Shown one piece after another: positions 1 through 64,000 of a stretch of DNA of 64,000 nt; position 1 is the first letter of the stretch, and each line of letters starts with the position of its first letter. A program made the translations under genes and the position numbers. The stretch lies in the sequence record NC_061441.1; one strand, given 5' to 3'. The notes below the pieces were generated by a model. It did not search any database. It was given only the letters and a program-made list of their open reading frames with translations, and was not told where the DNA came from.

Positions 1-49
1 ACATCTTGATGTTGCTGGTGAAGCCAGATTTCACAATCAGTTTGTTCAT
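1..49 (-). CDS. 5' end of a gene running off the window (MNKLIVKSGFTSNIKM...)
   Basis: ATG at 49 with an AAGGGA RBS, just downstream of the stop of 68..1054. Confidence 0.5.
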   Translation of the reverse strand, partial: MNKLIVKSGFTSNIKM

Positions 50-67
50 GAGTCGTTATCCCCTTAA

Positions 68-1054
68 TTAAGCCGCGTCGCCAGTACCGATAGGAAGCAT
101 CAGACGCATACCACGGTTGTCTTTACCGTTTGCGTTCATGCCCAGGTACTTGGTTTTGTTAGTCGCTTTCAGCGGGTTCAACTGTACTTCTGAACCAGCA
201 GAGAGAACGTCAGCAGAGGTGTAACCCAGCATGTCCAGTGTAGCGAAGTACACATAGCGTTGGGTGTTAATCATCTGCGGGAACAGCACAATGGCGCGGT
301 TACCTTCTGCAATCATAACCTGTTGGAGCGGGTTGATGATTGGCGCGGAGTCAGGAGTCGGCTGCACGGCAGACAGAGGAACTGTCGCACTGTAGATACC
401 TGCTTCGATAACAGTGAAGCGCTGAATTGCTTCAGGCTTGATGGTATCAGGGTCGCCGGCCAGACCGCCACCACAGGAGAAGATGCAGAACAGTGGGCTA
501 TGATCGCCTGGCTTGGTATCGCCAGTCTGTACGCCGCGCTGCGCAACGAACCAACTGAACGCAGTACCAGTGTTGTCGAAACCTTCTGCGTTGATGTGCA
601 GAGCGATGCCGTGGTCGGTGGTGATGAAGTCATAGGTCAGCGGATATGCTGCCATGTCAGCGGTCGCGTCCATCTTCCAGTCAGCAACCAGATCGATGAA
701 GCTGTTAGCAAGCAGGCCAGACTTGGACAGACGGCCGATTTCTACGGTAGCAGAACGCTTCGCCGCAGTGTAGTCGTTCTCACTCACCTGAAGGTCAGGC
801 AGAACGTTGATTGACAGAGTTTTGGCCGTGTCGTCAGCTTTGAGGATGATACCCCATTGCTGTGTATCGAACAGCGGATCAACTGCATCAGAAGCCATCA
901 GGTAGAATGCTTTACCATCTGGTTTGATCTGAGTACCAGCAGTACCATCGACTGCAACGAGTTCAAAACCCGCAGCAACCATTTTAGCCACCAGGTCACG
1001 GGTCAGAGCTTCCAGACCAATGATCTTAGTGGCAGTTACACGTTGAATAGCCAT
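68..1054 (-). CDS. hypothetical protein, probably virion structural (tail/baseplate region)
   Basis: 328 aa ORF co-oriented in an operon with fibre genes; GGAG RBS; no recognised motif. Confidence 0.6.
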   Translation of the reverse strand: MAIQRVTATKIIGLEALTRDLVAKMVAAGFELVAVDGTAGTQIKPDGKAFYLMASDAVDPLFDTQQWGIILKADDTAKTLSINVLPDLQVSENDYTAAKRSATVEIGRLSKSGLLANSFIDLVADWKMDATADMAAYPLTYDFITTDHGIALHINAEGFDNTGTAFSWFVAQRGVQTGDTKPGDHSPLFCIFSCGGGLAGDPDTIKPEAIQRFTVIEAGIYSATVPLSAVQPTPDSAPIINPLQQVMIAEGNRAIVLFPQMINTQRYVYFATLDMLGYTSADVLSAGSEVQLNPLKATNKTKYLGMNANGKDNRGMRLMLPIGTGDAA

Positions 1055-1061
1055 AAGTTAA

Positions 1062-1847
1062 TCACTCCATTACCAGATAGGTTACAGTGAGTTTCGGTTT
1101 CGACGGCGAGGTGCCGATATTCTTCATACGCCACGAGATTGTAGGCGTGTTGTCCTTATTGGACAAGAAGCTGTATCGGCGCAGCTTACGAATGACAGGA
1201 TTGCCTTCGCTATCCACATCAGAGAACACGCCGTCATCTTCAAGAAAATTAGCAGTGGAGCGGAATAAATACGGATTTCTGTCGTCGCGTTGCGCTGTAG
1301 GGAATGCGGAGAGTTCCACATCAAACGCATTGAGTTGAACAGAAAGCAGCATCACGGTGCGGTTCATCTGCAAATCAAAATCAATCTGCTGACCAGGAGT
1401 AATGTACGAAGGTGATTCGTACTCCACAGTCTTACGCACACCAGCACTCTCATTGCCGCTCAAGTCGGCCCAGAACATTGTACCATTAGCGCCAGACACG
1501 AGGGTCATCCCTGCGTATTCAGGCTCAGGCACTTGTTTACTTGGGTCGAGGCCTACAACAGTCAGACCTGTCTCATCCACAGCAGTAACGAAAGGCGACT
1601 CGAACTTATACTCCGAGCCACCAAATTTCGCTTCTTCCCATGTCACGTTGTCTGCACCAAGCTGATACATCTTCTTGGTCTCGGTCACGTAACACAACAT
1701 CCCAGGCTTTTTATTACCTACGGACATTGTGTCACGCAACGCGAGTGTAGCAAGACAACGCATACCCCCACGAAGATAAACATCCTCGAGGAGGTATGGG
1801 AGAGCTGCGGATGCTGGTAACAGGAACGAAGTCATCATTACCGGCAT
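1062..1847 (-). CDS. putative tail-fibre/collar-associated protein
   Basis: 261 aa; N-terminal GGMR...LRDTM...KPGMLCYVTETKKMYQL resembles a motif common in phage fibre proteins; located in the fibre operon. Confidence 0.5.
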   Translation of the reverse strand: MPVMMTSFLLPASAALPYLLEDVYLRGGMRCLATLALRDTMSVGNKKPGMLCYVTETKKMYQLGADNVTWEEAKFGGSEYKFESPFVTAVDETGLTVVGLDPSKQVPEPEYAGMTLVSGANGTMFWADLSGNESAGVRKTVEYESPSYITPGQQIDFDLQMNRTVMLLSVQLNAFDVELSAFPTAQRDDRNPYLFRSTANFLEDDGVFSDVDSEGNPVIRKLRRYSFLSNKDNTPTISWRMKNIGTSPSKPKLTVTYLVME

Positions 1848-1857
1848 CTTATTCTCC

Positions 1858-4800
1858 TTACGCGGTACCTGAACCTGGGGTCGAAGAACCGTAGGTCAGT
1901 TTAAACGTATACGCCAGATTATCAAACGGGAAGTCGTTACGATAGACAACGTAATCAACACCATTGATAGTCACTTCGGCAGGACCAGCAAAGTTGAAGT
2001 CGTCGAACTCCAACGCACCATCCCATGAACCAGCGAAGCCTTGAGCAGACTCGACGAAGTAACCATAGCCCAGAGACTTCGGCCACGCAACGTAGAAGAA
2101 CACGTTGTTCGTAGAGGTACTCGTTCCACCAGGACAGTTCAGGAGTTGCTGACCCGTCAGAGTCAACGCAGTTTGCAGACCCTGCACGAACGCTGCGTCA
2201 TAACCAGAGACAGACTTGATCTTAGAGTGCCAGCCGAAGCGAGCGCCCAGGTCAGAAGACTGTTGTGGTTTGAGCGTAACGTCTTTCGTTGCAGTAACAG
2301 TCTTACCGTTCTTGACATACGACACAGTGATAGTTACCACAGCGTCAGCAGTCACAGCGTTAGACTTCAACGAACCGCCTACAACGCTCAGGCCAGTCAC
2401 CGTACCAGACTTCACAGCCACAGACCACGTTGTACCGCTATCAGCAGTAACGTCAGGTGTGGTACCATCTGACAGAGTTGCCGTTGCAGTGTATGCAGTG
2501 GTCACGCCACCAATGATAGAAGCAGGTCCAGTGATAACCACTGAGTCAGGCGTTGGTGGAGCTGGCGTGTTCGTCACAGTCAGGTTCGCAGTTTGCGCTT
2601 GGCTGTTATACGAAGCAGTACCAGTGATCACCGCAGTCTGCGTCGTGCTCACAGTGTTACCAGTGATGGTGTTGTTGCCATTGAACGTGAAGCCTGTAGT
2701 GGAGCCAGAGCTACGCGTTACAACAGGTGTCAGATCAACCGTCGTGTTATCAGAGAACGTCAGGCGCAGGATATAGGTACCTGTCTCACCTTTGTTCACA
2801 GCAGTAGGACCAATCAGCTCGCGCTTAGTGATCGTTGCTGCCTGATTGATAATCTGGATGGTCTTCTCTGGTGCATACGTTTTACCGTCAACGACGACAT
2901 TAGCAGCACGGAGAATTACCGTCTGGTTTTGCGTGATGGAGTTTGGCGGTGAAGTCAACTTCGCACGAGTCGAAGTAGTACCAACACCGAGCGTCACATA
3001 TGCAGCACCTTGAGGCAATGACCAAGTAGGCAGAGAAGTGTACTCAACCTGCGAGCCAGACAGACGAGTGATACGCACCAGATAGTCGCCAGATGCAGTA
3101 CCTTCGGTGATGCTGTCTGCGCCGATGATTTCTACAGTGCTCACGTCATCCGTAGGACCAGTGACAGTGAACTGAACGCTACCAGTCTTCGTTACGCTGC
3201 CAACAGTAGCGACAACGTTAAGCTGGAAGGTCAGAGTACCGAAGAAGCCAGTCAGAGCAGCTTTCGTACGGATGCGCCATCCTGTTGTTCCACCAGCAAC
3301 AATCTCAAAGTAAGTTTGTGCATTAGAGGACAACGTATAGCTAAGTTCGCCGCTTGTACCCTCACGAGTAGAAGAATCAGAGAACGTCAGAGTGCTATGC
3401 AGGTCACGGGTCACAGCCGCAGCGGTACCGTAATCAAACGCAGGCGATGGAGCCAGAGGTTGAACGGACAGCAGACTGATCACGATGATGTTTTTAACCA
3501 GCACAGACTTCTGCGCGTTACGACCATCGTAAGTAGCACGAATCAGAACAGTGGTGTCCTGAGTCACTTCACCTGCCGACAGGATGCCCGTCTGCGCGAT
3601 GCTTGCGATTGCGCTACCCTGAATGACAGACCACGTTGGCGCAGTTACCTGACGCTCTGTACCGTTTGAAAGAATCTCCCACGCTGTAAACTGCGACGTG
3701 GTGTTTTCGTTCATCTGGTCAGCACCGCGAACTTCCAGTGAGGTCACAACCGGTGGATTACCAACGATAGTTACGCCCAGAGTCGCAGTCTTAGTGATAC
3801 CGTTTTCAGTGTACGATGCGTAGATCGTTACGCTGGTATTTGCAATGTCTACCGCACCAGCAACAAGGTTGGAGTTGGTGAACGTTGCGTAGTTCGACGG
3901 CTGCTGCAAGCGGAACTCGTTAGGAGTAATCGTCGCAGTGTGACCATCAGAGTAAGTAGCCAGCACGGTATACGGCGTGGTGGTCTTCTCTTGTACGGAC
4001 GATGGCCCAACAATCTTGATGCTCGACAGGTCAACAACAGGCACAACGTTCACGATAAGAATATCGAGTGTCGCGCTCTTAGTGATGCCGTTCTCCGTGT
4101 ACGTTGCAGACAGCTTCACAGGAATGTCAGAAGACACTTTGCCTGCGTTAACGGTCTTGTTCACGATAGTCACAACATCCAGACGGTCGGCAGTGAAGGT
4201 CGTCGGGTCAATCAGCTTCGTGCTTCCGTCAGAGTAGGTAGCGAGGAACGTATAGTTCGCGCTTTCCTCGCTGCGGATTGTGTTCGCACCCTGGATTGTC
4301 AGAGAGGACAGCACAACAGCTTCGGTCTCTTTCAGAATCGTAACGTTCTTCGTGCCAGTCACTGTCTGGTCGGCAGTGATGTACGTTGCAGTCAACACAA
4401 TCTGACGGTCAGAGACAGTCTCTTTACGAGCCGTGACCACGTTGCCACTGATAGTGGTGTACGTTGTAGGTGCAGCCGTGAAGGAGTTCTGCGTAACCAT
4501 TTCGGTATCGCCGTTCGACCACGTAATACGGAACGTGTATGTCGCGCTCTGCTGAGAAACGATGGTAGAAGCACCAAGCACCTCAAGCTGAGTAATCAAC
4601 TGCGCTTTAACCGTCACGTTCTTATTCGCCGTGAAGGTAACGCCGTTGTACACGTAGGTCGCAGTCAGTTTGACGACGGTATCGACAGAGACTTTCTTCG
4701 CAGTACCCTGCAGGCCAACGAGGTCCAGAGCGTTTGCGTTATCAACCACGAAGTTCGTAGGCATGATAGTCGCAACGTTACCAGACTTGTAGCGAGCAGT

Positions 4801-5868
4801 GACGGTGTAGGTCTCTTTCTGTTTGTAGAACAGAGTACCTGTGCCCACAATTGAGATAGACACCAGCTCATCGTCGATGATGAAGGTATTCTTGATCAGC
4901 AAGTTGTAGGTGGCTGTTACCCAGTTACCGTAAACAGGGTCACGCTTACGTGCAGTCACTTTCAACACAACGTCAGCAGCGAGGTCAGGAGCAGTAACAG
5001 TGCCGTCCTGAGAGATAGTCACACCGATAACGTTTTCTTCGATAGACCACTCAACGCCAGCAGGCTGGTGCTCGATACGGTCAGACCATTCAGCGTCGAT
5101 GTTCAGCTTGACGCTACTGTTATCCGACATGTAGCTCGCGTTACCAGGCAGGCTGATACGCAAGTTCATCAGGTGAGGAGATTCCCACTCGACGTTATCA
5201 GCAGTAGGCTTAACCCACTTACCAATGTACTTGTTCGGATTCGTTGGGTCTTGGTCAACGATAGCCAGCACGTAGCCTTCTTGCGGTTCGTTAGAGCTTG
5301 AGACTTCAACGAATGCAGTGGCGTTCAGACGAATCATGGTACGAGCATAGTCAGGATGATCGTGATTCGTCGGATAACGTGCGTTAGACATGCGCGGGTC
5401 AGAGCTGGACACAGCAACAGTCTCGTCCGAAGAAGCAGGCTCGTCTTTAGTGACGACACTACCCAAACGGTTAGTAGTTGCGTGTGGTATTTCCAGCTCA
5501 CCTACGTCGATGCCGAGGTCGCCAGCGTTCTCCACAACAAAGCGGAAGAACTGTTTCTGGCTAAACAACTGCGCGTAGTCATTCACGGTGACCCATGAGC
5601 CACGGTGATTACCATCAGACACGCTACTGGTACGGCGCAGCACATACATATACTGCGGGCTACCAGAGTTGGCATCAATCCAAATCAGGTTGTACGGCTT
5701 TTCAGAAAACGACGGCTCGGTCATAGACACGACAACCTGATGCACTTCCGTTTGATCGTTCGCGTTAGGTCGGAACAAGAAAGTGATTGGGTTACGTGGC
5801 GTCAGACCGCGAGTGCGAGCCAGGCCGATATACTGTTTAGCAAAGCCGTCGATCGTGGTTACGCTCAT
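1858..5868 (-). CDS. large Ig-like repeat fibre/whisker protein (about 10 tandem Ig-like domains)
   Basis: 1336 aa, T/V/S rich; ten ~95 aa repeats of pattern (L/V)xSxxIxG...Y/FTxxATYSDG; N-terminal domain shared with 5872..6498 and 6508..7146; C-terminal domain shared with 7181..7876. Confidence 0.8.
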   Translation of the reverse strand: MSVTTIDGFAKQYIGLARTRGLTPRNPITFLFRPNANDQTEVHQVVVSMTEPSFSEKPYNLIWIDANSGSPQYMYVLRRTSSVSDGNHRGSWVTVNDYAQLFSQKQFFRFVVENAGDLGIDVGELEIPHATTNRLGSVVTKDEPASSDETVAVSSSDPRMSNARYPTNHDHPDYARTMIRLNATAFVEVSSSNEPQEGYVLAIVDQDPTNPNKYIGKWVKPTADNVEWESPHLMNLRISLPGNASYMSDNSSVKLNIDAEWSDRIEHQPAGVEWSIEENVIGVTISQDGTVTAPDLAADVVLKVTARKRDPVYGNWVTATYNLLIKNTFIIDDELVSISIVGTGTLFYKQKETYTVTARYKSGNVATIMPTNFVVDNANALDLVGLQGTAKKVSVDTVVKLTATYVYNGVTFTANKNVTVKAQLITQLEVLGASTIVSQQSATYTFRITWSNGDTEMVTQNSFTAAPTTYTTISGNVVTARKETVSDRQIVLTATYITADQTVTGTKNVTILKETEAVVLSSLTIQGANTIRSEESANYTFLATYSDGSTKLIDPTTFTADRLDVVTIVNKTVNAGKVSSDIPVKLSATYTENGITKSATLDILIVNVVPVVDLSSIKIVGPSSVQEKTTTPYTVLATYSDGHTATITPNEFRLQQPSNYATFTNSNLVAGAVDIANTSVTIYASYTENGITKTATLGVTIVGNPPVVTSLEVRGADQMNENTTSQFTAWEILSNGTERQVTAPTWSVIQGSAIASIAQTGILSAGEVTQDTTVLIRATYDGRNAQKSVLVKNIIVISLLSVQPLAPSPAFDYGTAAAVTRDLHSTLTFSDSSTREGTSGELSYTLSSNAQTYFEIVAGGTTGWRIRTKAALTGFFGTLTFQLNVVATVGSVTKTGSVQFTVTGPTDDVSTVEIIGADSITEGTASGDYLVRITRLSGSQVEYTSLPTWSLPQGAAYVTLGVGTTSTRAKLTSPPNSITQNQTVILRAANVVVDGKTYAPEKTIQIINQAATITKRELIGPTAVNKGETGTYILRLTFSDNTTVDLTPVVTRSSGSTTGFTFNGNNTITGNTVSTTQTAVITGTASYNSQAQTANLTVTNTPAPPTPDSVVITGPASIIGGVTTAYTATATLSDGTTPDVTADSGTTWSVAVKSGTVTGLSVVGGSLKSNAVTADAVVTITVSYVKNGKTVTATKDVTLKPQQSSDLGARFGWHSKIKSVSGYDAAFVQGLQTALTLTGQQLLNCPGGTSTSTNNVFFYVAWPKSLGYGYFVESAQGFAGSWDGALEFDDFNFAGPAEVTINGVDYVVYRNDFPFDNLAYTFKLTYGSSTPGSGTA

Positions 5869-5871
5869 TCA

Positions 5872-6498
5872 TTATTCTCCAAGAATGTCGGTCGCAATCA
5901 GATGGCCGTATGATGCTTTCACGTTAATGTCAGCAATGAACGTAGAACCGTTGTCGCCAACGTCTGCATCCATGTTCACTTTGTCCTGCACGGTCTTCAC
6001 TTCAACCAGCGGCTTCTCTGGGTGCATTTCATCATGCGGCAGAGGAGTACGCTTGTCGGTGTTACGTGGGTCCGTTGTAGACACGAACGTAGGACGACCA
6101 ACAGCAGCAGGCTCAGTAGTCAGACGCGCAATACCGTATTCGTCCACAGACGCGTTCGGGATGTTGTCGCTACCACTGATATCAGACGGATCGTAATACT
6201 GCGGTGCCCAGAACGAGTTGAAGTTCTTCACTTCTTCCCAGGTATTCTGGAAGCCACCAGCAGGCGTCTTAGACTTACGTGCAAGGAACTTACGATAGTA
6301 AATGCTATCGCGTACCATGCACAGCCAGACGACGTTCATTGGCAGCACGATGCCTACAGGCTCTTCCTGCGCAATGATGTGCGTACAACTGATGTTGAGT
6401 GTCGGGTTAATCTGACGAACAACTTGCTCTTTAGCAGTGTCGTCCATGAATCCCGTTACAGCCAACAGAGCAGCAGCGATATCGTTCAGTGTAGTCAT
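5872..6498 (-). CDS. fibre-family protein, paralog of the N-terminus of 1858..5868
   Basis: shared blocks P.N.(I/V)W(I/L), W..., P.A+....G, DPR..+.R.P..H..HP. Confidence 0.65.
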   Translation of the reverse strand: MTTLNDIAAALLAVTGFMDDTAKEQVVRQINPTLNISCTHIIAQEEPVGIVLPMNVVWLCMVRDSIYYRKFLARKSKTPAGGFQNTWEEVKNFNSFWAPQYYDPSDISGSDNIPNASVDEYGIARLTTEPAAVGRPTFVSTTDPRNTDKRTPLPHDEMHPEKPLVEVKTVQDKVNMDADVGDNGSTFIADINVKASYGHLIATDILGE

Positions 6499-6507
6499 AA
6501 CCGCTCC

Positions 6508-7146
6508 TTAATCAGTAGGCTGGCCGAGTTCAGATTCACGCACCTTACGCCATTGAAGCGTGGAGTCTTCAAGCACCATGACCTGATTCACAGCAGGAAC
6601 CAGCTGGTCTTTAATCGGTACGTGTTCTTCGCCATAACTACCGTTGATGCTGATCATGGTAGCAGGCTTCTCAGGGTGCGTGTGGTCAAGCGGGTCACGA
6701 TTGTTAGTGAGTGTTTCATCACCTTCAATCAGAACGCGAGACTCTGCTTCGGGATAAGACAGATATCCCACACCACGAGTGATTGAAGTCGCAAGTGGTG
6801 GCAGCGCACGGTTGATGATTTGCAGATCGTTCGGGTCATACGTCTGTTCCATCATGGCATCATCATAGAAATACAGCGCAGTCCAAACATCCTGATACGG
6901 GTCTGAATTGTTCTTGGCAGTACGTTTGAACGCAGTACCATACGTGGACGATTCAGGGTTGTAGTCAATCCAGATCGCATTGATCGGAAGGACCACGAAA
7001 CGCGGAACTGCATACGAGCAGTAGAACAACAGGCCCAACTGAGAACCATCTTTGGGAAGACGGAACATGATTGGGTTTTTGTTCTGCTGGTGGATATTCG
7101 TAAGCAACTCAACGTTACTGATGAACTGTTCAAGTTTCAGTTCCAT
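6508..7146 (-). CDS. fibre-family protein, paralog of 5872..6498
   Basis: VLPINAIWIDY vs VLPMNVVWLCM; YDPND vs YDPSD; HTHPEKP vs MHPEKP. Confidence 0.65.
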   Translation of the reverse strand: MELKLEQFISNVELLTNIHQQNKNPIMFRLPKDGSQLGLLFYCSYAVPRFVVLPINAIWIDYNPESSTYGTAFKRTAKNNSDPYQDVWTALYFYDDAMMEQTYDPNDLQIINRALPPLATSITRGVGYLSYPEAESRVLIEGDETLTNNRDPLDHTHPEKPATMISINGSYGEEHVPIKDQLVPAVNQVMVLEDSTLQWRKVRESELGQPTD

Positions 7147-7177
7147 TGTGTTCTCCGTTTACCAGAAGCGGTGGTTA

Positions 7178-7184
7178 AAATTAT
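7178..7184 (-). promoter_or_regulatory. class 2 (virion/late-type) motif ATAATTT
   Basis: 32 nt upstream of the ATG at 7146; overlaps the stop codon of the upstream gene. Confidence 0.4.
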
Positions 7185-7876
7185 ACAGGGTCACCGGACT
7201 TAGGACTGGTGGAACCGTATTTAATGCGGAACACATAGTCGAGACTATCGAACGGGAAATCGTTCCTGTACACGACATAATCAAAGCCACCAAGTGATAC
7301 CTCCGCTGCGCCTACAAAGTTGAAGTCGTTAAACTCCATGGCGCCATCCCACGAACCAGAGAAGCCCTGCACCGTCTCTTGGAAATACCCATAGAGCAGT
7401 CGCTTAGGCCAGGCCACGTAAAAGAAGCGGTTGTTATCAGAAGTAGATTGGTTAGGTGGGCAAGTGATTTGTTGCGGACTAGTCTCACCCAAAATGGTAG
7501 GGAGAGAACGGAAGAAGGTGTCGTTGTAATCAAGTATCGACAACACTTTATCGTGAACGCCGAAGCGTGGACCATACTCACCACTGAACGGCACAGACAC
7601 TCTTACTTTGTTTGACGTAGCGTTGAGCGTCGTGCTGACGTTATACGCCTTAGCAACAAGGTCGTGTTCACCAGTATCGAATGGCAAAGTGAAGTCAAAG
7701 TAGGCAGTCGAACCTGACGTTGGCATATCAAGTTTCTTGAGCACCGTACCCGCAGCGTTTTCAATCTGGAGTGTGCCACGCAGTGGTGGGTTGTCCATGC
7801 TGACCAAGAAGCGGAGCTCCTTGTTACGCAGCGAGAAGCAGTATTCCAAGTTACCTTGAATGGTCAAAGTAAGCAT
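7181..7876 (-). CDS. single-Ig protein with a C-terminal domain paralogous to the tip of 1858..5868
   Basis: FFYVAWPK..YGYF.E..QGF.GSWDGA.EF.DFNF.G.AEV...G.DYVVYRNDFPFD shared with 1858..5868. Confidence 0.75.
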   Translation of the reverse strand: MLTLTIQGNLEYCFSLRNKELRFLVSMDNPPLRGTLQIENAAGTVLKKLDMPTSGSTAYFDFTLPFDTGEHDLVAKAYNVSTTLNATSNKVRVSVPFSGEYGPRFGVHDKVLSILDYNDTFFRSLPTILGETSPQQITCPPNQSTSDNNRFFYVAWPKRLLYGYFQETVQGFSGSWDGAMEFNDFNFVGAAEVSLGGFDYVVYRNDFPFDSLDYVFRIKYGSTSPKSGDPV

Positions 7877-7892
7877 AGAACCTCACAATACG

Positions 7893-7918
7893 AAAAAAGG
7901 AGGACCGAAGCCCTCCTT
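7893..7918 (-). terminator. intrinsic terminator after the tail sheath gene
   Basis: minus-strand GC hairpin with UUCG loop followed by a U6 tract. Confidence 0.75.
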
Positions 7919-7922
7919 AGTG

Positions 7923-9599
7923 TTACAGACTCAGACTTGTGGAGGTACTGCCTGACGGGTTGATGTTGAAGCGATAGATCAGACGCTTGGTAGTGCGCGT
8001 CGGGTCTAACACGATATCCAGAATCAAATCGCCGTTAGCGATAGTCTGGTTCGTGTTGTTGTTCTCATCACACACAACCACATAGCCTTGAGAGCCAGAG
8101 CTACCGCCACGAAGACCTCGAGCGAGTTTAATCTCCTCGAGGAACTTCTCAACAATACCCTTCAGGTAACCACGAAGGATGTTGTCGTTCGGGTCGAACA
8201 GGCCGACTTTACAGGTGCGATGGCACACCTCAAGCACGTAGCCAACCATACGCTGAATCTGAATCTGCTGGAAGGCAGAGTTCATGTTATACTGCGTACT
8301 CGCTTCCCAAACTGCGTAGCCACCACCAGAGATATCTGGCAGCTTACGGATGTAGTTGACCTGCTCACGGGTCATAGCATCACGGTCGTCCTGATCATAC
8401 TTCTGCGCGATAGCGAGGAAGTCGAGAGGGCTAGATGCAGTGATACCTGCAGGTGCGAACCACGTACCTCGGTTGTTGTCAGTGTACGCAAACACAGCAC
8501 AGATCTGACCGACACAGGCTGTCCACAGGTAGCGGCCAGTATCTTCATCGAAGATTTTAATGTCAGGCGTATACAGTGCCATGTTGGTGTCGTTCACGTT
8601 CAACGTCTGGCGACGATAGCGAATCGCTTTAGACACAGACTGCTCGGCAGAAGGGATGCCGCAGATAACGAAGCAGTTGATGTGAGCAGCAGCCGCAGCT
8701 TTCATACCACGGTGAATGATGTAGTCCTGAGTAGGACTAATCAGCAGCGTCACACGAACTTCTTCTGGATCACCGAAGTAGTCCTGATACGCTTGCGCCA
8801 GTTGGTCAGAACCAACAGTATCACCGTCTGAGCCACCTTGGAAGAAGATGAAGTCAGTGGTGAAGAAGTCGATATCAGTCGTGAAATATTCGTTACGGAT
8901 GAAACGGAAGTTTGAACTCTCGTTCTCCATAGCGTGATCAACACGATACTGACGGTCGAACTCATCGGCATAGTCAAACAGACTGCACTGATAAGAGTTT
9001 ACTGGCGCACTGCCGTTCTGGTAGTTCTCGAACTCGTCGATGTAGAACAGCTTCGTGTTGTACGATTTGCGGTCGTCGAACGGGTCGAGGCCACGTGGCG
9101 TAGCAGGACGAATCTGCAACGACATTGCGTTGTTCCAGTCACCTGGGTTTTCCAGAATGATGTAACCGATGATGTTTTCATTCAGCGGGTCATCAGGCAG
9201 GAAGCCTAGCTGGTCTGGAGAATCTACGCCAACGATATTACCTTCATCGTCAGTGTACGGAGTCAGGCGAAGTACAGGCTGTACAGCCGACGCGTCATCC
9301 ACAGTCAGAACACCAACAGCGTACTTCGCGTTTTTAGTCACACGAACGTATTTGAGCTGATTGGTCTGTTTGGCTACAGGCAACGCTAAATATAAGCCGA
9401 GGCCATACTTGGGATCTTTTGCACCGAAGATGTTTTTCAAATCATCTTTATTACGCACATCAACACGCTGATTAACAGGACCTCGACGGGCCTGACCAAC
9501 GATGCCTACGACGGACGTAGATAAAGACGTTGCACCAACGGAGAGATCCCGTACACCGGTGTAAACACCAGCAGAGGAATGCGTTGAGTTAACGGGCAT
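7923..9599 (-). CDS. contractile tail sheath protein
   Basis: 558 aa; N-terminal AGVY...S...GIVG...RGPV; C-terminal WFAPAG, GYVVVCDENNNT...I.NG.L..DI...P typical of sheath proteins. Confidence 0.92.
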   Translation of the reverse strand: MPVNSTHSSAGVYTGVRDLSVGATSLSTSVVGIVGQARRGPVNQRVDVRNKDDLKNIFGAKDPKYGLGLYLALPVAKQTNQLKYVRVTKNAKYAVGVLTVDDASAVQPVLRLTPYTDDEGNIVGVDSPDQLGFLPDDPLNENIIGYIILENPGDWNNAMSLQIRPATPRGLDPFDDRKSYNTKLFYIDEFENYQNGSAPVNSYQCSLFDYADEFDRQYRVDHAMENESSNFRFIRNEYFTTDIDFFTTDFIFFQGGSDGDTVGSDQLAQAYQDYFGDPEEVRVTLLISPTQDYIIHRGMKAAAAAHINCFVICGIPSAEQSVSKAIRYRRQTLNVNDTNMALYTPDIKIFDEDTGRYLWTACVGQICAVFAYTDNNRGTWFAPAGITASSPLDFLAIAQKYDQDDRDAMTREQVNYIRKLPDISGGGYAVWEASTQYNMNSAFQQIQIQRMVGYVLEVCHRTCKVGLFDPNDNILRGYLKGIVEKFLEEIKLARGLRGGSSGSQGYVVVCDENNNTNQTIANGDLILDIVLDPTRTTKRLIYRFNINPSGSTSTSLSL

Positions 9600-9625
9600 G
9601 TTTCGTCTCCTTATATGACTGTCTG

Positions 9626-9632
9626 AAATTAT
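9626..9632 (-). promoter_or_regulatory. class 2 motif ATAATTT upstream of the sheath gene
   Basis: 27 nt upstream of ATG 9599 in an intergenic region. Confidence 0.55.
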
Positions 9633-9683
9633 TGAATGGACGGCCTAGAACAAGGAGAAGGGTGCTATTTGGGTTAGAAATGC

Positions 9684-9710
9684 AAAAAGGGCAGCCGAAG
9701 CCACCCTTTT
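9684..9710 (-). terminator. intrinsic terminator
   Basis: GGGUGGC-UUCG-GCUGCCC plus U tract on the minus strand. Confidence 0.75.
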
Positions 9711-9712
9711 GA

Positions 9713-10795
9713 TTAGCAATCACAACCTACTGAGTCGAAATCCAGTTTCAGGCCAGGATAGAGTTGGTTAAACTCCTCCAGAGGCATATTGAAACCCGCA
9801 GCACTAACATGTCCATCACCACCGCGCGAACGTGCGATGAAACGAGCACTACCCGCATGACCTTCAGGATAACCTTTAGAACGGCAGCTAACGTAAACCT
9901 TTGTGGGGTCACGATGGCCCTTACGCACCAGCATCACTGTTTGGAAGTGAGCATAGTTGTCATAGACGTAAGTGCCTGTCTCGGATGCAATGCCCTTATC
10001 GCAAGGCACCACTGCATGTTTCACACCAATCAGATGATTGGGTTCCGAGAAGAAGCTGTTCGTTTCAATCAGACCGCGAATTACTTCGTTGCGTTCTTCG
10101 ATAGCGACAAAACCTTGTGCGATGATCTGTTCGATATCACCAGACAGGATAATCTTGTACGCAGCGCGAACGGTAGGAGGCATGTCAGTGTAGAAGCGAC
10201 CACACTTCTCAACTTCCTTGAATACGTCCTTAACGTAGCCTTCATAGAAAGCGAAAGCACGTTCATTGGTACGAATCCACAGGTCACGGTCAGACACCAG
10301 TTGCGCCATGCGAATGATGTTATCAGTGCAGGCATATTGGTGTTGCTGGAAGTCAGATACGTGCGCCATGTAGGCAAGCAGAGTACCACTACCACCAGCT
10401 TTGAACGTCAGGTCGAGAGGCGATACACCCAGCGCAGCACATTCTTTGGCATACAGCTCTGGTTCACGGCAATCATGGTGGTCAAGCACCTTGAAGTTAC
10501 CGCCAAAGCGTTTTGTCATGACTGCCATCTGGCGCTCAGTCAGAGAGAAGTCAACAACGACAACGCGCGTGTAGCCTGTTGGGTTTTTAATGAAATCGCC
10601 TTTATCGTCTTTGATACCTTCGAGACCCTTCATGTCTTCGAACTTAGTACCTTCGGCGTCAACGATATCTCCCTGGTCATTCGCGTAGACAGCAGGGAAG
10701 AAGTGGAGAGTATCGTTCGGGTACGCAAGTGCTGTAATGGCAGCGGCGAAACTACCATCAGCACATCCTTGATGATAGACAACAAGTGTAGTCAT
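9713..10795 (-). CDS. DHH/DHHA1 family phosphoesterase
   Basis: YHQGCADG, VVVVDFS, VLDHH and GDGHVSAAGF motifs. Confidence 0.85.
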   Translation of the reverse strand: MTTLVVYHQGCADGSFAAAITALAYPNDTLHFFPAVYANDQGDIVDAEGTKFEDMKGLEGIKDDKGDFIKNPTGYTRVVVVDFSLTERQMAVMTKRFGGNFKVLDHHDCREPELYAKECAALGVSPLDLTFKAGGSGTLLAYMAHVSDFQQHQYACTDNIIRMAQLVSDRDLWIRTNERAFAFYEGYVKDVFKEVEKCGRFYTDMPPTVRAAYKIILSGDIEQIIAQGFVAIEERNEVIRGLIETNSFFSEPNHLIGVKHAVVPCDKGIASETGTYVYDNYAHFQTVMLVRKGHRDPTKVYVSCRSKGYPEGHAGSARFIARSRGGDGHVSAAGFNMPLEEFNQLYPGLKLDFDSVGCDC

Positions 10796-10797
10796 TG

Positions 10798-11658
10798 TTA
10801 AACCCAGTGGTTATTGTGATTTGCTCCAGATTGGACGCTACGCATATGCTCAAGCATTTGGCGCAGGCCCGCCAGCGTCTGTTCTAACGACATGCGGTAT
10901 TGGTCAGAGGCAACGCTCTCTCCATAATGCAGTGAGAGAACGTACAGCGACCATTCTTCGGACTGGCGCAGGCGCTCCATTTTCTTATAGAGGTCTTGAC
11001 GGCGTTCACGCGCACGTAACAGACGCTCCATTAAATTAAGTGAATCGTGAGATTTTTTCAGCAACTCGATATGAATCGCGTCGAGCCCCTCATAGTCCAA
11101 ACGAATCACTGCCTCTTTTGCCTTAAGGAACAACTCGCGGCGCCGCTTCTGTTCTTCGGCAGGAAGATTGCGGCATTTGTCTGGATGCGTAATACGTGCG
11201 ATGATCTTATATAGCGCTTTGCACTTCTTACGTAGGATGGCTTTGGAGATTATCGCGTTAGACGCTTCACGGTCCGCTGCTTCTTCGTTGTCTTCCGTTT
11301 CGTGCTCGGTGTCCTGAACGAAGTTATCATCCATGAGCTTTTTCAGATCTTCTGCATTCGCCTGGTCTTCGAGATCGTCAGAGTCAGCCATCTGCAACAT
11401 CAAGGCTTGAATCTGATTGTTAGTGATCTCAATCTCGGCGATGATTGGACGGTGTGTTGCATTGAGTCCGTCCACCAGCTTTGTAACACGTTCGCAGTCT
11501 GCGCCGTAACGCAGTTCAAGCGCGGCAACTTCTTCGAGAATCTCATCGAGAGTTTCGCCTGTCGCTTCTTCAAACTGCTGTACTTCTTCTGCCAGGTCCA
11601 TGTTTGGTGGAACTGGTACTGGGAGTTGAGGGATAACCATCAACTGTGTATTTGTCAT
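10798..11658 (-). CDS. J-domain (DnaJ-like) protein with coiled-coil N-terminus
   Basis: KALYKIIARITHPDK contains the HPD motif in a J-domain helix context. Confidence 0.8.
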   Translation of the reverse strand: MTNTQLMVIPQLPVPVPPNMDLAEEVQQFEEATGETLDEILEEVAALELRYGADCERVTKLVDGLNATHRPIIAEIEITNNQIQALMLQMADSDDLEDQANAEDLKKLMDDNFVQDTEHETEDNEEAADREASNAIISKAILRKKCKALYKIIARITHPDKCRNLPAEEQKRRRELFLKAKEAVIRLDYEGLDAIHIELLKKSHDSLNLMERLLRARERRQDLYKKMERLRQSEEWSLYVLSLHYGESVASDQYRMSLEQTLAGLRQMLEHMRSVQSGANHNNHWV

Positions 11659-11849
11659 GGGCGCACAAGCTCCGAAATAGGTTTAGCTACCAGCTCTGCA
11701 ATGCGCTGTGGACATTGCGGGTTGCGCTTCAAGTTCTTGTGCAACCACTGCAAGTTGTTACCTGACGTAGATACCTCAGCACGGAAGCTGGGAAGTTTAA
11801 GCTCGTCACGGTGTTTGTTTAACAGCGCATTCAGTTCGTTCAGTAACAT
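11655..11849 (-). CDS. hypothetical protein
   Basis: 64 aa; AAGGA RBS; stop overlaps the next start. Confidence 0.55.
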   Translation of the reverse strand: MLLNELNALLNKHRDELKLPSFRAEVSTSGNNLQWLHKNLKRNPQCPQRIAELVAKPISELVRP

Positions 11850-11858
11850 CGTTTTTCC

Positions 11859-12479
11859 TTAAAGAGATGAGGTCATTAATTCGAGAACGTTTGATACCAC
11901 ATGCGCAGGCCCGATTGAAATACCAGTGTGCGCCTGCAGGTGAATACGTTTAGTGAATAGCTCTAACGGGTCTGGCCCGCCACCAGTCACTACGATGCGA
12001 GGTATCTTCGGGAACATCTCAAGGATATCGCGCAGTCGTTCAATCTTATAACTGGTGCTGTCCATTGTTACGTTTGTCAGCACCAACAACGATGGTCGTT
12101 TCTGTTTGAGTTGTTCGTAGTCGAAACGATCACCATACAACGTTACCCAGCGTGGCTTTAACGCAGTTGCCTCACTATCCTCTACTGCCGCATTGAAGAT
12201 AGACAACGCAGCCATCTTCGCACGATAATCATTTGGGAAACTACTGATCACCGTGATACGCGGGTCAAACGAGAAAGGGTTTTGAATCATCTTCGCAAGG
12301 TGCGTAAGCTGTTTGGTCTTACTTACTACCTTGCCTTTAAAGTAAGGCGACAGTGGCTTATAGTCCTGCGCGGCTTCGGCCACATCAAACTGTTCACGTT
12401 TACCGAATAATAGCTGTGGGTCAACGCCCAGAGTCTGCATCTGCTTTGCTACAGCAGGTTCAAAGTCAAATGTTAGCAC
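11859..12479 (-). CDS. possible degenerate DnaC/IstB-like (helicase loader-like) AAA protein
   Basis: hydrophobic strand LLVLTNV at a Walker B-like position, PRIVVT sensor-like strand, no intact Walker A; GTG start with GAGG RBS. Confidence 0.35.
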   Translation of the reverse strand: MLTFDFEPAVAKQMQTLGVDPQLLFGKREQFDVAEAAQDYKPLSPYFKGKVVSKTKQLTHLAKMIQNPFSFDPRITVISSFPNDYRAKMAALSIFNAAVEDSEATALKPRWVTLYGDRFDYEQLKQKRPSLLVLTNVTMDSTSYKIERLRDILEMFPKIPRIVVTGGGPDPLELFTKRIHLQAHTGISIGPAHVVSNVLELMTSSL

Positions 12480-12499
12480 AATACCCTCCGTTGTTCATG

Positions 12500-12862
12500 T
12501 TAGGTATTTACAGATTCTGGCGAGCGCTGCCACACAACGAATTTGACGTTCAGAGCCAGCTCCTCCGTTTCAGCAGCAAGCCTAGGCTCGTACTTATGTG
12601 CGTAGCCACGCAAACACTCAGGCCGGACTGCAAGCTGCACATTAATCTTTTGGATTGGGTTCGGCACCTGACTATATGAATGGTCTTCAATGATAACAAG
12701 GTTATCAATACGGAGAACACCAGGAACTTCAAACACTGTGGGCAGTATGCCTGGTTTGAATGCTGAACCCATAACTGTCTCATGGTATTCAACAAGCGCT
12801 TTAACCAACAAGCGGCCGGCAGACTGACTCAGTGTAAGATTGTACTCGGTACGGAATTCCAT
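12500..12862 (-). CDS. hypothetical protein
   Basis: 120 aa ORF with GGAG RBS. Confidence 0.55.
   Translation of the reverse strand: MEFRTEYNLTLSQSAGRLLVKALVEYHETVMGSAFKPGILPTVFEVPGVLRIDNLVIIEDHSYSQVPNPIQKINVQLAVRPECLRGYAHKYEPRLAAETEELALNVKFVVWQRSPESVNT
12505..12513 (-). promoter_or_regulatory. class 1 motif CTGTAAATA
   Basis: 26 nt upstream of start 12479; exact consensus. Confidence 0.55.
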
Positions 12863-12878
12863 GATGTTCTCCTTGATA

Positions 12879-13250
12879 TTACATCAGTGCCAGTTCAGGG
12901 TCGATATACGTGTACGAGAATACAACGTTCCAACCAGAAGCGGCATCTTTGTTTGGGTGATAGCGGAAGCCGTAGATCATCAGCTTGCCTTTAGTATCAG
13001 GCTCAAGCGTAGGCTCATACTCAAGCCACGCTGCTTCCAGCTTCATCTTCTCGGCAATGTCTTTCGACCAGCCATCGAAGTCATACGGACCTTCTGGTAC
13101 TTCCCACGACAGCGAATGCTTAGTCCAATGTTCGGCCTGCATATCAGTGTCTTTGGAAATCCAGTCGAGATGGGTAACGCCCATGTGATAAGCAATGGCA
13201 TGTGCGTAACCACGCTCTTTCATGTAGCGCTGTAGTTGATCAAGACGCAT
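12879..13250 (-). CDS. hypothetical protein (start moved to MRLDQ at 13250)
   Basis: ATG 13250 overlaps the 3' end of the upstream ORF; the longer annotated start would overlap it heavily. Confidence 0.55.
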   Translation of the reverse strand: MRLDQLQRYMKERGYAHAIAYHMGVTHLDWISKDTDMQAEHWTKHSLSWEVPEGPYDFDGWSKDIAEKMKLEAAWLEYEPTLEPDTKGKLMIYGFRYHPNKDAASGWNVVFSYTYIDPELALM

Positions 13251-13560
13251 TAGGCTGCTCCTTGTAGCGTGGGAATACAGTAACGCTAATGCGCGTAGTG
13301 TCCTTCTGGTACGGCTGTTCATCATGCGACACAAGCAGGACGTCGGTGACCTCCAGTGTGTTACGAATCAGAATAAGCAACTGACCTACAACGGACAAAG
13401 GATGGATGAAGTTAGAGACAACCATATTGATCTCAGTTACATGATCATGGTCGCCTACACTAACATCACCATCCCATTTTTCTACGTGCATACACGCACG
13501 GACAGCTTCACTCTTGAGCATATCCATATCGAGAGTGAAGGGTAATCGCTCTTTCATCAT
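13240..13560 (-). CDS. hypothetical protein
   Basis: 106 aa; AAGGAG RBS. Confidence 0.55.
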   Translation of the reverse strand: MMKERLPFTLDMDMLKSEAVRACMHVEKWDGDVSVGDHDHVTEINMVVSNFIHPLSVVGQLLILIRNTLEVTDVLLVSHDEQPYQKDTTRISVTVFPRYKEQPNAS

Positions 13561-13599
13561 AAACTCCTTATAGGCTGCTGAAAAGAGACAGTCTATAAA

Positions 13600-14064
13600 T
13601 TAGAGAGCGACACCCTTAAGGAACGTCCGAGCGAATTTAATGAAGATCTTTTGCTTGGCTTCGGGCAGCTTACGATAGCGTTGGAGAATGTCCTCCAGCG
13701 AGTCGTCTTCCGATAGATCAACAGGCGAGACTACACCTTCTTCGCCTTTGTGCCAGTTTGCTTTCGTGACAGTTAACAGGAACGTGCCTCGAACTTCTTC
13801 CGCAACGCGCTCACCAGGACCACCTACAGGAACACGCACCTTAGTGTGATCGATATCAGCAATGCGCTGGATAGCAACACCATCTGGGAACTGGGCGAAC
13901 ACCTCAGTCAGATCGATATCGGCTTCGTTGTTCGGCGCAGGGTTTTTAGCAGTGAACGCCACGCGAAACGTAATGCCACCATCAACGTCATACTGACCGT
14001 CGAAGATGATCTTTTTGTTTGCGCGTAGCGTGTTGCAGATTAGAGTATGCAGTGAATCAAACAT
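13600..14064 (-). CDS. hypothetical protein
   Basis: 154 aa; GAGG RBS; C-terminal helix resembles XRE-regulator tails. Confidence 0.55.
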   Translation of the reverse strand: MFDSLHTLICNTLRANKKIIFDGQYDVDGGITFRVAFTAKNPAPNNEADIDLTEVFAQFPDGVAIQRIADIDHTKVRVPVGGPGERVAEEVRGTFLLTVTKANWHKGEEGVVSPVDLSEDDSLEDILQRYRKLPEAKQKIFIKFARTFLKGVAL

Positions 14065-14065
14065 G

Positions 14066-14554
14066 TTACTTCCTCAGATAGTCGGCCAGCATTTCAACAT
14101 GATTACGAATCATCTTTCTCTGGTCGATAGTGAGCTTGCTGAAAGGCGGCAGGTCTGGATAGATTCCCTGCATCGCCAGATACGTTGTCTGGATATTGCG
14201 CTTAGGTGCAGGCTCTTCTCCAACCGCAAAGATACAGTCTTTGAATAAATACGATGGAGGGCAGCCAAATGGAGTGTCCAGAACCTCAATGAGGCCACAT
14301 CCAAGTAGCATCAGACAGTTACCTAAAGTCTTACGCACATCACTCATACCTAAGACGGACAGCTTTTCGTAGGTAGCATCAACAATGCTGGTGGCTGCAC
14401 CTTCGATAGAAATTTTGACTGTCACGTCCAGAGTCGCCGTGGCCGCACCCAATACGGACTGGTGCACAAGAGTAATGCCCTCCTCCGCGAGGGCACGCCG
14501 CAATAAAGTTTCAAGGTCTCCGTGCGGCTTGGATTGCACTTCATGAAGATTCAT
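14066..14554 (-). CDS. hypothetical protein, possibly HTH-like
   Basis: 162 aa; translationally coupled to the helicase gene. Confidence 0.5.
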   Translation of the reverse strand: MNLHEVQSKPHGDLETLLRRALAEEGITLVHQSVLGAATATLDVTVKISIEGAATSIVDATYEKLSVLGMSDVRKTLGNCLMLLGCGLIEVLDTPFGCPPSYLFKDCIFAVGEEPAPKRNIQTTYLAMQGIYPDLPPFSKLTIDQRKMIRNHVEMLADYLRK

Positions 14555-16155
14555 CAGAATCGCCTCATACCTAAGTTAGACGGCTGGCCTTTCACACGCG
14601 CTTCTGGTTCAAAGAAATCTGGCAGTTCTCCATCGAGCGCTTCTTCTCTCGACACGACCCCCATCCAGTCACGCAGTTTCTTCGGTGTACGCTTCGCTTT
14701 CGCGTAACCAAACTTCCAGCACATCTTGAGAACTGAACGAGCACACTGCATCGAACGGTCCATCTTAGGATCAATGAACATACGAATAACAGGTGTGCGT
14801 TTGTTTTCCATCGGCGTCAGAATACGGCACGATTCCTGTTTCCAGTTCGGTTCGTTATTCATTGGCATGATGTAGTACAGCGTGTCCCACTTCGGAACGT
14901 TCAGGCCGCGCTGCATCAATTTCCTCATACCGACGACACAACGAATCTTACCTTCACGCGCTGCATCAATGATTGGCTTACGCCGCTTCGCCTCTTTCGC
15001 ACCTCCGAGGAACACGGCCGCGACTTCTTCCATGTAATGCTCATTGATACGCTGCACCAGACGACGAGCCTGATCAGTGAACATAATAGGTATCGCAATA
15101 CTTCGACCAGCATCGAGGTCTTTGATAATCCATTCAAAGATTTTGTCGTTACGGTCTGGATGATTTGCGAGGAACTTACAGAAGCGCACCCAACCACTTT
15201 TGTTGTTGTAGTTCGCTTTCGACTGCACACGCGATGAGGTCTTGTGCAATGTTACTTTCGGCACAAGCTCTTCCACGAATGCTTCGGCAATCACAGGCCC
15301 GAAGATAGATTCAATCAGGTAGTGACGTCCGTCTTTACGCTTAGGTGTTGCAGTCAGGCCAAAACGATACTTCATCTTGAGCGAGGCCAGTACGCGGCTG
15401 TAGCAGCTTGCGTTACCAGCGTGACACTCATCGACGAACAACGTACCGTAGTTCTCGTTCAGCAACTTGAGTCGCTTCTTCGAGTTCTTACTGTCAGAGA
15501 TCAACGACTGATAGGTCACCAGAATGATCTGGAAGTTCTTATAGTCATCGAGAGTTTTAGGGAAGCCATACAGCTTCTTACCTGTCTTCTCCTCCAGCTC
15601 TGGCAGGTTCGTCATCTGCTCGATAGTCTCCAAGAAACCATCAAGGAAGTCTTTCTGGTCAGCCATAATGACTGTACGGAATCCAGAGTGACACGCACCA
15701 GCAGTACCGATAACTGTCTTACCAGAACGAGGCGGTGCTTTAAACACACCACACAGTTCGCCGAACATCTTCTCGAACGGCTCTTCCTGATAATCACGCA
15801 GCTTACCAGTGAACTTCACTTTATAGTCGAATGGCACACGGCTCGTACCATTGACGAACTTCACTTCTTTCAGGCTTAACCCTGCTGTACGTTCGAAGCG
15901 GTGCATCTCGCCGTAAGGAATCGAAACGTAACGCTTACCCTTAATGTCAGAGTATTTGGCCAGCACGGTTATATCAACCAGTCCACCTTTAGAACACTGA
16001 CGGCATTCTTCGGACGGACGTATAGAACGAAACTCACAGTTCTTACAAGCGGCGTTGTCGAACTCGTAGTGAGTCATCTTCTTGATGATGTTGTCAGCGT
16101 CTACATGCTTAACAGGAATGTGCAGACGGCTATCGACCAATACTTTGGCAGTCAC
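14554..16155 (-). CDS. superfamily 2 DNA helicase (UvsW/XPB-like)
   Basis: APPRSGKT (Walker A), LFVDECH (DExH), GLTATPKR (motif III), RGLNVP (motif V). Confidence 0.9.
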   Translation of the reverse strand: MTAKVLVDSRLHIPVKHVDADNIIKKMTHYEFDNAACKNCEFRSIRPSEECRQCSKGGLVDITVLAKYSDIKGKRYVSIPYGEMHRFERTAGLSLKEVKFVNGTSRVPFDYKVKFTGKLRDYQEEPFEKMFGELCGVFKAPPRSGKTVIGTAGACHSGFRTVIMADQKDFLDGFLETIEQMTNLPELEEKTGKKLYGFPKTLDDYKNFQIILVTYQSLISDSKNSKKRLKLLNENYGTLFVDECHAGNASCYSRVLASLKMKYRFGLTATPKRKDGRHYLIESIFGPVIAEAFVEELVPKVTLHKTSSRVQSKANYNNKSGWVRFCKFLANHPDRNDKIFEWIIKDLDAGRSIAIPIMFTDQARRLVQRINEHYMEEVAAVFLGGAKEAKRRKPIIDAAREGKIRCVVGMRKLMQRGLNVPKWDTLYYIMPMNNEPNWKQESCRILTPMENKRTPVIRMFIDPKMDRSMQCARSVLKMCWKFGYAKAKRTPKKLRDWMGVVSREEALDGELPDFFEPEARVKGQPSNLGMRRF

Positions 16156-16157
16156 AT

Positions 16158-16709
16158 CTATTTCCTTGAGTTCGGCAGACCGTACTCACGCTGATTGATC
16201 AGGCTCATCGTATCAACCAGTGCGCGATAAGCAAAGCCACACTTGTCGATATCCTTGATATACAAATCAAGTTCCTCTTTGAGCAAATCAAGTTGATCAG
16301 CGTAACGGTAATACTCCGCCATAATGTTTCTGACACAACGCTCACGCTCTTTGGCGGCGCCGACGGCTTTCAGATCTTTTGCATACGTGACCGAAGCGTA
16401 ATCCTGAAATCGTTCCAACATGTCATTTAACAGTTTCGAGGCTGCGTGAACATGCGTCATAATCTCAGTCATACGGCTTCTGTACGATTGATCTTGAATT
16501 ATCGACTCAGCCACCTTGTTGAGAGCGTTAGGGTCACCAGAGACATTCAGCGTTCTGACTTTACGAATCTTAAACAACTGCCGAGCTTCATCCTGATACT
16601 CTGCTAATGGCAGTTGAAACAGATCGTTGGTCTTATAGATATCGCGCAACTTTTTGTAGCGCTTATCCTCTTTGACCTTTAATCGTATACGCTTTAGGTC
16701 GTCCATCAA
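16158..16709 (-). CDS. coiled-coil protein (position and size reminiscent of a UvsY-like mediator)
   Basis: 183 aa, all-helical, adjacent to the UvsW-like helicase; function call is inference. Confidence 0.4.
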   Translation of the reverse strand: MMDDLKRIRLKVKEDKRYKKLRDIYKTNDLFQLPLAEYQDEARQLFKIRKVRTLNVSGDPNALNKVAESIIQDQSYRSRMTEIMTHVHAASKLLNDMLERFQDYASVTYAKDLKAVGAAKERERCVRNIMAEYYRYADQLDLLKEELDLYIKDIDKCGFAYRALVDTMSLINQREYGLPNSRK

Positions 16710-17140
16710 TCACCTCTATCGGTTACCAACAAAGGACTGTCTGGAGTCTTGTGCGGCATAGCGAAGAAACTACCATGCTCATCACGATACACCAACAGAC
16801 CTCCAGATGACCCTTCAATCGGGCAGGTAAAGTTAAATATCTTTTCAAGAGGCGGCATATAGCTAACAGACACGTCATTAAACGTGCACCACTTGGCAGA
16901 CACTTCAATCAACGAACCAACGACGGTATCGGCAAGGCGCAGGTAAGACTGCTTGAAGTGGTAACTATGTTCGATAGGAGCCACACTATCAATCGTCAGC
17001 TCATCACCGTACACAGCCTTATAAATTAGGCAGAAGCGGCGACGGCCACGAGGAGCATTCGGTATTTCATACAGTACATCATGTATGAGTGAAGAAACGT
17101 CCCCACAGAGGACGTTTTTCTTGACCACCAGATTGATCAT
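16706..17140 (-). CDS. hypothetical protein
   Basis: 144 aa; ATGA overlaps on both sides. Confidence 0.55.
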   Translation of the reverse strand: MINLVVKKNVLCGDVSSLIHDVLYEIPNAPRGRRRFCLIYKAVYGDELTIDSVAPIEHSYHFKQSYLRLADTVVGSLIEVSAKWCTFNDVSVSYMPPLEKIFNFTCPIEGSSGGLLVYRDEHGSFFAMPHKTPDSPLLVTDRGD

Positions 17141-18315
17141 GCTGGCAGGTAACCGAAGTACAACAGCGTGTGTGTATCGAACTTGTAGTTCAGGCTGAAT
17201 GCGTTCAGGCTATTGATGCTGCTGCCATGGAAGCCCATGTTGTGGCGTTCTTCACGACCGATGTTACGCAGCAACTCACGGATGATACGCATATCGAGAG
17301 CAGTAGTGAACTCCTTCTCGATTGGTTTCGCCAGCTTGAGACTGTCCTGTACGCTGCCGCTATCGTTACCAAACTTGAGTCGAAACTCTTGCTTCTTAAC
17401 GTGGAGCTTCGCGTTCGTGTTACCCTTCTTCTCAATCAACGTCGAGATGTTGGCGAACGGTGCAGACAGGTCACCTTTGATTACACAACCCAGAATCGGT
17501 TTACCGAGTTGTGCAATCATGTTGTCCATGTAGCGGTAGTCTTCATCGCTCGCCTGAATCGGAGGCAGAGTCAGTACGAACGATTCCGCTTCGGCAGCAA
17601 ACGAACTGCTATCAACATGGAACGTTACCTTCTCCTCACCGCAGAAGCGATACACCAGATCGAACATCTCGCCAGTCATACTGAAACGGAACGGCTTCAC
17701 TTTCTTTTTCAGTTCCGAACGATAACGAGAAGACGTCCAGTGACCAGGACTAACGAGCGACAGACTTGTACCGTCACAGATAACGCGACACATAACAGTC
17801 TGACCGGTGATGGTATCTTTCAGGCGAGTCAGCTTAACGCCTTGAGTCATCGCGTCGATTACTTCACGCGTCATCTCATGGCCACCTTCGATATGGTGAT
17901 GCAGACCCTGTTCAACCATCGGGATTTGTTCGGCGGACACAGGACGCAATTTAAGCTCGGCCTTGTATTTACCTTTCTGTTCGCTGATGTGCAGCACCTT
18001 ACCGTCGAACTCAACGTCCAGCTCTTTACGCTTGTTGATCAAGCCAGTCAACTGAATCGGGTCGATGTTCATAACCGTATCGGCGTCAGCAGTTGCGCCA
18101 GGTACCAGATACGCAACGAAGGTATCTGGAGTACGGCCCAACACGAACACGTCAGACTTGTACGTTACCAGCAGATGGATATGCGTCAACTTATCGTCCG
18201 ACTCAGAGAAGCGCGTTACCAGATCAACACGTTTCAGAATGTCTGACAGGAAGCTACCATTCAGTGTCAGGTTGCACTTCTTAGCGGGGTTCTTCGGCAG
18301 TCGGCAAGTCTTCAT
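17137..18315 (-). CDS. dnaN: DNA polymerase III beta-like sliding clamp
   Basis: 392 aa; three-domain alpha/beta periodicity similar to beta clamp; next to the DNA polymerase; gamma/tau-like loader in the same window. Confidence 0.6.
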   Translation of the reverse strand: MKTCRLPKNPAKKCNLTLNGSFLSDILKRVDLVTRFSESDDKLTHIHLLVTYKSDVFVLGRTPDTFVAYLVPGATADADTVMNIDPIQLTGLINKRKELDVEFDGKVLHISEQKGKYKAELKLRPVSAEQIPMVEQGLHHHIEGGHEMTREVIDAMTQGVKLTRLKDTITGQTVMCRVICDGTSLSLVSPGHWTSSRYRSELKKKVKPFRFSMTGEMFDLVYRFCGEEKVTFHVDSSSFAAEAESFVLTLPPIQASDEDYRYMDNMIAQLGKPILGCVIKGDLSAPFANISTLIEKKGNTNAKLHVKKQEFRLKFGNDSGSVQDSLKLAKPIEKEFTTALDMRIIRELLRNIGREERHNMGFHGSSINSLNAFSLNYKFDTHTLLYFGYLPA

Positions 18316-18577
18316 CTCTATCCTCTAAAACAAATTGTAGTGTGCCCTGTATATTTACAGCTTCAAGGCGCTTACCTGTAGGCATTAACAGGCCATTCAA
18401 CACACCCAGCATATCAGCGCTGTGGCAGTCAGGTGCTATCTGGTGAACGTAGATATCATCAGGCACATCACCTGGGTTAAGCTGCCAAGCAGTACGCAAG
18501 GCAGCACCCATGAATGCCGGACGCTCTACCAGATGCCTGTTCAAAAATGAACATACGTCTTCGGCGCTCAACGTCAT
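18281..18577 (-). CDS. hypothetical protein
   Basis: 98 aa; ATGA overlap with the polymerase stop. Confidence 0.45.
   Translation of the reverse strand: MTLSAEDVCSFLNRHLVERPAFMGAALRTAWQLNPGDVPDDIYVHQIAPDCHSADMLGVLNGLLMPTGKRLEAVNIQGTLQFVLEDRDEDLPTAEEPR
18352..18360 (-). promoter_or_regulatory. class 1 motif CTGTAAATA
   Basis: 37 nt upstream of the clamp start. Confidence 0.55.
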
Positions 18578-21500
18578 TTCTTACCAATCCCCTTAAGTGC
18601 GGAACGGAGCATCGACTTACTGATTTTGATTTTCTTAGGAGCACCATCACCCATCGCAGCCGCTGCTTTCTTAGCTTTCTCGTCTGCTTCGTATTTCTCA
18701 AAGGTTTTGATGTTCTTCGGAAGTTCGGCAAGCCACTCTTTGATGTTCTTCTTGTCCTTGTTGGTGAGTGGATTGACCTTGTCCATCGACCGAATCTTAA
18801 TGTCGTTGGCCCAAAGTTGTTTCTTCATCCAATCGGACATAAGGTGATACTGGTCCTGCATGATGCTGTCAGTCACCTTATCAACATCGAGGTCCTTCTC
18901 ACCAAGCTCATCACGTTTGACGATCAGACCATCACGGATGAGTTTCTTGAGTTGAACGTAAGAGAAGTTCCAACCCTGTACGTCTTTCTCCGATGCACCG
19001 ATTTCAAAGTCAATCTCAGGCACGGATGTGAACGCAAATCCTTCGTGGCGTTTCTGTACGACTTCGACCACTGCGCTGGTCATCGCACGTTCGATCATAT
19101 CGAGCGCAAGGAAGATCCATTTATAATCGCAGTCAACAGTCAAGGAGTCGTGTACCGATACGTTCATATCGAAGTCAGGGTACTCACCATTCGCTTTGAA
19201 GTAGTCATACTTCATACGGTCCAGAATACGAATCGCACTCATCATCAAGTCAGAACCGAAACCCTGTACTGGACTGTTTACCGCACGACGGTCACAAGCG
19301 GCATGAACCATGTTCGCTTCTTTGTGTGACTCAGGCAGCATCAGGCCCCAGAGATGACGACGACGACCGACTGGCGATTCGACATAGAAGTTCTCGTGTG
19401 CAAACTTCTTGATCTTGTCGAACCATTTTAAGCCAACAGGGAAACGAGTAAGGAACTTGCCTTTGATTTCGGCAATCTCTTTCACGTCACGACCAGTAGA
19501 CTTCGCAAGACCTTTATCGCCCTGCTGATAGATCAGACCGAAGATTACGGTCTTAACCGCGTTACGTACGGACTTGGTTACGTCCATTACGTTTGGAATA
19601 CCGAAGAAGTATGCGGCGTTGATTTTGTGAACGTCACCTTCTGCTTCGACGCGGTGCTCGATCCACGGGTCAGGTACTGTACGGAAACGATGACGTAACT
19701 TACGGCCTTGCTCGAATACGTCTGCAACGCCTTGGTCACCTGAGATGATCGACCAGCCCCTTACTTCGTGGGCTGAGTAGTCGACCTTGATTAGTAAACG
19801 GTTCTTACGCGCAATCAAGATACGCTTGATCAGTTTACCCATCTCACTACGGCTCGGTACCTGTTGCAAGTTCGGGTCAGACGCTGAGGTACGACCCGTT
19901 ACAACTCCAAGATAACCATACGTCGGTCGGATTGATCTATCGTGTTTGAAGTCTTCCGATTCGCCCCAGAGTTTAAGCAAGCTGTTAACGTAGGCGTTCT
20001 TGAGCTTGTACGCTTTTCCGAGTTTCGAGTAGAGAGCAACAAGCGGTATATCTGCATACGCCGCTTGGAAGTCCTTGTCCAGCTTGCCCGTCTTCTTACC
20101 GTTCTCACGTAGCTGTTCCCCTTCTTTCAGAGGCTTGAGTTTCATCACGTCGAAGAACAGGATTTGCTTATGCTCTGACTTCGACATATCGAACTTCGTG
20201 ACCTCGACTTTGCCCATAAGACCCATCTTAGGAACATTGTCGTCTTTGCAGATCAGTTTGTTCGCAGCCTTAACTTCAGGGCTGTTCATGAACTCACGCT
20301 CTACGTTTCGAATCTCCTCGTTAATAGGAGAGTTTGGCAGGTTGAGCTTAAACAGGTAGTCGATATCAGCACCAGCGCCTGTCGTCTCCAGAATCGAGAA
20401 CGCATGAATCTGGTCGGAGATTTGCTCACTGACCATAGACTCATATTTGGCATACTTGATATCGTTGGCTCGCTTGAGTTGTTGCTCTGCGATGCGGAAC
20501 GGAACGATAACGTCGAGGCCAGCATATTCCTGAACACTTTCGTCCAAGTCAACGTCGGCAATCGTCGCTCGCATCTCTTTACCGAACGATACTTCATGAT
20601 ACACCTGACAGCCGTACTGCATCGTCAGGTTCGCTAAGTTGTAATAACCAGCGCCCGTAACGTTAAGCAATGACTTGGCGTTCTCATCGTTCGCAAACTC
20701 ACCAGCCTGAATATCCCACACGTTCGCGGCGTAACTACGAATGCCAAAGTTGGAGCGCATTACGTTTAGGTCGAACTTCGCGTTGGTGTAGATTTGATAC
20801 TTGTTCGAGTTCTCCTCAAAGAAGTCTTTGAATAGCTCACGAACCTTGCGCAGTTCTTTCGGACTGAATGGACTGTCGCGGTGATAAATAGGAATGACAT
20901 ATGCCTTCTGACCGTCATCCGATAACTGCACCGTTAAGATTTTATTCTTGATACGGTTCAGGTTCTCGGTTTCGGTATCGACTGCAACCTTCTTGGCGCG
21001 CTTCATACGCTTCAAGATTTTCTCAAGTTGCTTGACCTTCGTTACATACACGAGGTCCCAGTTACGCTTCTTACCACACGTAACCTCTGCGATCTTATAG
21101 CGCATCCCCTTGTTAAGCCACGGCAACATCCAGCGAGCCATGTAGCCGAGCGTGTACGATGAACCAGCAATGTGCATCGGGTTTAGAACGGTGTGATAGC
21201 TAACGTTCGGCAGATGGACGAAGCTGTGTTTCTTCGAACCATGTTTGACCTTCGTCGGTATCTCAACACCGTACCAGTGCTCATAGTGATCTTTCGAGAA
21301 CTGAATCTTCTCGTTGTTCAGCGCTTTGAACGGCGCCTTACCAAACGTCAGCACGTAGTCAGGTTTGTAGTCTACAATGATTTCCCGAATACGGTCAGCG
21401 AACGCGGCATCGGCATCTTCCTTAAACTGTTCACCCTTGTCATAGGTCTTGAACATGTTGTACGAGACAACGAGGAAGTTCCAATCGTCGAGAGTCGTCT

Positions 21501-21741
21501 TGGTCGGAAACGTATCTTCAAGATACTGAATCTGGTTTAGAAACAACTCACCTTCTGTCGAAGTAAAGATTCTGCCGCTACGCAGATCTTCGGTCGGCAT
21601 ATGATCGAGGACGAGAAGTGCTTTGCCACCTTTAGCGCTTTTACTTACGCTTTTCAAAAGTCGAACGCCATCGTAGGTCTGCATGTCTGCAAACTGTTCA
21701 GGCGGATCGAAGTCGAGGGATATAAACTTTGGTTTTTCCAC
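18574..21741 (-). CDS. polA: family A DNA polymerase with N-terminal uracil-DNA-glycosylase-like domain and 3'-5' exonuclease
   Basis: Exo VAVDTET; TGRTSASDPNLQQVP; motif A VDYSAHEVR; motif B RNAVKTVIFGLIY; motif C VSVHDSL; N-terminal KPDYVLTFGKAP similar to family-4 UDG. Confidence 0.95.
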   Translation of the reverse strand: MEKPKFISLDFDPPEQFADMQTYDGVRLLKSVSKSAKGGKALLVLDHMPTEDLRSGRIFTSTEGELFLNQIQYLEDTFPTKTTLDDWNFLVVSYNMFKTYDKGEQFKEDADAAFADRIREIIVDYKPDYVLTFGKAPFKALNNEKIQFSKDHYEHWYGVEIPTKVKHGSKKHSFVHLPNVSYHTVLNPMHIAGSSYTLGYMARWMLPWLNKGMRYKIAEVTCGKKRNWDLVYVTKVKQLEKILKRMKRAKKVAVDTETENLNRIKNKILTVQLSDDGQKAYVIPIYHRDSPFSPKELRKVRELFKDFFEENSNKYQIYTNAKFDLNVMRSNFGIRSYAANVWDIQAGEFANDENAKSLLNVTGAGYYNLANLTMQYGCQVYHEVSFGKEMRATIADVDLDESVQEYAGLDVIVPFRIAEQQLKRANDIKYAKYESMVSEQISDQIHAFSILETTGAGADIDYLFKLNLPNSPINEEIRNVEREFMNSPEVKAANKLICKDDNVPKMGLMGKVEVTKFDMSKSEHKQILFFDVMKLKPLKEGEQLRENGKKTGKLDKDFQAAYADIPLVALYSKLGKAYKLKNAYVNSLLKLWGESEDFKHDRSIRPTYGYLGVVTGRTSASDPNLQQVPSRSEMGKLIKRILIARKNRLLIKVDYSAHEVRGWSIISGDQGVADVFEQGRKLRHRFRTVPDPWIEHRVEAEGDVHKINAAYFFGIPNVMDVTKSVRNAVKTVIFGLIYQQGDKGLAKSTGRDVKEIAEIKGKFLTRFPVGLKWFDKIKKFAHENFYVESPVGRRRHLWGLMLPESHKEANMVHAACDRRAVNSPVQGFGSDLMMSAIRILDRMKYDYFKANGEYPDFDMNVSVHDSLTVDCDYKWIFLALDMIERAMTSAVVEVVQKRHEGFAFTSVPEIDFEIGASEKDVQGWNFSYVQLKKLIRDGLIVKRDELGEKDLDVDKVTDSIMQDQYHLMSDWMKKQLWANDIKIRSMDKVNPLTNKDKKNIKEWLAELPKNIKTFEKYEADEKAKKAAAAMGDGAPKKIKISKSMLRSALKGIGKK

Positions 21742-21779
21742 CAGCTAGTCCTATCAATGTCTCACAATGTGATGGCAGT

Positions 21780-21788
21780 TATTTACAG
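21780..21788 (-). promoter_or_regulatory. class 1 motif CTGTAAATA
   Basis: 39 nt upstream of the polymerase start, just after a terminator. Confidence 0.6.
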
Positions 21789-21800
21789 ATTTTAGAAACG

Positions 21801-21827
21801 AAAAAGGGCACCCTAAGGCACCCTTTT
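21801..21827 (-). terminator. intrinsic terminator
   Basis: GGGUGCC-UUAG-GGUGCCC plus U5. Confidence 0.7.
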
Positions 21828-21830
21828 AGA

Positions 21831-23018
21831 TTAAAGTTTACGCAGACCTTTCTTAATGGCCGCTTGCGCTTGAGCCGCTGTAGGGTCTTTCGTCGCAAAC
21901 AGTTCGATAACGTTCTTGATTGATTCCAGCTCACCCAGATGAATCTGAACGTTCTGCACTTTCTTCAAGTGGTCACCGATGAACGTCATCAGCCATCCCT
22001 TCTGCTTCATAACGACGGAAACTTCCAGACCCTTATACTCGAAGGAGAACTGGTTGCCCGTAGTACGAAGCAGTTTAGCAGCGCCCGGTGTAGGCTCAAC
22101 AGCACGGATGAACTTCGGCGCGTACTTGCTGGCTGTCTGAGTACGCAATACTGAGTAAGCAGGGTCGAATGCCACAGCACCCGCAGTCACAGTCGCAGCT
22201 TTCTTACCTTTCGCGCCTGGCGTACCGACTTTGCCGACCAGCTTAGTGATTGCAGCAGCGAAAGCAGCAGGCGTAGGACGACGCAATTCCTGCCCGATTA
22301 CAATACCACCAGTGTTGGTAGTAGCGCCGATATGCCATGAAGTCGAACGCTCGTACTCATGGAACTCATACGGTGGGTCGATATGAATCTCACGGTAGCG
22401 GGCGTTAGGGTTTGCAGCACTGAACGTCCAGTCAGACGACTGACCATTGCTTGGTGTGTGCTCGCCAACAAACGTCAGGCCTGTTGCTTCTGACAACGCG
22501 GCTGCAATAGAATCAATCTGCGTCTGCGTCACGTTGTTCATGAACTTAGGACCGATACGTGCGAGATCGATCTTAGGCAGAGAGGCATTCTGATTAACAC
22601 GCTGCGCTACGACTTTGGCAGGCTTGGTGCCTGTATCGCCTTTAGTTTTAGCGACACGCTGAGGCTTGACAGCGGCTTTGGCCGTATCGTTCGGAGCAGT
22701 CACTTTGATCTTGATTGCACGAAGACCATTGATGGTAGCCACCAGCGTCTTCGCCTTGTACAGGTTCTTGATCGCAGTGACTGCATTTTTACCAGCAGCC
22801 TTCTTCACAAACGCGTTGGTCGCTTCGGTATCTTTCAGGATATCGAGAATGGCTTCGAGCTTAGACGTGTCCAGCTCTTTGATTTTTACCAGCTCGTCGA
22901 TACGCTTGATCAGCACTTTGGCGTTCTTACCAAAGAGGATTTCTGCATTAGCGACCTGAGCTTTGGTGGCAGCAGAGACAGACACCACTGCACCACTGTT
23001 CATTGTCATTTCGTACAT
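21831..23018 (-). CDS. basic Ala/Lys-rich protein with N-terminal SVSA tag, probable internal virion protein
   Basis: 395 aa; VVSVSAATK near the N-terminus; composition. Confidence 0.5.
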   Translation of the reverse strand: MYEMTMNSGAVVSVSAATKAQVANAEILFGKNAKVLIKRIDELVKIKELDTSKLEAILDILKDTEATNAFVKKAAGKNAVTAIKNLYKAKTLVATINGLRAIKIKVTAPNDTAKAAVKPQRVAKTKGDTGTKPAKVVAQRVNQNASLPKIDLARIGPKFMNNVTQTQIDSIAAALSEATGLTFVGEHTPSNGQSSDWTFSAANPNARYREIHIDPPYEFHEYERSTSWHIGATTNTGGIVIGQELRRPTPAAFAAAITKLVGKVGTPGAKGKKAATVTAGAVAFDPAYSVLRTQTASKYAPKFIRAVEPTPGAAKLLRTTGNQFSFEYKGLEVSVVMKQKGWLMTFIGDHLKKVQNVQIHLGELESIKNVIELFATKDPTAAQAQAAIKKGLRKL

Positions 23019-23027
23019 TGCTGTTCC

Positions 23028-23582
23028 TTATCGCTTCTTGGTCCAGTTGGAGTTCTGCTTAGGCTGCTGGTTATTTGCAGGCGCTGGTGCAGGCGTGTTG
23101 TCGTCCTCAATGTCATCTTCTTCATCGTCGATGACTTCTTCTTTTTCAGGCTCAGGCGCTTTCACCTGAGTGTTGAGGACAGATGCTGCGAGTGGTGCTT
23201 GCTGCACTGTATTTACAGTAGCAACAGGCTCTTGCACTGCGGCAGTACGCGCAACAGCAGCTTCACCTACAGCGTGTTCACGGACCATATCAACAGTGAC
23301 CAATTGACCTTTCTCTTTCAAGATCTCATCGGCGCGAGCTTGATCCCACTTGTCCCAAAGAATGTCGAGGCCTTTGTGCATGTAGTTCATGCCGGCAGGG
23401 AGTTTACCACGACCGTTGAAAGGCAGACCGTTCGAAGGAGTAGCTGGCTCGAACTCGTCCATCATCTCCCACTTACGTTTTGCTTCAATACACTTAGGGC
23501 CCCAGACACCGTCACACAGACCATCATAGAGTCCCATCATGGTCATGATAAGCTGGAGCTTCTGGTAGAATTTATTGAGCAT
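23028..23582 (-). CDS. protein with N-terminal peptidoglycan-binding-like domain and low-complexity tail
   Basis: QKLQ...MGLYDGLCDGVWGPKC matches the PG_binding_1 pattern (Q..L...G...DG.fGp.t). Confidence 0.55.
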   Translation of the reverse strand: MLNKFYQKLQLIMTMMGLYDGLCDGVWGPKCIEAKRKWEMMDEFEPATPSNGLPFNGRGKLPAGMNYMHKGLDILWDKWDQARADEILKEKGQLVTVDMVREHAVGEAAVARTAAVQEPVATVNTVQQAPLAASVLNTQVKAPEPEKEEVIDDEEDDIEDDNTPAPAPANNQQPKQNSNWTKKR

Positions 23583-23604
23583 TATGTTTTCCTTGCGGCA
23601 AATG

Positions 23605-23623
23605 AAAGGGGCCGAAGCCCCTT
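23605..23623 (-). terminator. intrinsic terminator
   Basis: AAGGGGC-UUCG-GCCCCUUU. Confidence 0.7.
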
Positions 23624-23629
23624 ATCTGA

Positions 23630-26600
23630 TTACACTGCCTTGTTCTTGGTAGTGGTCAGTTTCAGACGGTCAAGAGCCGTCGTCAACTTCTTGATGTTCG
23701 TGATGTTGTAGCCTGCTTTCACGATCTTGTTGATACGTGCTTTCGCAGTAGCGACATTCTTCACGAAGCCAATCCACATGCCTGGCGACACATCGAAGGT
23801 ACCAAACTTACGAGTGTTCGGAATCTTCGTACCGACGAAACGTTTCATCTGCGGGTTAGTGTTCAGGTCGAACATGATACGCAGACGATCTTCCATTACC
23901 ATCGGGTATGCCTTGACGTGTTTCTTATCAGAGGCTGCCTTGTGACGAATCAGGAAGAACTGTTTCAACTGCTCCTGAGCTTTCAACGCCAGTTTGATGT
24001 TGAAGCCCATACGCGGCGTAGACTCGTCGAAGAAGTCCAGCACGAACTCCAAGCGCTTCTCGGAAGGCTTGTCGAATGCCAGTTTCTTCTTAACCTCAAT
24101 GAAGTCGAGCATCTTCTCGAAGTCTTCATAGTAGGCACAGTCGTAATACACGTAGTCACCGAACTCCACGAAGTCGAATGCCTTGAGGGCTTTCGCATCC
24201 GGGTCGGTAGCGTTCGCGTAAATAGCCACGAAGCCGTTGTACACGGTAGGCGTCAGTTCGAGCGCCATGTCTGCACCAGTCGCTTCTTCGACAGCGGCAG
24301 CAACAGGTTTCTTACGACGAGTCGTGTTGTCCAACACAGGCAGATCAGCAGGCTTACGACGACGAACACGGCCAGCAGCCTCAGCAACACCTTCGTTGAT
24401 TGGCTTACCTTCTGCTTTGTTCGTAGCACGTTGTTTGGCGCGAGCGGTCTTACGCGCTACAGCCACAACCTTCTTCTCTGTCTCAACGGTATCGGCAGTT
24501 TCTGTCTCGTCCTTAATCGTATCTTCAATTTCAATACGATTCGCTTCGGCCGTAGCACGTTTGCGATCTTTCTCGTTCGCCCACGGTTTACGCGCTTCGA
24601 AGAACTTCTTGAGATCAGCCTTGTCGACCTTAGTTGCGATGTGAACTTTGTTGGCAGAAATGCTAACAGTTTCACCTGTACCCGCCAGACGCACACGCAC
24701 CGTGCTGATAGGACTATCTGCACGGAGTTTGCCGTCAACTGTACGCGCAGTCACAGACACGATAACACCATTGCCGTACTCAGTAACGACAGGTGCACGG
24801 TTCAGAGAATCTTTCAGGTTCTCACCGTTCGTGAAGTTGCGGTTACGTGTCCAGTCCAGCAGACGCTCCAGACCCCAGCCGTAGCGATCAGGAATCTTCT
24901 GGTTGGCAACAAACGGAGTCTGCTCCATAACACGGAAGTCGTTCAGCGCCGGCGTAGCGGGTAGTGCCTGCATAGCCGCAACAGTCGTCTTACGCATCTC
25001 ATGGAATTCCTGAGACTCGATTTCGTTCAGGTCGCGCTTGGCAAAGAAGTACTGGGCGAAGTCTTCCATCGTGTTGTTGTCGATGAGCAGTTTCGCGCTC
25101 ATCTTGATCGGGTCCAGTTTGTACTGATCGAGTGCTTCGTAACGCTGGTTGCCCTTCTCATCAAAGCGCGTTTTCTCCAGTGTCTTCCACATCAGACGAG
25201 CGACCTTACCAACTTCAAGGGTCTTGTTCGTCATTACCCAGTCAATGAACACAACCTCACGAGCCATGTCGCCGGGCTTACCGTTCTCGTCCAACTTCGC
25301 AGCAGCAACGTCAGGACGGAAGATACGCGCAGTAGACTGATCGTAAGTACCCGGTGACCACGGAGTATCGCAGCGGATGATACGGCTACCCATCTGCATG
25401 TTGTGGCCTTCGGAGATTGCCTGTTCGTTCGCAATCAGAATCTGGACGTTGTTGTCCGTTTTGAATGCGTCGAGGTTAGCGTCTTTGTTCTGGCCCAGCT
25501 TACCAACTTCACCGTGATACACTACAGCAACTTTCTTGTAGTTCTCAGGCAGAGCGTTGTAGATAGCGTTAGCCGCACGAACGTAGCGCGTGAAGACAAT
25601 CAGCTTGCCCTGCACCTCTGGTTTCCAGTAGTCCGGATCGTCCGGAGGCGGAACCATTGAAGGCGGTAAGGCTTGACGTTTGTACTCTTCGGACTGCTTA
25701 CGTGCCAGATACTTCTGACCGTTGTAGACAGCAATGTCCAGTTCACGAGGAGTAACGCCTGGCTTCCAGTCGAAGATCTGCTGTTCACCAACCATCGGGT
25801 CACGTTCAGGCTGCACTTCGAAGTGCTTCTTGATACGGTCGATAATGGTCAGCACTTTCGCAGATACGAAGTTGGTAACACCAGCGGCTTCAAACGTCAG
25901 ACGTGCAACGTCATCACCCATCGGGTCAGTCAACATCATTTCCATACGCTGGAAGTACATGTTCAGGTCGGCGTTACCTGCAAGCAGTGCGCCCAGGTCA
26001 TCACCTTCCTCGATATCGTCTTCGTCAATGTCGGAAGCGTTATCATCAGCGCCACCAGCATCATCGTCTTCGTCATCGTTACCAGCAGAGGCTTTGCGTT
26101 TCGCAGCGTTGGCCGCGTCTTGCAATTTCTCCAGCACCTGTTCGTACATCGCGTTATACACCTCTTGGTGCAGCGCAGAGTTAGGAACAGACGGGTCATC
26201 GATCTCAACCTGAATGAAGGTGTCAATCGGGTTAGGCAGCATGAACGCCCAGTGCTTACGCTTGAACGAGATGAATGCAGTGTGGTTCGCCATACGAGAG
26301 TGAGCACGACGAATCATTTCGATATCGTCTTTCGCACCATCATACGCAACATCCAGTGAGTCACCGAACATTGCAGGCGTCATCAGCGCGGCCTGACCAA
26401 CGATATCACGCACACGGTCCGTTACCAGCGTACCAGTAGCGATACGAGCATAGCGAACGGACGGAGCAGTGAATACCGCTTTGGTGTTGAAGTGAACCTG
26501 CGAGCCAGCCTGACCACCAGAGAAGTTCTTCACTTTATGCGACTCATCGAGCAGCACATAGCTGAAACGGAAGCGGTTAACGAACTCTACAGCACCACGC

Positions 26601-29479
26601 ACACGAACACGCACACCGCCGATATCAACGTTGAACGTACCAGTCTGGAGGAAGCTCAGGCCAACGATATAGATCGTGTTGCGCGGAGCCTGCTGGATAA
26701 CGTCATACATGCGGTCTTCGCCCCACGTATTAACAGTGTCAGCAGTGATAGGCACTGCGTTCCAACCATCAACAACTTTGTGGAGGTCATCACACCAGTT
26801 CGCTACGAGGTTAGACGGACAGATGATCAGAGGACGAATCGTTTCTTCGCCAAGGTCATCCAGCTCTTTGATTAGAGCAGCAACGTCGGTCAGACCGATG
26901 ATTGTCTTACCGCCACCCGGTGCGATAAAGATTGTTGCGAAGCGTGGACGACGACGCAGAGTTTTGTGCGCTTCAACCTGATGCGGCAGTAACGCTGCAC
27001 CTGCTTTCAGACCTGGGATACGGATATCTTCAATCGTGATACCGCTATCCGGTTTCAGCTTCTCAATCTCCACTTCGGCCTGTTCGAAGTATTCGAGTGA
27101 TTTAGGAATCACGTCGCTGTACATCGTGGCGAACGGCAGAATGATTTGTTGCAGACGGTCAGAGCCTGGGGCCTGTTCGTCTTCAATCAGAGAGCTGAAC
27201 AACTTCTTACGATCACTACGAGCCAGAGCCTGAGTCATCTCACGATACAGCGCGCCACCGAAGTAGTTATTCAGTCGCGCCATGTCAGACAGCTTGGAGC
27301 TTTCACCCATCACGAAGTAGTGAGTGTGGTTCGGCAGAGATTCGGTTGCAGCCTGAATGCTACCCATCTCATTGAGAGAGGTCATAATCAGGTTAGACCC
27401 ACGCAGACCAGCAGCATCGTTCAGCACACGGAGCATCACGCGCATCATCGTCATTGCAGGACGTTCGTTAGCGAGGTCTGGAATTGAGAAGTCGTTCTCA
27501 ATCAGGTTCTGATACAGGTTCTGGTCCATCGGGCTTTCGGCCAATGAAGCATTCTCTGCGTCCATACCGATAGCAACACGCGCCTGCTGCACCAGAGTTT
27601 TCAGATCAGGAACTTGTTTGTTCTTGAGCATGAACTCATAGGTCTGACAGGTAGATGCGATAATCTGCACCAGCTCGTGGAGGTTAGAACCTTCGGTGCT
27701 GTTGTACTTGATGGTGCTGTCCGAAACAGCTTCCACCAGACGGCCAGCGCCAGATTCTGCTTTCGCCGCTTCGATCATCATGTCGTTAGACACTCGATAT
27801 GCAGCCATACCACCAGAAGACTGATTGTGGTGGATGTTACCGATTACGTTAGATGCAGAACGGAAGTTAGGTGCTTCACCAGGCTCTGCGAAGTCGTAGC
27901 CAAGTGAGTCGGCAACGTCCAGAGAGTTCGGCGCTTTCATGCCTACGGTACGTGTCTCTTTAACATCGAGACCGCCACCATTAGACGTGTTCACGATCAG
28001 CGCGAAGTCAGGGTCAATGCCGATGCACACGTTACTGAAACGAGAGAGCGACTTGGCCTTGGTCTGCACTTCACGGTCGAAGTCCAGATTACCGTTCTGA
28101 ATTGCGAACATGTTGGTACGCAGGGTATCGTGCTCGGTGGACAGAGGCACACCCTTTTCGAACAGGTCTTCGAGTACGCTGTTGAGAGAAGACTCGTAGG
28201 TCTTAACCATCTCAATGTCGATATCTTCACGACGAGGAAGCACTGCGAGAGTACCATTCGGCATGATCGTCAGACCGTTATCGTCTGCAACCACATCGTT
28301 TACCACATAGCCAAACTTCTCACGGAGTTTCTTCAACTCAGGCAGAGTGGTGGCCGAGGTAACGTAGCGTGGGATACGCGCAGCACGAGTGATACCAGTA
28401 CGAGTAGAGCCAGCAACACGGAAGTAGTAGCTCGCCCAACCCTGGAACCAACGATACAGACACATGGTCTGCGTGTCAGCGCCCTGAGAGATGTACTCGA
28501 CCATTTCTTTTTCGAAGTTAACGATCAGGCCGCCTTCAACGCGAACGTCAGTAGCGAGAGCGACAGGGTTAAAATCGACAGGCGTATCGTGGCTGATTTT
28601 CATCGCTTGAATCTTGCGATCAATCATCGCCTTGCCTGGGATAGGACGAATACCGATCGTCATGAAATCGCCCAGCGCTTCGGCAGCACCTTTGTCCAGA
28701 TTACGGAACAGGTCGATATCCATGTTGTGCATCAGCGGGTGAATGGAGCGCAGAGCCGCGTTATACACAGTCCAGTCTTTATCGAGAGGAATGCGGACCA
28801 TCTTCGTTTCGAATGCGTTGGAGTTGGTGCGTTCAACGCCGAAGATATCTTTGTACAGAGTCTTCGCCACACGAATCGCAGCCTGTGCAATATCAGAACT
28901 GTAGGTCTGAATGTTGGCACGTTCGAAGTTGGCGTCATTGTCCACACGAGGACGGTCGCTACCCTGATTGTTCAGAACGTTGAAGTTACCGTTCGAGGCC
29001 AGAGGACTTGTCGGGCATGGCGTACCAGACATGATAATGTCACGACCACCTGGGAAGCGCGTACTGTTTTCAATCACGGCACCAGATGCTGCGGACAGGT
29101 GTTCAGCCAGAGAGGTCTTAATCTCACGACTCAACTTGTCGCCGTTCAGTGACATATTGATACGCATGATGGACAGATCGATGTTGTTCTTAACACGCTT
29201 AACAAAATCGTCTGGCGCTACTTCCAGCATGTCTTCGAACTCTGCACCGTTGGTAACGATGTAGTTGATCAAATCGAATGCGGCGTAGATGCGAGCAACG
29301 GTAGATGCGGTGAACACTGCAAGGGTTTCGTAGTTACGACGAGACTTCCCTGTAGCGTACATTTTCGACATTTTACCATCGAACTCGGGCGGCAACGTCT
29401 TCACAGCCAGAGCCTGATTAAACGTATCGGCGATCTGCTGGGTTGCGGTTGCTGAGGTACTGATCATTTGATTCATCAT
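23630..29479 (-). CDS. giant SNF2-family helicase/translocase (1949 aa)
   Basis: LLPHQ (Q motif), APGGGKT, LLDESHKVK, IATGT, GHNMQ, PWSP...DQSTARIFR; N-terminal ISTSA tag. Confidence 0.85.
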   Translation of the reverse strand: MMNQMISTSATATQQIADTFNQALAVKTLPPEFDGKMSKMYATGKSRRNYETLAVFTASTVARIYAAFDLINYIVTNGAEFEDMLEVAPDDFVKRVKNNIDLSIMRINMSLNGDKLSREIKTSLAEHLSAASGAVIENSTRFPGGRDIIMSGTPCPTSPLASNGNFNVLNNQGSDRPRVDNDANFERANIQTYSSDIAQAAIRVAKTLYKDIFGVERTNSNAFETKMVRIPLDKDWTVYNAALRSIHPLMHNMDIDLFRNLDKGAAEALGDFMTIGIRPIPGKAMIDRKIQAMKISHDTPVDFNPVALATDVRVEGGLIVNFEKEMVEYISQGADTQTMCLYRWFQGWASYYFRVAGSTRTGITRAARIPRYVTSATTLPELKKLREKFGYVVNDVVADDNGLTIMPNGTLAVLPRREDIDIEMVKTYESSLNSVLEDLFEKGVPLSTEHDTLRTNMFAIQNGNLDFDREVQTKAKSLSRFSNVCIGIDPDFALIVNTSNGGGLDVKETRTVGMKAPNSLDVADSLGYDFAEPGEAPNFRSASNVIGNIHHNQSSGGMAAYRVSNDMMIEAAKAESGAGRLVEAVSDSTIKYNSTEGSNLHELVQIIASTCQTYEFMLKNKQVPDLKTLVQQARVAIGMDAENASLAESPMDQNLYQNLIENDFSIPDLANERPAMTMMRVMLRVLNDAAGLRGSNLIMTSLNEMGSIQAATESLPNHTHYFVMGESSKLSDMARLNNYFGGALYREMTQALARSDRKKLFSSLIEDEQAPGSDRLQQIILPFATMYSDVIPKSLEYFEQAEVEIEKLKPDSGITIEDIRIPGLKAGAALLPHQVEAHKTLRRRPRFATIFIAPGGGKTIIGLTDVAALIKELDDLGEETIRPLIICPSNLVANWCDDLHKVVDGWNAVPITADTVNTWGEDRMYDVIQQAPRNTIYIVGLSFLQTGTFNVDIGGVRVRVRGAVEFVNRFRFSYVLLDESHKVKNFSGGQAGSQVHFNTKAVFTAPSVRYARIATGTLVTDRVRDIVGQAALMTPAMFGDSLDVAYDGAKDDIEMIRRAHSRMANHTAFISFKRKHWAFMLPNPIDTFIQVEIDDPSVPNSALHQEVYNAMYEQVLEKLQDAANAAKRKASAGNDDEDDDAGGADDNASDIDEDDIEEGDDLGALLAGNADLNMYFQRMEMMLTDPMGDDVARLTFEAAGVTNFVSAKVLTIIDRIKKHFEVQPERDPMVGEQQIFDWKPGVTPRELDIAVYNGQKYLARKQSEEYKRQALPPSMVPPPDDPDYWKPEVQGKLIVFTRYVRAANAIYNALPENYKKVAVVYHGEVGKLGQNKDANLDAFKTDNNVQILIANEQAISEGHNMQMGSRIIRCDTPWSPGTYDQSTARIFRPDVAAAKLDENGKPGDMAREVVFIDWVMTNKTLEVGKVARLMWKTLEKTRFDEKGNQRYEALDQYKLDPIKMSAKLLIDNNTMEDFAQYFFAKRDLNEIESQEFHEMRKTTVAAMQALPATPALNDFRVMEQTPFVANQKIPDRYGWGLERLLDWTRNRNFTNGENLKDSLNRAPVVTEYGNGVIVSVTARTVDGKLRADSPISTVRVRLAGTGETVSISANKVHIATKVDKADLKKFFEARKPWANEKDRKRATAEANRIEIEDTIKDETETADTVETEKKVVAVARKTARAKQRATNKAEGKPINEGVAEAAGRVRRRKPADLPVLDNTTRRKKPVAAAVEEATGADMALELTPTVYNGFVAIYANATDPDAKALKAFDFVEFGDYVYYDCAYYEDFEKMLDFIEVKKKLAFDKPSEKRLEFVLDFFDESTPRMGFNIKLALKAQEQLKQFFLIRHKAASDKKHVKAYPMVMEDRLRIMFDLNTNPQMKRFVGTKIPNTRKFGTFDVSPGMWIGFVKNVATAKARINKIVKAGYNITNIKKLTTALDRLKLTTTKNKAV

Positions 29480-29973
29480 TCACCCAGTTTAATATAGTTG
29501 TCGATTACAGACGTCCACACTCCAGGTACAGGCAGGTTTCGGTCGGCAGCGATATCAGAAAGCACGATAGCCAGTGCGTAAGCACGAAGCGGTTCGAGGC
29601 CTTCAAACTTATCACGCGTAAACACAGACGTGAGTTGTTCGTTGGTCAGCGTCTGATACTGCGCACGGTACTCCGTCAAGTACAGGCGATACTTGCCGTC
29701 ATCGACAGGAGTAGTGTCTGGTGTGCTCTGCACATACAGCAGTGCTTTACCCAGCGCATCCAGAAGCAGCAGCAGATCGTTCTGATCGTACGGCGTAATT
29801 TCTGGAACGTTGGAACTGCCCATCAGTTCGATGACCGAATCAGGCAGTTGAATAGGCTCTTTCGCCTCAGAGATGGACTCGATAATCCCTTGAGCCGCAT
29901 TTGCGTAGCGCTTATCGCTCGTCGCAATGCCAGACAGCAAGGAATGGAGCCGCGTATTTACGTCGTGCGTCAC
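29476..29973 (-). CDS. hypothetical protein (GTG start at 29973)
   Basis: AGGAG RBS 7 nt before GTG; stop overlaps the SNF2 start. Confidence 0.55.
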   Translation of the reverse strand: MTHDVNTRLHSLLSGIATSDKRYANAAQGIIESISEAKEPIQLPDSVIELMGSSNVPEITPYDQNDLLLLLDALGKALLYVQSTPDTTPVDDGKYRLYLTEYRAQYQTLTNEQLTSVFTRDKFEGLEPLRAYALAIVLSDIAADRNLPVPGVWTSVIDNYIKLGE

Positions 29974-29983
29974 GGTTCTTCTC

Positions 29984-30766
29984 CTAGATAAAAATGCTCT
30001 TGACCAGAGAGTTGAGTCGCTTTTCCACGGCGTGTCGTTTGTGTGTCGTAAGGAAACAGCACATACGGCGCGACTGTAGATGCAGCGCAATGGCATTGCC
30101 CTTGACGCGAGCGCAGTCAATCCCAAGGTCAATGTTCCACGGATGCCAAGCACGAGGTGCAAGCATCACCTGTTGGATGTTCGGATAAGTGTCCATCAAT
30201 ACAGGAATCGCAGACTTTGCCAGTTTCTTGGTCAAATTATCAGTTTTGAACAAAGCCTTAGGCTGTTTGTTCGAAAACCAGTACGGAACCTGCTTGTGGA
30301 GTATCTCCCCGACTTTAGGAATGCCACCACGAGTAGTCTGAGGCACATACACCAGATAGATATCGATCGTGGTGTTGATGCAGTTCGCTACGCGGTTGTA
30401 ATCGCTGTTAGTACGCGAATGCACCTCGGCCAGTCTGAACTTATTGCTGAACTCGATACGCTGCAACCACTGGCGCAAGTCCTGGTGCTGCAACTTGAGA
30501 AGGACACGGGCCTGCTCCAGAGAATGCTTAGTCACAGACGGGATTGGGCGTATCAGATACTTCGTGGTAGTCTTAGACAGCGAGGACATGAAGCCTTCAA
30601 CAACACGCTGCATACCAAGAGGCTGCGGCAGTGAGTGAAAGAGATCGACTGCGGTTTGGGTTGTGATGTACGAACCCCACGCCTCAATATACTCAGGGTC
30701 AATGCAGTCTGGGAAAGCACGTAGGTTCAATCCTACTTCGGAGCCATATGTTTTCAAACGACTCAC
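29984..30766 (-). CDS. hypothetical protein
   Basis: 260 aa; coupled to the HNH gene; GGAGG RBS. Confidence 0.55.
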   Translation of the reverse strand: MSRLKTYGSEVGLNLRAFPDCIDPEYIEAWGSYITTQTAVDLFHSLPQPLGMQRVVEGFMSSLSKTTTKYLIRPIPSVTKHSLEQARVLLKLQHQDLRQWLQRIEFSNKFRLAEVHSRTNSDYNRVANCINTTIDIYLVYVPQTTRGGIPKVGEILHKQVPYWFSNKQPKALFKTDNLTKKLAKSAIPVLMDTYPNIQQVMLAPRAWHPWNIDLGIDCARVKGNAIALHLQSRRMCCFLTTHKRHAVEKRLNSLVKSIFI

Positions 30767-31128
30767 TTTCTACCTCCGTGAAGCAATCGAGAGCCGCGTC
30801 GGTTTGCAGTACCGATTTGGTTATTGTCGCACGTATAGCACAGCAGTTCAAGGTTATGCTTCATGTTAGAACCACCATTGGCATGTGCAACTTTATGGTT
30901 GAGAATCAATTCGCGTGTGGGCTTACCACAGCGCTCGCAGTAGTAACCGCGCTCGTCGATGATGCTCATCTTGAGTTTGGTCCAGTCTGCTCTGTCCATG
31001 CGAACGTGTGTACCTGCTCGGGCACGTTCAAATCCCGTTACGCCAGCAAGACGTTGGGAAGTAGACAGAGTACGTCCACGTCCACCTTGCGTTCGAGCGG
31101 CGATGCCGCCTCTTGGTCTGTATGCCAT
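30763..31128 (-). CDS. HNH endonuclease (Zn-binding, gp74/McrA-like)
   Basis: CERCG...LNHKVAHANGGSNMKHNLELLCYTC. Confidence 0.8.
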   Translation of the reverse strand: MAYRPRGGIAARTQGGRGRTLSTSQRLAGVTGFERARAGTHVRMDRADWTKLKMSIIDERGYYCERCGKPTRELILNHKVAHANGGSNMKHNLELLCYTCDNNQIGTANRRGSRLLHGGRK

Positions 31129-31150
31129 GATGTTCTCCTAAATACAATGA

Positions 31151-31159
31151 TATTTACAG
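31151..31159 (-). promoter_or_regulatory. class 1 motif CTGTAAATA
   Basis: 23 nt upstream of the HNH start. Confidence 0.55.
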
Positions 31160-31161
31160 AC

Positions 31162-31974
31162 TTATGCAGAGGCGGAGAAGATCTGTACCGTCTTATCCAG
31201 ACCAGCTTGATAGGACTGTTCGATATCTTTGGCTGAACGGCTGATAATCTGCTTAGTTGAGTTAGACGCAGCAGCAATCAATTCAACAGGCAGATTCTTT
31301 TTGTTCCATGCGTTAATCTGGTGGAATACTGAAACGAGAACGGTACCAGCAGACTCGGCGAACGGACCAAGCACCTCAGCATTGAGGATCTCAGCCAACT
31401 GACCAACATCGCGCAGCGCACGAAGGTCAGCAATGATTTCGCGCATCTGGTCATAGAGTTTCATCAGCGCATAAATATCACGACTCTGTTTCTTTTGCAG
31501 GTACAGGTTTTCGCACTCACGCGCCATAGCCTGACACTGCTTGAACATGGTCATGTATTCTTGAATCTGGTCATTCTCCTGCTTGATGGCGTCAGGGATA
31601 TCAGCCATGACCTCCATCAATTGACCCTCAAGCACTGCAACATCAGTGCCAAGCGCTTTCCTGTCTTTCTTTTTCTTCTTCTTGATGACCTCTACGGCGT
31701 TCTCTTTTTTCTTTTTCTTCTTCGCTTTCGGTTTGTCTTCAATGGAAGCGATTGCCTTTTGGGTACTGGCGATATCAGCGTAAAGTTCTTCTGGGTTAAG
31801 CACACCAGGCATGATATCACTCGAAGGGTCTTTCTTTTTCTTCTTTTTGACCTTCACGCCTTTGCTAACTGTCTTAGCTTTAACGGCGGTGGTCTTAGCT
31901 TTCACTTTCGCTTTGCCTTTCTTTTTAGCAGGCTGTGCGTAAGAGCCAATGTCATCCAAGCTTATGGCCGCCAT
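31162..31974 (-). CDS. Lys-rich N-terminus / helical C-terminus protein (possible small terminase or DNA-binding protein)
   Basis: 270 aa with poly-K runs; function is inference only. Confidence 0.45.
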   Translation of the reverse strand: MAAISLDDIGSYAQPAKKKGKAKVKAKTTAVKAKTVSKGVKVKKKKKKDPSSDIMPGVLNPEELYADIASTQKAIASIEDKPKAKKKKKKENAVEVIKKKKKKDRKALGTDVAVLEGQLMEVMADIPDAIKQENDQIQEYMTMFKQCQAMARECENLYLQKKQSRDIYALMKLYDQMREIIADLRALRDVGQLAEILNAEVLGPFAESAGTVLVSVFHQINAWNKKNLPVELIAAASNSTKQIISRSAKDIEQSYQAGLDKTVQIFSASA

Positions 31975-31996
31975 GTGAAAATCCTCTGTAGAAACG

Positions 31997-32024
31997 AAAA
32001 AGGGAACCCCGCGAGGCTCCCTTT
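31997..32024 (-). terminator. intrinsic terminator
   Basis: AGGGAGCC...GGUUCCCU plus U tract on the minus strand. Confidence 0.65.
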
Positions 32025-32033
32025 AGGGTTTGA

Positions 32034-32840
32034 TTAGAAGCTGTGACCTTTGATGATACCAGCAATCTTGCTGTAGTAGTCCGGGCTATAACGGAATACC
32101 TGAGCGTAATAGCTCAACAGCTTAGGCACGTCAACGCCAGCAGCGGCAGACACGCTATCGACAGCAGGGAACTGGTTAGGGTCCAGCTCGTCACCAGACA
32201 GTACAGCAACCATAGACATGGAGCTGATCTGTTCTTCGTTACCCTGCTCGTCAACCACCAGCATGGTGTTGTCGTCGGTAACGTTAGCAGCAACGAAACC
32301 AACTTTCAGGTCACCGCTGTTTGATACGAAGCTGATCATATCGCCACCAACAGCAGCAGCCAGAATCGCTTCATTGCGCATGATAGCCTGAGCCAGTTCA
32401 GGACGCTGGGCAGCGAAGTTAACGCTCTGTGCGCCACTGACAGAACGAATCATATCGATCAGTTCGGCGTTGTCGTTAGCAGAGCTATCGCGTACCAGAA
32501 CGTCTTCGCCAGATTCAGAACGACGAACATGCCACATGCGCTCGCTCTTGTCCATGTACATGTTCTTAGACAGTGCCTGGAACTGGTCGCCCATCTGAGA
32601 CACAGGAATGATATCCTGCATACGGTTCATGATGGTGCGCACGAAGCTGGTGGTCTTGCCGCCTTCGATCAGAGTCGAAGCGCCTTCAACTGGCAGGAAC
32701 TCGCGGTCGCATGAAGCGCTCACGATTGCGCCGAAGTTGTCAGCGATGTTCTCACCGTGTGAGTGAGTTAATTGCACGATAGCCACGCTCTGGTTGTCGT
32801 TGAGCTGGTCAATCTGTTTGATGAAAGCCTTCATTGTCAT
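32034..32840 (-). CDS. probable virion/head-associated protein
   Basis: 268 aa; class 2 motif upstream; internal DSVSAAA. Confidence 0.45.
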   Translation of the reverse strand: MTMKAFIKQIDQLNDNQSVAIVQLTHSHGENIADNFGAIVSASCDREFLPVEGASTLIEGGKTTSFVRTIMNRMQDIIPVSQMGDQFQALSKNMYMDKSERMWHVRRSESGEDVLVRDSSANDNAELIDMIRSVSGAQSVNFAAQRPELAQAIMRNEAILAAAVGGDMISFVSNSGDLKVGFVAANVTDDNTMLVVDEQGNEEQISSMSMVAVLSGDELDPNQFPAVDSVSAAAGVDVPKLLSYYAQVFRYSPDYYSKIAGIIKGHSF

Positions 32841-32863
32841 CTCCTGAATAGTTCGACAATATG

Positions 32864-32870
32864 AAATTAG
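32864..32870 (-). promoter_or_regulatory. class 2 motif CTAATTT
   Basis: 24 nt upstream of start 32840. Confidence 0.55.
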
Positions 32871-32881
32871 TATTTCGAGGG

Positions 32882-34045
32882 TTAGCCAGTGACGCGATAA
32901 CGTGCATTGACCCAGATACTGCGGTTACCAACAGTAGCCCATTTGGTGGTTGGGCTGTTTGTGATGCCGAGCTTGCCGAGTGAACGTGCACCGTCAATCG
33001 CATTGGCACCCTGAGAACCATCACCGTCGTTTATTCCGGCTTTAGACAGCTTGTTCTTCAAGTTCGTAACAGGACCTTGTATCTCTGTCTCAAGTCTGCC
33101 TAACGCAGATTCAATTGACGGAGTACGGTCCATGTTTAAGTTAACGACCTGACCTGTGAAGTCAAACGCTAACTGACCCTCTGCCTGTAGTTGCGCGGCG
33201 AGAGCGTAATACGAAGCGCAGATAACCCAACCGTTAAGAATGGTTCCCTGCATGTTCGTACCGTTGAAGCCTGTAACACGAGGACCAATCGTGTTGAACA
33301 ACGCAAGTCCACGATACAGGTAGTTCATGATATCAGCCTGGGTGTATTCCAACTCAGGGATAACGTTCATTGCTCGGGCTTTGTTGATGTGGTCTTCAAC
33401 CATTGACGCTGCGATAAGAATCTGCGGCGTTACAACCCAGAGCTTGTACGTGAACATCTTCGTGGTCTTGCGTGTGTTCGAAGTATGCTGTGCGATTAAG
33501 CTGATAGGCTCCAATCGACGAACAGCAACCCAGACAGGAATCTGGAACACGCAGGTCTTGGCGCGATTCACAACCATCTTCACACCAGAATCGCCAGAGT
33601 CGATATCAGATGCGATGATTTGGTTGTTGAGTGCCAGTTGGAATTTCAGCTTATCGCCGCGCGTGTCGTAGTGAAACGGTAACGTCATCTCAAACGTTTC
33701 GTCATCACCGAACAGGCATACGATATCTGTCACACGGTTTTCAGTCAGTGGCTCAACGATGAGTTCCTGACGAGACTGCATGATTCCTTCTTCGGACTCA
33801 TAGCGCCATGAAAGCAGCAGACGCTTATCGTCCACCAGCCCCATGTTCGGCACGGCAACATCAGCGGTCCATGCGCCAGGAATTTCACCAGGCGTTGCAA
33901 CCACTTGAGCCAGTACCGATCTATCTTCGGGGTCAATGAGGCTTACTACAGGCCCCATGTCATCCGATAGTGGGTACAGTGGTTCGTCGAGGTCGTTATA
34001 GAAACTCTCCTCGACTACCAGTACGTTACCTTCTGTTGTGCGCAT
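32882..34045 (-). CDS. putative neck / head-tail adaptor protein
   Basis: C-terminal helical adaptor-like region (YLYRGLALFN...DFTGQVVNLNMDRT); start moved to MRTTEG next to the upstream stop. Confidence 0.45.
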   Translation of the reverse strand: MRTTEGNVLVVEESFYNDLDEPLYPLSDDMGPVVSLIDPEDRSVLAQVVATPGEIPGAWTADVAVPNMGLVDDKRLLLSWRYESEEGIMQSRQELIVEPLTENRVTDIVCLFGDDETFEMTLPFHYDTRGDKLKFQLALNNQIIASDIDSGDSGVKMVVNRAKTCVFQIPVWVAVRRLEPISLIAQHTSNTRKTTKMFTYKLWVVTPQILIAASMVEDHINKARAMNVIPELEYTQADIMNYLYRGLALFNTIGPRVTGFNGTNMQGTILNGWVICASYYALAAQLQAEGQLAFDFTGQVVNLNMDRTPSIESALGRLETEIQGPVTNLKNKLSKAGINDGDGSQGANAIDGARSLGKLGITNSPTTKWATVGNRSIWVNARYRVTG

Positions 34046-34046
34046 A

Positions 34047-35153
34047 TCAGTCTGCCTTAGTGAGTCCCAGATACTCAATCAGATTGCGTAGCTGGTCGTT
34101 ATACCCACCTTCGATTAGCGCTCTCGCCATTGACACGTGGTTGGAGTTCGCTGTACGCACTACCTTAGCCTGATAGTCAGGAACGTTTTGCATGTTCTGA
34201 TTCAGGTTGTAGAAGTAGCTACGCACGAAGTTCGTTCGTTCCACGTTACTCGCTTCCATGTCACTGGTGTCCTGTGTAGGAGTCAGCAACAGGTAGAGGG
34301 CAGCAAGCAGTTCAGGACTCTGGTCAACAATCGGCGAGGCGAGCGAAGCAGCAATCTTCATCAGGCCTTTTGCAACGAAGTCAACCACAGTCTTCTCGAT
34401 GTACGCCGTGCCAGCTTTGCCAACGTTAGGCAGATACAGGCCAGGCAGAATGAAGATACAGAAGTACAGCGGAAAGTCTTTACGCATCACGTCGGGGATA
34501 AGCATCTCCGAGTAATCTTTCCAGATGTTCACGTTGAAGTGCCACTCATCGTATGGCACTGTACGCATCAGGTTCGATACCGATAGGTCTTTCACTTGGT
34601 TCGCCTGCGATGCAAGATCGCGAGCGCTCTGCGAAGGAGCAAGGTTCGAACTCGATACCAGTTGAACGTAGTTGCGAGTGACAACACCCACAGTGTTATA
34701 CGTCACATTCAACATCTCAACGCCGTTACCGTTCAGGCCGAAGATAACAGAACGAGGAAGACCGATAGTGATGTACTCGTTGTTATTGTCCACGCCCCAC
34801 AAGCGCCAGTAACGCCCGCGACCAAGTTGAGTCATAGGCTGCGGGAGAATACGGTTGGCGCGAGCTTTCAGGCAGAACGTGAAACAGATACCGCTGTCAA
34901 TCATAATCACCGAATCATCTGGACGATTCGAATAACCCATCGACATATCGTTATCGGTACTGTACACGTTTACCAGAGTGAAGTTCTGAGCCTTAGTGAA
35001 AGGCATCTGCGCTTCAATCAAATAGCCGAGGACTTGTCGCAGGATAGTATCGAGCACATAAGGAGAAGCAGAACGCATTTGCTGTGGACGGTACTGACCA
35101 CTATACGTGTTCTCCTTGAATGTGCGATCTACCTTGAAGTGCGTCAACGCCAT
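34047..35153 (-). CDS. hypothetical protein, probably structural
   Basis: 368 aa in an operon behind a class 2 motif; TAATG coupling. Confidence 0.5.
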   Translation of the reverse strand: MALTHFKVDRTFKENTYSGQYRPQQMRSASPYVLDTILRQVLGYLIEAQMPFTKAQNFTLVNVYSTDNDMSMGYSNRPDDSVIMIDSGICFTFCLKARANRILPQPMTQLGRGRYWRLWGVDNNNEYITIGLPRSVIFGLNGNGVEMLNVTYNTVGVVTRNYVQLVSSSNLAPSQSARDLASQANQVKDLSVSNLMRTVPYDEWHFNVNIWKDYSEMLIPDVMRKDFPLYFCIFILPGLYLPNVGKAGTAYIEKTVVDFVAKGLMKIAASLASPIVDQSPELLAALYLLLTPTQDTSDMEASNVERTNFVRSYFYNLNQNMQNVPDYQAKVVRTANSNHVSMARALIEGGYNDQLRNLIEYLGLTKAD

Positions 35154-36442
35154 TACTTAACCGACTGCTTGAGCAAACGTTTCTGCTGCGGGTTCAGGCC
35201 CATAACGTCTGCGATCTCATCGATCTTACGCAGCGTCAACACGCCTTTAGCAGTACCGCCAGAACCTGTCAGGCTGACCTTAACGAACTCGCGTCCGTTA
35301 CGACCGTTAACGATCTGGTGAATGATACTGTTCTTACCGCCGCGGCCGGCGCGAAGTGCGGTGCTAGCCATGCCCAGAATTTCTGTGATAGCTTCTTTCT
35401 TCTCGGTTGGGCTGAGGCCCTGCACCAGACGAACATACAGGCTATCATTCTGCACACGCACGTTGTCGAAGATCTCTTTCTTACGACCACGAATATCGTG
35501 TTGAGCATTACCAAGCTGAGTTGTATCACGCAGGTTCTGAGTAGAGCGGTTGATTGGCTTACGTTCGCTGTAGTTCAGGAAGCCGTCAACAGCCATGAGC
35601 TGGTTGATAGTACGCTTCATTTCTGGAGCAGTAGCAATCAGACGACCCATAGGGAATGATCCAGGAACTTTCTCGTCAACGAGTGACGTCAGGAAGTTCT
35701 CACTGATACCGCTTGCAACCGCGATCGTGGTAGACAGCACCAGAGCGTAGTTCGGATAATGCAGACCTTCGGAGTTCACGAAGTTATCAATGAACACATA
35801 GGTCTGGAAGCAGATAGGGTCAGTGCCCGACGCGATGAAGGTACGTGTACGAATCTTCGAATAGTCTTCTTTATTCAGAATCTTCGACAGGTAGTTAGCG
35901 ATAGTCGCAGCCAGCTTGGTGTGTTCTTTCGGAGCGCCGTTCTTAACGTCGATGCTCATCAGTTTGACCAGCTTCTGCTGTTGGTTCTTCGCTTGCTCGA
36001 TGACGCTCAACAGGCTCTTGGCAGCGGCATTCTGATCTTTGAACGCGCTGAAAGTTTTGCTGCTGAGAATCTGGTAGGCAACAGACAGTTCACCGATTGC
36101 CTGAGAGAGATTGCTCACCTGTTGGTTGTACTGTGCTTTAGAACGCACGTCAGTGATATCAATCTTCGTCAGGTCAATAACCTGGTTGAGGTCAATCGCT
36201 TTAGCCTGTTTGCCTTTGATTTTACCTTCGAGATCTGCCAGCTCAACAGCCTTAGGGCTAGCGCTGACAGACAGGAGTTTCTTAGGAATAGTGACTGAGG
36301 TGGCGTTAGCGATTACTTTATCAAGTACGTTACGGAATTCTTTCGCTGTGCGAGCACCACGCAGGGCAGCCATATTCCCAGAGTTATAGTCAACAGATGC
36401 GCTGATACTGCTAACTTCATTGTTTTTGGCAGTCTTAGCCAT
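35153..36442 (-). CDS. probable virion protein with N-terminal SISA tag
   Basis: EVSSISASVD and LLSVSASP; GAGG RBS; class 2 motif upstream. Confidence 0.5.
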   Translation of the reverse strand: MAKTAKNNEVSSISASVDYNSGNMAALRGARTAKEFRNVLDKVIANATSVTIPKKLLSVSASPKAVELADLEGKIKGKQAKAIDLNQVIDLTKIDITDVRSKAQYNQQVSNLSQAIGELSVAYQILSSKTFSAFKDQNAAAKSLLSVIEQAKNQQQKLVKLMSIDVKNGAPKEHTKLAATIANYLSKILNKEDYSKIRTRTFIASGTDPICFQTYVFIDNFVNSEGLHYPNYALVLSTTIAVASGISENFLTSLVDEKVPGSFPMGRLIATAPEMKRTINQLMAVDGFLNYSERKPINRSTQNLRDTTQLGNAQHDIRGRKKEIFDNVRVQNDSLYVRLVQGLSPTEKKEAITEILGMASTALRAGRGGKNSIIHQIVNGRNGREFVKVSLTGSGGTAKGVLTLRKIDEIADVMGLNPQQKRLLKQSVK

Positions 36443-36480
36443 GATCATCCTCTACTGGGTCTATTATTCATGTCGAGTAA

Positions 36481-36487
36481 AAATTAG
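36481..36487 (-). promoter_or_regulatory. class 2 motif CTAATTT
   Basis: 39 nt upstream of start 36442. Confidence 0.55.
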
Positions 36488-36555
36488 CGACTAAGGTCAG
36501 TTTTACCCAACATAGTATACTCGAACACTTTACAAATTTTGGGTGCAGAAACGAC

Positions 36556-36583
36556 AAAAGGGGCAGCCGAAGCCACCCCTTTT
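36556..36583 (-). terminator. intrinsic terminator
   Basis: GGGGUGGC-UUCG-GCUGCCCC plus U tract. Confidence 0.75.
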
Positions 36584-36613
36584 GTTTTTGTAACGTCATA
36601 CCGACCAGGTCGA

Positions 36614-37285
36614 TTAAACGACTACTTTACCTTTTGCTTTGGTCTTAGCGGCTTTCTTGCCACCAGCTTTCTGCGCTGCGGTACCTTTGTGCTTAACGAC
36701 TTTAGCAGTGGTTTCTTTACCACCTTTCAGACGCGGCATTGGTTTCAGCTTAGGCTTGACCAGAGTTACGGCTTTCGGTGCTACTTTCGGAGTCACCAGT
36801 TTGCCGTCTTTGATGCTTGGCTTACGTGCTTTGCGCGCGGCCAGACGAGCTTTCTGTTTCAGGATCAGGTTTTTGTAACCAGCTTTCTGTTTAGCAGCCA
36901 GGTTGCTCTTAGCAACAGCCTGACGTTTCAGCAGGAGCTTACGCACTTTACCCTGGGAAACAGCGGTCGCTTTCAGGCCAGCCTGGTATTTAGCCAGACG
37001 TTCCTTCAGGCGCTGCTCGATGGTTTTCGCTTTGCCTTTCTTAGCCTGCTTACGCAGGTGAGTTGCACGTTCGTTGTCGTACTTCTTCTCGGAAGCGGTA
37101 CGCTTCGGTGCAGCTTTCTTAGGCTTAGCAGCCTTAGGTGCAGCGGTTTTCTTCGCAGCTTTCGGCTTAGCAGCCTTAGGAGCAGCGGCTTTCTTCGCAG
37201 CAGGTTTTTTACCAGCGGCTTTCTTAGCCTTGGAGCCGCCTTTAACCGGGTCGGTCGGGGAAGTGGTTTTGCGTTTTACGGCCAT
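36614..37285 (-). CDS. histone H1/HC2-like Lys/Ala-rich DNA-binding protein
   Basis: 223 aa; KKAAAPKAAKPK-type repeats; extremely basic. Confidence 0.75.
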   Translation of the reverse strand: MAVKRKTTSPTDPVKGGSKAKKAAGKKPAAKKAAAPKAAKPKAAKKTAAPKAAKPKKAAPKRTASEKKYDNERATHLRKQAKKGKAKTIEQRLKERLAKYQAGLKATAVSQGKVRKLLLKRQAVAKSNLAAKQKAGYKNLILKQKARLAARKARKPSIKDGKLVTPKVAPKAVTLVKPKLKPMPRLKGGKETTAKVVKHKGTAAQKAGGKKAAKTKAKGKVVV

Positions 37286-37355
37286 GATTATATCCTCAAG
37301 TTACAATTGAACTTTCGTCCTTCGGGACATTAAAGTTTTTGAAATCAGCATGTAA

Positions 37356-37362
37356 AAATTAG
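37356..37362 (-). promoter_or_regulatory. class 2 motif CTAATTT
   Basis: in the AT-rich intergenic region upstream of the histone-like gene. Confidence 0.5.
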
Positions 37363-37405
37363 TATAATCTCTCCAGGATTCCTGAGGAAATTTCCTAAAA
37401 ACTTT

Positions 37406-38479
37406 TTACATAGCAGTATACCCTATTTCAGATAACACCGCGTTAAGTTCCTTGCGAGCACTAACCCGCAAAGACTTTTTAATTCCAGAAGCCTTCAGGT
37501 ATTCCTTTAGGCCATCACGTGGGTCAATATCCGCAAGCGCCAGCTCGCTAACATCAACTGTATCTATATTATCGAGATCGACACGTTTATTCGTGGAATT
37601 TATTTGAGAAATATTTGGAACGCGAGTACGAATATCTGCTGGGATTGACACCGTATCTTTGACGACAACACGATATCGGATCGCAGGGTTTACCTCAAGG
37701 CGTGACCAATCCTTTTGGTTTTCAATCACAACTGTTTCGAGTCTAAAGCCCGGCTTACTATCGACAAACTTACGCTTAACCACCAGCTCTTTGTTCTTGT
37801 ACTGAGCACGAATATGAATGAATCCTTTCGGTAATGCTTCTCCAAATGTTTTCTGATACGGTGAGCCACAATATTCGAAGCGCTTCTTCTCCAGCACCTG
37901 AGCCAAGTGGATGTGCCCACTGATTGTGTAATCGCGTGGGTCTACTTTGATATCGTGTTTCGTCTTGAGTGGACGACCGTTATCGCCAAGAGCGCCAACA
38001 GCTTCAACGTGGCAGAAGTTAAGGCATGGCTTCTTGTGCTTGATACTTTCTCTTGCAGGGTGAGCCAAGAAGTTAACCACGATACCGTCAATTTCTACCT
38101 GCTCAGGGCGGAGATAGATGTGCAGCGACTTGAGGAAGTCCCATTCACAAAACGTTTTGATAAGGTCCACACTGGTGCTCGTCATATCTGCCCAGTCATG
38201 GTTGCCGCCACAGTACCACGTATCAATGATGCCGTCATACTTCAAGAAGAACTGGAGCAGCTTACGCTTCGTGTCATCGTCCATCTTGAACTTGTCAGTG
38301 ATATCACCAGGAACGAAGATGTGTTTGATGCCGTGCTCCAGTGCGTACTGATAGATACGGTCGATCGTTTCAAGCTGACGGTCAATGTGGTCAACAGGGA
38401 AGTGACTCGACAGACCTTCTAAGTGCCAGTCAGAAGTTACAAGCGCTTCAAGGAAAGCCGCTACTTTGTTCTTTTTCAT
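37406..38479 (-). CDS. sbcD: SbcD/Mre11-like metallophosphoesterase nuclease
   Basis: TSDWH, PGDI, GGNHD, FCH, SGHIH motifs. Confidence 0.9.
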   Translation of the reverse strand: MKKNKVAAFLEALVTSDWHLEGLSSHFPVDHIDRQLETIDRIYQYALEHGIKHIFVPGDITDKFKMDDDTKRKLLQFFLKYDGIIDTWYCGGNHDWADMTSTSVDLIKTFCEWDFLKSLHIYLRPEQVEIDGIVVNFLAHPARESIKHKKPCLNFCHVEAVGALGDNGRPLKTKHDIKVDPRDYTISGHIHLAQVLEKKRFEYCGSPYQKTFGEALPKGFIHIRAQYKNKELVVKRKFVDSKPGFRLETVVIENQKDWSRLEVNPAIRYRVVVKDTVSIPADIRTRVPNISQINSTNKRVDLDNIDTVDVSELALADIDPRDGLKEYLKASGIKKSLRVSARKELNAVLSEIGYTAM

Positions 38480-38508
38480 TGGTGTAATCCACAGGTTTCA
38501 ATGTAAGC

Positions 38509-38517
38509 TATTTACAG
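38509..38517 (-). promoter_or_regulatory. class 1 motif CTGTAAATA
   Basis: 30 nt upstream of the SbcD start, right after a terminator. Confidence 0.6.
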
Positions 38518-38545
38518 AAAAATGGGCACCCGAAGGCACCCATTT
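38518..38545 (-). terminator. intrinsic terminator
   Basis: AUGGGUGCC-UUCG-GGUGCCCAU plus U tract. Confidence 0.75.
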
Positions 38546-38549
38546 GGAT

Positions 38550-40430
38550 TTATTTCTTGGCTCGTAGTCTTCTGGCCTTAGCTTCATCTCTGAGGTCAAT
38601 CAATGAATCCAGAGACTCTTCCATGCCGAGTTCGATAGCACGTTTGATGACAGACTCTTTTATCACTTTCGAGGACTGACCCGACGCAACCAACAGATAG
38701 AGTCCAGAACGTGACATGTTGGTCGCTTCCGGGTACAACTCTTCCGACGCTTGCTGCAACAGGAAGTCACCATCAAGTCGATGCAGGAGAATGCCGACCT
38801 CTTTCTGTTTGATTTTAGGCTTAGGATTGTTGATCAGTGCATCACGCATACGAGGGCGGAGGTCTAGTCGATCATCGAATGCAATCAGCTTATCTCCGTC
38901 CATGATGCGAGTGATAACATCGTAGTAGCGAGGACTAAGCATGTCCTTGTGTCGTTCCAAACTCGCACGATTCGCAGCAGGGCACTTTGGATTCTGTGCA
39001 GCGAATGCAGCGGCAGCAGGTAGGAGCACATACTCCGTGTACATGCTTCCTGTATAGCTTCCGAACTCCTCGTCCACATACTGCGTCTGCGTACCAGCAC
39101 TGTTAATGCGCGAAGCGTTGTACCAGAACATTTGCTCTGGGTTCTTAGAGTATTTGGCGAATGACCAAATCTCCGAGAGCGCAGCAGGGAAGGCACCATC
39201 AACAGTCGCATCCGTATTGTCACGATACAGGTCCATCGAGCCTAAGTTAGCGTCCAGGAAACTATCACGCTGACTGTTAGGCAGGGCTTCGATAAACATC
39301 ATAAGCGGTTGTGGTTTTCCGGACAGACTCTCCCACACCTTCGACATAACGTAATCGTCAAGCTCGAAGTTCTCAAACAACGTATCGAAGTAACGACGTA
39401 ATTCGGTCAGGTGCCCGTTATTAATCAGCAGCGATACGCAACGACTATAGAAACGAGTCTGGCCCCATTTCTGTTTCGCCAGTGCAGTAGCAATCTGAGG
39501 GAATCGGTCCATGTACTCCAGAGCTATATCTTCTGCTTCTTTGGAGCGACTAGCAATCAGACCCTGAATGAAAGCGTTAACATCACCACGCATCATGGGA
39601 CCTTCGAGATCGTAGTTGAACTGACCCCTTGAATCAATATACAACTTACTGGCCATCTCGTACACGCCTTTACGTTCAGTAGTAGCGATAAACGGATTGA
39701 CCTTCTCGTTCAACCAATCTTGCAGCGTGTGGATGAATGGCATCTTGTTGTCAGGATAAGCGTACTCGACCATGTACATGGCGTTCACTTTATCGGAGCC
39801 GACGAACTTATCAGCAGCTTTCGCCTTAGTGCGTTCAAAGAAAGGCTTGGCAAGACAACGACCAATAGGCTTGTTGATGTTCTTATCCTGAGGGTCAATC
39901 AAGTAAGCAATCAGAGTACCATTTGCGATATCCTGTTTGATATACTTCTTGTTGCTGCCTGTTTTCAAATTCATGCAGCTCACCCATCCACGATCGGTAC
40001 TCATACCAGCGATATCATACGGGTGCATTGAGATACAGATCAGCTGGTGGTTACGCGTTGCGTTAACAAGTGACTTGCGCTTAGGGTCCGAATCAAACAT
40101 CTTCTTGAGTTCGGGCAGCTTCGCAAGATACTTACCGATTTTAACAATACGTCCGTGCGAATCTTTACCTGTGCCGGCAACGTAATCCACCAGCACGATA
40201 TTCTTTTCGGCAAGTGCGTCAACGATCTCAATAGGTGCCACAACGTTTTGTGCAACATTCTTGATCACGGTATCGGTCTTTGCGTCGATATAGATACGCA
40301 TCGCCTTGTGACCTTTCTTGCCACTAATCTTTTCGAAGATACCCAACAGTGTTGGATTTGGCTTCCAGCCTTTTCTGTACTTGCGATACATTGAAGGAGG
40401 TAGCGCAGACAAACTAACCATTATTTCCAT
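38550..40430 (-). CDS. large hypothetical protein with MEIMVSLSA N-terminus (start moved to 40430)
   Basis: the longer annotated start overlaps 40489..41007; class 2 motif 30 nt upstream of 40430. Confidence 0.6.
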   Translation of the reverse strand: MEIMVSLSALPPSMYRKYRKGWKPNPTLLGIFEKISGKKGHKAMRIYIDAKTDTVIKNVAQNVVAPIEIVDALAEKNIVLVDYVAGTGKDSHGRIVKIGKYLAKLPELKKMFDSDPKRKSLVNATRNHQLICISMHPYDIAGMSTDRGWVSCMNLKTGSNKKYIKQDIANGTLIAYLIDPQDKNINKPIGRCLAKPFFERTKAKAADKFVGSDKVNAMYMVEYAYPDNKMPFIHTLQDWLNEKVNPFIATTERKGVYEMASKLYIDSRGQFNYDLEGPMMRGDVNAFIQGLIASRSKEAEDIALEYMDRFPQIATALAKQKWGQTRFYSRCVSLLINNGHLTELRRYFDTLFENFELDDYVMSKVWESLSGKPQPLMMFIEALPNSQRDSFLDANLGSMDLYRDNTDATVDGAFPAALSEIWSFAKYSKNPEQMFWYNASRINSAGTQTQYVDEEFGSYTGSMYTEYVLLPAAAAFAAQNPKCPAANRASLERHKDMLSPRYYDVITRIMDGDKLIAFDDRLDLRPRMRDALINNPKPKIKQKEVGILLHRLDGDFLLQQASEELYPEATNMSRSGLYLLVASGQSSKVIKESVIKRAIELGMEESLDSLIDLRDEAKARRLRAKK

Positions 40431-40459
40431 GATGTTTCTCGTTATTCGGGTGTTACGAA

Positions 40460-40466
40460 AAATTAG
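40460..40466 (-). promoter_or_regulatory. class 2 motif CTAATTT
   Basis: 30 nt upstream of ATG 40430. Confidence 0.55.
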
Positions 40467-40488
40467 CGTTGAAATGACAAACGCCCCG

Positions 40489-41007
40489 TTAGGAGCGTTT
40501 ATAGCGTTCGTTGAATCTCTGCCAGTCTTTCCACCAGTACTCAACACGCTTACCATTTCGAAGCGCATAGTCGATGCAGTTCTGTGTACCAGAAGGTGCA
40601 CCGCAACAAAGAGAAGCAAGACGGTCAGTGTTGTCCACCATGAAATGATTCCGCTTATTTAGCGCAAACACCTCTTGTCCATCCATATGTACCCAGTCCT
40701 CTTTGGACGTTACGATATGAACTTCGTGGCTTTTATTCAACAGACCGTCAAGCTCAAACACACTGGACATATTCCAGCGGTTATTAAATCCGAGATAAGG
40801 GATACATGACACAACACGGTGTCCTTGCTCGATAGCAGCATTGGCGATTGCCATGTCAAAGCCGAGAGCGCAACCAACCCAAATTTCAGTGTCGTTCTCG
40901 ATACGCAGCAATCTTCTATGAGCAAAAGTATAGAGGCGGCGTTTTGCCTCAGGGCCGAAGCCACCTAGATACTGTGGTCGATGGCCGGTGAAGGATAGTT
41001 TTTCCAT
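40489..41007 (-). CDS. SLOG superfamily (YspA/DUF1273-like) protein
   Basis: LSFTGHRP, GCALGFD, RNHFMVD, SGTQNCIDYA. Confidence 0.8.
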   Translation of the reverse strand: MEKLSFTGHRPQYLGGFGPEAKRRLYTFAHRRLLRIENDTEIWVGCALGFDMAIANAAIEQGHRVVSCIPYLGFNNRWNMSSVFELDGLLNKSHEVHIVTSKEDWVHMDGQEVFALNKRNHFMVDNTDRLASLCCGAPSGTQNCIDYALRNGKRVEYWWKDWQRFNERYKRS

Positions 41008-41013
41008 GCTCTG

Positions 41014-41022
41014 TATTTACAG
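41014..41022 (-). promoter_or_regulatory. class 1 motif CTGTAAATA
   Basis: only 7 nt upstream of ATG 41007, so a leaderless or near-leaderless transcript is possible. Confidence 0.45.
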
Positions 41023-41028
41023 AACTTA

Positions 41029-41919
41029 TCAGACGGCGATATCAAACGATTTTATGTTGATACCGACATTGATTGGATATCGTTTCCCTGGAGTACACGC
41101 TGCGCCCGCATTAACTGAAAAGTCAGCACTGGTTAGCGTCAGCACTCTGTCACCTGCGATGAAAGCCATTAGATTAGGCTTCACCTGTTCCGTATCAGGA
41201 TAAGGAGTCATTCCGCCTCTACCTAAGTACAGTTGTGGGCGTGTGCCTTTGAGGTCAGGCGGATCTGTTAGACCACCAGATCTACTGAATGAACGTGCAG
41301 TCAGAATGAAGGGCTTGGCCATATATGTAGGAGTGTCTTTGTATTCCATACGACAATCCCATGTGGTCATAATCGATCCTATTGCAGCATTGGTTGAACC
41401 GAAGTTCATCTCCTTACCGAAAGCAACAGCACTCTGCGAAGTAAGGCTGCACAATGTGGCGTCATATCGAGGACGACAGTTCATATTATTATTGGCGACT
41501 TGGCTGCGAACGTACATACCAAGATAACCATCACCACCGTTATACCCTTGAATGAATCTAGGCGTCCATTCAGGAATTATCCATGACATGCGATTGTTTT
41601 CTTCGCCTACTGAGTAATCCGTGTATGAGACAGGAGTACCAGATTTAGCCAACAGCAAATCATTGAATGTGTAGGGCATATCAGGAGCAGAGAACTTCAA
41701 GTTCGTGTAGTACCTGATATAAGTTTCGTTGCCTGCAACAATCGTTGTATTGCCGTCACTGCCTAAACAGCATCGCGCCTTTGATACGTTCGCAATCAAA
41801 TCAGAAACAGAATTGAACGACGAAGGTACGCCAGAGTCTAACACGGTATCAAACAGAAATATCTCAGGAAGGTTTTGCGCTTCACTGAAATCAAAGTTGT
41901 TTCCATTAACGTATTGCAT
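41029..41919 (-). CDS. MQY-family paralog A (variable-core protein)
   Basis: start MQYVNG with GGAGG RBS; ends similar to 42335..43162 and 46381..47265. Confidence 0.6.
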   Translation of the reverse strand: MQYVNGNNFDFSEAQNLPEIFLFDTVLDSGVPSSFNSVSDLIANVSKARCCLGSDGNTTIVAGNETYIRYYTNLKFSAPDMPYTFNDLLLAKSGTPVSYTDYSVGEENNRMSWIIPEWTPRFIQGYNGGDGYLGMYVRSQVANNNMNCRPRYDATLCSLTSQSAVAFGKEMNFGSTNAAIGSIMTTWDCRMEYKDTPTYMAKPFILTARSFSRSGGLTDPPDLKGTRPQLYLGRGGMTPYPDTEQVKPNLMAFIAGDRVLTLTSADFSVNAGAACTPGKRYPINVGINIKSFDIAV

Positions 41920-41959
41920 GTGAGTCCTCCTTGAGACACGTCCTTGTGTCACATAGCGA

Positions 41960-42325
41960 TTAAGCCACTACTTCAAGGTCATGATCACCAGAGTTCCACA
42001 CAAGCTCACGAATGTTGCGTGGCATGATGATACAACCAGACGATGCAGTCCCTGGTGCTTTGATACTATCACCGTGCATCTGGAACGCAGAGCGGCCGAA
42101 CATCACGTTCTCTTTTGCTGGAGTCAAGTCCATTGCATACGGACCAGTCTTCTGACTTTGGCGTGGAGCATTCAGTGTGTAATGCCCTACAGGCAGAGGA
42201 CCTAGGCCAACGATGTTCTGACTATCGTGTTTGTTCTTGTGCTCGCCTTTACCGGCATAACCAGTAGCGACAAGTTTATTAGCCGAGTTATACAGACGGC
42301 CTGTTGTTTGCTCATACTTCCACAT
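41960..42325 (-). CDS. DUF2778/Tlde1-like L,D-transpeptidase-fold protein
   Basis: GPLPVGHY...FGRSAFQMHGD...ASSGCII contains the His/Cys catalytic pattern HG-x-S-x-GC. Confidence 0.75.
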   Translation of the reverse strand: MWKYEQTTGRLYNSANKLVATGYAGKGEHKNKHDSQNIVGLGPLPVGHYTLNAPRQSQKTGPYAMDLTPAKENVMFGRSAFQMHGDSIKAPGTASSGCIIMPRNIRELVWNSGDHDLEVVA

Positions 42326-42334
42326 ATACGCTCC

Positions 42335-43162
42335 TTATAGCTCTGTGTGGTTTTTGGGGAAATCAATGTACGGGCGTGTGCCAGGTTCGAGATTCTCGCT
42401 AGTCACGAAGTCTACACCTGCGGTCAATCGCATAAAGACATTATCTGCCATGGCCATTATTGCATGACTCAGATTGATGGCCTCATCCACTTGGGTGAGG
42501 TTCTCACCGAGTGCAGTGTACGGAGTAGGTCCAGAGTTTTGATACGGACGGTTTGTACCATTGGACGACTCGCTGGAGATCTGTGTCATGCAGTCGATGA
42601 ATCGCACGTCAGGAGTGATGCCAGCAAACGCAGGACTGATTGTATTGTATCTGGACACGTATGTAGTAGACCACGACTTGCCTGTAAGTGTCTGACCGTC
42701 AGACAGCAGATAACTGACATAGATGGATCGTCCCATGGAGGTTTCTACCTGCCACGAAGGATAGTTAAGAGTCTCAACGCCACCGGGATTAAGTACAGAC
42801 ACTCGGGCCTGTGCTTGGTTTGTCCAATAGTAAGTCGGTCCTTGTCTATATACGTCTCCTCCATTAGATGTATGATGGTGGATGGTACCGACATTGCGCG
42901 AAGCCGTTGTGATAGTTGGTGCATCAGCGTAAGCACCCGTGCCGTTCTTGGCGTACTTCAAAAATGTGAGGAAGTAGTTTTCGCCTAAACGGCCTCGGAC
43001 AGGATTAAGTTGATTGGCTGTACCTAAGACCGTACGCGCTTGACGCAACGTATCGTCGATGGTGTCTAAGGTAAATTCAGGAAGATCGTCATGGTCATCA
43101 AAGAACAGGACGGCGGGATGCACCGCTTCGTTGAGAGGTGCGAAACTGGATAAATATTGCAT
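42335..43162 (-). CDS. MQY-family paralog B
   Basis: VLFFD, ARTVLG...LNPVRG, PGTRP shared with paralog C. Confidence 0.6.
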   Translation of the reverse strand: MQYLSSFAPLNEAVHPAVLFFDDHDDLPEFTLDTIDDTLRQARTVLGTANQLNPVRGRLGENYFLTFLKYAKNGTGAYADAPTITTASRNVGTIHHHTSNGGDVYRQGPTYYWTNQAQARVSVLNPGGVETLNYPSWQVETSMGRSIYVSYLLSDGQTLTGKSWSTTYVSRYNTISPAFAGITPDVRFIDCMTQISSESSNGTNRPYQNSGPTPYTALGENLTQVDEAINLSHAIMAMADNVFMRLTAGVDFVTSENLEPGTRPYIDFPKNHTEL

Positions 43163-43204
43163 GTTATAAGCCTTGGTTTTTATTGTGGAACCACGGCATA
43201 GCAC

Positions 43205-43237
43205 AAAAGGGCCTACACCTTTCGATGCAAGCCCTTT
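43205..43237 (-). terminator. possible intrinsic terminator
   Basis: AAAGGGC...GGCCCUUUU imperfect hairpin. Confidence 0.45.
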
Positions 43238-43242
43238 GGGTG

Positions 43243-43380
43243 TCAGACTATAACTGTCTTGATCACATTACGGTTCTTCTTTGGGTCGAACCATACTTCT
43301 TCAATAATCTTGCCCATGCCGAAGTTGATCATCTGCACCGTGCGCCGTGAAACGAGTTGCAGACGTTTTGACTGGAACAT
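43243..43380 (-). CDS. small 45 aa protein not in the ORF track (MFQSKRLQLVSRRTVQMINFGMGKIIEEVWFDPKKNRNVIKTVIV)
   Basis: AAGGAG RBS, fills the gap between the ART gene and the terminator. Confidence 0.55.
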   Translation of the reverse strand: MFQSKRLQLVSRRTVQMINFGMGKIIEEVWFDPKKNRNVIKTVIV

Positions 43381-43382
43381 GA

Positions 43383-43892
43383 TTACTCCTTAATCATTTT
43401 GACACGCGTGTGGTCGAAGATGCCAAAGGTAGGAACATCATTATGCTCACCTTCGTTACCTTTGATTGAGTCATACCCAGCAAGTTTGAGTATCTTGCTG
43501 ATCTCGGTATACTCGTCCCACCACATGTAGACTCGCTTATACTGCGATGCAGGTATAAGTTTGTTTAGCGCGTCTAACCTTTTAACGAGAGTCATCGCTT
43601 CATCTTTGCCAACCAGATGCAACTGGAAGGCTTCCATGATAAGCTGTTTCACTCGTCTATGAATCTCAGCGAACTTTACTTCCGTCCACAGAGAACGGAA
43701 TTTCAGGCTGGCGTATCGGCCTGGGTCCGCATGAAATTTGTAGAGGCGCCCATCCTCCGCATACTTCTCGGCATACGCACGATCTGGAGTTACCCAAGTC
43801 ATGTGTTGCTTCTTAGCATGTTCATCTGACCAGTCTTCTGCAAGACCGCGATAGTAGATTGTGGGCGCACTCAGGCTGACAAAGATCTGCAA
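43383..43892 (-). CDS. putative ADP-ribosyltransferase (ART-PolyVal-like) with MQIFVSLSA tag
   Basis: IYYRG, WVTPDRAYAEKYA, LAGYDSI...E...FGIFD pattern of polyvalent-protein ARTs. Confidence 0.55.
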   Translation of the reverse strand: MQIFVSLSAPTIYYRGLAEDWSDEHAKKQHMTWVTPDRAYAEKYAEDGRLYKFHADPGRYASLKFRSLWTEVKFAEIHRRVKQLIMEAFQLHLVGKDEAMTLVKRLDALNKLIPASQYKRVYMWWDEYTEISKILKLAGYDSIKGNEGEHNDVPTFGIFDHTRVKMIKE

Positions 43893-43895
43893 CTG

Positions 43896-44819
43896 TTACT
43901 TGCTCAGGCGTTTGAACGTAGCGCCCTTGTCGTTGTAGGTGATGCTGACAACGCCAGGAATTTCAAAGCCGTCTTTCTTACGAACAATCGGGATGTTTTT
44001 GTCTGCGAAGTGATGACGCATTTCGGTAACAACTACACCAGCACCGTTACCGAGCGACTTACCTTCGGAGTTAGTGATTGTGCCGCTTGCTTTAGAGAAG
44101 TCTGCTTTAGCGCCGACAGTTCTCAGAATAGCCTTAGAGCGTTTCTCTACTTTATCACTCAGCTTCTTATCCGCGCCAGCTGCGGCTGGTTTACTTGGCT
44201 TTTTAGCGGCAGGAGCTTCTTTCGCTTTCTGCGTTTTCTTAACAGAAGCGCGAGGTCCCATGCCAGGTTTAGCCGTAGACGTCTTCTGACCGATAGCGTC
44301 AAACGCAGCTTCTTTCAGGAACTTCGGCTTGAAGGTACCACGCTTACCTGTAACGCCGAACTCAGTCAGCTTGGTAGCACGGATAGCTTTCAGTGCCTTG
44401 TCAGCACCTACACCAGTTTTGATATCAGCAGCAGACAGAGGCAGATTCAGACCACCCAGACCGTGAGCTTTAGCAACCTTGTTCGCTTCACGCAGAGCAG
44501 CCTTAGCCGTTTTGATTTCGGCAGTAGCTTTAGCCTTCTCAGTTTTACGAGTGGCCATCAGCTTGGTGCGCTTATCACCACGAGGCAGTTGGCGAGCCTT
44601 TGTCGAAGCAGTGTTGGATTTGATTGAGGCAGTAATGCCGGCAACAGCAGCAGTCTTAGCTTTTTTCAAATGACCAACAACAGTCTGCAACTCTGCTTTC
44701 TTGGCAGAGTTGACTAGCAGCGTAGTTGCGCCACCAAACTTATACACACGGTATGCCGGTTTCTTTGCAGCGGATTCTGACACCAGAGAGTCAGCAATAT
44801 TGATACGAATGAGAGCCAT
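43896..44819 (-). CDS. very basic Lys/Ala-rich protein with VSESA tag (start MALIR at 44819)
   Basis: AAGGA RBS before 44819; composition. Confidence 0.55.
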   Translation of the reverse strand: MALIRINIADSLVSESAAKKPAYRVYKFGGATTLLVNSAKKAELQTVVGHLKKAKTAAVAGITASIKSNTASTKARQLPRGDKRTKLMATRKTEKAKATAEIKTAKAALREANKVAKAHGLGGLNLPLSAADIKTGVGADKALKAIRATKLTEFGVTGKRGTFKPKFLKEAAFDAIGQKTSTAKPGMGPRASVKKTQKAKEAPAAKKPSKPAAAGADKKLSDKVEKRSKAILRTVGAKADFSKASGTITNSEGKSLGNGAGVVVTEMRHHFADKNIPIVRKKDGFEIPGVVSITYNDKGATFKRLSK

Positions 44820-44829
44820 TTTGTTTTCC

Positions 44830-45435
44830 TTATACCAGGGCGCGGCCCGGGGTATCAAAATTTTTACCAGCGGAGTAGTCACCCAGCGCTTGGTAGAGAG
44901 AGTTACGCAACATCTGTTCGATGATATCGGAGTTATGAGCCGATGCGTCTTTGAACGCAACTTCAATCGAATCAGTTCTCGGATTCACTACAGCATAACG
45001 CAGAGGGCAGATCGTTTGCGCTTCACACCAGGCATCAATACGCGGCTGTAAGTCAGGCGTGATTGGAATCTGGAAGTCGGCTAGCGTAAACACTACGCTT
45101 TGAATAGGCGGTGGTGCAGACAGCGAATTGTATTTACCTTTCGTGTCGAGTCGCTCCATGGCCATAGAGGCATCATAGACAGACTGATAACCTTCGCCAA
45201 CGGTTTTGATATCAGCCAGCTTGAAGCTATGCGTTGACAAGCCTTTGCGAATCAGCTTGGCGATCTTGAGATCGTAATCACCAGAATCGTCAGTAGCAAA
45301 GGCAACGAACGCGTAGAAGGAGATCCCATCAGTTTCGCGCAGCAGACGATGGTCCAACACACGAAAGCCCACGACACTCGAAAGTGCCTGGGCTGTTACC
45401 TGAGGCCCCTTAGATAAGGAGACGAAGATTTGCAT
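44830..45435 (-). CDS. hypothetical protein with MQIFVSLSK tag
   Basis: 201 aa; TAATG coupling. Confidence 0.55.
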   Translation of the reverse strand: MQIFVSLSKGPQVTAQALSSVVGFRVLDHRLLRETDGISFYAFVAFATDDSGDYDLKIAKLIRKGLSTHSFKLADIKTVGEGYQSVYDASMAMERLDTKGKYNSLSAPPPIQSVVFTLADFQIPITPDLQPRIDAWCEAQTICPLRYAVVNPRTDSIEVAFKDASAHNSDIIEQMLRNSLYQALGDYSAGKNFDTPGRALV

Positions 45436-45773
45436 TAACGCAGAGTCTTCAACGCCTGTTTAGCTTTCGCCAAATCAGTGAAGTATTTAGCGTCGTCATC
45501 GAACTCTGGTTCCATGCGAATCTCGATGCCAGATACGTTGAAGCCGATATCTTCATCTTCATCTTTGGTGACCATGCCGAAACGAGCTACGCCTTCTTTG
45601 TAGCTAATGAAACGGAAGTCGATGATATCTTCCGGACCGCTCAGGTCAGAAGGCATACCATCGTCCAGCAGATCGAAGAACTCTTTCTTCGTCAGCTTAG
45701 TGAACACGCTTGCCATAGCGTTGGCAGAAGTAGACGCTACAGATTCGTCGAGATTCAGTTTGATAAGAGTCAT
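45435..45773 (-). CDS. hypothetical acidic protein with ASTSA tag
   Basis: 112 aa ORF in the operon. Confidence 0.55.
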   Translation of the reverse strand: MTLIKLNLDESVASTSANAMASVFTKLTKKEFFDLLDDGMPSDLSGPEDIIDFRFISYKEGVARFGMVTKDEDEDIGFNVSGIEIRMEPEFDDDAKYFTDLAKAKQALKTLR

Positions 45774-45775
45774 AG

Positions 45776-46345
45776 TTAAATTCCAACCTGTTTAGTGATT
45801 GTGATAACACGCTGGTACCAACCATAAATGTTATCTTCCTGGGTTTCATCTGCCTTAGCGATGTTCTTCAACTTCGCAATACGACAGCCGTTGTAGGCAT
45901 AAGCCAATACTTTGATATCGCGTACCTTGACATAGGCGTCAAGTGCGGCCAGTGTCTTAGGTCCGATATTTGCAGCAGGAGCAAAGTCTGGGTAGAGTTT
46001 GCCGCGCTGGTTCAGGATATTCAACTGGTCTTGCAGTTCAGCAATCGCAGCTGGTGGTCCTGAGTTAACTGCATAGTCAAATACCCACAGCGCCAGTTCT
46101 TGGCTGTACTTAGCAAGCTGATCGCATTTGCAGAAGTCCCAGAAATTAGCGCTGTAGATAGCGTATGCGATTTCGTACGGCAGATTTTGCATATCGCCTT
46201 TATAGCCATATGCACGAGCATTCTTCTCCGTGACACCCCAACGTGTAGGGCCACCACGATCCGCCGCGCGATTTGTATACTTCTCACCACCTTCTCGGTC
46301 GATGACCTCGGCAATGGCTTTCTTACGAAACGTCATAGCGTCCAT
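45776..46345 (-). CDS. glycoside hydrolase family 108 endolysin with C-terminal PG-binding region
   Basis: EGG..YTN...DRGGPTRWGVT; FDYAVNSG; IGPKTLAAL. Confidence 0.9.
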   Translation of the reverse strand: MDAMTFRKKAIAEVIDREGGEKYTNRAADRGGPTRWGVTEKNARAYGYKGDMQNLPYEIAYAIYSANFWDFCKCDQLAKYSQELALWVFDYAVNSGPPAAIAELQDQLNILNQRGKLYPDFAPAANIGPKTLAALDAYVKVRDIKVLAYAYNGCRIAKLKNIAKADETQEDNIYGWYQRVITITKQVGI

Positions 46346-46371
46346 AATGAGTCCTCTTGATCGACATATCA

Positions 46372-46378
46372 AAATTAT
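46372..46378 (-). promoter_or_regulatory. class 2 motif ATAATTT
   Basis: 27 nt upstream of the endolysin ATG 46345. Confidence 0.5.
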
Positions 46379-46380
46379 CG

Positions 46381-47265
46381 TCAGATGGACAATCTCGTAG
46401 CTTTGAACTTAAATGCAGGGCGTGTTCCTGGAATGAGTTCAGCGGGCAGATCATAGTCATTGTCGTCCAGCATAACCAACGTATTTAATGCTTTCCAGTA
46501 GAAAAGACCGAACGCCAGATTGACTGTTTCGTCCGCAGCTTCTCTCGGTGCCCAGAAGATACCATCATCTCTGTACGACAGGTGCATGTCCGCGAAGTTA
46601 CCGCCGTCCGTACCAACAGAGCAGGCTTTCATGGCCATAGCATATTGGAAATTAACGTCAGTAGTCGTGTACACATCGACAGGCGCAATGGGAGGAAAAC
46701 CATATCCTGTTTTAAACTGGTCTGAATACGTCGGTGCCGTGGTGACGACTGAGCCATTATATGTTTTCAAGTGAAGCGTACTAGGGAAGCGTCCGAACTG
46801 GCTGCTTGTACCAGACGTTGCGAGAGCAGCACACTTAGGGAAGTGCATCTTAACGTCAAACGGACAGTTGAAGATTACGGTACCTTTCCGAATTGTATAA
46901 TCCGGGAAATACTCGGCTCGGGTTGCATCGTAACTCTGATAGTCCACGACTCCTGGTTCCGATACATGCGGCGAAAAGCCTACGGTGTTCTCCTGCATTA
47001 TGATATCGTAGGTTGCGGGCGCCCAGTTCTTATCTGAGGCATACTTTGCGAAGGTTGGGAAGTATTTGTTTCCGTGCTGCCCTGCGACTGGATTGAGCTT
47101 ACTGCCTACGCCAAGAACCGAGCGAGCCTTATGTGCATTCTGTTTCGCAAAGGTCATATCTCGCATTTGAGTTTTGGTGATGCCGTCTCTTGCATCAAAG
47201 AAAAGAACGTTAGGCATGTTCGTTTCTTTCGAAGCCAATCCAAAGAGTGTTGCTATGTATTGCAT
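46381..47265 (-). CDS. MQY-family paralog C
   Basis: VLFFD, ARSVLG...LNPVAG, PGTRP. Confidence 0.6.
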   Translation of the reverse strand: MQYIATLFGLASKETNMPNVLFFDARDGITKTQMRDMTFAKQNAHKARSVLGVGSKLNPVAGQHGNKYFPTFAKYASDKNWAPATYDIIMQENTVGFSPHVSEPGVVDYQSYDATRAEYFPDYTIRKGTVIFNCPFDVKMHFPKCAALATSGTSSQFGRFPSTLHLKTYNGSVVTTAPTYSDQFKTGYGFPPIAPVDVYTTTDVNFQYAMAMKACSVGTDGGNFADMHLSYRDDGIFWAPREAADETVNLAFGLFYWKALNTLVMLDDNDYDLPAELIPGTRPAFKFKATRLSI

Positions 47266-47313
47266 TGTGTATCACCTCAATGGTCTGTCGAAGGTACTAC
47301 GCGCTTGTGCCTA

Positions 47314-47320
47314 AAATTAG
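47314..47320 (-). promoter_or_regulatory. class 2 motif CTAATTT
   Basis: 49 nt upstream of 47265, right after a terminator. Confidence 0.55.
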
Positions 47321-47333
47321 CTCCAAGATCGAC

Positions 47334-47353
47334 AAAAGGGGCCGAAGCCCCTT
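47334..47353 (-). terminator. intrinsic terminator
   Basis: AAGGGGC-UUCG-GCCCCUUUUG. Confidence 0.75.
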
Positions 47354-47693
47354 AGAATGTCCAACGAGTAGCCCAAGCGATTAAGCCTGAGATAATACCG
47401 ATATGTGCCAGATAACCGTACTGCAACACATAGCCTCTGACATAGTGCTTCATGCCGCCCTCATACGCACCATCATACACGGCAGAGATCATCGTGAACG
47501 ACATAACGTAGGTGAACACATGCCACGTTGTCATCTCCATCACTTCGTTGCAGAACACTATTAGGAATAATGAAACTGCCATGATGTACACTGTGCGTTT
47601 GGTTTCGGTTAGATTGATACCAAGCACAACAGGGCGCATCAAGAAGGACGCGAATATCGAAACCAACATTAGCGTTTCATAGTCGGCTGACAT
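47352..47693 (-). CDS. small multi-pass membrane protein
   Basis: 113 aa with 3-4 hydrophobic segments. Confidence 0.6.
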   Translation of the reverse strand: MSADYETLMLVSIFASFLMRPVVLGINLTETKRTVYIMAVSLFLIVFCNEVMEMTTWHVFTYVMSFTMISAVYDGAYEGGMKHYVRGYVLQYGYLAHIGIISGLIAWATRWTF

Positions 47694-47998
47694 GCGGCGT
47701 CTACCTGTTCAGGAGTGATGTGTGCTTTTCTACGCAGGTCGAGCGCCAGTTGTGCTTTACGTCCAATGCGAGCATACGACTCAAGATCATCGTCGGAGTA
47801 ACCGCTCATGCTTTCGCGTACATGGGACAGCTCGGCCATTTGGCGTGGACTCAGTTCATTCGAACGCGCATAGGCAGTCGCATGATCAATGTTACCTACA
47901 TTAAAGCCTGCACAACGATTCCAGATAGGCTCGGCATTAGGGTCCGTCTGCACCATCAACGTACCGTGACGATCAACGTCATGAATATTACGACTCAT
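47669..47998 (-). CDS. hypothetical protein (start MSRNI at 47998)
   Basis: GGGAG RBS; avoids overlap with 48000..48713. Confidence 0.5.
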   Translation of the reverse strand: MSRNIHDVDRHGTLMVQTDPNAEPIWNRCAGFNVGNIDHATAYARSNELSPRQMAELSHVRESMSGYSDDDLESYARIGRKAQLALDLRRKAHITPEQVDAACQPTMKR

Positions 47999-47999
47999 A

Positions 48000-48713
48000 T
48001 CAAACTCCCTGGTTAGAAACGTAGGTGTCGGTGATGTTCGCAGTCTTCTCCACGTTACCACGAATGTACCCGAGTTCAAACACCTGCACGTTATGTTTGA
48101 CGACTGCTTCACCTGCTGTCTCACAGGCACCGCTGTGGAGATCAAGGAAGGCCTGACACAAACGATCTGCAACAGGCTTTGCCAAAATCTTCATCAGTGT
48201 ATGCCTCTGCATAGCAGTGAGCTTGATAGGCATCGCGTCAATCTCGCGTTCGATATTCTTACGACCACCGTTAAATATCCACTTACAGATTGTCGCAGTC
48301 AAAGGCTTCTGGTGAGTCTTCGACGGCAAGGTGTAGATGAATGTCATCAGACTGTAGAACAGGCTGCCGTCGATAGCGCGTTTCTTGAGGTCATCAAGGT
48401 ACTGACCAACAGGCTGCAACTTACCGCGCTGAGGCTGCATCTCATCCAGCTTGAGGTCAACGTCTAGGCCGAAACGCTTCAACGACTCGGAATGCCCAAA
48501 CACATAGACGATATGATTAGGCATATCACGAATAGCAACAGCGTTACGGCTATACTCCCGTGCACCAACGACAAACAAATACTTGCGATATTTCTTCGAC
48601 GGGTCAATGGTGCCACCGATAGGGACAAACGTTACTCGGTCGGCATGACCTTTCTTTTTCAGCCAGCCCATAACCTGCTCTGGGCTTTGACGTGTTACCG
48701 CGATTACAGGCAT
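48000..48713 (-). CDS. hypothetical protein
   Basis: 237 aa in the SbcC operon. Confidence 0.55.
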   Translation of the reverse strand: MPVIAVTRQSPEQVMGWLKKKGHADRVTFVPIGGTIDPSKKYRKYLFVVGAREYSRNAVAIRDMPNHIVYVFGHSESLKRFGLDVDLKLDEMQPQRGKLQPVGQYLDDLKKRAIDGSLFYSLMTFIYTLPSKTHQKPLTATICKWIFNGGRKNIEREIDAMPIKLTAMQRHTLMKILAKPVADRLCQAFLDLHSGACETAGEAVVKHNVQVFELGYIRGNVEKTANITDTYVSNQGV

Positions 48714-48715
48714 CG

Positions 48716-49039
48716 TTACTCCACAGTGTTGAGCGCTTTAGCCGTGTACTCACGCAGAGTACGTTCGATGTTTTCTGCCAGAGTAGGATGACAGATGAGC
48801 TGGTGGTCTTTCATGAAGACACGCAGCGACGGACGCATTACTTTACGCGTCTGCATCTTCATGCGCAGCGCACGGTGCATAGCGGTAGCGTAATATTCTT
48901 CCTCACGCTCCTCCATGCAGTTCGCATTTGCCACTACTTCGTACTTGGCGAAGATGTGTGGATTACGATTGATGTACGCCGGGTCCATCGGCACACTATT
49001 CTTTTCGTGATCACGACTGAGTTGACCGAAGATCATCAT
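48716..49039 (-). CDS. hypothetical protein
   Basis: 107 aa; coupled to the SbcC stop. Confidence 0.5.
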   Translation of the reverse strand: MMIFGQLSRDHEKNSVPMDPAYINRNPHIFAKYEVVANANCMEEREEEYYATAMHRALRMKMQTRKVMRPSLRVFMKDHQLICHPTLAENIERTLREYTAKALNTVE

Positions 49040-51369
49040 ATCACCTTACGGGACAGACTGGACGTTCCACCTTTCTTGGTGACTGTCCATTGATTGTTAG
49101 AGAAGTGCTCGACGTCATTAGGAGTTATCCAGTAGATGTTCGGGATAATCTGTTTGAGAATCGGCAGGAAGTTTTCAACGATGTGATTACTCACCGCAGG
49201 GCTACAACTGTTATCAGGCTCATCGAGGATGATAAAGTTCGTGCGACGGTTCGCTGGGATAAACGGCATGATCGCTACAGCGAACAGCAGTCTAAAGCAG
49301 TTAGTCTCCGCGCCGCTCATGATACCAATGTCCGTAGTCTTTTTCGAGATCATACGAGTCACGGTAGCACCAACACCCTGCTTGGTCGTAAACAGTTCGA
49401 ATCGCATAGGCTCAGGGAAGACGAGGCCAGAGTATTCGTTCAGCTTGGCTTCGATTTGTTTCAATCGACTCTCAACGGCTTTCAATTTGAGCGCGTTGTT
49501 GCTGTATGCCTTATACAAGACTTCGAACACCTTGCGCTTATCAATCAACGGCTGGAGCTTGGCGAGCTTGGTACGGAGTTCACGTAATGTTTCCTCGTAG
49601 TGCTCATGCTCCTGCACACGCATCTGGATGCCTTGCGCCTTGCGCTCTTTCTTGTCGATATCGTTACGCAGAGATTCAGCTTCCTGTTCAATCTTTTTGT
49701 AACGTCCGTCAAGAATGTAGAACGGATCTTCTGGCTCACCGATAGCTTTCATTGCAGCGCGAAGGTCTTTCAGAATCTCAAGGTCCTTGATTCGGTTCTT
49801 GATTGTCTTACGGGCTTTCTTAGGCTGCTTGACCGCTTTAGGTTTCTTGAGCGCTGCCTTACGTGCTTGCAGCTTCTCCAGCTTCTTGGCCTGTTCGAAT
49901 TGTTCTTCGATCTGGTCAAGCTGTTTGCCTGCTGTCTTGAGTTTCTTCTCAAGCGCTTTGCGATCATGCTTCGGCTTCTTCACTTTGTCTGACTGCAACG
50001 CGGTGAGTTCGGCATTCAGCTTGTGATAGTCGATATCAGTAATGCACTCGTCAATGATAGCCTGCGCTTTGGTTGCTGCGCGTGACATGGCTTTGATATC
50101 AACATCCTGACCGCAAGTAGGACAGGAGTTATCATCGTGCTCATGCTCCTCAAAAGCACGATACGCCTGAACTATTGCTTTGGATTCTGCTCTGGCATCC
50201 TGTGCCTCTTCCTGAGTTCGTTTAGGACTTTTGAGCTTAGACAACCGTTTGGTGAGCTTTTCACAGGCTTCTCGCCAGTCGTCGTATTCTTCTTGTTGCT
50301 CATCTACCTTCTCCAGTAGCTCTTGGAGTTCTTCTTCCTCTTTAACCAGCTTGCCGTGTTTCTTACGCAACTTCTTGTTATCGAGATCAGCAACATCACC
50401 AAGTGCCTTGATGCGTTTCTTAACTTCGGCCAGCTCTGCTTCGTATTCCTCCAGAGCTTCCACGTAATCTTCGTAACGGTCATGCTCGATAAGCTGGCCA
50501 CGCAGGTCATTCAGTTCGCCTTTGAGATCAGTAGTTTCAATGCCAAGAGTGTCCAGTTGGTGTTTCAGCTTCTCGTACTTACGCGCATTGCTACGCGCCG
50601 TACTGAGTTCGACCAGTTTACCATTCAGGTCATTACGTCTGGCTTTCATCTTATCGAGATGCTTGATGATAGCAGCCAGAGTATTCTTTTCTTCGGCGTG
50701 AATGTTCAGCGCGTTTTGTTTACGCTGCGTCACGTCGAACATATCAGCCAGGCCTTTCGATTCTGTCTCGGCGTCTTTGGCCAAGTCCAGCTTCTTCTTC
50801 AACGCCATACGAATGTTGTCGAAGATATCGAGGTTGAATAACGAGGTCAGATACTTGAGGCGATCAGCAGGTGCAGCGCGTTGAAACGGATGCGAGATCT
50901 GCGACTGAATATAACAGTAGCTGTAGAACTCATCTTTGGACAGAGGCCAGTGCTTCTGTACCCAACCACGCGCAACGTCCTGACGACCAACCTTCTGGTC
51001 TTCACCATTGAAGAACACTTGATACTTCGTGGCCGACTGTACGATACGCACAATGCCACCAAGCGGAGATTCCCACGACAGGTCGATTGAACTACCTTTG
51101 CCGAGCATGTTCCCCTTGTCTTTCTTTTTCATCGCAAGAGGGTCAGCTTCATACAGCAAGGTAGGTATCGCAGCGAACAGCATACTTTTGCCTACGCCGT
51201 TCGTGTTGTCTTTAACGTTCGTACTATCGAGGTTCTTTCCGCAGATTGTTGCGAAGCCCTCGTTGTCAAGGCCGTCAATATCGAGTTCCTTATACACGCC
51301 AACATCGCGCAAGTGAATCTCTTTCAGGCCGATACCGTGCTGCTGTTTCTGCTTTTGCTTCTTGGCCAT
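49036..51369 (-). CDS. sbcC: SbcC/Rad50-like SMC ATPase
   Basis: NGVGKS Walker A, long coiled coil with CPTCG zinc hook, MSGAE signature, IILDEP Walker B. Confidence 0.92.
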   Translation of the reverse strand: MAKKQKQKQQHGIGLKEIHLRDVGVYKELDIDGLDNEGFATICGKNLDSTNVKDNTNGVGKSMLFAAIPTLLYEADPLAMKKKDKGNMLGKGSSIDLSWESPLGGIVRIVQSATKYQVFFNGEDQKVGRQDVARGWVQKHWPLSKDEFYSYCYIQSQISHPFQRAAPADRLKYLTSLFNLDIFDNIRMALKKKLDLAKDAETESKGLADMFDVTQRKQNALNIHAEEKNTLAAIIKHLDKMKARRNDLNGKLVELSTARSNARKYEKLKHQLDTLGIETTDLKGELNDLRGQLIEHDRYEDYVEALEEYEAELAEVKKRIKALGDVADLDNKKLRKKHGKLVKEEEELQELLEKVDEQQEEYDDWREACEKLTKRLSKLKSPKRTQEEAQDARAESKAIVQAYRAFEEHEHDDNSCPTCGQDVDIKAMSRAATKAQAIIDECITDIDYHKLNAELTALQSDKVKKPKHDRKALEKKLKTAGKQLDQIEEQFEQAKKLEKLQARKAALKKPKAVKQPKKARKTIKNRIKDLEILKDLRAAMKAIGEPEDPFYILDGRYKKIEQEAESLRNDIDKKERKAQGIQMRVQEHEHYEETLRELRTKLAKLQPLIDKRKVFEVLYKAYSNNALKLKAVESRLKQIEAKLNEYSGLVFPEPMRFELFTTKQGVGATVTRMISKKTTDIGIMSGAETNCFRLLFAVAIMPFIPANRRTNFIILDEPDNSCSPAVSNHIVENFLPILKQIIPNIYWITPNDVEHFSNNQWTVTKKGGTSSLSRKVI

Positions 51370-51581
51370 TAGAAATACTCGACAGTTTCTTCCTGTATCA
51401 GACCTTTACCATGCGTCTGCTCAAACACTTCGATTTCGTCCTGCGTGTACTCTGAGGACGATTCGGCGATCACATCATACGAGATGGATTCTTCGCGTGT
51501 GTCAGAAATGATTGGCTTGAGAATACGCCACAGAGGCAGAGCGATTGTTTCGCGCTTCAAGATTTTTGCTACGGCAACCAT
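51369..51581 (-). CDS. small hypothetical protein (start MVAVAK at 51581)
   Basis: TAATG coupling on both sides. Confidence 0.5.
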   Translation of the reverse strand: MVAVAKILKRETIALPLWRILKPIISDTREESISYDVIAESSSEYTQDEIEVFEQTHGKGLIQEETVEYF

Positions 51582-51796
51582 TAGTGAAATACTCCAGCTG
51601 GTTCTACCCACAGTTCAGGCGCGTTGTACTGCGCACGTAATTCGTTCAGGCGATCATCAGTCAGTGGACGATCGGAGACTAAGATGCACTGCGGCACCTT
51701 TTCTTCTTTACCTGTTACAGGATGAATGTCGCGGTCGTGGCGCATGACATTCCAACGTTTTGATACGGAGATATTGATGAAGGTATTGCGTTCCAT
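51581..51796 (-). CDS. small hypothetical protein (start MERNT at 51796)
   Basis: class 1 motif 39 nt upstream. Confidence 0.5.
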   Translation of the reverse strand: MERNTFINISVSKRWNVMRHDRDIHPVTGKEEKVPQCILVSDRPLTDDRLNELRAQYNAPELWVEPAGVFH

Positions 51797-51834
51797 AGTC
51801 AAGGACCTATGTATAGTGTATGAATGATACTCGC

Positions 51835-51843
51835 TATTTACAG
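51835..51843 (-). promoter_or_regulatory. class 1 motif CTGTAAATA
   Basis: upstream of the operon leading to SbcC; follows a terminator. Confidence 0.6.
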
Positions 51844-51860
51844 TTTTTGAGGGTATAGAC

Positions 51861-51890
51861 AAAAAGAAGGGCCACCGTTAGGCAGCCCCT
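51861..51890 (-). terminator. intrinsic terminator
   Basis: GGGCUGCC-UAAC-GGUGGCCC plus U-rich tail. Confidence 0.6.
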
Positions 51891-52162
51891 GCGAATACTT
51901 TGCGCACCCCGTTATCCAGATAGTGATCTGCATAGAAGGGTCCATTTTCGTTTTCAATACCAATGCGCCTACATAGCTGACGACGTAAGCGTCTAGGCCA
52001 TACCAGCTCATCTTCAATCAGATGGATGACAGCCGGTAGTGCTTCCAGTTGCGTCATAGTCAGGTCACGAATCTTGTCGTCAATGCGACACAGCTCCGCA
52101 TAGTCCTGTTCAGGTGTTGGTACGTTGCGCACAGGCTTAGAAAGATCTACGGTGAGTTCCAT
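51878..52162 (-). CDS. hypothetical protein
   Basis: 94 aa; GGAG RBS. Confidence 0.55.
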   Translation of the reverse strand: MELTVDLSKPVRNVPTPEQDYAELCRIDDKIRDLTMTQLEALPAVIHLIEDELVWPRRLRRQLCRRIGIENENGPFYADHYLDNGVRKVFAGAA

Positions 52163-52608
52163 CAGTATCTCCGTGGCTTCTTAGGTTTCTTGATAGTGGA
52201 TTTAGGGCGCTTGATTGCTCTCAGAGCTTTACGCGCTTCAATAATCTGCTTGGACAATTCAGAGCGACGAGCCTTAATCTGGTCAGTGTCTTGCTCAGTG
52301 CCTTTGAGTTTATCAAGGCGATTCCATTCTTTGACCAGACGATCAACTACACCAGCACGAGACACGCGCTGCTGATTGGTACGCACAATGTCCTGCTGCG
52401 TCTTCACCGAATCGCGTGTACGATTAACTTCTTCACGCGCTGACTTAACGCCTTTGGTATCACCCTCAGATTGTTTGTCGTTCAGCTTCTTACGCGCTAA
52501 CTGCGAGCGGCGTTGTGCTCCCTTGAGATCATCTTTCGAATTGTCCAAGGAGACTTGAGTATCTTCGAGCGGGCTGGTACGCGCACTCAAACTGATAAGT
52601 ATCTTCAT
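52162..52608 (-). CDS. basic coiled-coil protein with MKILISLSA tag
   Basis: 148 aa; GAGG RBS. Confidence 0.55.
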   Translation of the reverse strand: MKILISLSARTSPLEDTQVSLDNSKDDLKGAQRRSQLARKKLNDKQSEGDTKGVKSAREEVNRTRDSVKTQQDIVRTNQQRVSRAGVVDRLVKEWNRLDKLKGTEQDTDQIKARRSELSKQIIEARKALRAIKRPKSTIKKPKKPRRY

Positions 52609-52622
52609 AAGACCTCAAAACG

Positions 52623-52648
52623 AAAAAGGGCGACCCGAAGGCCACCCT
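52623..52648 (-). terminator. intrinsic terminator
   Basis: AGGGUGGCC-UUCG-GGUCGCCCU plus U tract. Confidence 0.7.
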
Positions 52649-52739
52649 GTGTAGAATGGCGCGCTATGCACCCGACTGGCTAGGTCTACTACGATTATTT
52701 AACCTCGCAGTAGTGAGCGAGGAGATGGGGATCACCTCC

Positions 52740-53276
52740 TCATGCGGATTGAAGTTGAAGAATTTCTTCGTCTTCGATATCCGCGCCAGACCACGAACGA
52801 ATCACGGATGCGTTTCCACGATTGCCTGTCAGCATCATCTTAACTGATGGCTTGGCATCGCGTTCTGCGTAATAGTCGGCGAGAGCTTTCTCTGTACCGA
52901 ACCATAAAATGGAGTGACCACCCTTAGGGCAGATCAAGAATTGAGTAGGACGTTGTGGAACGTTCAACGTCAGATAGAAGTCACCAGCGCCAGTAGGACC
53001 AAGCATTGGCATAGGCTTCATGATCTGCTGAAAGTCTCCAGCATCTTTAAGACGTGTATCGCCCAACAACCAGATAGCACCTTCTTCGCCCTCACGCACA
53101 GCACTCAAGGTACCTTTACGTGTTGTGATAGAGCCGAAAGTGTCTTGATCGAAACGGGCTAGACCGAAGATGAGTGATGCGAGTTTCTTCAGGTCAGGGG
53201 TCGTGCATGGACTATCAATTTTGGCCATGCCCTCGGACCCTACTGTAATCTTCGAGAGTGATACAAAGATTTCCAT
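52740..53276 (-). CDS. hypothetical protein with MEIFVSLSK tag
   Basis: 178 aa; class 2 motif upstream. Confidence 0.55.
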   Translation of the reverse strand: MEIFVSLSKITVGSEGMAKIDSPCTTPDLKKLASLIFGLARFDQDTFGSITTRKGTLSAVREGEEGAIWLLGDTRLKDAGDFQQIMKPMPMLGPTGAGDFYLTLNVPQRPTQFLICPKGGHSILWFGTEKALADYYAERDAKPSVKMMLTGNRGNASVIRSWSGADIEDEEILQLQSA

Positions 53277-53312
53277 ATTGTCTTCCAGAGCTGTATGATT
53301 AATTGTGGTATA

Positions 53313-53319
53313 AAATTAG
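53313..53319 (-). promoter_or_regulatory. class 2 motif CTAATTT
   Basis: 37 nt upstream of 53276, after a terminator. Confidence 0.55.
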
Positions 53320-53343
53320 TGTTTGATCAGACAATTCTGAAAC

Positions 53344-53375
53344 AAAAATGGGCAGCACAAAGGCCACCCATTTTT
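53344..53375 (-). terminator. intrinsic terminator
   Basis: AUGGGUGGC...GCUGCCCAU plus U5. Confidence 0.65.
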
Positions 53376-53382
53376 CACTTAT

Positions 53383-54666
53383 TTACTTCTTCTTCTTTTT
53401 CTTTTCTTTCTTCGGCTTGTCGTCTTCGTCGTCTTCGCCCATCTTGACTGCCAGCTTACCTTCATAGATATCAGCCATGAGAGTAAGCACTTTGGACTCC
53501 AACATAATGTCTGCTGGTACGGACGTTGAGTTGAAAGCTACTTCGGCATCAGCCAGTGCGGATTGCAGATAGACCATGCTAACCAGATTGACTTTGATGT
53601 TGTCTTTCTTGGTCATGTTCATGAACATCTTGAGGCCAGCCGACTGCCACTTATTAGTTTCGGCATAATGACCTAACACGCCGTGAATAATCCAACGAGC
53701 TTTCGCAACGATTGCACGTGGGTTGTTCGCTTCACGCAGGAACTGAATAACACCAATCAGGTCCATCGCCAGATACGCACCAATCATCTGGACAGCTTTC
53801 GCTTCCATATCGATCTCTGGATCTGCTGCTGCGAGTTCGGCAACGAGGTTCTTATCGAAGTCCTCACCACCTTTCACGGACGCATAGATATTCTGCAACA
53901 TGGTGATTGCGCCACGCATCTGACCACCAGCATACTCTGCAACCTGATGCAGTGCTGCTTCTGCTTTATCACGCGCCTTATCTTTCTTCGGCATGATATC
54001 AAGCTGGTCACTGATCTCCAACAGACGCTTATGAATCACGTCAGTAGGAATCGGCCTGATAGGCAATTGCGTCATGCGACTGATCATCGTGTTCTTCATC
54101 TTCTCTGGGTTCGTTGTTACGAAGATGAATACAACGTGCGCTGGTGGCTGCTCGGTGATCTTAAGGAACTTCGATTCGGCCGCGCTTGACATGAGGTGCG
54201 ATTCGTCGAAGATGAATACGCGACGTTTGAACATCGGACTCAGCGGTGCGCTGTCTACGATCTTCTGGCTGCCTTCAACTTTACCAGCATCGCCACCCAT
54301 ATCGAACTCTTGCTCATCAGGGTGTGCGCCACGGTCGTGCATCTCACACGAACGACATTTGCCGCAGGCCGAGAACGTGTCGCAGTTGATATACTTCGCT
54401 ACCAGACGCGCAAACGTTGTTTTACCTGAACCCAAATGACCAGTAATGATCATTGTCGATGGAATCGTTTTCGACTTCTGCCAACCCTTCATGATCTTAA
54501 CGATGTGGTCTTGACCAACATAGTCTTCAATCTTCTTTGGTCGGAATTGGTCTGCAAAGTTAATCGTTGTCAGTTCAACTGACTCGGAAGAATCGCCTTT
54601 CTTTTTCTTTGGAGTATCACCACCAAAGGAACGCGACTTCTTCTTTTTCTTTTCTTCTTTAGCCAT
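53383..54666 (-). CDS. dnaX: DNA polymerase III gamma/tau-like clamp loader subunit
   Basis: FRPKKIEDYVGQDHI, GHLGSGKTT, CGKCRSC Zn module, FIFDESH, ISRMT (SRC-like), GGQMRGA. Confidence 0.9.
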   Translation of the reverse strand: MAKEEKKKKKSRSFGGDTPKKKKGDSSESVELTTINFADQFRPKKIEDYVGQDHIVKIMKGWQKSKTIPSTMIITGHLGSGKTTFARLVAKYINCDTFSACGKCRSCEMHDRGAHPDEQEFDMGGDAGKVEGSQKIVDSAPLSPMFKRRVFIFDESHLMSSAAESKFLKITEQPPAHVVFIFVTTNPEKMKNTMISRMTQLPIRPIPTDVIHKRLLEISDQLDIMPKKDKARDKAEAALHQVAEYAGGQMRGAITMLQNIYASVKGGEDFDKNLVAELAAADPEIDMEAKAVQMIGAYLAMDLIGVIQFLREANNPRAIVAKARWIIHGVLGHYAETNKWQSAGLKMFMNMTKKDNIKVNLVSMVYLQSALADAEVAFNSTSVPADIMLESKVLTLMADIYEGKLAVKMGEDDEDDKPKKEKKKKKK

Positions 54667-54703
54667 TTTCAATTCGCCCTTAGTTCTAATGCGTTACACC
54701 AGT

Positions 54704-54712
54704 TATTTACAG
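54704..54712 (-). promoter_or_regulatory. class 1 motif CTGTAAATA
   Basis: 38 nt upstream of the clamp loader start. Confidence 0.6.
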
Positions 54713-54721
54713 ATTTTAGAC

Positions 54722-54757
54722 AAAAAGAAAGGACCACATCCAAAACGGAGGGTCCTT
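54722..54757 (-). terminator. probable intrinsic terminator
   Basis: AGGACC...GGUCCU hairpin plus UUUCUUUUU. Confidence 0.5.
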
Positions 54758-54807
54758 ACGTGTTACAATGGTTTGAATGATAACGCATCGGCAGTGGGCG
54801 CTGTCGA

Positions 54808-55005
54808 TTAGGCAAAGCTCATCTCCCAACGCGGTACAACGCGGAAGAATTGCTTAAAGTGGGACGGTGGGTTCTGCTTGATGGACTCAAGTTTCTTTTC
54901 CACAACGTCATAATCTTTTATGCCACTCTCAACGCAGTGAGTGGTGAATGTACCGTCAGCCTCAATCAAATCGGCGACAACACGGTAGCTTGGTTTTCTC
55001 AGCAT
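54808..55005 (-). CDS. small hypothetical protein
   Basis: 65 aa; AGGAG RBS; class 1 variant upstream. Confidence 0.55.
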   Translation of the reverse strand: MLRKPSYRVVADLIEADGTFTTHCVESGIKDYDVVEKKLESIKQNPPSHFKQFFRVVPRWEMSFA

Positions 55006-55044
55006 CTAGTCTCCTGAAAACGAAATTCTCATTGCTCTGAATTA

Positions 55045-55053
55045 TGTTTACAG
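55045..55053 (-). promoter_or_regulatory. class 1 variant CTGTAAACA
   Basis: 40 nt upstream of 55005. Confidence 0.45.
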
Positions 55054-55069
55054 ATTACTGGAGTAGTCA

Positions 55070-55435
55070 CAAAAGAATAAAGTAAGACAAATCTTAAACT
55101 CCAATAGGGACTCGCTGGAATTCCTATTGGAGTTCACCCTCAACCGATGACGGTCGGCGGAAGGTGTTCTCCCCGTGCTTTTCGATTGCACCAGCACGGT
55201 AGCGCTTGCGGTCTTACGCTCTTGTCATGCAGCGGGCCGGCAGGGATGGTAGCATTTCCCGCCGCAAAGAGCAGCCGCTTTCGGCCATTAGCGATAACGC
55301 GGTGTTACGCTTAACGGCCCGACTCTGTGGCCGAGTCTGTACAAAAAAGAGTTCGGCCTATTCCCCAATTCGGCAAAAAGAAATAAGCCGAACTAAACAG
55401 TCAACGCACACTCCATATGCGCTGTTTTGTACTGT
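55070..55435 (-). ncRNA. candidate structured non-coding RNA (~370 nt), family unknown
   Basis: no credible ORF; at least 7 consecutive helices whose imperfect pairs are mostly G-U on the minus strand; GNRA-type segments; class 2 motif immediately upstream; ends in a 12 bp perfect stem plus U-rich tail. Confidence 0.6.
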
Positions 55436-55438
55436 AAC

Positions 55439-55445
55439 AAATTAG
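55439..55445 (-). promoter_or_regulatory. class 2 motif CTAATTT upstream of the candidate ncRNA
   Basis: exact motif, with no protein gene downstream for over 400 nt. Confidence 0.5.
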
Positions 55446-55472
55446 AAACATCCTGCAATATTCAGACAATTC

Positions 55473-56060
55473 TTAGTTCAACATCGGAACAAGATTTTGC
55501 AAGAAATGTTTGCGGTCAAACGAACTGATTCGGTGCGGATGATCGACGTGCATGTTCCATCCTTTGTTGAACAGCAGCACGTTCTTCGGCAGGACAACGT
55601 TAAGGCCAACGCGAGTGAACGAATCACGAACGGCAGTCACTGGATTGTCGTCAACCAGAATCCAAGTACCTTCACCGTACTTCTCGTTCAGGTAAGCAAT
55701 CTTATCAGGATGCTGGCGTGAGTCCAGGCAGTCGATGTGGTCAAACAATGACAGGTGCTTCTCCAACACCTTGCGTGTGTAGCGTTCACCTTTGGCGTGA
55801 TAGCCACGATGCGTACAAATGCCAACACTGAAACCGTCGCGCACCAGCATTGCAACCGTTTGGATGAAGTAGTCACGCATGTTAGCTTCGAGCATGAAGC
55901 GACCGTCAGCCAGCATTTCCACGAAAGGTTCGTGACCATTCTCTGGCGTAATGTACGTGTCGGTACCTGGGTAGATCCCAAAGTTCATCAGATAGCACAG
56001 CATGAAGTTATGCGTATCGAATGCCGTGTCGTCCATGTCGAAGAAAATATATTTAATCAT
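55473..56060 (-). CDS. HAD-superfamily phosphatase / 5'-nucleotidase-like
   Basis: YIFFDMDDT (DxD motif I), ICTHR (motif II), K, ILVDD (motif IV). Confidence 0.8.
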   Translation of the reverse strand: MIKYIFFDMDDTAFDTHNFMLCYLMNFGIYPGTDTYITPENGHEPFVEMLADGRFMLEANMRDYFIQTVAMLVRDGFSVGICTHRGYHAKGERYTRKVLEKHLSLFDHIDCLDSRQHPDKIAYLNEKYGEGTWILVDDNPVTAVRDSFTRVGLNVVLPKNVLLFNKGWNMHVDHPHRISSFDRKHFLQNLVPMLN

Positions 56061-56398
56061 TAATGCCTCGTGCTGTTGCACAGAAAAGGTGTATCGTTGA
56101 TGAAGCCTAGATTCAACTGACAGGCAAGGTGAGTCAGTCGCATCTCATCGGCGTTGGTTACGATCATAACGTTAGCGTATGGGTCGAGTCGGAAGTTTGG
56201 AACTTCGATCAACTCAACGTTGAATGGACCAGACTCGTTCTCATTAATGAAGTACGCGCCAAGCATCCACGTTGTACCGTTATCATCTGGAAGTAGGTGA
56301 CCGATGATGCAATCCTCGTCCTGCATAACAATATGCAGTGGTCTATCGAAGTCCATATCTTCTGCACCAAATTCAAAATGGAAATCATCATCGCTCAT
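56060..56398 (-). CDS. hypothetical acidic protein
   Basis: 112 aa; TAATG coupling. Confidence 0.5.
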   Translation of the reverse strand: MSDDDFHFEFGAEDMDFDRPLHIVMQDEDCIIGHLLPDDNGTTWMLGAYFINENESGPFNVELIEVPNFRLDPYANVMIVTNADEMRLTHLACQLNLGFINDTPFLCNSTRH

Positions 56399-56400
56399 GG

Positions 56401-56976
56401 TTACGCCCTCAGATCAACAAGTATCGACGCACTCAAATCTCGAAGCATGTCACGGCCGAGAGAGGTGTACATCGTTTGAGAAACAACTATACGTTCAAGG
56501 AACAGGCGGGAACCAATGACGTCCCTGCCTAACTTCTGCTGAACGAACTCAATGATTGAAGACGGAGGCTGAATGAGGAACGTGAGTATCTCGGCATCGT
56601 GGAGAACGTTGCCCATAGCCGTCACAGGTCGCATTTCTGTTTCCTGATCAAGGATGTATGAGATGACTCGGTCTGCATTGCCTATGTTTGGATAGCGCTT
56701 GAAGAATCTACGCACCGCTTCTACGGTGTGCATGAAATCGTATTCCGGTCGGGTCGGCATACGAAGAAAGAGTGAAGCGAGCAACAGGTTTATTTCTAAC
56801 TGCGGACCTTGTTCAATGTTCAACATCGCATGTGCGGTCAGCACAACATTCAACGAGAAGTCACGAGTATAGAGCGGGTGAGAGGTCGCTGTCTGATCGA
56901 AATAGTCAAGGGCCTGACGCAACCCTTGACGTATTAACAGGTGCTCTGCTTTAATGCGGGACAGGCGTTGCATCAC
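56401..56976 (-). CDS. possible degenerate HD-domain-like helical protein
   Basis: helical pattern ending VLHDAEIL as in HD phosphohydrolase C-terminal motifs; HD dyad not intact. Confidence 0.35.
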   Translation of the reverse strand: MMQRLSRIKAEHLLIRQGLRQALDYFDQTATSHPLYTRDFSLNVVLTAHAMLNIEQGPQLEINLLLASLFLRMPTRPEYDFMHTVEAVRRFFKRYPNIGNADRVISYILDQETEMRPVTAMGNVLHDAEILTFLIQPPSSIIEFVQQKLGRDVIGSRLFLERIVVSQTMYTSLGRDMLRDLSASILVDLRA

Positions 56977-57947
56977 TCAGCGCCGCGAATCTCTTTCAGG
57001 CTATTCTTGATCGCTTTGCGCAGCGTCTTGCCTACATCAATGCCGTCAATGTGACGAGCAAACACGTTAGCGAATAGCGTGGTTGGATTCTTCATGATCG
57101 CTTTGTCGAGGTCAGGACGACCTTCTGCGATCTGTAACTCACCCGGCCAGAGTTCGGCAACCGCCGCGCTATCGTTAGCAGCAATCAGTTCCAGTTCACG
57201 GACCGAGATAGAGTTCTGCCGTGCAATCGTACGGAAGATTATGTCAACGAAAGGCAGCATGTCTTCGCTAACAACGTTCTTCACGTCTTTGGCATCACCA
57301 GCACGTTGGAAATCTTCCAACAGACCTTCGAGATGCGTCTGCGTGATCTTCTGGACGTTACGCAGTTTCTTGAACAGCATCATCCAGCGAACTTTACGCT
57401 TAGAACTCAGCAGGTGAGTCCACACTGATTCACCGAGTGCGATCATCAGACGGTTGTACACGTCAACGCTCAGGCTGTCACGATCAACGAAGACCGTGAT
57501 CTCATCATGCCATTCATCTTTACGGAATTTGCTGCGGAACGCATGAGTCTTCGAACCTGACTGCTGGACGAAGTTGATTTGTTTGCAGCGGCGTACAGCT
57601 TCCGCCAGATGATATTTCTCAATCACCTTAGGAAGTTTCTTAACGCCAACACGACACGCTTTTGCAACTTCGGCCTCACGACCGAAAAGAGATAGACGAG
57701 GCAGTCCGCCATAAACAGGCATCGAAGCGTATGGTCTGACTGTCACGCCACACACTGACATACCTGGCTCAGGGTCTGGTCCGAGAACACACAACACATC
57801 ACCAGACTTCGGACTGAACTTGATCGTCTCAGGGTCTGGCGTACTCAGCGTGTTGGCCAAAAGACCAACAGTGTTGCCGGTAGCCAGTACCAAATGGTTT
57901 TTGTTACCCTGCCTTACAACAAGGTAATCTTTTTCACTATGTTTCAT
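56973..57947 (-). CDS. hypothetical protein (possible inactive zincin-like C-terminal fold)
   Basis: 324 aa; IALGESVW and NPTTLFANVF at HExxH / ExFAE-like positions. Confidence 0.45.
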   Translation of the reverse strand: MKHSEKDYLVVRQGNKNHLVLATGNTVGLLANTLSTPDPETIKFSPKSGDVLCVLGPDPEPGMSVCGVTVRPYASMPVYGGLPRLSLFGREAEVAKACRVGVKKLPKVIEKYHLAEAVRRCKQINFVQQSGSKTHAFRSKFRKDEWHDEITVFVDRDSLSVDVYNRLMIALGESVWTHLLSSKRKVRWMMLFKKLRNVQKITQTHLEGLLEDFQRAGDAKDVKNVVSEDMLPFVDIIFRTIARQNSISVRELELIAANDSAAVAELWPGELQIAEGRPDLDKAIMKNPTTLFANVFARHIDGIDVGKTLRKAIKNSLKEIRGAE

Positions 57948-57955
57948 AACGACCT

Positions 57956-58486
57956 TTATAGTTGATCAACGATGTTCATCGTGTGAACTTCCGCTGTGTA
58001 GCCCTGACGGAAGATGCGACCTTCTGCGCGGCCTGTTGCCTGCTCTGCGGAAGGGACGCCCCAGCTTGTTGCGGGCTCAACCGAGATGAGTGCCTGCTCA
58101 TCCCACATGTCACCGTCTTCAAGGTAGTCGGCAATCATCTGGAGAGCAGCAGGACGATCGAGGCCCAAGTGCGCAAGCTCGGCGATAATGAGTTTCGGCG
58201 CAGTGGCGTCTTTCATTTCGTCGAGTTCGTATTGCAGATCGGAAAGCGAGTTAACCTGACGGCAGTCAGCGCTAGTCAGTCCGGCATACTCGTCTTGTCC
58301 AAAATAAGCAATTGCAAAGTCAGGAACATCAAGTTGACTGGAAAAGAAATGAGGAGCGTCCACCAAAACAGAAGGCGCGGCGCTCATCTGGAGAAAACTC
58401 ATGTATGGGCGTTGCATCTCATGAGCTTCTACCGAACAGGACTTCCCAGCAAGATCTTTCATTATGCTGTGTGCGAGATTATTCAT
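57956..58486 (-). CDS. hypothetical protein
   Basis: 176 aa; GAGG RBS. Confidence 0.5.
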   Translation of the reverse strand: MNNLAHSIMKDLAGKSCSVEAHEMQRPYMSFLQMSAAPSVLVDAPHFFSSQLDVPDFAIAYFGQDEYAGLTSADCRQVNSLSDLQYELDEMKDATAPKLIIAELAHLGLDRPAALQMIADYLEDGDMWDEQALISVEPATSWGVPSAEQATGRAEGRIFRQGYTAEVHTMNIVDQL

Positions 58487-58493
58487 TGTAACC

Positions 58494-58709
58494 TCATTTC
58501 TCAGGAGTAGGAGTAAAAGGGCTGTGGGTGTACGGAGTTAACTTATCCACGTACAGGAAACGAGATGAAGCACTACTGTAGCCAGAGCGTGGTACCGATT
58601 GCTTTTTCTTGGCTTCGGCCTCACGTCTATCCAGCTCGTCAAAGATACCTACGCGACGGGCGTACTTAAACTTCGGGTGTACGGAGATATGTTTGACGAT
58701 AGCTGTCAT
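58494..58709 (-). CDS. small basic hypothetical protein
   Basis: 71 aa; start overlaps the stop of the TnpB-like gene. Confidence 0.45.
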   Translation of the reverse strand: MTAIVKHISVHPKFKYARRVGIFDELDRREAEAKKKQSVPRSGYSSASSRFLYVDKLTPYTHSPFTPTPEK

Positions 58710-59737
58710 TTTTTATATTGTCCTGTAACAATGTAGACAAGGGATTTTTTGGAGACACGCGCATTGACGATCAAGTATTTGAACTCTTTCGTCGGCTCAA
58801 GTTCTCCAGCCGTCACACGAACTATTGGAATGTTCTGAATCTCACCGAACGTAAGTGTCGTCCCCATCTCATTGATTGAGCAGGAAGATGAAAGCGAAAC
58901 ACTATTCAACGACTTCTTTGAAATCATCGAAGGATGTTTACCGTGCTGGCGTTTGGCATCCAACCATTTTTGCCAGTCGGCTGTCGCGTGGTGCATTGAA
59001 CGTTTAATCAAAGAGCGTGGAACATCGCCTTCATACTGCTTGCGAAACTCCGTAATGACTTTCGAGTCAGGAGCACCTGCGGTTACGCGTCGTTTGTCCT
59101 TAAGCGCCCCCTTCAAATGCTCTGACCAATGGTCGTAGGCATCGCCACGGATCTGGATGTAATCATCCATCATCTGAGCTTGCGCCAAACTACATTCAAT
59201 TTCGAATGTCACCAACTTACCGCGATAGCTTGGCGTATCAGCCGAGTGCCGTTCAGCGAGTTTTGCCGCGCGTGTTTCAGCGATAAGTTTCTCTTTGATA
59301 CAAGCTGCCCATGAGTACACAAACGTCAATCGCAGATCAGGACCTTGCGCCAGCAAGTCAGGACAGAACTGCATTAACAGTGGGATAGCATAACCGAGAT
59401 AGCAACGACGTTCGATGAACGCGGACTTTAGGTCATCAGGATTGATTTTACCTTCACCGAGATTCGCAAACAGTTTTCGAGACTGCTTATACGACTCGGA
59501 GATATGGGAGCCATCATACACAACATCATCAATGGTAATTCCCGACTCAATGACTTTGGTGTACGCTTCTTCGATTGTAACATCAGGCCACGTCCTGTAC
59601 CCAACATCGGCCAGCAGAAAATTCTTATGGCAGAAGAACTCATACATGTGCAAAAAGTCCGCGACAGGCAGACTTTCTGGATATACGAATTGTTTGGGCG
59701 CTTTCTTTGGCGTGATACTAGCTTTCTTCTTAATCAT
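58706..59737 (-). CDS. TnpB-derived protein: unknown N-terminal domain plus TnpB WED/REC-like region, lacking RuvC
   Basis: aa ~171-343 align by eye with the IS200/IS605 TnpB N-terminal half (RGK...LAQ...YDHW...ALK; DVP..LIKRSM...ADWQKWL; GKHPSM.SKK; TLTFGEI; KYLIV...YIV); ORF ends where the RuvC-I strand would begin. Confidence 0.6.
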   Translation of the reverse strand: MIKKKASITPKKAPKQFVYPESLPVADFLHMYEFFCHKNFLLADVGYRTWPDVTIEEAYTKVIESGITIDDVVYDGSHISESYKQSRKLFANLGEGKINPDDLKSAFIERRCYLGYAIPLLMQFCPDLLAQGPDLRLTFVYSWAACIKEKLIAETRAAKLAERHSADTPSYRGKLVTFEIECSLAQAQMMDDYIQIRGDAYDHWSEHLKGALKDKRRVTAGAPDSKVITEFRKQYEGDVPRSLIKRSMHHATADWQKWLDAKRQHGKHPSMISKKSLNSVSLSSSCSINEMGTTLTFGEIQNIPIVRVTAGELEPTKEFKYLIVNARVSKKSLVYIVTGQYKK

Positions 59738-59744
59738 CGCTTTC

Positions 59745-61424
59745 TCACTGGAGTTTGCTGGCTATTTTCAGATACTCGCTATTTACAGTTTCCACATCCG
59801 TGTAACCCCTGCTGGCTGTAACGTCACGGCGTAGATCACCCATGCGGTAACCGTTTTCCCATAGACGCATAAACAACAGGCTGTTAAGAGTCGGCTGCAT
59901 GAACGGTTTTTCTTTCAATGCAACATCACCCTTATATTCGGTCAAGAGTATCGCGCCATCAAATTCGGCACTGCACCATTCGGCTTCCGCTAAAATTTTA
60001 AGCAGGTTATGATTCTCCATGCCTTGGATTAAATGACTAAGCACCGTGTACTGTTCCCGCTTGAAGCGATGCGCAGGTACTTGGTGTGAGCATCCTGAAT
60101 CGTTTTTGAAATAGTACGCACCGTTACGAGAATAAGAGGAATCTCGTATGCGCTCGCACAATTCACTGACGACTTCGGACGCAGGCTTAAACATCGCCTT
60201 CCACTTATCCCAAATAAATCCAACATGCTGGTGCATCTCTTTTTCATTCAGTCGAAGTTTCTTAACCGCATTGACGATCTTCGTGTCATTCAACAACTGA
60301 CGATAAATATCAGTAGCCATAGGCTTTTGTTGTTCGTTGTCCGTGCGTGTCTCGAATGATTGCTTGAAATATTTCTGGTTACTCCAGCCGCTATAAATTC
60401 CCCCGTAGTTGAGAGTCTTGGCTGTGCTGCGCGTAATGTTCAACTGCCGTGCAACCCTATCGTGATTGAGTTGCTCAAGTTCAGGACAATCTAGTCCATA
60501 CTGTGCCATCAGGTCTAAAAGCAAAACCATCTGAGCATTAGGCATGTCGAAGTTACGGCCATACGAATGATCGAAACATAACAGCTTCACCAATTTAGGT
60601 AGAGCGGCCGTAGTTCCAAACAATCGTGACCCAACGTGGTTCATTGTGTATTCGTCGTAAAACTCCACCAGCCTGTCGTTTGGATTATCGTTAACAAGCC
60701 TAAACCCGAAGCGACAAATCTTTTTCAGGAACGAATTGAGCCTGAGGTGCAGTTTCTTTCGGCGATTCGTTTTTGTATTGTGCATTATATCCAAGAATCG
60801 ATCGAGGTACAACCGATACGGACGTTGATTGGCCTGAGCCTTGTTTATCAGTTCGATAACCTCACCGCAATATGCTCTGCGATTTTCGAAGTTATGGGGA
60901 CGAATAAACGAGCGTGGCTTTATTTCGGAGCAGAACGAAGACGTTACCAAGTCGGCTTCGTTTTTATAGAGGGCCCTTCTACGCACAGGCTTCATGAGAT
61001 TGTACAGAGGCTCATCAAGCAAGGTCAGTTCGCAGAATATGTCCGTAAACACCTTATTAAGCGTGTACTTACGGGCGATCCCCTTAATGTAATCGTAACG
61101 AGTGTGGTCAACCTTTCGACCTAACCACGTAGCTACGGAGTATTCCTTGTGATACACCATCGCGTACCGCATCTTTTCGTGCTGACGCAGATAGGTGTGG
61201 GTCACTACCGTTTCGTTATAGACGTTTCTGCGTTCCATAACGCCCGATTTATCGAGAAGGTGCATGAAAAACCATGCAAGGCTCTCGTAAAACTTATCCG
61301 ATTTTGCTTTAGGTGGCTTAGGGCAAGAATAAATCGTGTCCCAGAAGAACTTGTGGGCCGATTTATTAACCGTGAACGCCCATCCTGGCATCACGGCCTT
61401 CTTGCGGTACACGGGCTTTGCCAT
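59745..61424 (-). CDS. divergent family A (TV-Pol-like) polymerase/primase, no exonuclease or helicase domain
   Basis: GSRLFG...LPK; motif A NFDMPNAQ; motif B RSTAKTLNYGGIY; LIQGMEN; motif C AEFDGA; start MAKPV has a GAGG RBS. Confidence 0.65.
   Translation of the reverse strand: MAKPVYRKKAVMPGWAFTVNKSAHKFFWDTIYSCPKPPKAKSDKFYESLAWFFMHLLDKSGVMERRNVYNETVVTHTYLRQHEKMRYAMVYHKEYSVATWLGRKVDHTRYDYIKGIARKYTLNKVFTDIFCELTLLDEPLYNLMKPVRRRALYKNEADLVTSSFCSEIKPRSFIRPHNFENRRAYCGEVIELINKAQANQRPYRLYLDRFLDIMHNTKTNRRKKLHLRLNSFLKKICRFGFRLVNDNPNDRLVEFYDEYTMNHVGSRLFGTTAALPKLVKLLCFDHSYGRNFDMPNAQMVLLLDLMAQYGLDCPELEQLNHDRVARQLNITRSTAKTLNYGGIYSGWSNQKYFKQSFETRTDNEQQKPMATDIYRQLLNDTKIVNAVKKLRLNEKEMHQHVGFIWDKWKAMFKPASEVVSELCERIRDSSYSRNGAYYFKNDSGCSHQVPAHRFKREQYTVLSHLIQGMENHNLLKILAEAEWCSAEFDGAILLTEYKGDVALKEKPFMQPTLNSLLFMRLWENGYRMGDLRRDVTASRGYTDVETVNSEYLKIASKLQ
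59780..59788 (-). promoter_or_regulatory. class 1 motif CTGTAAATA
   Basis: 43 nt upstream of 59737, inside the 3' end of the TV-Pol-like gene. Confidence 0.55.
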
Positions 61425-61455
61425 TTGGACCTCAAAACATGCGTTTCGTGGGTGA

Positions 61456-61464
61456 TCTTTACAG
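61456..61464 (-). promoter_or_regulatory. class 1 variant CTGTAAAGA
   Basis: 32 nt upstream of ATG 61424. Confidence 0.45.
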
Positions 61465-61755
61465 AATCCGTCTTTTTCTCGTGGTATGGAACTCAAATTG
61501 CATCATCAGATTAGGTAGATAGGAGATATCAGCATGTTCATGCAGCATGAGCGCACTATAGTCACAAGAAATCAGCAGTCTGAAACCAGAACCCTGCTCC
61601 CAGGAAGCATATCCCTTTGAAATAACCATGCCGAAACAGGCGAAAACGTACAACCTTGAATAGACTGGTTATTTGGTGTCAATGCAGAGGATTCTTAATC
61701 CCAGCATGTGGACGTGCAAAGGGAGTGCTCCCGGGATGAATCTACAGGAAAGTGG

Positions 61756-62415
61756 TTATTTTTTGCGCGAAACGCGCTTACCCAGTTTTACACCGATTTG
61801 CGTCATAATGCGCTTCACGGTCTCTCCGTCATGGTCCTCAATGGCGTTTGCGAGTTTTTCGCCCTGCTCGCGTGAAAGCTCAGGCATAATCAGTTTTAGC
61901 ATCTGCGAACGCATTTTCGCAGACTTTGATTTGCCGCGTGATAGAGATTGTGTGTCCATTTCGTTTGCAACACGGCTCATGGTGCGCTGCACACGACGAT
62001 CTGCGAAGATATCAGCAAAGATATTGCCGAACAGGTCCTGGAACGAACGTCCACCGCCCATAATGTCGTCTTTTGTGAAACGAACAGGCTGTCCAAGCGC
62101 ATTCTGCTTATTGCAGTGCGTGGATTCCACTTCGTTTTGAGTACGTCCACCAGCACGGAAGTTCTCATCAGGGCGTGACGCTTTACCCTCTGCGCCTGGT
62201 TTAGTGTTGCCGTTGCGCAGATCTGCATCGCCTTCAACAGCCTTATCTGGGTCGAACATGTCGTCCGCTGTCTCGCTTTGGTTAGCGTCAAACGGAATCT
62301 TGCCCGTCAGCTTATTCGGGTCAGGCCAGCTCTTTGGAATATCAGAAGCAGGTTGCGCTTTGTTCGTCATATCGCCGTTAGCTTCGCTATTCAGGCTGAT
62401 CATAATACGTGCCAT
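61756..62415 (-). CDS. hypothetical protein with a MARIMISLNSEA tag variant, probably virion-associated
   Basis: 219 aa; AGGAG RBS; in operon behind a class 2 motif. Confidence 0.5.
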   Translation of the reverse strand: MARIMISLNSEANGDMTNKAQPASDIPKSWPDPNKLTGKIPFDANQSETADDMFDPDKAVEGDADLRNGNTKPGAEGKASRPDENFRAGGRTQNEVESTHCNKQNALGQPVRFTKDDIMGGGRSFQDLFGNIFADIFADRRVQRTMSRVANEMDTQSLSRGKSKSAKMRSQMLKLIMPELSREQGEKLANAIEDHDGETVKRIMTQIGVKLGKRVSRKK

Positions 62416-62424
62416 TCGAATCTC

Positions 62425-63531
62425 CTATCGGATTTTATAGCCTTTGAAAATGTTGTACGCAACTTCTTTGCGCTGTACAGGACGAGTGGTACACACCCAT
62501 TCCCACTGATCGTTCTTGGCCGTGCGTTTCTTCGGTGCTTCCATTACTTTCAGCACGTAGTTTTTGAAAGGCACAACAAGAATGTCCTCCGGTTCCAGAG
62601 GGCCACAACGTGCAGGCAGAACGACTGTGAGGTTGCCGACAGTCAGTTCCTGATCGTAGTTCAACACGTTGGCCTCTTCGCTGAGGTTACCTTTAACCGC
62701 AGGCACACCTAAATCGAAGATGATTGTGGCGTGTGTGAAAGCCTCAACGCCTTTGACGCGCACAATCACATGCTTACCCCGCCACGGCTCCAGATTAGCA
62801 GCAGTCAGCTCCTGTTCTACACCGTTAACAACCAGTACAGGGCGTGGGAATGCAGGCAGCAACTGTTCATTCAATCGTACCGAATAAGTCGCCTGCGTAA
62901 AGTATTTTGGAATAAGCTGATCGAAATCAACGTGTCCGTCTTTACGTACCTGCCTGAATGTCGCAGGGCTGGTGGATTGATCGAGCGTATACGCCGTCAG
63001 TGTTTTGGCGTGATGGTGCGTCATGACGTTGTAGATAAAGCCTGTGCTGATAAAGCCAGGCACAATGCCCTGACGGAAGCAGATGCCGCAGTTCGCAACG
63101 TTACCTGCGTCCCATCCGTTCGACACTTCCTCGTCGCCGTTGCCCATGAGATCGGCAGCGCCCATTACAGCGTTCATGCCGTCGTCGATATCATCAAGGC
63201 TTACTGTTTGGCGTCCACCACCAAACATACCTTTCGATACTGGTGCGATCTTAACGTTCGCGTCCATTACAGATGATTCGCGGCCAATCGACTTCATGCC
63301 GCCCACCTGTTCGTCGAAGATATCGTTGTCCACTTTGTTGCAGCTACAGGTTAGACCCATCTTCGCTTTCTTGAAGATGACGATATCGGTCGCATCAACC
63401 TGTAACGCCTGTTCAACTTTCGACTGCACAACCTTCTGCACCGAGTCGAGGCGTTGCTGGACGCGTTCGGTTTCGTAGGTCTTATGGCGGTCGTAAGCAG
63501 TTCGCGGTCTTCCGCGTTCAATCCAGCTCAT
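62425..63531 (-). CDS. putative head-closure / neck protein
   Basis: CSC and CGICF..G..PGF Cys motifs; C-terminal beta-barrel-like segment LTVVLP...DILVV...Y.LKV. Confidence 0.4.
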   Translation of the reverse strand: MSWIERGRPRTAYDRHKTYETERVQQRLDSVQKVVQSKVEQALQVDATDIVIFKKAKMGLTCSCNKVDNDIFDEQVGGMKSIGRESSVMDANVKIAPVSKGMFGGGRQTVSLDDIDDGMNAVMGAADLMGNGDEEVSNGWDAGNVANCGICFRQGIVPGFISTGFIYNVMTHHHAKTLTAYTLDQSTSPATFRQVRKDGHVDFDQLIPKYFTQATYSVRLNEQLLPAFPRPVLVVNGVEQELTAANLEPWRGKHVIVRVKGVEAFTHATIIFDLGVPAVKGNLSEEANVLNYDQELTVGNLTVVLPARCGPLEPEDILVVPFKNYVLKVMEAPKKRTAKNDQWEWVCTTRPVQRKEVAYNIFKGYKIR

Positions 63532-63554
63532 AATCGTTCTCCTCTGTGTGGCTT

Positions 63555-63561
63555 AAATTAG
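63555..63561 (-). promoter_or_regulatory. class 2 motif CTAATTT
   Basis: 24 nt upstream of 63531. Confidence 0.55.
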
Positions 63562-63586
63562 TGTACAAAATTTAGGACCTTGCCCC

Positions 63587-63595
63587 TAGTAAATA
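63587..63595 (+). promoter_or_regulatory. class 1 variant TAGTAAATA on the plus strand
   Basis: 35 nt upstream of the only plus-strand gene; motif orientation flips with gene orientation. Confidence 0.45.
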
Positions 63596-63629
63596 CTTAT
63601 TTAGAGTACGTTAAAACACGGAGCCTTTT

Positions 63630-64000
63630 ATGCGTATTCTTTCAGGCGACCCGGGCAAAGTGAACTTCGCGTTGGCTGTTCAGGAATTTAAGGACAAACG
63701 CATTACAGTGCTCGGTACGCGGATGTTTCAACATCCTATCCAGAATCTGCACCACGACATGCGACAGCCCACCAAGGAGTTTTTGGCAGAGCTGGAACTG
63801 ATGTGGAAGCTATACGGACCATTCGATGCTATGTGCTTCGAACGCTTTCAGTCGCGTGGTCTAGGTGGTAACACGATTGAGGCTATCAGTCTCATGCTTG
63901 GTGTTATCTCGTTCTTCGCCCTCAAAAAGAAATGCCCACTCGATTTGATTACGGCTAGCCAGTGGAAGAACGCATTCAACCGCACAATGGACCTCAAAGG
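63630..64000 (+). CDS. ruvC: RuvC-like Holliday junction resolvase (partial, runs off the window)
   Basis: MRILSGDPGKVNFALAV (catalytic Asp strand), MCFERFQ (catalytic Glu), ITASQWK; GGAG RBS. Confidence 0.75.
   Translation, partial: MRILSGDPGKVNFALAVQEFKDKRITVLGTRMFQHPIQNLHHDMRQPTKEFLAELELMWKLYGPFDAMCFERFQSRGLGGNTIEAISLMLGVISFFALKKKCPLDLITASQWKNAFNRTMDLK

Follow-up and report, generated by a model that had tools for sequence, protein, structure and literature searches.

The window analysed here is a stretch of 64,000 nucleotides from record NC_061441.1, in which position 1 corresponds to base 124001 of the record. It comes from Erwinia phage pEa_SNUABM_16, an Alexandravirus and jumbo phage of the fire-blight bacterium, with a genome of ~266 kb; over the part tested, it is 100% identical to records of pEa_SNUABM_16/18. 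At positions 59745..61424 on the minus strand lies gp222, which is annotated as 'hypothetical protein', belongs to the PHROGs family phrog_30690 (function unknown) and is predicted to encode a 559-aa minimal polymerase of the family-A fold. It is followed by gp221 (58706..59737, minus strand), the gene for a 343-aa partner protein, which starts 7 nt past the polymerase stop, and preceded by a 331-nt spacer (61425..61755, minus strand). Together, spacer, polymerase and partner form an exchangeable cassette (58710..61755, minus strand). The start codon of gp222 is an ATG with GAGG 8 nt upstream; a longer, TTG-started frame is also present, and a conserved promoter-type motif falls within that extension. 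gp222 is intact and selectively maintained: comparison with pEa_SNUABM_35 gives dN 0.040, dS 1.73 and dN/dS 0.023, a ratio that marks it as a working gene.

Searches with the gp222 protein returned zero matches in Pfam, NCBIfam, PADLOC and the PDB sequences (phmmer), and the Pfam profile DNA_pol_A (PF00476) did not match it at E <= 1. A six-frame search of the phage with PF00476 found gp177 only, and gp222 is therefore regarded as a superfamily relative rather than a member of the curated family. A profile search against the PDB gave a sole match, to motif B of Pol gamma (E 0.27), and an hhalign comparison with the PolA of this phage covered motif B and nothing else. Word-based homologue searches, with either a single sequence or an alignment as the query, reached close relatives only.

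The fold was identified through structure. An AlphaFold model, for which 15 homologues were used, reaches a pLDDT of 79 overall; within its last 390 residues, most ten-residue blocks score 83-94. Compared using VIA, which is independent of Foldseek, the model matched Klenow best, with Z 14.0 and an rmsd of 3.8 Å over 271 residues (model residues 177-508). Apicoplast Pol, Pol theta, Aquifex Pol I, Pol nu and T7 DNAP follow at Z 11.9-13.0, with DpoZ also among this next-ranked group (Z 10.7-13.0), then Pol gamma (9.1), the T7 and mitochondrial RNA polymerases (8.4) and N4 RNAP II (6.1). Rows 1-19 and 21 are all family-A DNA polymerases or T7, N4 or mitochondrial RNA polymerases, while unrelated folds all score below Z 6. 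Foldseek agrees on the polymerase fold, with probabilities of 0.95-1.0. These matches delimit a thumb-palm-fingers core at residues ~177-510 (59895..60896, minus strand; Klenow Z 14.0, T7 RNAP Z 8.4) and leave ~170 aa as the N-terminal rest. On this model, gp222 is an exonuclease-less nucleotidyl transferase of the Pol I/T7 superfamily.

The N-terminal domain (residues 1-~175; 60900..61424, minus strand) is common to the whole family and contains an invariant histidine, H55. Folded alone, it is modelled as alpha/beta with a pLDDT of 76.5, and its structure search gave no significant match (best VIA Z 3.3, best Foldseek E 0.44). Several winged-helix DNA binders occur among the weak structural rows, which is a hint only.

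An earlier sequence-only reading of this DNA had described a second, stand-alone family-A-fold polymerase, and structural comparison with Pol A and T7 RNAP recovers that fold, with the canonical PolA and its exonuclease encoded by a separate gene, gp177. Its statement that the protein carries neither an exonuclease nor a helicase was borne out by the Pfam and structure searches, which found no such domain in gp222. The N-terminal region of no known kind, which it had put at ~270 aa, shrinks to ~170 aa, since the polymerase-like thumb starts near residue 170-177.

The catalytic centre was examined in an alignment of 18 homologues from phages, metagenomes and bacteria. R267, D293, K336, G468, E470, D489 and G490 are invariant wherever covered (one row lacks motif C), while Q298 and H464 each vary in two rows. 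All of the motifs quoted from the letters alone are present, both catalytic aspartates (D293 and D489) are conserved in the homologues, and all lie on the minus strand within a modelled polymerase fold. The GSRLF beta-hairpin (60618..60632), with R267, is the counterpart of Pol I TGRLS and its template-contacting Arg, and forms part of GSRLFG...LPK at residues 265-277. Motif A, NFDMPNAQ (60531..60554; NFDMPNA is residues 291-297), holds D293 and the near-invariant Q298. Motif B, the O-helix RSTAKTLNYGGIY (60393..60431; RSTAKTLNYG is residues 332-341), carries R332, the invariant K336 and the aromatic residues Y340 and Y344. HLIQGME (60015..60035; LIQGMEN is residues 465-471), with H464, Q467, G468 and E470, corresponds to the QGxAAD segment of Pol I. 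Finally, motif C (59955..59966, residues 487-490) reads EFDG in gp222 and EHDG in most relatives, with the catalytic D489 followed by Gly where Pol I has a second carboxylate. The spacing from D293 to D489 is 196 aa, compared with 177 aa in Klenow.

The residues expected to line the nucleotide pocket bear on the choice of substrate. Q298 lies at D+5 after the motif-A Asp, the presumed steric-gate position in an ungapped register taken from sequence only. Family-A DNA polymerases carry a steric-gate Glu there, and the relevant Klenow residues are E710, F762 and Y766; T7 RNAP has G542 at the steric gate, together with Met635 and Y639, which reads the ribose 2'-OH. In the gp222 family, O-helix position 340 is Y, F or H and position 344 is Y or F, with Phe at 344 in many members. 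With aromatics at both O-helix positions and a bulky Gln at D+5, the pocket looks DNA-polymerase-like. The motif-B Arg (R332) is more variable: it is kept in type I and AD1-type phages, is Lys in SNUABM_20/30, and is Glu, Asp or Val in several bacterial-island members, while the Lys of motif B is invariant.

gp222 is encoded alongside a full set of replication genes. gp177 (18577-21741) is a canonical PolA with 3'-5' exonuclease, gp001 is a DnaB-type helicase, and gp231, although annotated as hypothetical, is a DnaG-type primase with zinc ribbon and Toprim. The phage also encodes a clamp loader, SSB, UvsX, ligase and topoisomerase II, as well as a sigma factor (gp245). The same replisome and sigma factors have been described for PaBG and its relatives, in a report whose polymerase section is silent on a second polymerase (PMC7412058). 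Because the phage encodes a full replisome, including gp177, gp001 and gp231, gp222 is neither the bulk replicase nor the only primase.

Three upstream motifs recur genome-wide: TGTGATATAAT, aaTCTGTAAATA and gCTAATTT. The sigma-70-like TGTGATATAAT motif belongs to the early region, aaTCTGTAAATA is found 40-48 nt upstream of PolA, the clamp loader, the DnaG primase, a methylase and others, and gCTAATTT precedes structural genes. TTCTGTAAAG lies ~40 nt upstream of the gp222 ATG, with the promoter-class motif TCTGTAAA at 61458..61465 (minus strand). The window contains 8 copies of this octamer, all of them on the coding strand, compared with 2.3 expected, and none of 100 shuffles reaches 8. A TGTAAA core lies 32-50 nt upstream of the polymerase in all eight cassette alleles inspected. 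Given the genes that the TCTGTAAA motif precedes, gp222 appears to be wired into the replication-phase programme. The spacer also carries a putative sigma-70-like site, TTCAGA-18-TATAGT (61555..61584, minus strand), with a conserved TGTGACTATAGT that resembles the early TGTGATATAAT promoters of the phage. The phage-specific motifs are short and -10-like and a phage sigma factor is encoded, which points to the host RNA polymerase rather than a T7-like enzyme as their reader.

Comparison with related phages shows that the cassette is exchanged as a block. Relative to AD1, SNUABM_20, SNUABM_30 and SNUABM_1, flanking proteins are 80-92% identical, compared with 21-24% for the polymerase, and gp221 is replaced in these phages by an unrelated protein of 155-175 aa. 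Nucleotide homology with type II phages ends at 61756, the gp223 stop codon, and returns at 58709-58716, the gp220 start; these sharp breakpoints define the exchanged unit as spacer, polymerase and partner (58710-61755). SNUABM_7 shows the converse, as its flanks are less like pEa_SNUABM_16 than those of AD1, yet its polymerase is 69% identical. Thus, the history of the cassette is incongruent with that of the genome backbone. The sequence-only reading had also described the DNA as richer in A/T than its neighbours, and this holds: G+C is 46.1% for the gp222 ORF and 46.2% for the cassette, against 49.6 +/- 1.5% for the genome, and no 3-kb stretch of the genome is lower.

The polymerase and its partner travel together. 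In every allele, their genes overlap or are separated by 10 nt at most; four or more polymerase/partner pairs have diverged deeply, and the link between the two is supported by their co-replacement. The partners diverge even faster than the polymerase, and hhalign among the type I partner, the type II partners and a 380-aa protein from bacterial islands (see below) found no relation. Neither the 343-aa partner nor the 155-175-aa, helical-looking ones show detected OB-fold/SSB similarity. The cassette is always at one locus, and it was present and intact in every locus examined (34 related phage records matched); no integrase, transposase or terminal repeats were found in or beside it. Two further candidates were set aside. 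The 331-nt spacer is unlikely to act as an RNA or an origin, as it has no Rfam match, a fold z-score of -1.7 and no iterons. A structured RNA at 55070-55445 was considered as a third part of the cassette and rejected: it still shows 79-83% identity in type II phages, whose polymerase allele differs and which lack gp221, and so belongs to the backbone.

The family is rare. An exhaustive phmmer scan of 1.8 billion representatives found 6 clusters, and tblastn found relatives of gp222 in 34 phage records, all of them Erwinia or Dickeya phages; those examined more closely belong to Alexandravirus or Yoloswagvirus. A degenerate-pattern scan of 185,579 species genomes added Klebsiella, Pectobacterium, Budvicia (two tandem polymerase paralogues), Kluyvera (a frameshifted copy), Gilliamella and a Desulfobacula MAG, and the cluster members add Serratia and Dickeya, with names that are all 'hypothetical'. 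In a tree of the family, phage alleles fall into four deep groups, of which the type I group (pEa_SNUABM_16, Yoloswag) sits on a long stem, while the bacterial-island copies, except for two long-branch rows, form a separate well-supported clade.

Bacterial copies lie in islands of Klebsiella, Pectobacterium, Dickeya, Budvicia and Gilliamella. Enterobacterial loci share a conserved order, namely HTH, DUF2787, RadC, tyrosine integrase, AlpA, a 380-aa protein and the polymerase. The cargo beyond the polymerase varies and includes, for example, type I restriction-modification genes and an AAA_15 ATPase. The 380-aa protein has a sub-threshold Rep_trans match (E 0.017) and the UniRef name 'Replication protein', and matched nothing in the PDB or NCBIfam; it is tentatively taken to be a replication protein. 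The polymerase would occupy the slot that replication genes take in integrative elements and phage satellites.

The reading that best accommodates these observations, and to which we give somewhat better than even chances, is that gp222 is a template-dependent DNA polymerase also capable of initiating chains, that is, a primase-polymerase, which works with its downstream partner in an accessory role. gp222 would copy a template with dNTPs, could prime, and would act together with the gp221 protein encoded immediately downstream. Expressed from the promoter class of the replisome genes, it would serve as an accessory replication-phase enzyme on a horizontally exchanged 3-kb cassette, leaving bulk replication to the PolA+exo gp177, the DnaB gp001, the DnaG-type gp231 and the clamp loader. 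We infer the use of dNTPs, priming, joint action with the partner and the biological role from the pocket residues, the gene arrangement, the island context, the promoter class and the parallel with CcPol-MP (see below). A specialised primase had already been suggested from the sequence; this remains plausible as a special function, but as a primase for bulk synthesis gp222 is not needed, given gp231 and DnaB. Several observations also count against the primase-polymerase reading. As the phage has a DnaG-type primase, priming by gp222 is not an obvious need, and the motif-B R332 is not conserved in bacterial members. The second motif-C carboxylate is replaced by Gly, at a position that is non-acidic in RNA polymerases too. 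No helicase is linked, and the partners show no detected similarity to OB-fold SSBs.

An alternative that we consider unlikely, but that deserves attention, is that gp222 and its partner form a conflict module, for anti-defence or for exclusion of phages or satellites, whose nucleic-acid product would block or decoy a host or rival system. This was proposed to explain the fast turnover of alleles, which fits a conflict-related function as well as a replication function. Several features would suit such a module: the lowest-G+C cassette is swapped between genomes that are 80-92% identical elsewhere, its allele pairs number at least four and are deeply divergent, and the partners diverge faster still. 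A possible early promoter in the spacer, and relatives in islands with restriction- or defence-like cargo in the host genera Dickeya and Pectobacterium, would fit as well. However, in the islands the polymerase is one of the constant genes, beside AlpA and the 380-aa protein, rather than part of the variable cargo, its phage counterpart shares the promoter class of replication genes, and PADLOC matched none of the polymerase, the partner, gp223 and gp224. We know of no PolA-based defence or anti-defence system.

A quite improbable alternative is that gp222 is a minimal single-subunit RNA polymerase like N4 RNAP II, which would transcribe one promoter class with accessory factors. The sequence-only reading had offered this for one of the promoter classes, and the structural matches keep it in view, with T7 RNAP at Z 8.4, N4 RNAP II at Z 6.1 and mitochondrial RNA polymerases among them. 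Motif C, (H/F)DG without a second carboxylate, and a near-invariant His (varying in 2 of 18 rows) one turn ahead of the QG segment point the same way. The rest of the genome shows no recognisable T7-like RNAP, although the control for that search, in which Pfam RNA_pol (PF00940) did not match the phage, was itself silent, and the early-like promoter in the spacer could supply gp222 before middle transcription. Nevertheless, DNA polymerases (Z 11-14) score clearly above RNA polymerases (Z 4.0-8.4), the fingers contain no insertion the size of a specificity loop, and the nucleotide-contacting residues are DNA-polymerase-like, with the Tyr needed by RNA polymerases replaced by Phe in many members. 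The promoter classes are short and -10-like and the sigma factor gp245 is encoded (PMC7412058 for the phage group), phages sharing the same promoter motifs carry alleles of only 21-24% identity, and the bacterial relatives occupy the replication slot of islands. Together, these points weaken the claim.

It is very unlikely that the cassette is the replication module of an invading mobile element or satellite, kept for the element's own benefit while doing nothing for the phage. The low G+C and sharp borders of the cassette, the relatives in islands and the earlier example of TV-Pol elements within phage Ma-LMM01 (PMC2579912) would suit this reading, but no integrase, transposase or terminal repeats accompany the cassette, which sits intact at a single fixed locus in every case examined, under the phage's own middle-type promoter in all alleles and with a dN/dS of 0.023.

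The co-swapped partner invites a more speculative reading, which we regard as something of a long shot. The pair may be a new targeted DNA-synthesis machine, in which the partner picks the nucleic-acid site for priming or copying, and the fast turnover of allele pairs would mirror shifts in target specificity. Such changes in specificity would then concern either the choice of origin or conflict with hosts, satellites and rival phages.

In summary, a fold and a testable activity can now be given to a family whose members are named 'hypothetical' in all phage and bacterial records examined. The cassette illustrates that a polymerase gene can act as part of an exchangeable two-gene unit within otherwise conserved jumbo-phage genomes, and through the gp222 family these phages are connected with integrative islands of their host genera. 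If gp222 primes, Gram-negative elements would have a second primase lineage outside DnaG and AEP, and gp222 would be a compact polymerase to consider for biotechnology.

Among known systems, Pol I, T7 DNAP, Pol theta and Pol nu are the best structural matches (Z 11.9-14.0) and share motifs A, B and C in the same order and with similar spacing. gp222 differs from Pol I in having no 3'-5' exonuclease or remnant of one, in falling below Pfam DNA_pol_A detection, and in carrying Gln rather than Glu at the presumed steric gate and Gly rather than Glu after the motif-C Asp. T7-like RNA polymerases share the superfamily fold and a motif C with (H/F)D followed by a small residue, and the size of gp222 resembles that of N4 RNAP II. 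However, they match at Z 4.0-8.4 only, gp222 contains no promoter-recognition elements, and, by alignment register, it has an aromatic where T7 RNAP has Met635 and a bulky residue in place of Gly542.

The TV-Pols are a further point of comparison, and the sequence-only reading had assigned gp222 to them. These polymerases combine a minimal family-A core with an extra N-terminal domain, have no nuclease, are predicted to act as primase-polymerases, and occur in viruses and integrase-bearing mobile elements, with phage Ma-LMM01 reported to carry TV-Pol elements (PMC2579912). Their core comprises a thumb, an Arg hairpin, a two-Asp palm and fingers with a basic-xxx-Lys helix; typical traits are a highly conserved RxxxK in the first fingers helix and either fusion or linkage to a D5-like helicase or the all-helical TV-PolN combined with integrase, resolvase or transposase neighbours (PMC2579912). 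Part of the assignment stands: gp222 likewise has a nuclease-less minimal core with an extra N-terminal domain, and its bacterial relatives, unlike the phage copy, adjoin a tyrosine integrase and AlpA. For membership itself, neither a profile nor a structural link was found. In BFVD, the Zamilon replication protein (E 9e-4) ranks among ordinary Pol I proteins (E 3e-4 to 1e-3), no D5 helicase is fused or adjacent to gp222, the N-terminal domain is modelled as alpha/beta rather than all-helical, and the motif-B Arg is not kept family-wide. A search of Ma-LMM01 with the gp222-family profile gave no match, although an empty answer from such a search proves nothing. As TV-Pol membership is not shown by profile or structure, the gp222 family is taken as a distinct clade of minimal A-family polymerases.

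Among analogues studied by experiment, CcPol-MP of SCCmec is the nearest, and to our knowledge it is the only biochemically characterised case of priming among the minimal A-family polymerases of mobile elements. The polymerase elongates primers by itself, but its dNTP-based priming requires binding to the protein encoded by the following gene (PMC7581432, PMC10061031). gp222 shows no detectable sequence relation to CcPol-MP, its family's partners carry no detected OB-fold/SSB signature, and it is encoded by a jumbo phage with a full replisome, with no helicase gene following it. The likeness to CcPol-MP/PolA-SSB is one of architecture and operon logic only: in both, a truncated A-family polymerase is followed directly downstream by the gene for a small partner. 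With the gp222 family, the short list of minimal A-family polymerases from mobile elements gains a distinct clade.

gp177 (1055 aa; window 18577-21741, minus strand), recorded as 'hypothetical protein', is the real family-A replicase of the phage, with a 3'-5' exonuclease. Despite its 'DNA polymerase' label, gp166 (206 aa; 11859-12479, minus strand) has no Pfam match. gp231, annotated as hypothetical and located about 4 kb past the window end (191990-193048 of NC_061441.1), is the DnaG-type primase of the phage, based on its CHC2 zinc ribbon and Toprim domain (phrog_47). The sole match of gp023, a 123-aa protein annotated as 'DNA primase', is a sub-threshold one to Toprim_2. gp180 (1948 aa; 23630-29476, minus strand), carries SNF2-related and Helicase_C domains that are confined to its middle part, leaving more than 800 N-terminal residues without assignment.

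Across the whole phage genome, three motif classes were identified upstream of genes. Sites of the sigma-70-like TGTGATATAAT lie in the early region (205-265 kb). Replication genes are preceded by aaTCTGTAAATA and structural genes by gCTAATTT, which also stands before gp224, directly upstream of the polymerase cassette. Within the window, upstream motif sites occur on the minus strand at 12507, 21782, 31153, 38511, 41016, 54706, 55047 and 61458.

Comparison with AD1-type phages, which carry a divergent polymerase allele, suggests that the variable zone reaches past the cassette into the region of the small downstream genes gp216, gp219 and gp220 (56060-56398, 57956-58486 and 58494-58709, all minus strand), since these reach only 47-67% conservation, far below the 85-92% of the peptidase and gp217 nearby. 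The AD1 polymerase homologue itself (Dickeya phage AD1, locus L014, 5905-7521) is encoded by an unbroken reading frame of 538 aa in which every motif is present, but the annotated gene covers only its C-terminal 350 aa (6469-7521). BFVD entries from Dickeya phages JA13 and JA11 are also short, at 284 and 405 aa, respectively, and may be similar mis-calls or fragments.

The bacterial island of Budvicia aquatica (L027) encodes two highly divergent tandem paralogues of the polymerase (5769-7166 and 7998-9449), the first of which lacks several otherwise conserved residues (the Q298, H464 and Q467 equivalents). The Kluyvera island (L028; 7911-9427 and 4282-5173), where the polymerase gene is present as two overlapping frames and the integrase is broken into three pieces, looks like a degenerating copy of the element.
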